Source of the DNA: Eledone cirrhosa
Taxonomy: Eukaryota
DNA length: 64,000 nucleotides
Assembly: GCA_964016885.1 (NCBI GenBank)
Contig: OZ024748.1
Location: forward strand, 19,530,001 to 19,594,000
Reading direction: 5' to 3'
Shown piece after piece: positions 1-64,000 of the stretch. The position numbers were made by a program, and so were the translations under genes. The notes beneath the pieces were generated by a model. It had not been told where the DNA came from and did not search any database. It saw nothing but the letters and a program-made list of their open reading frames with translations. Within the stretch, counting starts at the first letter, position 1. Each line of letters starts with the position of its first letter.

Positions 1-600
1 AGTACAACCTGTCTCATGGTCGGGTCGTTGGCGACTAAACTGGCAACCCCACCAAGGTTTCTTGGTGAGGAGGGTGACTTTGGACATCCTGCAGGACTAA
101 AAACAAAACCTGTCAAAGGGCCAAGGAGCTCTTAAGAGAGAGAGATGACCCCTTAGCCTTTGTCAAGGCAGAATTCTAGGAGAAGGAAAACTCTGATATA
201 ACACCTGCAACCCTGAAGGTATCCAATGATGTTGACTTGTTCTTCTTTTTGGTAAATACCATCTTGGTTAAGAGAGTGGGACTGGCTTTGTGCAGTGCCT
301 TTGTCACTATAAAAACTTCACGGCACAGGCATTGCTTTATATCTGGAGATCTCTTTGCACTTGTCATCACATGGTACCATGGGCCCAGCACTATGTGTCA
401 ATAATCGTCACAGGTGTAGTGTTTGTACCAGAGTTTTCAAGTCGCTGGCTGGACTAAAAAGTCACACTCATTCAGCGCATCGGTAGGGGTTCTCCTACAT
501 GGATATGAAGTAGTGGCCGTACTCGAAAACGAATTGGCAGCCATCATGTATGTATGTATGTATGTATGTATGTATGTATGTATGTATGTATGTATGTATG
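1..600 (+). mobile_element. RTE-clade-derived short non-autonomous element (5' UTR-like part joined to terminal C2H2 finger and (ATGT)n tail); runs off window start
   Basis: 1-215 resembles RTE 5' UTRs (CTAGGAGAAGGAAAACTCTGA). 409-486 reads HRCSVCTRVFKSLAGLKSHTHSAHR*, like the C-terminal zinc finger of RTE ORFs. (ATGT)n tail at about 546-600. No EN/RT between them. Confidence 0.55.
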
Positions 601-737
601 TTGTTGAGAGAGTGGGATTGGCTCAGTGCACAGCGTTTCCTCACTTTAAAAAATATCTTCACGCACGGGCATTGCACGATAGAATTAATAAATAATTATT
701 AATAATGTTATAGCGTGCAATGGTCATACTCGTTGAT

Positions 738-774
<37 letters not shown>

Positions 775-1328
775 TGTGTGTGTGTGTGTGTCTGTTTGTG
801 TCTGTGTGTGTGTGTATGTGTATCCCAGGTTGAGTCGGGGTAACCACAGTAAGTAAGGTATTCAATACATAGCAGAGTATAAATATTTAATATAGGAATG
901 CCTTCTACAGGACTAGAACTTTTGAAAGAAGTAGTTCTATCCTGTAGAAGCCATTTATATATATATATATATATATAAGGGAAATTAAATACCTTTGAAA
1001 ATCTGCTATGGGTTACTAGCTCTACACGTCCGTTTAATTTGATTACAAAATGATTAATAATTATTAATTAATTTAGGAAATACAACATTTTGGTCATATT
1101 CACCGCCAGTTCTTTGACAGTTGAGCTTAGTATTTATTAGTAATGTTTAGTATTATCCCGGGTGGGTTTCAACCTAGAAGACCTAATCAGTGTTAATGTA
1201 AATCACCGAATCGCAATATTTTCCCAACCAACGACATATTTTATTGATATGGTATCTTCCATGGAACACTCCACTATAATTACACCCATTCCAGATTGTT
1301 ATACCCTGATCGAGGGAAATGTTTAGAC

Positions 1329-1621
1329 CAGTCGTGGGCAACCTGAGTCCCGCGAAGCTTTCTGAATGGCTCGCCTAAGTCACCTAAGTGAAATCTTTCT
1401 GATTCTTTTACCCCAACTTTTCAGTCGTAATTTATTTTTCTTTCATTTTTACGATCGGGGAAAACAACGTGTATGAATTATGAAGAAACAAATCAAAATA
1501 ACCTGAGTCACTACCCTTTTTTTTTTAATGTGTGCACGAATGTAAATTAGCGCTTGCGGCAAGCCTGGGGATGAACCATTTCTCATGCGGCCCGCTTCTC
1601 GAAAAAGGTTGCCCATGCCTG
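1329..1621. mobile_element. hAT (Charlie-like) MITE, 293 bp
   Basis: Imperfect TIRs CAGTCGTGGGCAACCT / AGGTTGCCCATGCCTG. Exact 8-bp TSD GTTTAGAC at 1321-1328 and 1622-1629. Confidence 0.9.
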
Positions 1622-1649
1622 GTTTAGACGTTTGTATACTAAATTTTAA

Positions 1650-1950
1650 GGTAGCAAATTGATCGTGTCGTTAGAGTGTCGGATTACAAATGCTTCTATT
1701 TTTGATCTGGCTGACTGCACTATGATTTCAGATCACTGTGAGGTCAACTTTGGCTTTTATCCTCTCGAGGTCGATAAATGAGGCACATATCCAGTTTTTA
1801 CGTCGATTCTACTTTTCTCTCTCTTCTTCCGGAAGAAATCGGCTACGTTCCGACCCTGAGAGATATGGGCTCTGCCAGGTTTAAAACGTTTAAGAGGAGT
1901 CGTATGACAGCACAGTGACCCTATGGCTCCAGCAGGAGTTAAGGGCCCTC
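1650..1950 (+). mobile_element. Degenerate tRNA-derived SINE with alternative 3' tail
   Basis: Core GAGGTCAACTTTGGCTTTTATCCTCTCGAGGTCGATAAA resembles the other SINE copies; followed by a GGAAGAAATC... tail similar to 17554-17650. Confidence 0.5.
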
Positions 1951-2067
1951 TATCGGAAATATAGACTTTTTTAATAAAAGTACATGAAATTGTAAAATTA
2001 GCTCATGGTCCCCTATAGATCCACATGTCCTATGTTCAGAATTGGTGGCATAAAACAACGGATGGGT

Positions 2068-2712
2068 AACCAACCTACAGACTACCTGCTAAGATTTACC
2101 CAAGAACAACCTACAGACCACCTGCTAAGGTTTACCCAAGAACAACCTACAGATAACTTGCTAAGATTTACCCGAGAACAACCTACAGACCACCTGCTAA
2201 GATTTACCCGAGAACAACCTACAGACCACTTGCTAAGATTTACCCGAGAACAACCTACAGACCACCTGCTAAGATTTACCCGAGAACAACCTACAGACCA
2301 CCTGCTAAGAGTTACCTAAGAACAACCTACAGACTACTTGCTAAGATTTACCCGAGAACAACCTACAGACCACCTGCTAAGATTTACCCGAGAACAATCT
2401 ACAGACCACCTGCTAAGATTTACCCGAGAACAATCTACAGACCACCTGCTAAGATTTACCCGAGAACAACCTACAGACCACCTGCTAAGAGTTACCTAAG
2501 AACAACCTACAGACTACTTGCTAAGATTTACCCGAGAACAACCTACAGACCACCTGCTAAGATTTACCCGAGAACAACCTACAGACCACCTGCTAAGATT
2601 TACCCGAGAACAACCTACAGACCACCTGCTAAGAGTTACCTAAGAACAACCTACAGACTACTTGCTAAGATTTACCCGAGAACAACCTACAGACCACCTG
2701 CTAAGATTTACC
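2068..2712 (+). repeat. 36-bp minisatellite (AACAACCTACAGACCACCTGCTAAGATTTACCCGAG)n, about 18 copies
   Basis: Direct inspection; the 12-aa periodic ORF EQPTDHLLRFTR confirms the 36-bp period. Confidence 0.95.
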
Positions 2713-3220
2713 CCAAAACAGCCGCAAGAAGGAACATGAACTGTGTATGTATATGTGTGTGTATGTGTGTGAGTGTGTAAGTATGTGCGTGCGTGTGTAT
2801 GTGAGAGTATGTGTGTGTGTGTGCGTTTGTATGCGTTTGTGTGCGTGTGCATTTGTATGTGTGGGAGTGCTTGCGTTTGTTTGTGTGTGGGAGATAGCGA
2901 GAGAGAGGGATAGTGTGTGCTTGGACGTCTGTCAATGTGTATGTCTATTGGAATATGTGTATTGTATGCGTGAGGAGTTTACATCAGACATATTGGTGCT
3001 TCGTTTCATCTTTTCAGCTCTACAGTTATATATACGTGTGTATGGAAAGCTTGGATTACTATCACACATATGCTGTGCACGGCTTTACATTACAAATTTC
3101 GTGCTAATCAACTTCTCTTGAAAATGGTTTTTGAAGTTTAAAGCAAAGTAGAATATATTCCAATTAAAATTAAAAATTAAGTAAATTCAGTAAAATAATA
3201 ATAATAATAATAATAATAAT

Positions 3221-4196
3221 GTGTTCAGGTGGAGAAAAACAACCTACACAAATACGTGACTGATAGTAGGGAGCCAATGCTCAGAATTGTACCGAAGGAG
3301 AGGACAATAGACCAGGGGATGTCCAAGGAGGAAATAACAACAAGGAGAAAGAGCAACCTTCATGAAAAATCCCTTCATAGTACCTTCTTTGAGAAAACTG
3401 AATTCAGAGATCCACAGACATGGAACTGGTTGAAAAGAGGAGACCTTAAAAAGGCTACAGAAGGAATGCCAATGGCTACGCAAGAGCAAACCCTCAAAAC
3501 GAAGTGGCCTAAACACCATATTTACAAGGAGGAGGCTAGCCCACTGTGCAGGATCTGTGGAGAGAGAGAGGAGACTGTGGCTCACATTGTATCCGAGTGT
3601 AAACACCTAGCTCCGGCTCACTGTAAAGGCTGGAGACATGATGTGATGGGCAGGGTGATCCACTCGTACCTATGCAAAGTAAACAATTTACCACATTCTG
3701 AGAAGTGGTATGAGCATAAGCCAGAGTCGGTGATAGAAAACGATCAGGTGAAGGTGCTGTGGGATTTTAGGATACAGACGGACAAGAAACTGAAACACAA
3801 TAGGCCTGACCTAGTGGTTTTGGACAAGGAAAAAAGATCGTGCCTGATTGTGGTTGTAGCCTGCCCATTCGACACGAGAGTGCAAGAGAAGGAGAGGAAG
3901 AAAACTAACCGATACCAGGACTTAAAGTGGGAGGTAAAAAGGATTTGGAACTGCCATGAGGTCAAAGTGATCCCGATTGTCATAGGCGCACTAGGTACTA
4001 TCTCAAAAATTTTCCAAGGATGGTTAAAGAAAATTGGTCCCGCCCCGCTTTTTGGAACACTTCAAAAGGCATGCTTGCTGGGAACAGCAAGAACCCTCCG
4101 ATACGTCCTGAATATCTGAGGCTGCAGGTAGTGGCTTGATATATTCATTTCAACAAATTTTCCAGTTAAATAACATCAATGACTGAGACTCAAAGA
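3221..4196 (+). mobile_element. 5'-truncated R4/Dong-like non-LTR retrotransposon (CCHC finger + restriction-like endonuclease), family 1
   Basis: ORF 3229-4119 has CRICGEREETVAHIVSEC, RHD, RPDLVV..ACPFD, RYQDL, IPIVIGALG. (TAA)n on both sides (3194-3220 and about 4200-4261). Confidence 0.9.
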
Positions 4197-4207
4197 ACAA
4201 CAACAAC

Positions 4208-4263
<56 letters not shown>

Positions 4264-4523
4264 TTTCTTTATTAACCACAAGGGTTTACATAAAGTAGAC
4301 ATTAAGGACAGTGCAGGACAATGCAGGACAGTACAAATGGGCATTTCTGCGTGTAAAAAAACAAAAACAGAGGATGTAACAAAAATAACAATGAAAATAA
4401 CAATGAAAAATTCCCCAATAGGGGGGAGACTTCGGAGGGACATTTGTGGAGAAAGCCCAGTAAAAAGCCACAATGACTCTGACCACCAAGGCAAGTGCCC
4501 TCTCCCAGTTTTCCACCTTTAGT

Positions 4524-7500
4524 TTACAGATATATACTCAGAGTCGGCCCATTCACTCGGGCCATTCTTGCTTCTCTCACCCATCTTTCAACAAAATGCT
4601 GGGAAGAGAGCACTTCCTTCTCTACTCTGATTTTCCTTTTCAAATGAAATTTGAAAAAGTCAATCAGAGCATCACCGAAGAGGTAAGTGCTCGTCTTCAG
4701 CCCTTTCAAACGTGTCCACCATACTATCTCTTTCGCCATGGCCACCAGACAGATAAAAACTGCCTGCCCTTCCCGGCTAAAGGAGGAGGGCGGGGCAATC
4801 CTCACGATAGACTCAGATGATAGCTGGATCCGTCCTAAACGCGACAGCAGGTGTTCGACATAAACCCACAAGTCAGCAATTTTCGGACACTGGACGAGTG
4901 CGTGCAGGACGGTTTCGTCGCCCTGCGCGCATCTCGGACATGCCCGGCTGACGGCACCTCCATGCCTGTAGAGTTTATCCCGAACTGGCAAGGCTCCTCG
5001 GTAGCACTGCCAGGCCAGAGATTTCTGGAAGTTGTCCATAGGCCCTGGCCCGAAAGTTCTTCCGAAGAGATTGGCTAGTTGATTTTCGTCGACGCCTAGA
5101 GTTTCCCCAAGTACGTCGTCGCTCTTCCCCTCCACTAATCCTCTATAGAACGCCGAGGTGGAGTTTCCACCGATCACATTGCCCGATTGGTCGAGGGCTG
5201 TGAGCGCCTGAAGACATTCCAGTCTCCAGGCGCTCCCTCTCGGTCTTCGCTTGACCCAGGACTGCAGCTCCGTCAAGGAAACGAGCTGGGGAAAAACGCG
5301 TCTAGCAAACGGCGACCACACCTGATCACCGTCGAGGAAGAGGTGGAGATGTCGTAGCCTGAGCGCGTGCCTGCGCATCATCAGCCACGGCATGCCCAGC
5401 CCTCCACGTAGCGGGTGTTGACAACAGATGGACCGCCTGACCATCGGAGCACGTCCCTTCCACAAAAAGCGAAAGAGCAAACGCTCCAGCGCAGTCAGGC
5501 GAGGCTTAGGACAAGGTACGACGGTTAGGCGGTAGCAGATGACAGACGCGATGTACGCGTTAGCCACCTCCGCTCGACCTTTCAGGGATAGCTTCCTCTC
5601 CGCCCATTTCTGGGTGAGAGAAGCCACCCTGCTCGTCACCTCGTCCCAGTTTTTGTCCGTCTGGAGGTCCGGACCGAACCAGACCCCTAGCAATTTAACC
5701 GGTCCGTCCGTCCAGCGCCCGACGACGCTGTTGGACGGCATGGACCTGCCTCTCCAGGTGCCGAGCTGCAGGCCCACTGACTTTTCCTGGTTGATCATTG
5801 CTCCTGTCACCGCTTCGTATTCTCTTAGTGTAGTGCCGATCGCCTCGATGTGTTTGGCGTTCGACACCACTACGGTGACATCGTCCGCATATGCTGACAC
5901 GGATCTTCCGCATCCTAGTTCGCGCGGGACTCCCCTCAACGTCTCCAGTTTGTGCAGTAATGGCTCGAGAGTCAATACGTACAAGAGGGACGAGAGGGGA
6001 CATCCTTGGCGGACCGAGCGCATGATGTTGAACGGTTCCGACAGGTGACCGTTCACTCTCACCACAGAGCAGATGTCGCTGTGCATGGCAGCGATCCAGC
6101 CTCTGAAGACGGGCCCAAAGCCAGCCGCCCTCAGGACTGCCGCTAGGTAACGATGGTCGACCCTATCGAAAGCTTTCGACTGATCTAAATTGATCAAGGA
6201 CCCACCCGTGCCAGGTTCCCTAGCTACCCTCTCTACGATGTATCGCATGAGGTGGAGGTTGTCGTGGATGGATCTGTCGGGAATGGCGCATGTCTGCGCC
6301 TCTCCCACCAGACCACCAACGACAAGCGCCAACCTCTTTGCTAGCACCTTGGCCAAAATCTTAAACTCTGTGTTTAGCAGAGTTATGGGCCGGAAATTGT
6401 CTATGTTATCCCCCTTGTTCGGATCCTTTCTCAGCAGTGCCACCGCTCCTCGGCTCACAGAACTGGGAATTCTCCCGTTCTGTTGCCAGTTGCAGTAGAC
6501 GTCCGCCAAGAGGCCTCCGAACAAGTCTGGCATCTGTACGTAAAGTTCATAGGGCAGACCATCCAAACCAGGCGATTTACCCCTTGTGCAGCCAGTCATT
6601 GCCTCCCGTACTTCAGCGGCTGTTATCGGCTTTTCGCAACACTTCGCCTCAGTGGCCGAGAGCCGCGGCAGTCCGTCGAGGTAGACACTAAAGTCCATCC
6701 CTCTACCCGGCCCCCCGCTGCCCCCGAACAGCTGAGCGAAGTGTCGCTGAAAAGCTTCACACATTTGCCCGGGATCGAGTAGCATGCGCCCGTCGTGGTC
6801 CACCAAAGACCGGATCGTGGCTTTGTTGCCACGACGCGCCTCCGCCACTCGGGCCCATTGAACGGCTTTCGTCCCCTCGTGTCTGAGAGCACGCACCCTA
6901 GCTCTGACAACGCAGCCTTCGTGCTTTGCATTGAAGAATTGGTCAAGGGCCAATTTCGCCGCAAGCACGTCGGTCGCAATGCCTTTGCTAAGCGCCTCGT
7001 CTAATTTTCTAACTAGTTCTCCCTCTGCTCTATTTTTCTCTATTGCTAAAGCCTTACTAAACCTAATCGATTCTATTCTAATCGCTCTTTTCAGAGCAAA
7101 CCACCACTTGTTGTTGACGATGGCCCCCGTCAACGCCCGCTTAACTAGTTCGCTAATCCGGTCTCTGTAGGCCTTGCGCGCTGGTAAGGACGCGTTTAGC
7201 TTCCAGTAGCCGGGTCCTCGTCTATGAAGCCTATCTAAGTCAAGCACACAGATCACGAATTTGTGGTCCGTGTAGCTGACTATCTTGAATTGTGGACAGC
7301 CTATGCTAGACCTATCTATTTCCCTACAAAATACTCTATCTAGATATGATCTGGATGACCCTATGCGGTTTGTCCAAGTCCACATTGGCACATTCGGGAA
7401 ATCCAATCGGTACCTGTCAGACAGTTCAAAACGCCTGAGCAGGTTGGTGAGGCTCTTGCACCCTCCACCCCTATCCGCTAATCCCACACAGTCCCAGCGT

Positions 7501-7943
7501 GCATCTAAGATCCCGTTCCAGTCGCCCACTAACACTAAAGAGCGGGACGTTCCAAGAAAGGTCTCCAGACGCCGGAAGAAATCAGGCCGCCCTGCTCCTG
7601 TCGGGGCATAGACGGCCACTAGCCTGAAAGCTTGCCCGTCTCCGCTGGTCACGTCCAGCACCACCAGCTTACCCTCTGGGTCCAGGAAGATGGCCCGTAT
7701 GGCGAGATCCAAACCTCTCCGAAAAAGCACAGCAACTCCTCCACCCGATCCAGGACGGCTGGGAGATGCGTACACATCGTAGCCGCCGAAGATCGGTGCG
7801 AAGGCCCGTGCTTCGGAGATTCTGGTCTCGCTGATGGCCACTACATCTATGTTTAGTGACCTGAGGTCGTTGAGCAGGTGACCCTGCTTCCATGACGACC
7901 CCAAGCCACGCGCATTTATGCTGCCTATTCTGAGTGAGGTCAT
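4524..7943 (-). CDS. Tx1 ORF2: AP endonuclease + reverse transcriptase + C-terminal zinc finger (1139 aa)
   Basis: APE motifs INARG, SETR, VYAP, GDWN, YLDR, TDH. RT motifs KSPGLDGL, FRPITLLN, DQSKAFD, QGCPLS, YADD. C-terminal CPRC..ETVLHALVQC. Confidence 0.95.
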   Translation of the reverse strand: MTSLRIGSINARGLGSSWKQGHLLNDLRSLNIDVVAISETRISEARAFAPIFGGYDVYASPSRPGSGGGVAVLFRRGLDLAIRAIFLDPEGKLVVLDVTSGDGQAFRLVAVYAPTGAGRPDFFRRLETFLGTSRSLVLVGDWNGILDARWDCVGLADRGGGCKSLTNLLRRFELSDRYRLDFPNVPMWTWTNRIGSSRSYLDRVFCREIDRSSIGCPQFKIVSYTDHKFVICVLDLDRLHRRGPGYWKLNASLPARKAYRDRISELVKRALTGAIVNNKWWFALKRAIRIESIRFSKALAIEKNRAEGELVRKLDEALSKGIATDVLAAKLALDQFFNAKHEGCVVRARVRALRHEGTKAVQWARVAEARRGNKATIRSLVDHDGRMLLDPGQMCEAFQRHFAQLFGGSGGPGRGMDFSVYLDGLPRLSATEAKCCEKPITAAEVREAMTGCTRGKSPGLDGLPYELYVQMPDLFGGLLADVYCNWQQNGRIPSSVSRGAVALLRKDPNKGDNIDNFRPITLLNTEFKILAKVLAKRLALVVGGLVGEAQTCAIPDRSIHDNLHLMRYIVERVAREPGTGGSLINLDQSKAFDRVDHRYLAAVLRAAGFGPVFRGWIAAMHSDICSVVRVNGHLSEPFNIMRSVRQGCPLSSLLYVLTLEPLLHKLETLRGVPRELGCGRSVSAYADDVTVVVSNAKHIEAIGTTLREYEAVTGAMINQEKSVGLQLGTWRGRSMPSNSVVGRWTDGPVKLLGVWFGPDLQTDKNWDEVTSRVASLTQKWAERKLSLKGRAEVANAYIASVICYRLTVVPCPKPRLTALERLLFRFLWKGRAPMVRRSICCQHPLRGGLGMPWLMMRRHALRLRHLHLFLDGDQVWSPFARRVFPQLVSLTELQSWVKRRPRGSAWRLECLQALTALDQSGNVIGGNSTSAFYRGLVEGKSDDVLGETLGVDENQLANLFGRTFGPGPMDNFQKSLAWQCYRGALPVRDKLYRHGGAVSRACPRCAQGDETVLHALVQCPKIADLWVYVEHLLSRLGRIQLSSESIVRIAPPSSFSREGQAVFICLVAMAKEIVWWTRLKGLKTSTYLFGDALIDFFKFHLKRKIRVEKEVLSSQHFVERWVREARMARVNGPTLSIYL

Positions 7944-7978
7944 GTTTAAAATAGAGTGGAAAAGATGGGAAAGACCAC

Positions 7979-10078
7979 TTACCGTACTTTTGGTAGAGGA
8001 GGGATGGTTTTTACATCCCTTTTCACTTGATCGTCTGGTGAAGGGACCGTTGAATCGTCCCTTCGGCTGGTCGTCGGCTCTTCTAAGAGAATGTCTGAGT
8101 ATACTCTTCGATTGATGGTTCCTCCTAGGTCCCTGAAATCACCAACTGCGTTGGGGAATTTCGTTTTAATGTTTGTGTATTGTTTCTGTGCTATTTTTAG
8201 CAGTCTTATGTTAGTTGGCGTTTTGATTGGTGCTGGTATTATGTAGTCCTGTTGTGAAATGTCTGTGTGTTCAATTATGTAAGTCATTAGTTTCTTGTTG
8301 TGTGTATTTATTGCCGTGCATTTGTTTTTCTGGGGGTGAAGTGTGGTTCTACTATTTTCTTGTCGTTGTTGCTGGGTGTGTGTGTTTTGTTGTTGTGTTT
8401 GCGATGTTGGTGCTTGTGGTGGTGGTGTTGAAGGTGTTGTTGGCGGTGGGGTTGTCGCCGGTGGTGATGGTGGCGCTAGTGTGGGTGGTGATGGTGTTGG
8501 TGTTGTTGCTGCTGTGGGTCTCTTTGCAGTAGACTTTACCCTTTTCTCATTTCTTTCCTCACTTTTCAAAGGCGACGATGCGCTGCTTCTGCGTTTGTGC
8601 CTTCTTACGACCTTTTGCCATCTCTCTCCCACCTCACACTCCATGTCTGATTCTGTGAGGTCGGGGAGGGGTACCAACTCCACTCTTTCACTTGTTGTTG
8701 TTGGTGATGTTTGCACTGGAGTCTCTGTTGCAGCTGCATTTGGTATTGCTGTTGTTGTTGTTAGTATTTCCACTGCTGCTGCTGTTTTTGATTTCCGTGG
8801 AGTGGGTATGGGTGCCACGGGCCTATCGTTCCTGGTTGCCGCTTGTCCTGTTGCTGGTAGCCGTGGAGCCGGATTCGGAAGGAGGGGGGTTTTCTCCTTT
8901 CTCAGGGTCTTCTCGTTGCAGAAGGCCCTGAGGTGAGTCTTCGATCCACAGCGAAAGCATTTCGGGCGTTTGCCCTCAACACTTATGGGCAGTTGAGTGC
9001 CGTTATCGAAGTCTATCACATCCGGGATAGCTTCGATGCACTCCTGGTTGGTTTGGATTAGCATCTCAATGGAGGAGCCGACCCAATCTTCTCTTACTTT
9101 TTTCTGTACTTGCAGTACAGTTGTTTTGTCCTCGATTCCGACGAGGACAGACGCGGCCAGCCAAGAAGGGGTCATTCCGGGGGGGACGTGGGTCAGTTTG
9201 ACCCTCACAATTTTTTGCCCACAGTAGGAGGGCACCAACACCATTTCCTCGCTCCTTAGGGTCACTACTGATTGGGCCTTTGCCTCCTGGGGTGTGGCAA
9301 AAAGTACGTCTACGGTGGCATATTTTTTGCCTCGGGTGATGTGCGTTTTCCGCTGCCACACAGACCCCAAGGCTTTTTGTATTTGGGCCTCTGTGGCTCT
9401 TTCCACCCTACGGGATTTTGTACTTACTGTACGGTACGTGACCGTACAGTGCTCTTGGGTTTCGAAAAAATTTTTCGCTGCCTTGCAGATTGCTCGGTGT
9501 CCGTTCTTTGTCACCATCTTCTTCGCTTCCTCTAATTCCTCATTTGTTATGAGGATTGTTTCCAAGTTTTTCGCAATACCTGCAAATGAGATTGGTTTTT
9601 CTCTGCTGTTGTTGTTGTCGTCAGAGCTGCTGGTACTTTTGTTGTTGCTGCAGGTACTACGACTACTGCCTCCGCCGCTGTTGCTGTGGTTGTTGTTGTT
9701 GGTGTTGCTGCTGCTAATGCTATTGTTGTTTATGCTGCTGGTGATGCTGTTGCGGCTGCTACTGTTGTTTTCATTGTCACTGTTGCTGTTGTTATTACGG
9801 CTGCTACTGCTATTATTCCTGACGTCAGACGAATGAACTGGGTTTTCGTATTTCCCGCACACCTGTTTCGTCGCTGTCGTCGTCGTCGTAGAGAAACCTT
9901 GCACGCTTTGCACGAGACTTTTCTTTTCTTTCGTCACTTGCGAAAGAGAAGGGAGGGAGAGAGACACATTTAAAGAAGGGAGGGAGAGAGACAATCTTCT
10001 CTCTGCTGTAGTGATGATTGAGGAAGAAGAAGACGGAATGAGTGGGAGTGACGTATGAAATTTCTTTTTGGTAGCCAT
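7979..10078 (-). CDS. Tx1 ORF1 (gag-like nucleic-acid-binding protein, 699 aa from first ATG)
   Basis: Zinc knuckle CFRCGSKTHLRAFC; Asn/Ser and Pro/Thr low-complexity tracts; ATG at 10078; lies directly upstream of ORF2. Confidence 0.9.
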   Translation of the reverse strand: MATKKKFHTSLPLIPSSSSSIITTAERRLSLSLPSLNVSLSLPSLSQVTKEKKSLVQSVQGFSTTTTTATKQVCGKYENPVHSSDVRNNSSSSRNNNSNSDNENNSSSRNSITSSINNNSISSSNTNNNNHSNSGGGSSRSTCSNNKSTSSSDDNNNSREKPISFAGIAKNLETILITNEELEEAKKMVTKNGHRAICKAAKNFFETQEHCTVTYRTVSTKSRRVERATEAQIQKALGSVWQRKTHITRGKKYATVDVLFATPQEAKAQSVVTLRSEEMVLVPSYCGQKIVRVKLTHVPPGMTPSWLAASVLVGIEDKTTVLQVQKKVREDWVGSSIEMLIQTNQECIEAIPDVIDFDNGTQLPISVEGKRPKCFRCGSKTHLRAFCNEKTLRKEKTPLLPNPAPRLPATGQAATRNDRPVAPIPTPRKSKTAAAVEILTTTTAIPNAAATETPVQTSPTTTSERVELVPLPDLTESDMECEVGERWQKVVRRHKRRSSASSPLKSEERNEKRVKSTAKRPTAATTPTPSPPTLAPPSPPATTPPPTTPSTPPPQAPTSQTQQQNTHTQQQRQENSRTTLHPQKNKCTAINTHNKKLMTYIIEHTDISQQDYIIPAPIKTPTNIRLLKIAQKQYTNIKTKFPNAVGDFRDLGGTINRRVYSDILLEEPTTSRRDDSTVPSPDDQVKRDVKTIPPLPKVR

Positions 10079-10292
10079 GTTTTTTTTGTTTAAAATGAAA
10101 TTTTGGGTACAAAACCCCAATAACTGGTTATTTAACCCCGAAGGGCCAAATAACGGACAGAAAGACCCCTCTCACGAGGAGGAGGGTGTCTTTATCAACA
10201 ATTTGGTTCAAGTTTTAAACAATTTACAATTGTTTTAACGGTTAAAAATTACTATACCTTACAGAGCCGAGCCTCCGTCAACCATGGCATTC

Positions 10293-10331
<39 letters not shown>

Positions 10332-11328
10332 GTAATTAACGTATCATTATCAAACAGGATATGTTGTGAATAGTCTTTATTAAATGTAAGATGGCGTCTC
10401 CAAAATATAGTCGCGTATACGTTGCCGATAAAATTACCGTTAGACGCCGTCATTTGCTGTAATAACAGTAATTATACAAGTAATTCTCAACGTTCATCTC
10501 TAAGACATGGTTTATTATATTAACATATGAACATTGTTTACATTAACGACTACAATAGAATGTAGCTTTCAGCTAACAGAGCCGTGGAGTGAAATGTGTG
10601 GGTGAGAGTAGATATCTATATACTACTAAAACTCTGTGATTGTGTGCTTGTCTGTAATATAATACAGCCAAAACGACGCATAATGGGAAAATACTTTGAA
10701 AGAAAAATGTCCCTGAAATGGGAATACAAATTGAATAAAACAAGTCTCGCGTAAATCGGAACACGGGATCCTTAGATACGGGGTTTTTCCGGGTACCCTC
10801 ATAAATAGCCAACATCTCTGTGATAACCAATCAGATCGTTATTGCACTTACCGTTGTGTTTCATTTCCGAAAAGCCTTAGTGTAGTCAAGTTAAAGACAG
10901 GCAGGAAGAGATCCCGCTTAGATAACAACTAGACCACCCGAGATCCAACGGGTCACGAGTGGTCTAGTATACTTTAAAATTACGATATATGTTGGTGCTT
11001 GGTAGTGTAGTTGGTTCTAAAGATGGGCGCTACCGCCCACCGGCGAGCATATTGTTTATTATATATAAATTAAGGATTTTATTTATTATATATTATTTTC
11101 AATTTCTGTGTAGGTAGGTCTCTCCGGAAATAGAGTTGGCACAGCAGGTATTATGTGGTCGTATTATGGTAATATGTATATATGAGTATATGCATGTTTA
11201 TTGTGCATGCATGTGTATATATGTATATATATATATATACACGCATATATATATATAGAGAGATATGTAAGTAAGTATGCACACGTACACACACTAACAC
11301 GCACACACACACACGCACATACACACAA

Positions 11329-11429
<101 letters not shown>

Positions 11430-12337
11430 CTAGGTGTGTCAGAAAAGTTCCAGAACTGATGTCACAAAAGATTTATTTCAAACACAAACTTCACATGAGA
11501 GTTTTCTCCTTCAAAGTAATCCCCCTGGAGTCTAATGCACTTTTCCATCCTTTTCTGCCACGCTTGCATGCACTCCTGGAAGGATCCTTCCGGGATTCTC
11601 TGCAGTTCCGTCGTCACGGCCTTTTTGATGTCGTCCACGTCTTCAAAACGTGTCCCCTCCGGGTTGTACTCGAAGATGCATGACTCATCACCGGTGATGA
11701 CTGTCTCTAGCAAGTCTGGTTCGGTTTCAAGACGCTCGAGGATGTCCTGGCGCACTTGCATGCGTCGACCCTTCTGGTCATCGTTCAGCAGTTTTGGCAG
11801 TATCTTCGCACAGACTTTCCGCATGTCCAAATCTTCAGTGAGAATCTTCCAGACGCTGTCCCGATTCATGCCCAGCTCATTTGCCATCAGTCGAACAGTC
11901 AGCCGACGATCGCTACGCACCATCTGCCTGACGCGCTCAACATTGACCTCAGACCTGGTTGTTGAGGGCCTTCCGCTCCTGGGGTCATATTCCACGTCCT
12001 CGCGTCCTTCTTTAAACCTCTTCCACCACTCAAAAACATGTGAGCGTGACATCGTCTCATCTCCCTACACTTGCTGCAGCAATCCCAGTCCTTCTGACGG
12101 AGCTTTCCCCAACTGTACCAGAAACTTCAAGTTTGTTCTTTGCTCTGTGCTCATTTCTTGACGACCTGAAAAAGAGGACATGTATAAAATTATGAAGAAA
12201 AAAGTTTGATCGCTGCAGAGAGTTAAGATTACATTTACATACTCCAGGGGGATTACTTTGAAGGAGAAAACTGTGAAGTTTGGGTTTGAAATAAATCTTT
12301 TGTGACATCAGTCCGGGAACTTTTCTGACACACCTCG
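11430..12337 (-). mobile_element. Internally deleted mariner (Tc1/mariner) DNA transposon with about 100-bp terminal inverted repeats
   Basis: TIR C(T/G)AGGTGTGTCAGAAAAGTTCC... at both ends, TA flanks within (TA)n, transposase remnant inside. Confidence 0.92.
11462..12154 (-). pseudogene. Mariner transposase pseudogene
   Basis: MSTEQRTNLKF..., premature TAG at codon 30, HTH region (VFEWWKRFKEGR, RSGRPS). ITGDESCIFEYNPE is joined directly to GTRFEDVDDIKKAV, so most of the DD34D core is missing. C-terminus has QGDYFE. Confidence 0.9.
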
Positions 12338-12479
12338 TATATATGTATATATATACATATATATATATATAAATGAAAAGTATAGAAATTGTTGTAGCGA
12401 GAAGCTAACAGTATTCCATAACATATATTATAACATTATTATTAGTGTTCGATATAACCCATACGTACATATATATGTT

Positions 12480-13606
<1,127 letters not shown>

Positions 13607-13613
13607 ATATATA

Positions 13614-15031
13614 TACAATAGTTTCAGATAAATACACATGCTACACACGACTAGAAGAATTAAAAAACACACTTATCAGCAGAAACTTCCCACCATCCCT
13701 AATCACCAATGGATTCTAACGTGCCCTAAAACTTGACATCCAGGAACTCAGACACCCCAAACCCAGGAGTGAACCGCAACAAAAAACTATACCATACATC
13801 TCCACACACAACCCCCTCAACAATGAGGCATACGACACCATCCTCCAGAATATTCCTTTACTAAAAAGAGAATCAAGAATGAACACTATACTCCAAACAC
13901 ACAACATCATAAATATCAAAAGACCACCCAAATCCATAAAAAACATCCTCACGCAAGCCAAAATCCAACAAACCCTACAGTAACAAAATGCGGAAGGCCT
14001 AAATGTGGCATATGCATAAATCTAATAGAAGGTTCAACATTCCATTTTAAACAAGGACAACGTTTCACAGTTAAACACAACTTTACATGTTCATCTGAAA
14101 ATCTTATCTATGTTTTGACCTGTTGAGGTTGTCAAGAGCACTACATAGGACAGACAAAAAACAGCCTCCGTCAACGTATAACCGTCCATAAATCACAAAT
14201 TAAAATACAGGAATACAGAAATATTGCATTTAGTGAACATATCGCCAATTGTGCTCTCAACCAACATCCAAACTTTAAAATTTTCCCCATTTACAAATTC
14301 ATAGACAACGCTACTTTCATCCAACGTACCAATAAGGAAACACATTTCATTAATAAATTTCGACCACTACTCAATGCCCTAAAAATCGGACCAATCTAAA
14401 ACTGCAACAAACCATCAAACAATTACAAGAGTTACTTCCCTCACACCCTACCTAATCCTTTTTCTTAAATAAATTAAATATCACCCAGCAAGAATTGCTT
14501 CCCCCTGCATATTAACTCTCTAAAAAGGGAAATCATATCAAACCACAGTCCACCATTTGCCTCCTTCACGGAACCATGGTTCAACTATGCACTCTTGCGA
14601 TATTAACACATTTTGAACTGCTTAACTGCAATGACTGTGCTTGTAAATAACATTATTTTTTCTTCCACATTGACTTTTTACGTTCCACATCATGCACGTA
14701 TTTTTTTTTCCTTTTTCTTTTTTCTTTTCACTTCTTAAACCTTGTTTGTATATAACATTATTCTTTATGCACCTTCTGTTTAACGTGTGCGACACCACAC
14801 TAATACATTTCACTATCATTTGATAATGCATATAACTGGTAATAGACAATAATTAAATATATAAATAGATAAATAAATGCCATGGTTAAATAAGAAATAA
14901 ATCAACTAATACCTTAACACTTCACACAAAGTAAAACATTTCGTTTTAATCATTTTCTAACCCAGAAAAAGAGAGAGAGAGAAACAAAAAAAGAAAATTT
15001 TTCTTCCTCATAATCGTCTCTCTCTTCCTGT

Positions 15032-15035
<4 letters not shown>
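13614..15035 (+). mobile_element. 5'-truncated decayed Penelope-like element (RT thumb, Cys-rich linker, GIY-YIG endonuclease, 3' UTR)
   Basis: Translates [15 protein letters not shown]..., CGRPKCGIC, FTCSSENLIYVLTC*GCQEHYIGQTKNSLRQRITVH..., ETHFINKFRPLLN (stop 14399). Two internal stops and a frameshift near 13970. (TA)n on both sides. Confidence 0.85.
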
Positions 15036-15079
<44 letters not shown>

Positions 15080-15288
15080 GTGTGTATACTTACATTTATG
15101 TATCAGCTGTGCGAGAAATAAATTTCTAAATTTATATTATATTATATATATATTTATATATATATATACACACAGATATATACATACATGTCTGTATATT
15201 TATATATACATATATATACACACCAACAAGCATAATAAACCTATGCATATGCACATATATACATATATACATACACACACATATTTAA

Positions 15289-15382
<94 letters not shown>

Positions 15383-15571
15383 TTATTTGTATAAATATAT
15401 ACATATATATGTATATATGTGTGTGTATAGATGGAGTTGTAAAGTATGACAATGAGTGACAAGAGGAAAAGTAAAAGGTCAAATAAAAGAAAGATATATG
15501 ACAGAAGGAGAAGAAAACCTATCATTATCTGCAATCATTCTCTGTAAATCTTTGGAGTATATATATATGTA

Positions 15572-15650
<79 letters not shown>

Positions 15651-15651
15651 A

Positions 15652-15691
<40 letters not shown>

Positions 15692-15693
15692 TG

Positions 15694-15734
<41 letters not shown>

Positions 15735-16231
15735 CCGATGTTGCTCAGCTTGTCAATAGTTATCAAAACTAGGGACATCACTACTAACAACTTCGTGTTT
15801 ATATATTTGTTTAGTAAAGGGTTGTCATTAGCTCACGTCCACTTTGTCTATTATTAGCTGTTATTTTGACAACTCTTCATTGTATTGAGACAGTACAATG
15901 AGATCTTAACATCATATCGCTTTCACAGAAGATCGTTCACCCTTTCATCGAGTTCACAGAAGCATTAATGTGGGAGTGAATTGATGGGTGTGTCATTATT
16001 AGAGAGCGTTCGATGGAATGTCTTGCCGTATCTGTGTCGGCCTCCTAAACTGGATTGTAGATTCAATCCAACGCTCTTTGGTGATGAGCCTATAGCAGCG
16101 TTCACGTTGTTACAAGTATTCGGGACACGTCTCTATTTTAGTATAACATACTTCCTTCCAATAAATCCGAAGGCTCTAAAAATTATTAATTGTCATTGCC
16201 GCTGAGGTTTCATTTCACCTTGATTAAATAA

Positions 16232-16373
16232 TGTTTTCTTATATAGGCACAAGGCCATAAATTTTGGGGGAGGAAAAAGTCGATTAAATCGACCCCAGTG
16301 CTTGACTGGTACTTAATTTTATCGGCCCCGTAAGGATGAAAGGCAAATTTAACCTCGGCGGGATTTAAATTCT
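16232..16373 (-). mobile_element. tRNA-derived SINE fragment (core + 3' tail)
   Basis: Reverse complement of CCCGCCGAGGTTAA..TTGCCTTTCATCCTTACGGGG..GATAAAA..AGTACCAG..GGCCTTGTGCC. Confidence 0.75.
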
Positions 16374-16671
16374 ACCCTGATTAAATAATAAAACAAAAAC
16401 ATTCTAAATTCCAATTACACTGAGGTTAATTTTGTCTTTAACCTTATCGGTATCGATAACTAATTGAACAATAAAGAAATTGTTTTCTGCTCACTCTGTC
16501 TTTATCTCGGAGTGGGCTACGTGAACGTGCCAAGAAAGGAAGGTTCCGGTTGCAGACCAACCATGCATTTCATCAAAACCCTCGACACAAAGTGAAAGAT
16601 GGATTATCAACTAGTATACAATGTCTATATATGTGTCTGATTGAATCCGTCGTAATCCCCGTTTAAATCTA

Positions 16672-17168
16672 CCATCTCCACAATCAGTATCACCACCACC
16701 ACCAATAACACTACCAACATTACCAATAACACTACCATCATCTCCATCACCTTCGCCGTCATCACCAACATCACCATCACCCCACCAATAACACCGCCAC
16801 CACCATCATCATCCCTACCACCACCACCACCAACAACAACAACAACCACCACCACCAACCACCCTAACAATCAATACCACCACCACCACCACCACCACCA
16901 CCACCATCATCATCCCTACCACCACCACCAACAACAACCACCACCACCAACAACAACCACCACCACCAACCACCCTAACAATCAATACCACCACCACCAC
17001 CACCACCACCACCACCATCATCATCCCTACCACCACCACCAACAACAACAACCACCACCACCAACCACCCTAACAATCAATAACACCACCACCACCACCA
17101 CCACCACCAACACCACCGCTACCACCAACACTCCCACCAGCTCCATCAATACAACCACCACCACCAGC
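16672..17168. repeat. (ACC/AAC)n trinucleotide-derived low-complexity repeat with about 100-bp duplicated blocks
   Basis: Recurrent ACCCTAACAATCAATA and CATCATCATCCCTACC landmarks. Confidence 0.85.
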
Positions 17169-17381
17169 ATTTGATCCTTGACTACCTTTAGCAGAGTTCA
17201 CTCCCTTGCAAGCATTCGGGTTAAGTCTCCGACTGGAGGATTCCTCCCTTCCTCCTCTTACACAATTCTCGGGTGCTCTTCCAAATTGCCATGGACTCTG
17301 TCTTCTCTTCTCTGACTAAACAGCAACATATTTATATACTAGATTACCCGTAGACAGTTACTGGTTCATATCGAGTTAAAC

Positions 17382-17700
17382 AGGCGGCGATTTGGCTGAG
17401 TCGTTAGAACGTCAGATAGAATGTGTTATGGTATTGGTTCCGACTCTCTACTCCCCGAGTACAAATCCCACCGAGGTCAACTTTGCCTTTCATCATTTCG
17501 AAGTCGACAAAAAAAGGTACCACTCTAGTACTGGGGTCGATTCATCCTCTCTCTGGAAGAAATCTGCTGTACTCGGGCCCGGAGAGGATTGGACTCCTGC
17601 AGGCTTAAAATGCCCCATAAACGCCGGCACCCCTACAACTCTATAAAGAGTTATGGGACCATACCATACCATACCATACCATACCATACCATACAATACA
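17382..17700 (+). mobile_element. tRNA-derived SINE with alternative LINE-like 3' tail ending in (CATAC)n
   Basis: A-box-like TGGCTGAGTCGTT, B-box-like GAGTACAAATCCC, shared core, then GGAAGAAATCTG...TTATGGGA(CCATA)n. Confidence 0.65.
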
Positions 17701-18412
17701 ATTCCATCAAGTTAAACATATTTTTCTAAAAGTTCACAGAGAAAGTAAAAGGATATTAAAAATATCGTAACCTTAATTATTTTAATTGTTTCCGCTAATA
17801 GTAGTAAATATTCTGCAAAATATACAAAACGTGTATTAAACACCTTATTTTGTGTATTTGATGATTATGCCGAAATTATAAGTCGTTGGTTAGAAATTGA
17901 AAGTTTTTCTGAAATGTAATATCACATGGTTACACTATACCCGAATTTCCGCTCTCATATTTTTCTGCCAGCCGCGTAGACACATTAAGATATATTTTCA
18001 TTTTAAAACAATATTACTCTTAAATAGAATAAATAAAGTGAGAAATCATTAATCCTAAACAAACAAATGCTTACGAAGATAAGCTCCATGAACCGACTAC
18101 ATAGGTGTGTATATATTATAAACACACACGTGAGTGTTTGTATATGTGTGTGTATATATGTGTGTGTATGGCTGAGTGTTTGGTGGCATTTATATCTTCG
18201 TATGCTTACGTGTAATTAAATTTGCAAATATTGTTAAAATTTTATATTTAATAAATATATTTTTTTGACGCTATTTGTAGAGAAATATACACCGGACGTT
18301 TTACAAAGTGAAATATTTTCTAGAGAAAGAAGAGAAATATTAAGTCGAACAATCGATTATTTTTAGATTTGTTTAAATCATTACCAGAATTCGATTACTT
18401 AGCCTTGATTTT

Positions 18413-18415
<3 letters not shown>

Positions 18416-18459
<44 letters not shown>

Positions 18460-18809
18460 AAGAGGGGAGATAGAGAGGGGGCAGACAGACACGGTGAGAG
18501 AAAGGGGGAGAGAGAAGGATAGAGCGACAAAGAGACAAAGATAGAGGGAGAGTGAAAGAGAAAGAGAAATAAAGAGAGAGAGAGAAAGAGAGAGAGAGGC
18601 AAACAGAGAGACAGGAACAGAGGGAGAGAGATATAGAGAAAGAAAGATATAGAGAGAAAGAGAGAGAGAGGGGGAGAGGGGAGAGAGAGTGGGGGGAAGA
18701 CAGACAGACAGAGTGAGTGAAATGGGGAGACAGAAAGATAGAGCGACAAAGAGACAGGGATAGAAGGAGAGAGAAGGAGAAAGAAAGAAAGAGGGGAGAG
18801 AGGAGGCTA

Positions 18810-18866
<57 letters not shown>

Positions 18867-18905
18867 CAGAGGGAGAGAGATATAGAGAAAGAGAGATAGA
18901 GAGAG
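18416..18905. repeat. (GA)n-rich purine tract
   Basis: Direct inspection. Confidence 0.9.
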
Positions 18906-18965
18906 CAATTGTATTCACACAGCGGTGGAAAGTTGGTCACTACTTATTAATTAAATGCAGTACAG

Positions 18966-21900
18966 TCACAGCGGTTGCTGCACCGACACAGCAGTTGCAG
19001 GACTGACACAGTGGTTGCTGCACCGACACATCAATTGCAGGACTGACACAGTGGTTGCTGCACCGACACAGCGGTTGCAGGACTGACACAGTCGTTGCAG
19101 CCCTGGAACAGTGGTTGTAGTACCAACACAGTGGTTGTATCACTGACACAGTGGTTAAAGCAGCAGCACAGTGGTTGCAGCGCCAACACAGTGGTTACAT
19201 CACAGACACAGTGGTTGTATCACTGACACAGTGGTTGCATCACTGATACAGTGGTTGTATCACTGACACAGTGGTTGTATCACTGACACAGTGGTTGTAT
19301 CACTGACACAGTGGTTGTATCACTGACACAGTGGTTGTATCACTGACACAGTGGTTGTATCACTGACACAGTGGTTGTATCACTGACACAGTGGTTGCAT
19401 CACTGACACAGTGGTTGTATCACTGACACAGTGGTTGCATCACTGACACAGTGGTTGCATCACTGACACAGTGGTTGTATCACTGACACGGTGGTTGTAT
19501 CACTGACACAGTGGTTGTATCACTGACACAGTGGTTGTATCACTGACACAGTGGTTACATCACTGACACAGTGGTTACATCACTGACACAGTGGTTGTAT
19601 CACTGACACAGTGGTTGTATCACTGACACAGTGGTTGTATCACTGACACAGTGGTTGCATCACTGACACAGTGGTTGTATCACTGACACAGTGGTTGCAT
19701 CACTGACACAGTGGTTGTATCACTGACACAGTGGTTGTATCAATGACACAGTGGTTGTATCACTGACACAGTGGTTGTATCACAGACACAGTGCTTGTAT
19801 CACTGACACAGTGGTTGCATCATTGACACAGTGGTTGTATCACTGACACAGTGGTTGTATCACTGACACAGTGGTTGTATCACTGACACAGTGGTTGTAT
19901 CACTGACACAGTGGTTGTATCACTGACACAGTGGTTGTATCACTGACACAGTGGTTGTATCACTGACACAGTGGTTGCATCACTGACACAGTGGTTGTAT
20001 CACTGACACAGTGGTTGTATCACTGACACAGTGGTTGTATCACTGACACAGTGGTTGTATCAATGACACAGTGGTTGTATCACTGACACAGTGGTTGTAT
20101 CACAGACACAGTGGTTGCATCACTGACACAGTGGTTGCATCACTGACACAGTGGTTGTATTACTGACACAGTGGTTGTATCACTGACACAGTGGTTGTAT
20201 CACTGACACAGTGGTTGTATCACAGACACAGTGGTTGTATCACTGACACAGTGGTTGTATCACTGACACAGTGGTTGTATCACTGACACAGTGGTTGTAT
20301 CACTGACACAGTGGTTGTATCACTGACACAGTGGTTGTATCACTGACACAGTGGTTGTATCACTGACACAGTGGTTGCATCACTGACACAGTGGTTGTAT
20401 CACAGACACAGTGGTTACATCACCAACACAGTGGTTGTATTACAGACACAGTGGTTGCACCACCAACACAGTGGTTGCATCACTGACACAGTGGTTACAT
20501 CACTGACATAGTGGTTGTATCACTGACACAGTGGTTACATCACTGACACAGTGGTTGCATCACTGACACAGTGGTTGTATCACTGACACAGTAGTTGTAT
20601 CACTGACACAGTGGTTGCACCACCAACACAGTGGTTGCATCACTGACACAGTGGTTACATCACTGACACAGTGGTTGCATCACTGACACAGTGGTTGTAT
20701 CACTGACACAGTGGTTGCATCACTCACACAGTGGTTGCATCACTGACACAGTGGTTGCATCACTCACACAGTGGTTGTATCACTGACACAGTGGTTGTAT
20801 CACAGACACAGTGGTTGCACCACCAACACAGTGGTTGCATCACTGACACAGTGGTTACATCACTGACACAGTGGTTGTATCACTGACACAGTGGTTACAT
20901 CACTGACACAGTAGTTGTATCACTGACACAGTGGTTGTATCACTGACACAGTGGTTGCATCACAGACACAGTGGTTGCATCACCAACACAGTGGTTACAC
21001 CACCAACACAGTGGTTACATCACCAACACAGTGGTTACATCCCCAACACAGTGGTTACACCACCAACACAGTGGTTACACCACCAACACAGTGGTTACAC
21101 CACCAACACAGTGGTTACATCACCAACACAGTGGTTACATCACCAACACAGTGGTTACATCACCAACACAGTGGTTACACCACCAACACAGTGGTTGCAC
21201 CACCAACACAGTGGTTACATCACCAACACAGTGGTTGCACCACCAACACAGTGGTTACACCACCAACACAGTGGTTGCACCACCAACACAGTGGTTACAT
21301 CACCAACACAGTGGTTACATCACCAACACAGTGGTTGCTCCACCAACACAGTGGTTACATCAACAACACAGTGGTTGCACCAACAAACAAAGTGGTTACA
21401 TCACCAACACATTGGTTGCACCACCAACACAGTGGTTACATCACCGACACAGTGGTTGCACCACCAACACAGTGGTTACATCACCAACACAGTGTTTACA
21501 TCACCAACACAGTGGTTGCACCACCAACACAGTGGTTACATCACCAACACAGTGGTTACATCACCAACACAGTGGTTGCACCACCAACACAGTGGTTACA
21601 TCACAGACACAGTGGTTGCACCACCAACACAGTGGTTACATCACCAACACAGTGGTTGCACCACCAACACAGTGGTTATATCACAGACACAGTGGTTGCA
21701 CCACCAACACAGTGGTTACATCACCAACACAGTGGTTACACCACCAACACAGTGGTTACACCACCAACATAGTGGTTACATCACCAACACAGTGGTTGCA
21801 CCACCAACACAGTGGTTACATCACCAACACAGTGGTTACATCACCAACACATTGGTTGCACCACCAACACAGTGGTTACATCACCAACACAGTGGTTACA

Positions 21901-24900
21901 TCACCAACACAGTGGTTGCACCACCAACACAGTGGTTACATCACAGACACAGTGGTTGCACCACCAACACAGTGGTTACATCACCAACACAGTGGTTGCA
22001 CCACCAACACAGTGGTTATATCACAGACACAGTGGTTGCACCACCAACACAGTGGTTACATCACCAACACAGTGGTTACACCACCAACACAGTGGTTACA
22101 CCACCAACACAGTGGTTACATCACCAACACAGTGGTTGCACCACCAACACAGTGGTTACATCACCAACACAGTGGTTGCACCACCAACACAGTGGTTACA
22201 TCACAGACACAGTGGTTGCACCACCAACACAGTGGTTACATCACCAACACAGTGGTTACACCACCAACACAGTGGTTACACCACCAACACAGTGGTTACA
22301 CCACCAACACAGTGGTTACATCACCAACACAGTGGTTACACCACCAACACAGTGGTTACATCACCAACACAGTGGTTACACCACCAACACAGTGGTTACA
22401 GCACCAACACAGTGGTTACACCACCAACACAGTGGTTACATCACCAACACAGTGGTTACATCACCAACACAGTGGTTACACCACCAACACAGTGGTTACA
22501 TCACCAACACAGTGGTTACATCACCAACACAGTGGTTACACCACCAACACAGTGGTTACATCACCAACACAGTGGTTGCACCACCAACACATTTGTTACA
22601 CCACCAACACAGTGGTTACACCACCAACACAGTGGTTACACCACCAACACAGTGGTTACACCACCAACACAGTGGTTACACCACCAACACAGTGGTTACC
22701 TCACCAACACAGTGGTTGCACCACCAACACAGTGGTTACATCACCAACACAGTGGTTACACCACCAACACAGTGGTTGAACCACTGACACAATGGTTGCA
22801 CCACCAACTCAGTGGTTACATCACCAACACAGTGGTTACATCACAGACACAGTGGTTGCACCACCAACACAGTGGTTACATCACCAGCACAGTGGTTACA
22901 CCACCAACACAGTGGTTACATCACCAACACAGTGGTTACATCACAGACACAGTGGTTGCACCACCAACACAGTGGTTACATCACCAACACAGTGGTTACA
23001 CCACCAACACAGTGGTTGCACCACCAACACAGTGGTTACATCACAGACACAGTGGTTGCACCACCAACACAGTGGTTACATCACCAGCACAGTGGTTACA
23101 CCACCAACACAGTGGTTGCACCACCAACACAGTGGTTACACCACCAACACAGGGGTTGCACCACCAACACAGTGGTTACATCACCAGCACAGTGGTTACA
23201 CCACCAACACAGGGGTTGCACCACCAACACAGTGGTTGCACCACCAACACAGTGTTTACACCACCAACACAGGGGTTGCACCACTAACACAGTGGTTGCA
23301 CCACCAACACAGTGGTTACATCACCAGCACAGTGGTTACACCACCAACACAGGGGTTGCACCACCAACACAGTGGTTACATCACAGACACAGTGGTTGGA
23401 GCACCAACACAGTGGTTACATCACCAGCACAGTGGTTACACCACCAACACAGTGATTGCACCACCAACACAGTGGTTACATCACAGACACAGTGGTTACA
23501 CCACCAACACAGTGGTTGCACCACCAACACAGTGGTTACACAACCAACACAGGGGTTGCACCACCAACACAGTGGTTACATCACCAGCACAGTGGTTACA
23601 CCACCAACACAGTTGTTACATCACCAACACAGTGGTTACATCACCAACACAGTGGTTACACCACCAACACAGTGGTTACACCACCAACACAGTGGTTACA
23701 TCACCAACACAGTGGTTGCACCACAGACACAATGGTTGGAGCACCAACACAGTGGTTACATCACCAACACAGTCGTTGCACCACCAACACAGTGGTTACA
23801 TCACCAACACAGTGGTTGCACCACCAACACAGTGGTTATATCACAGACACAGTGGTTGCACCACCAACACAGTGGTTACATCACCAACACAGTGGTTACA
23901 CCACCAACACAGTGGTTACACCACCAACATAGTGGTTACATCACCAACACAGTGGTTGCACCACCAACACAGTGGTTACATCACCAACACAGTGGTTACA
24001 TCACCAACACATTGGTTGCACCACCAACACAGTGGTTACATCACCAACACAGTGGTTACATCACCAACACAGTGGTTGCACCACCAACACAGTGGTTACA
24101 TCACAGACACAGTGGTTGCACCACCAACACAGTGGTTACATCACCAACACAGTGGTTGCACCACCAACACAGTGGTTATATCACAGACACAGTGGTTGCA
24201 CCACCAACACAGTGGTTACATCACCAACACAGTGGTTACACCACCAACACAGTGGTTACACCACCAACACAGTGGTTACATCACCAACACAGTGGTTGCA
24301 CCACCAACACAGTGGTTACATCACCAACACAGTGGTTGCACCACCAACACAGTGGTTACATCACAGACACAGTGGTTGCACCACCAACACAGTGGTTACA
24401 TCACCAACACAGTGGTTACACCACCAACACAGTGGTTACACCACCAACACAGTGGTTACACCACCAACACAGTGGTTACATCACCAACACAGTGGTTACA
24501 CCACCAACACAGTGGTTACATCACCAACACAGTGGTTACACCACCAACACAGTGGTTACAGCACCAACACAGTGGTTACACCACCAACACAGTGGTTACA
24601 TCACCAACACAGTGGTTACATCACCAACACAGTGGTTACACCACCAACACAGTGGTTACATCACCAACACAGTGGTTACATCACCAACACAGTGGTTACA
24701 CCACCAACACAGTGGTTACATCACCAACACAGTGGTTGCACCACCAACACATTTGTTACACCACCAACACAGTGGTTACACCACCAACACAGTGGTTACA
24801 CCACCAACACAGTGGTTACACCACCAACACAGTGGTTACACCACCAACACAGTGGTTACCTCACCAACACAGTGGTTGCACCACCAACACAGTGGTTACA

Positions 24901-27900
24901 TCACCAACACAGTGGTTACACCACCAACACAGTGGTTGAACCACTGACACAATGGTTGCACCACCAACTCAGTGGTTACATCACCAACACAGTGGTTACA
25001 TCACAGACACAGTGGTTGCACCACCAACACAGTGGTTACATCACCAGCACAGTGGTTACACCACCAACACAGTGGTTACATCACCAACACAGTGGTTACA
25101 TCACAGACACAGTGGTTGCACCACCAACACAGTGGTTACATCACCAACACAGTGGTTACACCACCAACACAGTGGTTGCACCACCAACACAGTGGTTACA
25201 TCACAGACACAGTGGTTGCACCACCAACACAGTGGTTACATCACCAGCACAGTGGTTACACCACCAACACAGTGGTTGCACCACCAACACAGTGGTTACA
25301 CCACCAACACAGGGGTTGCACCACCAACACAGTGGTTACATCACCAGCACAGTGGTTACACCACCAACACAGGGGTTGCACCACCAACACAGTGGTTGCA
25401 CCACCAACACAGTGTTTACACCACCAACACAGGGGTTGCACCACTAACACAGTGGTTGCACCACCAACACAGTGGTTACATCACCAGCACAGTGGTTACA
25501 CCACCAACACAGGGGTTGCACCACCAACACAGTGGTTACATCACAGACACAGTGGTTGGAGCACCAACACAGTGGTTACATCACCAGCACAGTGGTTACA
25601 CCACCAACACAGTGATTGCACCACCAACACAGTGGTTACATCACAGACACAGTGGTTACACCACCAACACAGTGGTTGCACCACCAACACAGTGGTTACA
25701 CAACCAACACAGGGGTTGCACCACCAACACAGTGGTTACATCACCAGCACAGTGGTTACACCACCAACACAGTTGTTACATCACCAACACAGTGGTTACA
25801 TCACCAACACAGTGGTTACACCACCAACACAGTGGTTACACCACCAACACAGTGGTTACATCACCAACACAGTGGTTGCACCACAGACACAATGGTTGGA
25901 GCACCAACACAGTGGTTACATCACCAACACAGTCGTTGCACCACCAACACAGTGGTTGCACCACCAACACAGTGGTTGCACCACCAACACAGTGGTTACA
26001 CCACCAACACAGTGGTTACATCACCAACACAGTGGTTGCACCACCAACACATTGGTTACATCACCAACACAGTGGTTGCACCATCAACACAGTGGTTACA
26101 TCACCAACACAGTGGTTACATCACCAACACAGTGGTTCCACTACCAACACAGTGGTTACATCACCAACACAGTGGTTACATCACCAACACAGTGGTTACA
26201 CCACCAACACAGTGGTTGCACCACCAACACAGTGGTTACACCACCAACACAGTGGTTGCACCACCAACACAGTGGTTGCACCACCAACACAGTGGTTGCA
26301 CCACCAACACAGTGGTTACACCACCAACACAGTGGTTACACCACCAACACAGTGGTTACACCACCAACACAGTGGTTACACCACCAACACAGTGGTTACA
26401 CCACCAACACAGTGGTTGCACCACCAACACAGTGGTTACACCACCAACACAGTGGTTACATCACCAACACAGTGGTTACACCACCAACACAGTGGTTACA
26501 TCACCAACACAGTGGTTACATCACCAACACAGTGGTTACATCACCAACACAGTGGTTACACCACCAACACAGTGGTTACATCACCAACACAGTGGTTACA
26601 CCACCAACACAGTGGTTACACCACCAACACAGTGGTTACACCACCAACACAGTGGTTACATCACCAACACAGTGGTTACATCACCAATACAGTGGTTACA
26701 TCACCAACACAGTGGTTACACCACCAACACAGTGGTTACACCACCAAAACAGTGGTTACATCACCAACACAGTGGTTACACCACCAACACAGTGGTTACA
26801 CCACCAACACAGTGGTTACACCACCAACACAGTGGTTACATCACCAACACAGTGGTTACACCACCAACACAGTGGTTACATCACCAACACAGTGGTTACA
26901 CCACCAACACAGTGGTTACAGCACCAACACAGTGGTTACACCACCAACACAGTGGTTACATCACCAACACAGTGGTTACATCACCAACACAGTGGTTACA
27001 CCACCAACACAGTGGTTACATCACCAACACAGTGGTTACATCACCAACACAGTGGTTACACCACCAACACAGTGGTTACATCACCAACACAGTGGTTGCA
27101 CCACCAACACATTTGTTACACCACCAACACAGTGGTTACACCACCAACACAGTGGTTACACCACCAACACAGTGGTTACACCACCAACACAGTGGTTACA
27201 CCACCAACACAGTGGTTACCTCACCAACACAGTGGTTGCACCACCAACACAGTGGTTACATCACCAACACAGTGGTTACACCACCAACACAGTGGTTGAA
27301 CCACTGACACAATGGTTGCACCACCAACTCAGTGGTTACATCACCAACACAGTGGTTACATCACAGACACAGTGGTTGCACCACCAACACAGTGGTTACA
27401 TCACCAGCACAGTGGTTACACCACCAACACAGTGGTTACATCACCAACACAGTGGTTACATCACAGACACAGTGGTTGCACCACCAACACAGTGGTTACA
27501 TCACCAACACAGTGGTTACACCACCAACACAGTGGTTGCACCACCAACACAGTGGTTACATCACAGACACAGTGGTTGCACCACCAACACAGTGGTTACA
27601 TCACCAGCACAGTGGTTACACCACCAACACAGTGGTTGCACCACCAACACAGTGGTTACACCACCAACACAGGGGTTGCACCACCAACACAGTGGTTACA
27701 TCACCAGCACAGTGGTTACACCACCAACACAGGGGTTGCACCACCAACACAGTGGTTGCACCACCAACACAGTGTTTACACCACCAACACAGGGGTTGCA
27801 CCACTAACACAGTGGTTGCACCACCAACACAGTGGTTACATCACCAGCACAGTGGTTACACCACCAACACAGGGGTTGCACCACCAACACAGTGGTTACA

Positions 27901-42413: not shown

Positions 42414-42800
42414 AATAATTGTTTCTACTTTTAGCACAAGGCCAGCAATTACCCCAATGCATTACTGCTGCTTTATTTTATCGACACCGTAAGGATGAAA
42501 GGCAAAGTTAACCTCAGCGGGATATGAACTCAGAACGTAAAGGGCCATATCTTTATGCTGCAAAGCATGATGTCTGACGCTCTACCGATACTGCCAAACC
42601 ACTGGTTCTGATTTAGGCACAAGGCCAACAATTTTAGGGTAAAGCGAAAGTCGATTAAATCGACCCCAGTGCATTGCTGGTACTTTATTTTACCGACGCT
42701 GTAAGTATGAAAGGCAAAGCTAACTTCGGCGGAATTTGAAGTCAGAACCTAAAGGGCCGAAACTCCATGCTGCGAACCTGCTATCCAACGCTCTACCAAT
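42414..42800 (-). mobile_element. Two tandem tRNA-derived SINE copies (about 42414-42600 and 42604-42800)
   Basis: Both show the reverse complement of B box, core and GGCCTTGTGC tail; the second has the longer GGGGTCGATTTAATCGACT variant. Confidence 0.8.
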
Positions 42801-43187
42801 TTTACTATGAGGAATTTATTAACAGACAGGGAGAGAAAAAATAGAGAGAGAGAGAGAGAGAGGATGAGAGAGAGAGAGGGAGAGAGAGATAGAGAGGAGG
42901 GGGGATAGATAGACAGATAGATATGTTTCTTTTATTTGCCACTAGGGCATCAAAAGTGGGACAAGTACAAAGGGGGGAGTTTACACAAAAAGGCGTCCTC
43001 AATAAGGAGGAGGCAATAACAAAATATAAAAATAAAATAAGATATAACAAAAAATAAAATTTTTAACAAAATCCTCAATAGAGAGGAGGCGCCTTGGGGG
43101 GTCGCACACACCCCCGAAAAAAGTGTGCAACCCTTCTCCTCAGGAGCACAGAGAAGGGGTGCTCCCTTGGTCTTTCATCTTCCTCAC

Positions 43188-46100
43188 CTATAGTCTGATG
43201 TAGAGTGAAGGCCCATTCACACGGGCCATTCTCGCCACTTTCACCCATCTTTCATAGAAACGGCTGGGGTGCAGCACCTCTCTCTCCATCCTGATCCTTC
43301 TTCCGAAATGATATCGGAAGAAACGGACCAGTTGTTGGCCAGAGAGAAAGGTGCCTGACCTCAGTCCTTTCAGACGCGTCCACCATACAACCTCTTTCGC
43401 CATGGCTATTACGCACAGAAACACCGCCTCTGCTTCATCTTTGAAGGGGGGAGGCGGCTTGATCATTACAATAGACTCGGTGGTCAACCGGATCGGTCCC
43501 ACCCTTGACAGCAATTGTTCGACATAGCCCCACAGATCGGCTACGCCCGAGCAGTGTACCAATGCGTGTGCAACGGTTTCCTCGTCGCACACGCATCTGG
43601 GACAGATCTTTTTGGCGGGGTCCCTACCCGGGCGCCCGTGTCTGTAGAGCCTTTCTCGAACGGGTAAAGCCCCTCGGTAGCACTGCCAGGCCAGGGACTT
43701 CTGGAAGTTGTCCATAGGTCCCGGGCTGAATGTCCTACCGAACAGGCTGGCCAGTTCGTCCTCCTCCATGTCTAGGGCTTCTCCGAGGGCGTCGTCGAAC
43801 CTGCTGCGTACCAGCCCTCTATAGAATGTTGCGGTGGAGTCTCCACTGATAACCGGATCCGCCTGCCAGAGGGCGGTGAGCGCCTGGGCACACTCAGTGT
43901 GCCAGGCGCCCAGTTTTCTCGGTCTTTGCTTGACCCAGGATTGCAGCTCGGTGAGTGAGACGAGTCTGGGAAAGGTTCGTCTCACAAACGAGGCCCACAC
44001 CGGTTGTCCGGTGAGGAATACGTAGAGGTGTCGTAGCCTTAATGCGTGTTTACGCATCATTAGCCACGGCATCCCCAGCCCTCCTTTCGAAGGGTGTTGA
44101 CAGCAGATGGATCTCCTCACCATAGGAGCCCGCCTCTTCCAAAGGAATTGGAAGAGCGCGCGCTCCATCTTGGTGAGGGTTTCCCTTGGGCAGGGCACTA
44201 CGGTCAGGCGGTAGTAGATGACGGACGCTATGTAGGTGTTCGCCACCTCCGCCCGACCTTTCAGGGATAGTTTGCAACTGGCCCACTTCTGGGTCAGTGC
44301 AAACACCCTGTTCGTAACCTCCGCCCAGTTTTTCTCCACCTGGAGGTCCGGTCCGAACCAGACCCCGAGCAACTTCACCGGGCCCTCCGTCCAGCGTCCG
44401 ACGACGCCATCGGAGGGCATCGGTCTGCCCCTCCACGTGCCGAGTTGCAAACCGATCGACTTGTCCCGGTTCAGCTTAGCCCCTGTGAACTTTTCGTACT
44501 CCTCCAGTAAGGTGCCGACCGCCTCGATTTCGGAGGCCGTCGACACCATTACTGTCACGTCATCGGCGTAGGCCGACACCGCTTTCCGCAATCCCGGTTC
44601 CAAAGGGATGCCCTGCAACAACTCCAACTTCCGCAGTAGTGGCTCGAGAGTCAACACATACAGAAGGGAGGAGAGAGGGCACCCTTGTCGGATGGACCGC
44701 GCGATTTTGAACGGCTCCGAGAGGTAGCCGTTCACCTTGACCCTAGAGCAGATGCGGCTGCTGTGCATAGCAGTGATCCAGCCTCTGAAAACGGGTCCGA
44801 AGCCTGCCGCCGCTAGCACCGCATCCAGGTAACCATGGTCGACCCTATCGAACGCCTTAGATTGATCCAAGTTGATCAGAGCCCCACCAAAGCCGGGTTC
44901 GTTCCCAACCCTCTCTATGATGTATCGCACGAGGTGGAGGTTGTCATGGATGGACCTGGACGGGATAGCGCATGTCTGCGCATCTCCCACCAGGTTGCCC
45001 ACGACAAGCGCCAACCTCTTTGCTAGCACCTTGGCCAAAATCTGTAACTCTGTATTTAACAGTGTTATGGGCCTGAAGTTACTTATTTCGTCCCCCTTGT
45101 TCTCGTCCTTCCTCACTAGCGTGACTACGCCCTTGGTCACAGTACAGGGAATTCTCCCGTTCTGTTGCCAGTTGCAGTAGACCGCCTCGAGGAGATCGGG
45201 GAACAAGTCCGGCATAGCTAGATATAATTCGTAAGGAAGACCATCGAGACCCGGGGATTTGCGTTTGCCGCATTGGCTCAGCACGTCCTCTATCTCAGCG
45301 GCCGAAATCGGCTCCTCGCAGGACTTCGCCTCCCTGTCCGAGAGGCGCGGCAGGCCGTCGAGGTATGGACCGAAGTCCACGTTCCCAACCGGCTCCCCGC
45401 CCCTCCCGAACAGTCGGGCAAAGTGCCTTTGAAAGGCCTCACACATCTGCTTAGGCTCAAGAATCGCCCGTCCATCTAGGTCTCGCAAAGACCGGATGGT
45501 GGATTTAGTTCCACTGTTGGCCTCTGTCACGCGGGCCCAGCTAACAGCTTTGGTCCCCTCGTTCCCTAGAGCACGTATTTTACTTCGGACAACGCAGCCT
45601 TCGTGCTTCGCGTCGAAAAACTGGCTCAAAGCCGTTCTCGACGCTAGCACTCTGGCCACGTCGCCGCTTCTAATTGCCTCTTCTACTCTATCTATTAGCT
45701 CCCTTTCCTTCCTATTCCTATCCGCAGCTAGAACCTTACTAAATTCTATCGAGACTACTCTAATCTCTCTCTTTAGAGATACCCACCACCTGCTGTTGAC
45801 GATCGCTCCAGTCAACCGTTCCTTAACTAACGTACTAATCCGATTCCTGTAGGCTCTACTTGCCGGCAAGGACAAGTTGAGCTTCCAGTAACCGGGGCCC
45901 TGTCTATGAGTTCTGTCAAGGTTGACCATGCAGGTCACTAATTTGTGGTCTGAATAGCCAACCATGCGCATTTTTGGACAACTTAAAAAGTCCTTATCCT
46001 TAATTCTAACTAAGAACCTATCTAGGTACGACCTAGATGATCCGCTACGATTTGCCCAAGTCCAGGTTGGCGCAGTCGGAAAATCTAGTCGATATCTATC

Positions 46101-46625
46101 GGCCAGGTCAAATCGACCGATTAACCCTTTGAGGCTATTACACCCCTCTCTATCGGGGCAGGCCCCTACGTAGTCCCAGCGTGCATCTAGGATACCATTC
46201 CAGTCCCCCACTAATAGCAAGGAGCGGGACGTCCCTAGAAAAGTCTCCAGACGATGGAAGAAGTCCGGCCGCATTGACCCGAAAGGGCCGTAGGCGGCTA
46301 CCAACCTAAACGCTCCGCCTTTACCACTGCCAAGGTCCAGAACCACTAGTCGACCCTCCGGGTCCAAATGTACCATCTGTGTTGCGAGACCCAGATGTTT
46401 TTGCAGCAGAACGACAACTCCACCCCCACCTCCGGGCTGACAGAGAGATGCGTGCATCTCAAAGTCATCAAAGGTGGGGGCCAGCTGTCGCACGTTGCTG
46501 ATCCGGGCCTCGCAAATAACCATCACATCTATACGTTGTGATCTGAGGTCATTTAGAAGCATTGCTTGCTTCCAAGTTGAGCCCAGGCCACGCGCATTTA
46601 AACAGCCTACTCTTAGCATAGCCAT
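43188..46625 (-). CDS. Tx1 family B ORF2: APE + RT + zinc finger (1145 aa from ATG)
   Basis: LNARG, CEAR, GDWN, YLDR, SDH, DQSKAFD, QGCPLS, YADD, CPRC..ETVAHALVHC; colinear with family A ORF2. Confidence 0.93.
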   Translation of the reverse strand: MAMLRVGCLNARGLGSTWKQAMLLNDLRSQRIDVMVICEARISNVRQLAPTFDDFEMHASLCQPGGGGGVVVLLQKHLGLATQMVHLDPEGRLVVLDLGSGKGGAFRLVAAYGPFGSMRPDFFHRLETFLGTSRSLLLVGDWNGILDARWDYVGACPDREGCNSLKGLIGRFDLADRYRLDFPTAPTWTWANRSGSSRSYLDRFLVRIKDKDFLSCPKMRMVGYSDHKLVTCMVNLDRTHRQGPGYWKLNLSLPASRAYRNRISTLVKERLTGAIVNSRWWVSLKREIRVVSIEFSKVLAADRNRKERELIDRVEEAIRSGDVARVLASRTALSQFFDAKHEGCVVRSKIRALGNEGTKAVSWARVTEANSGTKSTIRSLRDLDGRAILEPKQMCEAFQRHFARLFGRGGEPVGNVDFGPYLDGLPRLSDREAKSCEEPISAAEIEDVLSQCGKRKSPGLDGLPYELYLAMPDLFPDLLEAVYCNWQQNGRIPCTVTKGVVTLVRKDENKGDEISNFRPITLLNTELQILAKVLAKRLALVVGNLVGDAQTCAIPSRSIHDNLHLVRYIIERVGNEPGFGGALINLDQSKAFDRVDHGYLDAVLAAAGFGPVFRGWITAMHSSRICSRVKVNGYLSEPFKIARSIRQGCPLSSLLYVLTLEPLLRKLELLQGIPLEPGLRKAVSAYADDVTVMVSTASEIEAVGTLLEEYEKFTGAKLNRDKSIGLQLGTWRGRPMPSDGVVGRWTEGPVKLLGVWFGPDLQVEKNWAEVTNRVFALTQKWASCKLSLKGRAEVANTYIASVIYYRLTVVPCPRETLTKMERALFQFLWKRRAPMVRRSICCQHPSKGGLGMPWLMMRKHALRLRHLYVFLTGQPVWASFVRRTFPRLVSLTELQSWVKQRPRKLGAWHTECAQALTALWQADPVISGDSTATFYRGLVRSRFDDALGEALDMEEDELASLFGRTFSPGPMDNFQKSLAWQCYRGALPVRERLYRHGRPGRDPAKKICPRCVCDEETVAHALVHCSGVADLWGYVEQLLSRVGPIRLTTESIVMIKPPPPFKDEAEAVFLCVIAMAKEVVWWTRLKGLRSGTFLSGQQLVRFFRYHFGRRIRMEREVLHPSRFYERWVKVARMARVNGPSLYIRL

Positions 46626-46649
46626 GTTGGTGGTGAAGAGAAAAGGCAC

Positions 46650-48444
46650 TTACCTCTCTGCGTCCCGGGTATCGGGCTGCACAATTTCCATTAGGGTGGG
46701 GGATGGGTTGTTGGGTGGGGTGGTGGTTTGTGGAAGTGTGGGGGCATCAGTGTGTTGTGTGGTTGGGGAGCTTGGAGTTGTGTGGGTGTTTGGGGAGGGG
46801 GTGGGATAGTTTTTTAGGAGGACGCGGTTAATGGGCCCGACGCAGGGGGGACCCACGTCCTCTTTAAAATTGTTTTTTAAAGTTTTATAGGTGTCCTGTG
46901 GGGTCTTAATCATTTTGAGGTGGGGGAAATCCCCTGCCTGGGTGAAGTTAGGCCCTTGTGTTTTTATTAGATTGTTGTTGTACACAATGTTTAACAGTTT
47001 TTTGTTTCTTGTATTTATGTATGTGTATGCATGTTTTTGTTTTTGTGTGGTGTTTTTTGTTTGCTGTTGTTGTGAGCTCTTTTGTGTTGGTGTCAGTGTT
47101 ATGTTTTGGGGAGGGTTTTTTTTCATTTGTGTGTCTGAGGTGTGTTTTCTTTTTTTTCTTTTGATTGTGTGGAAGTGCTCCTCCTCGTCTGACGACGAAC
47201 TAGGGTCATCTTCCGCGTTGGAGGGGAGGGGTATATTTTCGGGTTGTGTTTGCGGTACGGGTGTTTTGGAAATTGTTTTTGTTTTTTGAGTGGAGGGGAT
47301 GGGTTGGACATTGTTTGTTTTGGTTTGAGCTGTGGTGGTTGTTTTTGTAGTGGTAGTTGTGGTGATTGTGTTGGTTGTGCAGTTGTTGGTGGTGTAGGCA
47401 GGATTGGGGTTTTCTTATTAAGTTGGGGACAGACAGCCCTCAGGTGACCTCTGGTTCCGCAGAGGTAACACGAGGGCCGTCTACCCTCAACGGTAATGTT
47501 GATGAAGGTTAGATCATCCAGTATGACGCGTTCAGGGATCTGGGCGATCCTTTCGGGCCTCATTTGAACTACAAGTTCGAGGCTCGTTCCACTGAACGCG
47601 TCACCCGATGCCTTTCCCATGGACACCAGCATGTCATCCTCCAGGTCCAGAAAACCTGTCAAAACCCACCATATGTCCATAATCGGCAGGATGGTGTGGA
47701 TTTTTATTTTTTGTGTTCTTCTACCCATGTACGTAGGGTAGAAGGTGTATGCGGTGGATGTGATTGGTTTGATGGACAGTTTCACTGCTGTGTCCCTGTC
47801 CTTCATGAGAATGGATAGACTCCCGTAGAGTCTATCCTTCTGAATGAAGGTGATGTCCTTCATGACGTCTTTTAAAACCAGCTCTATCTCGCTCTGTGAT
47901 GGTTGAGCTGGTTTTTTACTTTTGTTCGAGATTGTCCTAAACATGACCGTGTTTAGGAGTCTCTGGCTTTTTAGTTCCGGGGGGGGGAATGGATTGTGAA
48001 TGAACCATTTTCCCCGTACACTATATATTTTTTCGCATCCGCCAGTAGCTCCTTCGCTTTTGTTATATCTACTGGCAGATAGTCGAGGGTTTTCCTTGTC
48101 GTCTCGGCGAAGGAGAAATTTTGTTTGTTTGTGTTGTTGTTGTCGTTGGTGGTGTTGTTGTTATCATTGTTGTTGTTGTCACCGTTATTGGTCTTGTTGT
48201 TGTTGTTATTGTTATTGTTATTGGTGTTGTTTTCGTCCGTCGCATTGTTGTTGTTGTTGCTGTTGCTGCTGGTTCTTTGGGTTGTTGCCATGGCAACGTC
48301 AAGTTGTCGGTTAACAGGTGGAGAGAATTCTTCCTCTGGCTGACCTTTCTTCTTGACCTCTGCTACTGTGACAGTGGCAGGGGGAAGCTGTAAGTTCATC
48401 TTCCCCTTTCCTCCTTCGAATTTTGGTGAAGAAGCTTCGGCCAT
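46650..48444 (-). pseudogene. Tx1 family B ORF1 split by two frameshifts
   Basis: Pieces 47971-48444, 47123-47944 and 46650-47126 match family A ORF1 in order (SFAE/SFAG, VEGRRPSCYLCGTRGHLRAVC, INTRNKKL, GPINR). Shifts at or near a G9 run (47979-47987) and a T-rich run (about 47276-47287). Confidence 0.85.
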
Positions 48445-48740
48445 TTAAAAAAATATTGACTTTTCAACAAGAAAAAACTTTTTTTTTTTGTTTAACTATT
48501 TCACCTAAAGGCGTAGAATATTTTGAGAGACTGACCAGATCAAAGTTTGACCTGGCAGTCCCTCTACAAAATGGTACAAAAATTAAAGTTATCAGACAAG
48601 AATTTCTATAGAAATTTAAACAGAACTTACTCAGCAAGTTATACGCGTGTGTCCATCCCAGAGATAGATAGTTAGACAGATAGATAGATAGATAGATAGA
48701 TAAATAAATAAATATATATAGATATATATATATACAGTAT

Positions 48741-48826
<86 letters not shown>

Positions 48827-49228
48827 AGAGAGAGAGGGAGAGAGAGAGAGAGAGGGAGAGAGAGAGAGGGAGAGAGAGAGAGGAGGAGATATGCTTCTCA
48901 GAATCATCCCGTGGGACCACATATAAAATTAAGACGCTGGCTCAGTATTTTCTCAATTAAATCACGAGAAACTGATTAAGCATTTAATAATCTCGTCGGT
49001 CAAAAGTTTACGAGATTTTCATCGTCAGCAAAGCGAGAGTTTCTCTCTTCTTCTTTTGTTCGTGTGTGTTACTGTGTTGCTCCATAACCAAAATAAACAA
49101 ACACATTTCTCTAAAATAAACATTTTCTGTGTATTTACCAACAATGTTTCCAACTTACATTTCAACGCCTAATGTCATTCGGAAACCTACATATGTTTCT
49201 ATATACAATTATATGTCTAGTTTGTATA

Positions 49229-49325
<97 letters not shown>

Positions 49326-49327
<2 letters not shown>

Positions 49328-49511
49328 CAAAGGAATTGTGGTAAGGAACCAAATGGGCCATAACGCACCAGAGTACTCAATACTTAGGGTAGTAGAGTGG
49401 GAAATAGGAAAAAGAATGACCCCGACGGCAGAGCTCAAACCGTTTCGAGGGCTATTTCAGGACTGAAATAGCCGTTGAAACGGCTTCAGCTCTGCCGTCG
49501 GGGTCATACTT

Positions 49512-49516
<5 letters not shown>
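49326..49516 (-). mobile_element. Penelope-type 3' end with fold-back inversion, in (TA)n
   Basis: Homologous to 59985-60115. Palindrome 49408-49516 contains the GAAACGG...CCGTCGGGGTC half of a hammerhead on both arms. Confidence 0.6.
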
Positions 49517-49548
<32 letters not shown>

Positions 49549-49574
49549 AATAAATTTGTCACAATTTAAGAAAT

Positions 49575-49646
<72 letters not shown>

Positions 49647-49862
49647 GAATGCCATGGTTGACGGAGGCTCGGCTCTGTAAGGTATAGTAATTTTTAACCG
49701 TTAAAACAATTGTAAATTGTTTAAAACTTGAACCAAATTGTTGATAAAGACACCCTCCTCCTCGTGAGAGGGGTCTTTCTGTCCGTTATTTGGCCCTTCG
49801 GGGTTAAATAACCAGTTATTGGGGTTTTGTACCCAAAATTTCATTTTAAACAAAAAAACAAC

Positions 49863-51959
49863 ATGGCTACGAAAAAGAAATTTCATACGTCACTCCCACT
49901 CATTCCGTCTTCTTCTTCCTCAATCATCACTACAGCAGAGAGAAGATTGTCTCTCTCCCTCCCTTCTTTAAATGTGTCTCTCTCCCTCCCTTCTCTTTCG
50001 CAAGTGACGAAAGAAAAGAAAAGTCTCGTGCAAAGCGTGCAAGGTTTCTCCACGACGACGACGACAGCGACGAAACAGGTGTGCGGGAAATACGAAAACC
50101 CAGTTCATTCGTCTGACGTCAGGAATAATAGCAGTAGCAGCCGTAATAACAACAGCAACAGTGACAATGAAAACAACAGTAGCAGCCGCAACAGCATCAC
50201 CAGCAGCATAAACAACAACAGCATTAGCAGCAGCAACACCAACAACAACCACAGCAACAGCGGCGGAGGCAGTAGTCGTAGTACCTGCAGCAACAACAAA
50301 AGTACCAGCAGCTCTGACGACAACAACAACAGCAGAGAAAAACCAATCTCATTTGCAGGTATTGCGAAAAACTTGGAAACAATCCTCATAACAAATGAGG
50401 AATTAGAGGAAGCGAAGAAGATGGTGACAAAGAACGGACACCGAGCAATCTGCAAGGCAGCGAAACATTTTTTCGAAACCCAAGAGCACTGTACGGTCAC
50501 GTACCGTACAGTAAGTACAAAATCCCGTAGGGTGGAAAGAGCCACAGAGGCCCAAATACAAAAAGCCTTGGGGTCTGTGTGGCAGAGGAAAACGCACATC
50601 ACCCGAGGCAAAAAATACGCCACCGTAGACGTACTTTTTGCCACACCCCAGGAGGCAAAGGCCCAATCAGTAGTGACCCTAAGGAGCGAGGAAATGGTGT
50701 TGGTGCCCTCCTACTGCGGGCAAAAAATTGTGAGGGTCAGACTGACCCACGTCCCCCCCGGAATGACCCCTTCTTGGCTGGCCGCGTCTGTCCTCGTCGG
50801 AATCGAGGACAAAACAACTGTACTGCAAGTACAGAAAAAAGTAAGAGAAGATTGGGTCGGCTCCTCCATTGAGATGCTAATCCAAACCAACCAGGAGTGC
50901 ATCGAAGCTATCCCGGATGTGATAGACTTCGATAACGGCACTCAACTGCCCATAAGTGTTGAGGGCAAACGCCCGAAATGCTTTCGCTGTGGATCGAAGA
51001 CTCACCTCAGGGCCTTCTGCAACGAGAAGACCCTGAGAAAGGAGAAAACCCCCCTCCTTCCGAATCCGGCTCCACGGCTACCAGCAACAGGACAAGCGGC
51101 AACCAGGAACGATAGGTCCGTGGCACCCATACCCACTCCACGGAAATCAAAGACAGCAGCAGCAGTGGAAATATTAACAACAACAACAGCAATACCAAAT
51201 GCAGCTGCAACAGAGACTCCAGTGCAAACATCACAAACAACAACAAGTGAAAGAGTGGAGCTGGTACCCCTCCCCGACCTTACAGAATCAGACATGGAGT
51301 GTGAGGTGGGAGAGGGATGGCAAAAGGTCGCAAGAAGGCACAAACGCAGAAGCAGCGCATCGTCGCCTTTGAAAAGGGAGGAAAGAAATGAGAAAAGGGT
51401 AAAGTCTACTGCAAAGAGACCCACAGCAGCAACACCACCAACACCATCACCACCCACACCAGCACCACCATCACCACCGGCGACAACCCCACCGCCAACA
51501 ACACCTTCAACACCACCACCACAAGCACCAACATCGCAAACACAACAACAAAACACACACACCCAGCAACAACGACAAGAAAATAGCAGAACCACACCCC
51601 ACCCCCAGAAAAACAAATGCACGGCAATAAACACACACAACAAGAAACTAATGACTTACATAATTGAACACACAGACATTTCACAACAGGACTACATAAT
51701 ACCAGCACCAATCAAAACGCCAACTAACATAAGACTGCTAAAAATAGCACAGAAACAATACACAAACATTAAAACGAAATTCCCCAACGCAGTTGGTGAT
51801 TTCAGGGACCTAGGAGGAACCATCAATCGAAGAGTATATTCAGACATTCTCTTAGAAGAGCCGACGACCAGCCGAAGGGACGATTCAACGGTCCCTTCAC
51901 CAGACGATCAAGTGAAAAGGGATGTAAAAACCATCCCTCCTCTACCAAAAGTACGGTAA
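49863..51959 (+). CDS. Tx1 ORF1 (698 aa from first ATG)
   Basis: CFRCGSKTHLRAFC zinc knuckle; near-identical to 7979-10078. Confidence 0.9.
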   Translation: MATKKKFHTSLPLIPSSSSSIITTAERRLSLSLPSLNVSLSLPSLSQVTKEKKSLVQSVQGFSTTTTTATKQVCGKYENPVHSSDVRNNSSSSRNNNSNSDNENNSSSRNSITSSINNNSISSSNTNNNHSNSGGGSSRSTCSNNKSTSSSDDNNNSREKPISFAGIAKNLETILITNEELEEAKKMVTKNGHRAICKAAKHFFETQEHCTVTYRTVSTKSRRVERATEAQIQKALGSVWQRKTHITRGKKYATVDVLFATPQEAKAQSVVTLRSEEMVLVPSYCGQKIVRVRLTHVPPGMTPSWLAASVLVGIEDKTTVLQVQKKVREDWVGSSIEMLIQTNQECIEAIPDVIDFDNGTQLPISVEGKRPKCFRCGSKTHLRAFCNEKTLRKEKTPLLPNPAPRLPATGQAATRNDRSVAPIPTPRKSKTAAAVEILTTTTAIPNAAATETPVQTSQTTTSERVELVPLPDLTESDMECEVGEGWQKVARRHKRRSSASSPLKREERNEKRVKSTAKRPTAATPPTPSPPTPAPPSPPATTPPPTTPSTPPPQAPTSQTQQQNTHTQQQRQENSRTTPHPQKNKCTAINTHNKKLMTYIIEHTDISQQDYIIPAPIKTPTNIRLLKIAQKQYTNIKTKFPNAVGDFRDLGGTINRRVYSDILLEEPTTSRRDDSTVPSPDDQVKRDVKTIPPLPKVR

Positions 51960-51994
51960 GTGGTCTTTCCCATCTTTTCCACTCTATTTTAAAC

Positions 51995-54900
51995 ATGACC
52001 TCACTCAGAATAGGCAGCATAAATGCGCGTGGCTTGGGGTCGTCATGGAAGCAGGGTCACCTGCTCAACGACCTCAGGTCACTAAACATAGATGTAGTGG
52101 CCATCAGCGAGACCAGAATCTCCGAAGCACGGGCCTTCGCATCAATCTTCGGCGGCTACGATGTGTACGCATCTCCCAGCCGTCCTGGATCGGGTGGAGG
52201 AGTTGCTGTGCTTTTTCGGAGAGGTTTAGATCTCGCCATACGGGCCATCTTCCTGGACCCAGAGGGTAAGCTGGTGGTGCTGGACGTGACCAGCGGAGAC
52301 GGGCAAGCTTTCAGGCTAGTGGCCGTCTATGCCCCGACAGGAGCAGGGCGGCCTGATTTCTTCCGGCGTCTGGAGACCTTTCTTGGAACGTCCCGCTCTT
52401 TAGTGTTAGTGGGCGACTGGAACGGGATCTTAGATGCACGCTGGGACTGTGTGGGATTAGCGGATAGGGGTGGAGGGTGCAAGAGCCTCACCAACCTGCT
52501 CAGGCGTTTTGAACTGTCTGACAGGTACCGATTGGATTTCCCGAATGTGCCAATGTGGACTTGGACAAACCGCATAGGGTCATCCAGATCATATCTAGAT
52601 AGAGTATTTTGTAGGGAAATAGATAGGTCTAGCATAGGCTGTCCACAATTCAAGATAGTCAGCTACACGGACCACAAATTCGTGACCTGTGTGCTTGACT
52701 TAGATAGGCTTCATAGACGAGGACCCGGCTACTGGAAGCTAAACGCGTCCTTACCAGCGCGCAAGGCCTACAGAGACCGGATTAGCGAACTAGTTAAGCG
52801 GGCGTTGACGGGGACCATCGTCAACAACAAGTGGTGGTTTGCTCTGAAAAGAGCGATTAGAATAGAATCGATTAGGTTTAGTAAGGCTTTAGCAATAGAG
52901 AAAAATAGAGCAGAGGGAGAACTAGTTAGAAAATTAGACGAGGCGCTTAGCAAAGGCATTGCGACCGACGTGCTTGCGGCGAAATTGGCCCTTGACCAAT
53001 TCTTCAATGCAAAGCACGAAGGCTGCGTTGTCAGAGCTAGGGTGCGTGCTCTCAGACACGAGGGGACGAAAGCCGTTCAATGGGCCCGAGTGGCGGAGGC
53101 GCGTCGTGGCAACAAAGCCACGATCCGGTCTTTGGTGGACCACGACGGGCGCATGCTACTCGATCCCGGGCAAATGTGTGAAGCTTTTCAGCGACACTTC
53201 GCTCAGCTGTTCGGGGGCAGCGGGGGGCCGGGTAGAGGGATGGACTTTAGTGTCTACCTCGACGGACTGCCGCGGCTCTCGGCCACTGAGGCGAGGTGTT
53301 GCGAAAAGCCGATAACAGCCGCTGAAGTACGGGAGGCAATGACTGGCTGCACAAGGGGTAAATCGCCTGGTTTGGATGGTCTGCCCTATGAACTTTACGT
53401 ACAGATGCCAGACTTGTTCGGAGGCCTCTTGGCGGACGTCTACTGCAACTGGCAACAGAACGGGAGAATTCCCAGTTCTGTGAGCCGAGGAGCGGTGGCA
53501 CTGCTGAGAAAGGATCCGAACAAGGGGGATAACATAGAAAATTTCCGGCCCATAACTCTGCTAAACACAGAGTTTAAGATTTTGGCCAAGGTGCTAGCAA
53601 AGAGGTTGGCGCTTGTCGTTGGTGGTCTGGTGGGAGAGGCGCAGACATGCGCCATTCCCGACAGATCCATCCACGACAACCTCCACCTCATGCGATACAT
53701 CGTAGAGAGGGTAGCTAGGGAACCTGGCACGGGTGGGTCCTTGATCAATTTAGATCAGTCGAAAGCTTTCGATAGGGTCGACCATCGTTACCTAGCGGCA
53801 GTCCTGAGGGCGGCTGGCTTTGGGCCCGTCTTCAGAGGCTGGATCGCTGCCATGCACAGCGACATCTGCTCTGTGGTGAGAGTGAACGGTCACCTGTCGG
53901 AACCGTTCAACATCATGCGCTCGGTCCGCCAAGGATGTCCCCTCTCGTCCCTCTTGTACGTATTGACTCTCGAGCCATTACTGCACAAACTGGAGACGTT
54001 GAGGGGGGTCCCGCGCGAACTAGGATGCGGAAGATCCGTGTCAGCATATGCGGACGATGTCACCGTAGTGGTGTCGAACGCCAAACACATCGAGGCGATC
54101 GGCACTACACTAAGAGAATACGAAGCGGTGACAGGAGCAATGATCAACCAGGAAAAGTCAGTGGGCCTGCAGCTCGGCACCTGGAGAGGCAGGTCCATGC
54201 CGTCCAACAGCGTCGTCGGGCGCTGGACGGACGGACCGGTTAAATTGCTAGGGGTCTGGTTCGGTCCGGACCTCCAGACGGACAAAAACTGGGACGAGGT
54301 GACGAGCAGGGTGGCTTCTCTCACCCAGAAATGGGCGGAGAGGAAGCTATCCCTGAAAGGTCGAGCGGAGGTGGCTAACGCGTACATCGCGTCTGTCATC
54401 TGCTACCGCCTAACCGTCGTACCTTGTCCTAAGCCTCGCCTGACTGCGCTGGAGCGTTTGCTCTTTCGCTTTTTGTGGAAGGGACGTGCTCCGATGGTCA
54501 GGCGGTCCATCTGTTGTCAACACCCGCTACGTGGAGGGCTGGGCATGCCGTGGCTGATGATGCGCAGGCACGCGCTCAGGCTACGACATCTCCACCTCTT
54601 CCTCGACGGTGATCAGGTGTGGTCGCCGTTTGCTAGACGCGTTTTTCCCCAGCTCGTTTCCTTGACGGAGCTGCAGTCCTGGGTCAAGCGAAGACCGAGA
54701 GGGAGCGCCTGGAGACTGGAATGTCTTCAGGCGCTCACAGCCCTCGACCAATCGGGCAATGTGACCGGTGGAAACTCCACCTCGGCGTTCTATAGAGGAT
54801 TAGTGGAGGGGAAGAGCGACGACGTACTTGGGGAAACTCTAGGCGTCGACGAAAATCAACTAGCCAATCTCTTCGGAAGAACTTTCGGGCCAGGGCCTAT

Positions 54901-55414
54901 GGACAACTTCCAGAAATCTCTGGCCTGGCAGTGCTACCGAGGAGCCTTGCCAGTTCGGGATAAACTCTACAGGCATGGAGGTGCCGTCAGCCGGGCATGT
55001 CCGAGATGCGCGCAGGGCGACGAAACCGTCCTGCACGCACTCGTCCAGTGTCCGAAAATTGCTGACTTGTGGGTTTATGTCGAACACCTGCTGTCGCGTT
55101 TAGGACGGATCCAGCTATCATCTGAGTCTATCGTGAGGATTGCCCCGCCCTCCTCCTTTAGCCGGGAAGGGCAGGCAGTTTTTATCTGTCTGGTGGCCAT
55201 GGCGAAAGAGATAGTATGGTGGACACGTTTGAAAGGGCTGAAGACGAGCACTTACCTCTTCGGTGATGCTCTGATTGACTTTTTCAAATTTCATTTGAAA
55301 AGGAAAATCAGAGTAGAGAAGGAAGTGCTCTCTTCCCAGCATTTTGTTGAAAGATGGGTGAGAGAAGCAAGAATGGCCCGAGTGAATGGGCCGACTCTGA
55401 GTATATATCTGTAA
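51995..55414 (+). CDS. Tx1 ORF2: APE + RT + zinc finger (1139 aa)
   Basis: Same motifs as 4524-7943; about six amino-acid differences by eye. Confidence 0.95.
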   Translation: MTSLRIGSINARGLGSSWKQGHLLNDLRSLNIDVVAISETRISEARAFASIFGGYDVYASPSRPGSGGGVAVLFRRGLDLAIRAIFLDPEGKLVVLDVTSGDGQAFRLVAVYAPTGAGRPDFFRRLETFLGTSRSLVLVGDWNGILDARWDCVGLADRGGGCKSLTNLLRRFELSDRYRLDFPNVPMWTWTNRIGSSRSYLDRVFCREIDRSSIGCPQFKIVSYTDHKFVTCVLDLDRLHRRGPGYWKLNASLPARKAYRDRISELVKRALTGTIVNNKWWFALKRAIRIESIRFSKALAIEKNRAEGELVRKLDEALSKGIATDVLAAKLALDQFFNAKHEGCVVRARVRALRHEGTKAVQWARVAEARRGNKATIRSLVDHDGRMLLDPGQMCEAFQRHFAQLFGGSGGPGRGMDFSVYLDGLPRLSATEARCCEKPITAAEVREAMTGCTRGKSPGLDGLPYELYVQMPDLFGGLLADVYCNWQQNGRIPSSVSRGAVALLRKDPNKGDNIENFRPITLLNTEFKILAKVLAKRLALVVGGLVGEAQTCAIPDRSIHDNLHLMRYIVERVAREPGTGGSLINLDQSKAFDRVDHRYLAAVLRAAGFGPVFRGWIAAMHSDICSVVRVNGHLSEPFNIMRSVRQGCPLSSLLYVLTLEPLLHKLETLRGVPRELGCGRSVSAYADDVTVVVSNAKHIEAIGTTLREYEAVTGAMINQEKSVGLQLGTWRGRSMPSNSVVGRWTDGPVKLLGVWFGPDLQTDKNWDEVTSRVASLTQKWAERKLSLKGRAEVANAYIASVICYRLTVVPCPKPRLTALERLLFRFLWKGRAPMVRRSICCQHPLRGGLGMPWLMMRRHALRLRHLHLFLDGDQVWSPFARRVFPQLVSLTELQSWVKRRPRGSAWRLECLQALTALDQSGNVTGGNSTSAFYRGLVEGKSDDVLGETLGVDENQLANLFGRTFGPGPMDNFQKSLAWQCYRGALPVRDKLYRHGGAVSRACPRCAQGDETVLHALVQCPKIADLWVYVEHLLSRLGRIQLSSESIVRIAPPSSFSREGQAVFICLVAMAKEIVWWTRLKGLKTSTYLFGDALIDFFKFHLKRKIRVEKEVLSSQHFVERWVREARMARVNGPTLSIYL

Positions 55415-55672
55415 ACTAAAGGTGGAAAACTGGGAGAGGGCACTTGCCTTGGTGGTCAGGGTCATTGTGGCTTTTTACTGGGCTTTCTCCACAAATGTCC
55501 CTCCGAAGTCTCCCCCCTATTGGGGAATTTTTCATTGTTATTTTCATTGTTATTTTTGTTACATCCTCTGTTTTTGTTTTTACACGCAGAAATGCCCATT
55601 TGTACCGTCCTGCATTGTCCTGCACTGTCCTTAATGTCTACTTTATGTAAACCCTTGTGGTTAATAAAGAAA

Positions 55673-55740
<68 letters not shown>

Positions 55741-55742
<2 letters not shown>

Positions 55743-56806
55743 AGTTGCATTTATCTTGCTTTATGTTCATACGAGTTATCACCAAGTCACAACCAGTGAC
55801 CTCAAGAGACAACAACGTCCGCCATGTTCAAGAAAGAACATACATATTCACACATGCATCTTTAGTGTTTAGACTTGTGATGTACTTATATTGACAGAAT
55901 CTTCCTTAGTATATGGGCAGTTCCCATTAGTACTATCTTTTGTATTTCTCCTATACGCGGGTTTCCTGGGATTTGCGATAAGTAATCATTAGACCCCTTA
56001 GGTATCATTCCCAGAGCGCCTACAACCACAGATATTGTTTTAGTTCTCAATTTCCACATTTTTCCAATTTCTATCTCCAGGTCCTTATACTTGCTCAATT
56101 TTTCAAATGTTTTTATAGATACATTCTTGTCTATTGGAACAGACATATCAATTAGCAGGCATACCCTCTTTTGAAAGTCTTTCAATATTATATCAGGTCT
56201 GTTTGCATCTATTTTTCGGTCTGTTTGGATGCTAAAGTTCCACAAGATTGAGATGTGATCTTTTTCAAGTATGGGAGGTGGTTGATGCTCCCACCAATTC
56301 TTTTGATGGGGCAGGTCAAAATGCTTACACATTATCCAATGTATGTATTGTGCAGTTTTGTCATGCCTGTTTAGGTATTCGGTTGGAGCTATAGGACTGC
56401 ACATTGAAATAATATGGTCAATGGTCTCTGGTTGTTTTTTGAATACACGGCATAATGGGCTGCACCCATTTTTTATTATGTAGGCTTGGTAATTTTTTGT
56501 TGGCAGACACTGATCTTGTGCCGATATAATCAGTCCTTCAGTCTCCGATTTCAGTCCAGAGGATGCCAACCACTGATGGGTTAAAGTTTTGTCAACATCA
56601 GGATTGTTAGCTCGCTCTGGGTATTTTCCACACAGAGGCTTTTCTTGCCATTTCTTAGCCAGTTTCTGTAGCAGTTCTTTCTTTGCAGTTACTTTTACCT
56701 GCTTTGCTTTTTCTGTGTTTTCCATTTCAGCAGTAAATGCGACTTCTGAAATTTGTAGTCCATTACTGTATCTTTGTGCATCTTTTGTAATGGAATATGA
56801 TCTTTT
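55741..56806 (-). mobile_element. 5'-truncated R4/Dong-like RLE retrotransposon, family 2
   Basis: WLASSGLKSETEGLIISAQDQ, ETIDHIISMC, RHD, NRPDIILKD..LLIDMSVP, KLSKYKDL, VVVGALG (stop at 55886); (TAA)n on both sides. Confidence 0.88.
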
Positions 56807-56842
56807 TATTATTATTATTATTATTATTATTGTTATTGTTAT

Positions 56843-58023
56843 TCCTTGAATCTCAGTCATTGATGTTGGTTAACTGGAAAGTCCGTTGGATTGAATATCA
56901 AGCCACTACCTGCAGCCTCAGATATTCAGGACGTATCGGAGGGTTCTTGCTGTTCCAAGCAAGCATGCCTTTTGAAGCGTTCCAAAAAGCGTGAAGGGGC
57001 CGATTTTCTTTAACCATCCCTGGAAACTTTTGGAGATAGTCCCCAGTGCGCCTATGACAATCGGGATCACTTTGACTTCATGGCAATTCCAAATCCTTTT
57101 CACCTCCCACTTTAGGTCCTGGTATCGGTTAATTTTCTCCCTCTCCTTCTCTTGCACTCTCGTGTCGAACGGGCAGGCCACATCCACAATCAGGCACGAT
57201 CTTTTTTCTTTGTCCACAACCACCAGGTCAGGTCTATTGTGTTCCAGTTTTTTGTCCGTCTGTATCCTAAAATCCCACAGCACCTTCACCTGATTGTTCT
57301 CCATCACCGCCTCTGGCCTATGCTCATACCATTTCTCAGAATGTGGTAGATTGTTTACTTTGCACAGGTGCCAGTGGATCACCCTGCCCATCACATCGTG
57401 TCTGCAGCCCTTATAGTGGGTCTGGGCTAGGTGTTTACACTCGGACACAATGTGAGCCACAGTCTCCTCTCTCTCTCCACAGATCCTGCACAGTGGGCTG
57501 GCCTCCTCCTTGTAGATATGGTGCTTCAACCACTTCGTTTTGAGGGCCTGCTCCTGCGCAGCCATTGGCATTCCTTCTGTAGCCTTTTTGAGGTCTCCTC
57601 TTCTCAACCAGTTCCATGTCTGTGGATCTCTAAATTCAGTTTTCTCAAAGAAGGTACTATGAAGGGGTTTTCCCTTAAGGCTGCTCTTCCTCCTTGATGT
57701 TATTTCCTCCCTGGACATCCCCTGGCCTACTGTCCCCTCCTTCAGTACAGCTTTGAGCATTGGCTCCTTACTATAGGTCACGTATTTGTATAGGTTGTTT
57801 TTCTCCATCTGAACACAGTCCTCTATGCTGATAAGACCTCTTCCACCCTCAGATCTCCTTAGGTAGAGTCTATCGACATCACTCCTCTTGTGGAACATGT
57901 TGTAGATAGTCAATAGCTTCCTAGTCTTCCTATCCATTTCTTTCTGTTCAGCAACATTCCATCTCAGAATTCCCGCACTGTACCTAATAATAGACACAGC
58001 TCGGGAATTTACTGCGCTTATGG

Positions 58024-58025
<2 letters not shown>
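56843..58025 (-). mobile_element. 5'-truncated R4/Dong-like RLE retrotransposon, family 1
   Basis: RLYLRRSEGGRGL, CRIC..HIVSEC, RPDLVVVD..IVDVACPFD (stop at 56918). Same family as 3221-4196 but diverged. (TAA)n on both sides. Confidence 0.92.
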
Positions 58026-58100
<75 letters not shown>

Positions 58101-58259
58101 GAGCGGTGGATTGGCAGTATCGGTAGGTCGGACGCCATGCTTTGCAGCATAGAGTTACGCCCCTTTACGGCATGGGTTCAAATCCCGCCGAGGTTATCTT
58201 TGCCTTTCAAGCTTACGGGGTCGATAAAATAAAGTACCAGTAATGTACTGGGATAATTG
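58101..58259 (+). mobile_element. tRNA-derived SINE, 3'-truncated, directly after (ATT)n
   Basis: A box, B box GGGTTCAAATCCC and shared core. Confidence 0.85.
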
Positions 58260-58757
58260 TCATGTTTTGAAAATTCTGAAGGTGCCATCTATCGCAGCCA
58301 TTTGTAGTCTATGAATTAGGGAGTTGCCCTCTTCGTCGATAAATCCAAGTTCAGTTATACTTTGGTCAATTAGGTTGGTATAGAACCTGTAGCTCCAATA
58401 ATTGTTTCTACTTTAGGCACCAGGCCAGCAATTACCCAGTGCATTACTGGTACTTTATTTTATCGACCCCGTAAGGAGTAAAGGCAAAGTCAACCTCGGC
58501 GGGATTTGAACTCAGATCGTAAAGGGCCGTAACTATACTGGAAAGCATGGCGTCCGACCCTCTACTGATACTGCCAATCCACCGCCCTGCCAATCCACAG
58601 CTCCAATAATGATGGGTATGAAGCTGAAGGTGTATCTTGGATACTGGATCTGCAGTCTTCTCATGAATGGTCCGTAGATGTCCTCCTTCTCTTGTATTTT
58701 TCTTACAACGTTGACATCAAGTAGGCAGCTGATCTCTACAGCAGAGCACGTTTTCAA
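58260..58757 (-). pseudogene. Old RLE-type retrotransposon fragment interrupted by a SINE
   Basis: VEISCLLDVNVVRKIQEKEDIYG...FIPIIIGA continues as TGSIP on the far side of the SINE. Confidence 0.6.
58403..58598 (-). mobile_element. tRNA-derived SINE with 12-bp TSD
   Basis: AGCTCCAATAAT at 58391-58402 and 58599-58610. Confidence 0.9.
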
Positions 58758-58784
58758 TGTGTCATACAGATGTTATGGTAACAT

Positions 58785-58852
58785 CTCTGTCTGACGAGCG
58801 ATCCAGACGTATATTATTATTGTTTGGGATCCAGAAACCTTTGGTAATGGAG
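58785..58852 (+). ncRNA. Putative type I hammerhead ribozyme
   Basis: CTCTGT-CTGACGA-GCGATCC..GGATCCA-GAAA-CCTTTGG-TA-ATGGAG; stems I-III can be drawn, with a mismatch at the base of stem II. Confidence 0.55.
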
Positions 58853-58883
58853 TAGTTATATTTTGTGTTGTTCACTTTCTAAT

Positions 58884-58920
<37 letters not shown>

Positions 58921-58926
<6 letters not shown>

Positions 58927-59069
58927 TCTGAAGACGGCATATATATGTGTTTGGTATGTATATTTAATTTTGATAGTTTGTATAATTTTGTATAATTTTG
59001 TACATAGATCTATTGAATATGCATGCCAATTCTAACACATATATATCCTAGAAACGATCGTTAAATAAT
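58921..59069 (+). ncRNA. Putative type I hammerhead ribozyme with palindromic stem III
   Basis: ATTATTT-CTGAAGA-..ATATATATGTGTT...AACACATATATAT..-GAAA-CGATCG-TT-AAATAAT; perfect 7-bp stem I. Confidence 0.65.
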
Positions 59070-59266
59070 GAACTTTTTTTGTTTAATATAAGGAACTGTT
59101 TCATTGTTTTATTCATTATTTTTTTAATATTTTATCTTGACTCTGTATTCCGTTTATCTTTCACCGAAAGTGATTTTTCATTGCATCTCTTCTTTCCATG
59201 ATATCCGGATTACATTGAGTTCTTCATACGGATTGGACACTACCGTAAACTCTTGGTAGATTTATC

Positions 59267-59313
<47 letters not shown>

Positions 59314-59926
59314 TGGCGGCACCCTTAGAGATAGTATTAGTATTCTTTTTCGGGACTCTGAATTATTATTTCGTATTAGTTTACTTTTTTGTACTGGGTG
59401 GTTGCTGGCCTTATGCCTGGGGTAGAAACCTTTATTTATTATTTCGTGGTAGTTTCTTTAGTATTTTGGCCCCTCCCTTGTTGACCCGTCACCGTAAGAT
59501 ATACTCGGTTTATTACTTATACCTCTTAAAAGGGTCTCATTATAATTCCGTCCCACCTAGTATATTTCGTTAGCCCAACAGTACCAGTGAGAGACTTAGG
59601 TCGTAGTAACCAGAAATTGTTTATTTTTTTTTTTTACATTTAATTGCTTTTTAACACTCTCCGTATTTTTCTATATATTTACCCCTTATTGTTCTACTTA
59701 TTGTTTTGACTTCCTCCCCCTCCCTAGTATCTTCTTTGACCTCATGCCCAGCTGTAGTCGGCACTATCAACGCATGAATACGTCTCTTCCACCCCCTCTC
59801 CCTCTTTCTCCTACTGGCAGATTTAGCTACCCTTCCCTCCACAAATTGCCAACATAGAATTATTATGTCTAAACAGCAAACTTTTGACCAATCCTTGTGA
59901 CAATCACTTTGACCATATATGGAATT

Positions 59927-60115
59927 ACCCCTTGAGAAGCTCGGCTATTCAAATACCAGGATAAAAATGTTCATTTAGTCCAGAATTAGCCGTCGAAACG
60001 GCTTGAGCTCAGCCGTCGGGGTCCTACTCGTTCCTATTACCCACTCTACTACCCTAAGTATTGAGTACTTTGGTGCGTTATGGTCCACCTGGTTCCTTAC
60101 CACATCTCCTCCGTT
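59927..60115 (+). mobile_element. Penelope-type pLTR with degenerate hammerhead, ending in (TA)n
   Basis: ACCCC-(decayed core TTGAGAAG)-CGGCTA..TAGCCG-TC-GAAA-CGGCT..AGCCG-TC-GGGGT. 3' end shared with 49326-49430 and 35728-35775. Confidence 0.55.
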
Positions 60116-60204
60116 ATATATATATATATATATATATTTAAGTTAGTATGTATTTAAGTATATATGTATATATGTATTTAAGTATGTATATATGTATATA
60201 TATA

Positions 60205-60249
<45 letters not shown>

Positions 60250-60607
60250 CTATGTATGAATATATATATGTATGAATGTATGTATGTATATGTATGTAAT
60301 TATGTATACATGTATGTCTGCATTTTCATGACATTATTGGTGGTCGAGTCAGCATTTCATTATTCAAGACATGATACTCTTTAAACAGTCGATGTCAGTA
60401 GTTTTAATGGTGGAAAAATCAATTTTTTATTTACATTACGCTAAATCTGTTAACTCTGCGATAAAACACAACGTAACTAACAAACACGAAATTGAGAAGA
60501 TGGGAACTAGAAATAGCTTTGCTATGAGTGCAGATCTCTCCATCGTCGCTATCACAAGTTGCAAATAATACATACAAATATATAAACACACAATTCCTTA
60601 TATGTTC

Positions 60608-60693
<86 letters not shown>

Positions 60694-60724
60694 TTATATT
60701 TATATATGTATGTGTATATATATA

Positions 60725-60767
<43 letters not shown>

Positions 60768-60780
60768 TTATATTTATATA

Positions 60781-60821
<41 letters not shown>

Positions 60822-60836
60822 TTATATTTATATATG

Positions 60837-60886
<50 letters not shown>

Positions 60887-60912
60887 TATTTATATTTATA
60901 TATGTATGTGTG

Positions 60913-60948
<36 letters not shown>

Positions 60949-61924
60949 TAGATAGATACGTAGGTTTGTATGTATTTATATATATACTCTCTCCTGTAGA
61001 CGTGAATTAAAGAGGAAGAAACCATAAATATATATATATATATATATAAATACAAGTTACAAATGATAAATATTTTGGGAACAACAACTTCAACTTTTGT
61101 TTGAAACAACTGATATTATCATTGTTTAATTTACGGTTATCACACTGTCTCTTATCTCTCCCTCCCCCCTCTCTCTCTGTCTCTCTCTTTCACTCTCTCT
61201 TATTCCCCTTCTACCCCTTTCTTTCTCTTTTCTTTCTCTGCCTTTTCTCTTTCTCTCCCCTATCTCTCTTTTCTTTGTCTACCTCAGTATCTGTCTGTCT
61301 CTGTCACTTTGCTTCTCTCTCTCTCTGTCTGTCTGTCTGTCGCTCTGTCTCTGTCTCTCTTAACGTAAACACCGTCTTCAATGTGTTTGTTGACAAGTAA
61401 GCAAGGCAATTTATAGACTGTAACTTGACGCAGTTCACCATGATGCTGTGATTACTGAAGAAAACAGAAATTTCCATCTCTTACAATGGCGAGTTTCAAG
61501 TCGAATATCCATTATAGAAACTGATACAAAATTGACAATGGCTGCCAACAGATATTTGATATCGGAACGATTAAAGTGTTACTAAAATTTCTGTTATTTC
61601 TCACAAAAATGGAGGCATTTGTCGCAAGCTTTTTCTTTTGTTTGATGTCTATTATAGATCCTGGCTATAAACAATTTTGGTGATACCACACAGTAGACAT
61701 GGTTTATTGCCATTCTGTATAGCCAATGACACTTATTTCATTAATGCATGTATCAGAATCACCATCGAGGAAAAAACCGTGTGTTGAAATCTTTCGTATA
61801 GTTTATAAGGGCAAGAACATATTAAATTACGAAATAGATTAAAACTGAGGTCTGGGATTCCCTCTTTGGGAGTTTAACACAACATTATGGCTCCCGTTTA
61901 TTAGAAGTATACAGGAAATAAAAC

Positions 61925-61971
<47 letters not shown>

Positions 61972-62236
61972 GGGAGATAATGTGTGTGTGTGTGTGAGAC
62001 AGAGAGAGAGGGGATAGAAAGGCAAAGTGTGAGGCACATAGATGGGAGAGATAGAGGCACAGCCTCTTGGGGGAGAAAGGCATATAGAGACACAGTGACG
62101 CGAAAGAAAGGCAGATTTAGTGAGGCACAGAAAAAGGTAGGGATAGCGATAGAGAGAGGAGAAAAGACAGAGACACATAAATGGGAGAGAGATAGATAGA
62201 TAGATAGAGAGAGAGAGTGAGAGAGAGAGAGAGAGA

Positions 62237-62292
<56 letters not shown>

Positions 62293-62882
62293 ACGCGAGT
62301 TCTGTTTTAGTCTTTCGTTTAAGAAACCAATTGTTATGAATTAGTTGCCAACATTTATCAACGTTTACAACTTGGTGGGATTTTATAAAAAAAAAACACC
62401 CGAGATATCAGACTATACGTCTCATAAAGTTCACCATCGTTTCTCCAAATTCTAAATATATAATCCACTGGACCCATCCCGCACACCCCCACAGATCACC
62501 CCATATAACAGCTCACAGACAACACCCCAAGCGCAACAACCTCCACACCACATACCACACACCCAGGCCCTCACACGTACACCAAACGCTCCATTCATTA
62601 CACGCAACAAACAAAGCTCTACAGAAAATACCAGACGCTTCCCCCACACCACAGACCCAACACCCAACGCTCCGTAACCTCACACACAACACCCCACAGT
62701 AGACACCCCACACATCACATCCGCCATCCCGCCCCACCCCATACTCAGTGGCCGATAAAATAAACGCCATTAATATTGTTAGTGACATATTAATGAGATA
62801 TAGTTGTTTTGATTGAATTCTCCACATGTAAAACAGAAAATTTAAAATGCCTGCCTATTCTGTTCTCTGGTAAAGTTCAGTG

Positions 62883-63316
62883 ACCATACCAGAACTCCTG
62901 AGTCTCGTTATCCATTAATATCTGAGCTACCATACCAGAACTCCTGAGTCTCGTTATCCACTAATATCTGAGCCACCATACCAGAACTCCTGAGTCTCGT
63001 TATCCACTAATATCTGAGCCACCACACCAGAACTCCTGAGTTTTGTTATCCACTAATATCTGAGACACCACACTCGAACTGAGCCTCGTTATCCACTAAT
63101 ATCTGAGCCACCATAATATAACTCCTGAGCCTCTTTACCCCCTAATATCTGAGTCACTAGACCATAACTCCTGAGCCTCGTTATCCACTAATATCTAAGT
63201 ATCATATAAGAACTCCTGAGCCTCGTTATCCACTAATATCTGAGGATGATACCAGAATTGACCCTTTTATCCACTAATAGCTGAGTCAACACACCAGAAC
63301 TCCTTAGCCTCGTTAC
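62883..63316 (+). repeat. 46-bp minisatellite (ACCATACCAGAACTCCTGAGTCTCGTTATCCACTAATATCTGAGCC)n, about 9.5 copies
   Basis: Units start at 62883, 62929, 62975 and onward; divergence increases rightwards. Confidence 0.92.
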
Positions 63317-63693
63317 AGGTGGTGGGTGTAATCTACGTAATGCTGTATGCAAGAAAATAGAAATGAATTCAAAATTTCGCTTGAGAAGGAGAAAGAAGAG
63401 TAAATGTTAGCTGCAATTGTTAATGACTTTAAAATAAAATGGAGGAGATAATTCCGAGAATTTCCAGAATTAAGAAAATTTAATTTCAATGCTTTAATCT
63501 CTTTCTCAAAATCACTTATCTACAAGAGGTTAACTAACTTGTATTTTACTTAATAATGAATGTAATTGGCCGCTTAAGAGATTATAATTACTAATTACTG
63601 TGAAGAAAACATTCTATTGTTAGCGCTGTTAAATTACAGAACTATACAATAATCAAAACATCTTATAATCAATTAGTAAAGTATTATTATCAA

Positions 63694-63887
63694 GGGCCGT
63701 GGATTGGCAGTATCGGTAGAGGGTCAGACGCCATGCTTTGCAGCACAGAGTTACGTACCCTTATGGTCTGAGTTCAAATCCCGCCGTGGTTAACTTTGCC
63801 TTTCATCCTTACGGGGTCGAAATAAAGTACCAGTAATGCACTGGGATAATTGCTGGCCTTGTGCCAAAAGTAGAAACAATTATTATT
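63694..63887 (+). mobile_element. Full-length tRNA-derived SINE
   Basis: A box TGGCAGTATCGGT, B box GAGTTCAAATCCC, core resembling the MetaSINE central domain (from memory), ATT tail; TATTATT on both sides. Confidence 0.88.
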
Positions 63888-64000
63888 GTTTGGTAAATTA
63901 AAAAAAAATAGTAAAGGTTAGTGCACAGAGACATCCAATAATTGATTTTAGACAGAGATCAAGAATTGATTTTGTTATTGTTTCTGATCTCTTTGATTTT

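Follow-up and report, generated by a model that had tools for sequence, protein, structure and literature searches.

Tx1-clade non-LTR retrotransposons, such as Kibi and Koshi, and the L1-Tx1 families reported in octopus share two ORFs, the APE, RT and zf-RVT domains, a CCHC-bearing ORF1 and microsatellite flanks, as far as the available parts of the reports describe them (PMC4494074, PMC13282606). Elements alike in all these respects are present in the window, by which we mean the whole 64,000-nt stretch of Eledone cirrhosa DNA analysed here (GCA_964016885.1, contig OZ024748.1, positions 19,530,001-19,594,000, forward strand). All coordinates below refer to this stretch.

The window harbors two copies of a LINE labeled family A, which are 99.2% identical across 6143 nt, and one family B element, whose ORF2 is 68% identical to that of family A and whose ORF1 is split over three frames (Table 1). 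As in other LINEs of the Tx1/L1 group, ORF2 combines an APE endonuclease and a reverse transcriptase with a C-terminal zinc motif, while a separate ORF1 has a CCHC knuckle, recognized by eye. A Pfam search with the family A ORF1 gave no match, and its look-alikes in a protein atlas are CCHC/RNA-binding clusters (0.90-0.93; a lead only). The full-length copies that we viewed, without a formal count, are flanked by (ATT)n or (TAGA)n, consistent with the microsatellite targets of the Tx1 clade. The outgroups in our subfamily tree were not named reference Tx1 RTs, and the Tx1 assignment is based on domains, CCHC knuckle and flanks. Weak donor-like sites occur in the 5' leader of most families, 21-55 nt from the 5' end, scoring just 5-8 of 9.

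Table 1. Features of the LINE copies and their ORF1-ORF2 junctions in the window
Feature	Positions	Strand	Details
Full-length family A LINE, copy 2	49645..55675	+	(ATT)n microsatellite on its flanks
Weak donor-like site(s), 5' leader	49674..49687	+	GT at 49677 and 49682
ORF1, family A copy 2	49863..51959	+	698 aa, CCHC knuckle, Arg-stop terminus within donor
Conserved 5' splice-site motif over ORF1 stop	51953..51961	+	cut between 51955 and 51956
Pyrimidine tract	51964..51989	+	predicted pairing with part of donor, weak in family A
ORF2 start codon, AAC context	51992..51997	+	four codons upstream of Arg
ORF2, family A copy 2	51995..55414	+	1139 aa; PF03372 APE endonuclease, PF00078 reverse transcriptase, PF13966 zf-RVT
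First AG after donor (proposed acceptor)	52006..52008	+	position and phase match not conserved
Family A LINE, copy 1	4196..10336	-	donor G 7982, ORF2 ATG 7943, first AG end 7930
Family B LINE	42922..48661	-	leader donor 48630; ORF1 frameshifted in window copy
Family B junction	46612..46656	-	donor G 46653, ORF2 ATG 46625, first AG end 46612

The preliminary description had proposed that a 5' splice site lying over the ORF1 stop (donor G at 51956, TAA at 51957-51959 in copy 2) and the first AG downstream delimit a micro-intron, the removal of which would fuse ORF1 in frame to ORF2. Its reading of the individual junctions is accurate. AG is absent from +7 until 52007-52008 in copy 2, and removal of the resulting 53 nt joins the two frames; copy 1 has an identical junction (7982 to 7930, minus strand), and the 42-nt span of family B (46653 to 46612, minus strand) also gives an in-frame join. 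Nevertheless, the coincidence is less striking than it appears. The AG belongs to an Arg codon within a motif conserved in ORF2, other AGs in different phases follow just 2-5 nt beyond it, and in family B the first AG is part of AAG, the first YAG being out of frame.

To see how general these features are, we compared 13 subfamilies of related elements in this genome (A, A', B, C, C'0, C'1, D, E, F, G, H, H', H''), the ORF2s of which are ~55-92% identical and descend from a common ancestor. The 230 loci examined were selected on their ORF2 sequence, irrespective of the donor. L103, L106 and L115 represent another LINE type and were excluded. The ORF2 start was located in 214 loci and not located in 16. 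The donor core G|GT(A/G)A(G/T)T, in which G/T at +5 was permitted only after inspection of family G, is kept in all 13 subfamilies, well past the two families first described, and occurs exactly in 184 of the 214 loci, compared with an expectation of ~1% of 50-nt windows at this composition. Positions -1, +1, +2, +4 and +6 are invariant in 13/13, and +3 is A or G. Pairwise identity is 0.91 in the core vs 0.34 in the upstream and 0.43 in the downstream flank. The conserved block extends exactly from -2 to +6 and falls away at +7, and the A/G swap at +3 is typical of U1 sites. At the sequence level, the motif matches the 5' splice-site consensus of spliceosomal (U2-type) introns and would pair with U1; with the 5' end of the host U1, the donor is the best partner within +/-480 nt in 11 of 12 subfamilies.

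The donor cuts ORF1 in different phases: phase 2 in A, A', B, F, G, H' and H'', phase 1 in C, C'1, D, E and H, and phase 0 in C'0. Since the donor is kept while the phase varies, neither the protein nor the stop codon accounts for its conservation, and these alignments show that the motif is conserved at the nucleotide level regardless of the ORF1 frame. Mere inheritance of a functionless sequence is highly improbable: all subfamilies share an ancestor, and other strong donors occur at 0-3 per element, some of them codon-fixed, yet eight positions are fixed here despite near-random flanks and frame flips in all three endonuclease clades. Outside the compared subfamilies, a donor with at least 8 of 9 matches was seen in none of the 24 loci of distant relatives with a located ORF1 end, and a first metagenome scan found no relative.

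Of the splice signals described at the junction, the donor proved to be conserved and the in-frame fusion did not. Joining to the first AG is in frame in seven subfamilies and out of frame in six (C, C'1, D, E, G, H); 7/13 is not above the one third expected (p 0.10), the subfamilies being non-independent. Members of both kinds are mixed within each of the three endonuclease clades. The retained micro-intron that fuses the ORFs, for which Ogre LTR elements offer a precedent (PMC6317226), can draw on several details: family A has a good acceptor in its CAG at 53 nt, family F, with no AG in its Arg codon, has a TAG two codons earlier that restores the phase at ~53 nt, and in both C and D the first AG is followed 5 nt later by a TAG that is in frame. 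However, family E lacks an in-frame AG within 90 nt in 25/25 loci, and H differs from H' in phase through a one-base indel, yet an intact H copy (ORF1 of 643 codons, ORF2 of 1118 codons) carries the other phase. Moreover, the ORF2 start, which the fusion would in some subfamilies place inside the intron, has A at -3, A at -2 and ATG (AAC/AAT-ATG) in 13/13.

The genome was also searched for copies precisely lacking the spacer. A fusion RNA would be a preferred template in cis, but no such copies were found against 4675 unspliced ones in family A, 782 in family B and 810 in family H. Candidate joins in family A (5, 5, 6 and 10 matches) turned out to be indels, point variants, one microhomology deletion and one foreign insertion; the two that resembled spliced joins, L352 and L356, represent the 435-nt microhomology deletion ending in CG and the foreign insertion. 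For comparison, ~2% of human L1 integrants are spliced and L1 shows cis-preference (PMC5860796, in the part available). Missing spliced copies say nothing if the clade has no cis-preference or if splicing is somatic only. Protein searches, admittedly weak, found no fused or exonised ORF1. Two contigs (X4 record 11, X6 record 28) span the junction unspliced within 49650-55650, and the proposed join is not among the 15 joints listed from the same four-run contigs, which contain 289 others; the run type is unrecorded, so both observations are silent on splicing. Overall, the in-frame fusion is distinctly unlikely.

Splicing might still take place at a low or regulated level without any conserved fusion, by removing the ORF2 AUG, shifting the frame or reaching a distant acceptor in the 3' UTR, in the following tandem copy or in a host exon. 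The product would be an RNA with ORF1 only, which is not retrotransposed, and splicing from the leader donor to an acceptor ahead of the AUG could yield an ORF2-only RNA, such as human L1 is reported to produce by splicing (PMC2896524, as far as its available part goes). A perfect donor, a tract and an AG in every family fit this possibility, as does the ORF1 end always just behind the cut, and an RNA without ORF2 would escape copying in cis. The tract is 79-92% pyrimidine in 13/13 subfamilies, and splicing to the first AG would remove the ORF2 AUG in 7/13 and retain it in 6/13. Donor-to-AG spans are 28-55 nt, some of them only 28-39 nt; branch-like motifs are seen in C and G only, in G 22 nt upstream of the AG. 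In addition, a gene model in a database includes a related endonuclease piece whose end coincides exactly with a second donor, at ORF2 +271. Against this stands the lack of a common acceptor, as the acceptor-like site in the 3' UTR of A is absent in D, E, F and H, which led us to reject a shared 3' UTR acceptor. Patterns that each cover part of the possible joins revealed no genomic copy in which the junction or leader donor of A, or an acceptor of A, B or H, is linked to another exon. The 5' ends do not pile up near the junction (4/214 in the first 100 nt), and for the same reason an internal promoter for an ORF2-only RNA was rejected. We thus consider real splicing of this kind rather improbable, though worth keeping in mind. 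A leader-supplied in-frame AUG was also dismissed, being possible in A only and absent in B, C and F.

In predicted folds the cut site is paired in 16/16 representatives. Pairing between tract and donor is predicted to be strong in C, C', D, E and F and weak in A, G and H. C, C' and F use one stem register, with compensatory double changes (G-C vs A-U) at two pairs between C/C' and F, which belong to different clades, and D and E use a different stem. The hairpin beats a tract-shuffle control in only 5/16 representatives (p 0.003-0.037, uncorrected), the window's A and B not among them. Motif and hairpin could instead act in translation, as a stem-loop on the ORF1 stop that together with the tract and a strong AUG promotes termination-reinitiation at ORF2, the donor likeness being incidental. 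SART1 and L1 are described as using termination-reinitiation with RNA elements (PMC5972666); the stop lies at most 8 nt from the cut in 12/13 subfamilies, the AUG context is invariant, and U- or pyrimidine-rich spacers precede ORF2 in distant relatives that have no donor. However, the extent of the conserved block and its variation at +3 are the footprint of U1 pairing, the motif is conserved independently of frame and stop position, and the stem register is not common to the clades, so that this explanation seems unlikely.

We tentatively favor, with a probability of roughly 0.45 judged from sequence evidence, a partly masked, selected U1 site at the ORF1 end that acts mostly without splicing. 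The absence of spliced copies and a fusion that would break the frame in roughly half of the subfamilies point to U1 docking rather than to a fusion intron, and the U1-binding signal, which the preliminary description had listed as an alternative, fits better than the fusion. The donor is kept; the phase of the AG is not. The motif would act on the unspliced two-ORF RNA, where U1 snRNP may dock during transcription and prevent early termination or polyadenylation by the polymerase crossing the 3.4-kb ORF2; ORF1 would be protected likewise by the weaker donor close to the 5' end. Tract pairing in the predicted hairpin, together with an AG so close by, would hold actual splicing low, and ORF2 protein would be made from its own AUG through termination-reinitiation, as proposed for other LINEs. 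Splice-independent protection by U1 has precedents (PMC12211998, section 6; PMC3694450), as does a masked donor (PMC4974535), each source being represented by the part available.

Several observations sit uneasily with this proposal. A hairpin that masks the donor would also impair the U1 binding on which the proposal depends. AATAAA/ATTAAA are scarce in ORF2 (0-3 per element) and commoner in ORF1, upstream of the donor, so that it is hard to see what would be protected. U1 docking offers no account of the tight coupling between stop and cut, and in G, H and C' the AUG is directly preceded by a textbook tract-AG that resembles a real acceptor.

The motif bears on how two-ORF LINEs balance ORF1 vs ORF2 and on how intronless retrotransposon RNAs escape host termination surveillance. 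With seven bases clearly under selection, and with phase and hairpin varying naturally across 13 subfamilies and thousands of copies, the element lends itself to a direct test. Thousands of strong donors genome-wide could also splice into host genes.

In the literature searched, we found no description of a conserved donor over the ORF1 stop in Tx1-clade elements. Ogre elements, too, are two-ORF retroelements whose first ORF ends at a donor and whose unspliced RNA is the template. Their intron, between gag-pro and RT-RH-INT, has a spacer averaging 274 bp and splicing shown by experiment, according to the available part of the same Ogre report; in the present LINEs the span is far shorter, the frame is not kept family-wide on removal (in E no in-frame join is possible), and ORF2 has its own conserved AUG. 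Human L1 likewise has splice sites within the LINE RNA (SpIREs, SpORF2) and an ORF2-only spliced RNA, but its donors lie in the 5' UTR and its spliced genomic copies have no counterpart here. There is also a likeness to the major splice donors of retroviruses (HIV-1 SD hairpin, foamy virus MSD). These are strong, are part of the genomic RNA and are hidden by local structure, as predicted here, and U1 bound to them can suppress polyadenylation without splicing (PMC4974535, PMC3694450). Retroviral donors are located in the 5' leader and heavily used, whereas the present one is internal, lies at a LINE ORF1 stop and is known from sequence alone. It is conceivable, if doubtful, that this LINE clade evolved a retrovirus-like hairpin-attenuated donor, at which U1, through antitermination or regulated splicing, would switch between ORF1 and ORF2 output, with no splicing of the RNA that retrotransposes.

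The window holds two full-length copies of LINE family A, which are 99.2% identical, and one full-length copy of family B, whose ORF2 is 68% identical to that of A. Microsatellites flank the copies. ORF2 contains APE endonuclease, RT and zf-RVT domains, ORF1 has a CCHC knuckle, and the elements appear to fit the Tx1 clade as presented in PMC4494074. The closest named protein match comes from an octopus, and the host is accordingly taken to be octopus-like. For families A and B, the preliminary description had placed a candidate micro-intron between a 5' splice-site motif (donor) over the ORF1 stop and the first AG behind a pyrimidine tract; its junction coordinates, lengths and frames were all reproduced. 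The neighboring mobile-element pieces, judged by eye, are reverse-transcriptase C-terminal parts and a mariner-like transposase. Elsewhere in the genome (G000 C1 near 55.43-55.45 Mb; loci L244, L245, L250, L252 and L256) elements form head-to-tail arrays spaced by about 6 kb, often of mixed families. One E copy (L250) has an A-type 5' leader, which suggests swapping of leaders or ORF1.

Features of the window (window positions)
Feature	Position	Strand	Remark
Family A, copy 2	49645-55675	+	donor cut between 51955 and 51956
Family A, copy 1	4196-10336	-	
Family B copy	42922-48661	-	
Leader donor-like sites	49677/49682	+	then T-rich sequence
Leader donor-like site	48630	-	then T-rich sequence
Second strong donor	52263-52271	+	in endonuclease (codons E-G-K-L)
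Pyrimidine tract and CAG	55547-55589	+	A 3' UTR
Mobile-element piece	3220-4119	+	adjoins LINE copy
Mobile-element piece	11462-12064	-	adjoins LINE copy
Mobile-element piece	55886-56869	-	adjoins LINE copy
Mobile-element piece	56918-58177	-	adjoins LINE copy
Long tandem arrays	20900-32700 and 37700-40200		~20-nt unit, and G/T-skewed array; stop-free frames

Loci were drawn from the same 3.0-Gb genome by ORF2 sequence, not by donor, using A, B, two outgroup proteins, PF03372 and family F as queries; E and G were sought through patterns at the start of their ORF2. The sample comprised 230 loci, a few of them duplicates of one place, and in 214 the start of ORF2 could be pinpointed. In 184 of these an exact G^GT(A/G)A(G/T)T (^, cut) lies 15-65 nt upstream of that start; the other 30 have point changes, deletions or 5' truncations. 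The loci make up 13 subfamilies, lettered for this analysis, which belong to three endonuclease clades. In a donor-anchored comparison of one natural copy per subfamily, positions -1, +1, +2, +4 and +6 are invariant, -2 is A in 11, +3 is A or G, and +5 is G in 12. Mean pairwise identity is 0.91 at the donor versus 0.34 at -30 to -4 and 0.43 at +8 to +27. Conservation of the donor extends well beyond families A and B. The host U1 gene was identified and used for a pairing test: in 11 of 12 subfamilies tested, no 11-mer within 480 nt on each side pairs with U1 better than the junction site does. Elsewhere each element has only 0-3 sites with at least 8/9 donor matches. The tract (pyrimidine share 0.79-0.92) and A-A-(C/T)-ATG, four codons ahead of a conserved Arg, are kept in 13/13 subfamilies; an own start codon of ORF2 had already been listed as a caveat in the preliminary description. 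Judged by sequence conservation, both the U1-type motif, independently of frame, and the ORF2 start are under selection. That the motif has no function is highly improbable.

The reading frame and the acceptor, by comparison, are not conserved. The phase of the donor cut within ORF1 was assigned from upstream stop counts per phase, long open frames and peptide homology. It is 2 for A, A', B, F, G, H' and H'', 1 for C, C'1, D, E and H, and 0 for C'0. Stops in phases 0/1/2 number 174/366/8 in A, 192/228/30 in B, 119/18/50 in D, 143/125/72 in F, 129/65/92 in E and 45/77/38 in G; in C, C' and G, where stop counts are noisy, the assignment relies on homology and open frames. Supporting open frames reach 643 codons in H (in a copy that also has an 1118-codon ORF2), 463 in D, 299 in C and 238 in C'0. 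The first AG, 28-55 nt from the donor, follows the AUG in seven subfamilies and precedes it in six. Joining to it is in frame in 7/13 subfamilies and out of frame in 6/13, each clade being mixed, and E has no in-phase AG within 90 nt in 25/25 loci. Thus, the in-frame ORF1-ORF2 fusion proposed earlier does not hold as a general rule, and no acceptor is seen in these sequences to match the donor. F shifted its AG yet kept phase, and C and D carry an in-phase TAG 5 nt past the first AG, which speaks for a conserved fusion; overall, we consider it improbable.

Spliced genomic copies bear on the same question. A fusion RNA would encode RT and under cis-preference should be copied back; that preference has been demonstrated in human L1 but not in this clade, and about 2% of human L1 integrants are spliced (PMC5860796). 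Copies precisely lacking the inter-ORF spacer, which the preliminary description had suggested looking for, number 0 against 4675 unspliced in A (upper 95% bound 0.06%), 0 against 782 in B and 0 against 810 in H. The single B match is a 5'-truncated copy, so the probe is able to see foreign upstream DNA; point variants account for the three H matches. Further probes looked for the A donor, the A acceptor and the A leader donor joined to other sequence; each sees only part of the possible joins, and their 5, 6, 5 and 10 matches include no GT-AG join. The genomic copies found are unspliced. The donor might nevertheless be truly spliced, with a product that is not copied back, a rather unlikely but serious alternative; copia-type elements, in parallel, make spliced gag RNA. 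Separately, an A-type leader (L356) carries a foreign insertion, the start of which seems to resemble a DNA transposon end.

Other splice-like sites occur along the elements. The endonuclease donor is found in A', C', D, E and G (ORF2 +271 in L241, L246, L248, L250 and L255). The Tx1-like piece of an octopus gene model (P0002) stops exactly there, a hint of exonisation into a host gene. Most families have leader donor-like sites (also in L243, L253, L255 and L256) at 21-55 nt from the 5' end of the element, the leaders being otherwise unrelated. The 3' UTR tract with CAG recurs in G and is absent from D, E, F and H; a short hairpin-like motif, C-rich/G-rich, occurs in this UTR in all families.

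Our best reading, held tentatively (probability roughly 45%), is putative U1 docking at the donor without productive splicing, which would protect or tune transcription through ORF2. Protection by a 5' splice site, against Restrictor (PMC12211998) and in foamy virus (PMC3694450), provides precedents. Weak points include scarce poly(A) signals in ORF2 and the presence, in G, H and C', of acceptor-like sites ahead of the AUG. A hairpin may mask the donor, as in HIV-1 (PMC4974535). The cut site is predicted to pair with the tract in 16/16 representatives, exceeding the tract-shuffle control in only 5/16 (C, D twice, E, F). A predicted stem common to C, C' and F spans -5 to +2 and closes a 6-nt loop (Watson-Crick share 0.86, 0.78 and 0.86; next register at most 0.62), two pairs being G-C in C/C' versus A-U in F. 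D and E have a predicted stem over -1 to +8 instead (0.98 and 0.92 paired). Predicted pairing is weak in A, G and H, and fold z-scores of the window regions are -2.0 (A) and +0.8 (B). ORF2 would be made by termination-reinitiation, with a precedent in PMC5972666; that the motif itself is a translation element is unlikely.

In distant relatives (metagenome contigs, 22-35% identity), a strong donor lies within 150 nt of the ORF2 start in 3/37 loci, and such a donor over the ORF1 stop occurs in 0/24 loci with a located ORF1 end (29 examined). U-rich spacers are common among them. These results make the donor, but not the tract, a trait of this clade. In one distant element (L271, 27% identity), a strong donor 61 nt ahead of the ORF2 start precedes a U-rich tract, an arrangement that closely resembles the octopus junction. 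In the distant L1/Tx1-type loci L290, L292-L295, L305, L306, L308, L310, L313 and L325, a GGGGAC-like motif, a possible reinitiation element, stands ~30-60 nt past the stop of ORF1, and a long U-rich spacer comes after it. Searches of an open-access library found no paper that describes a donor conserved over the stop of a LINE ORF1; Repbase entries and supplements, outside that scope, may mention one. The nearest known cases are retroviral donors, the Ogre intron (PMC6317226) and L1 SpORF2 (PMC2896524).
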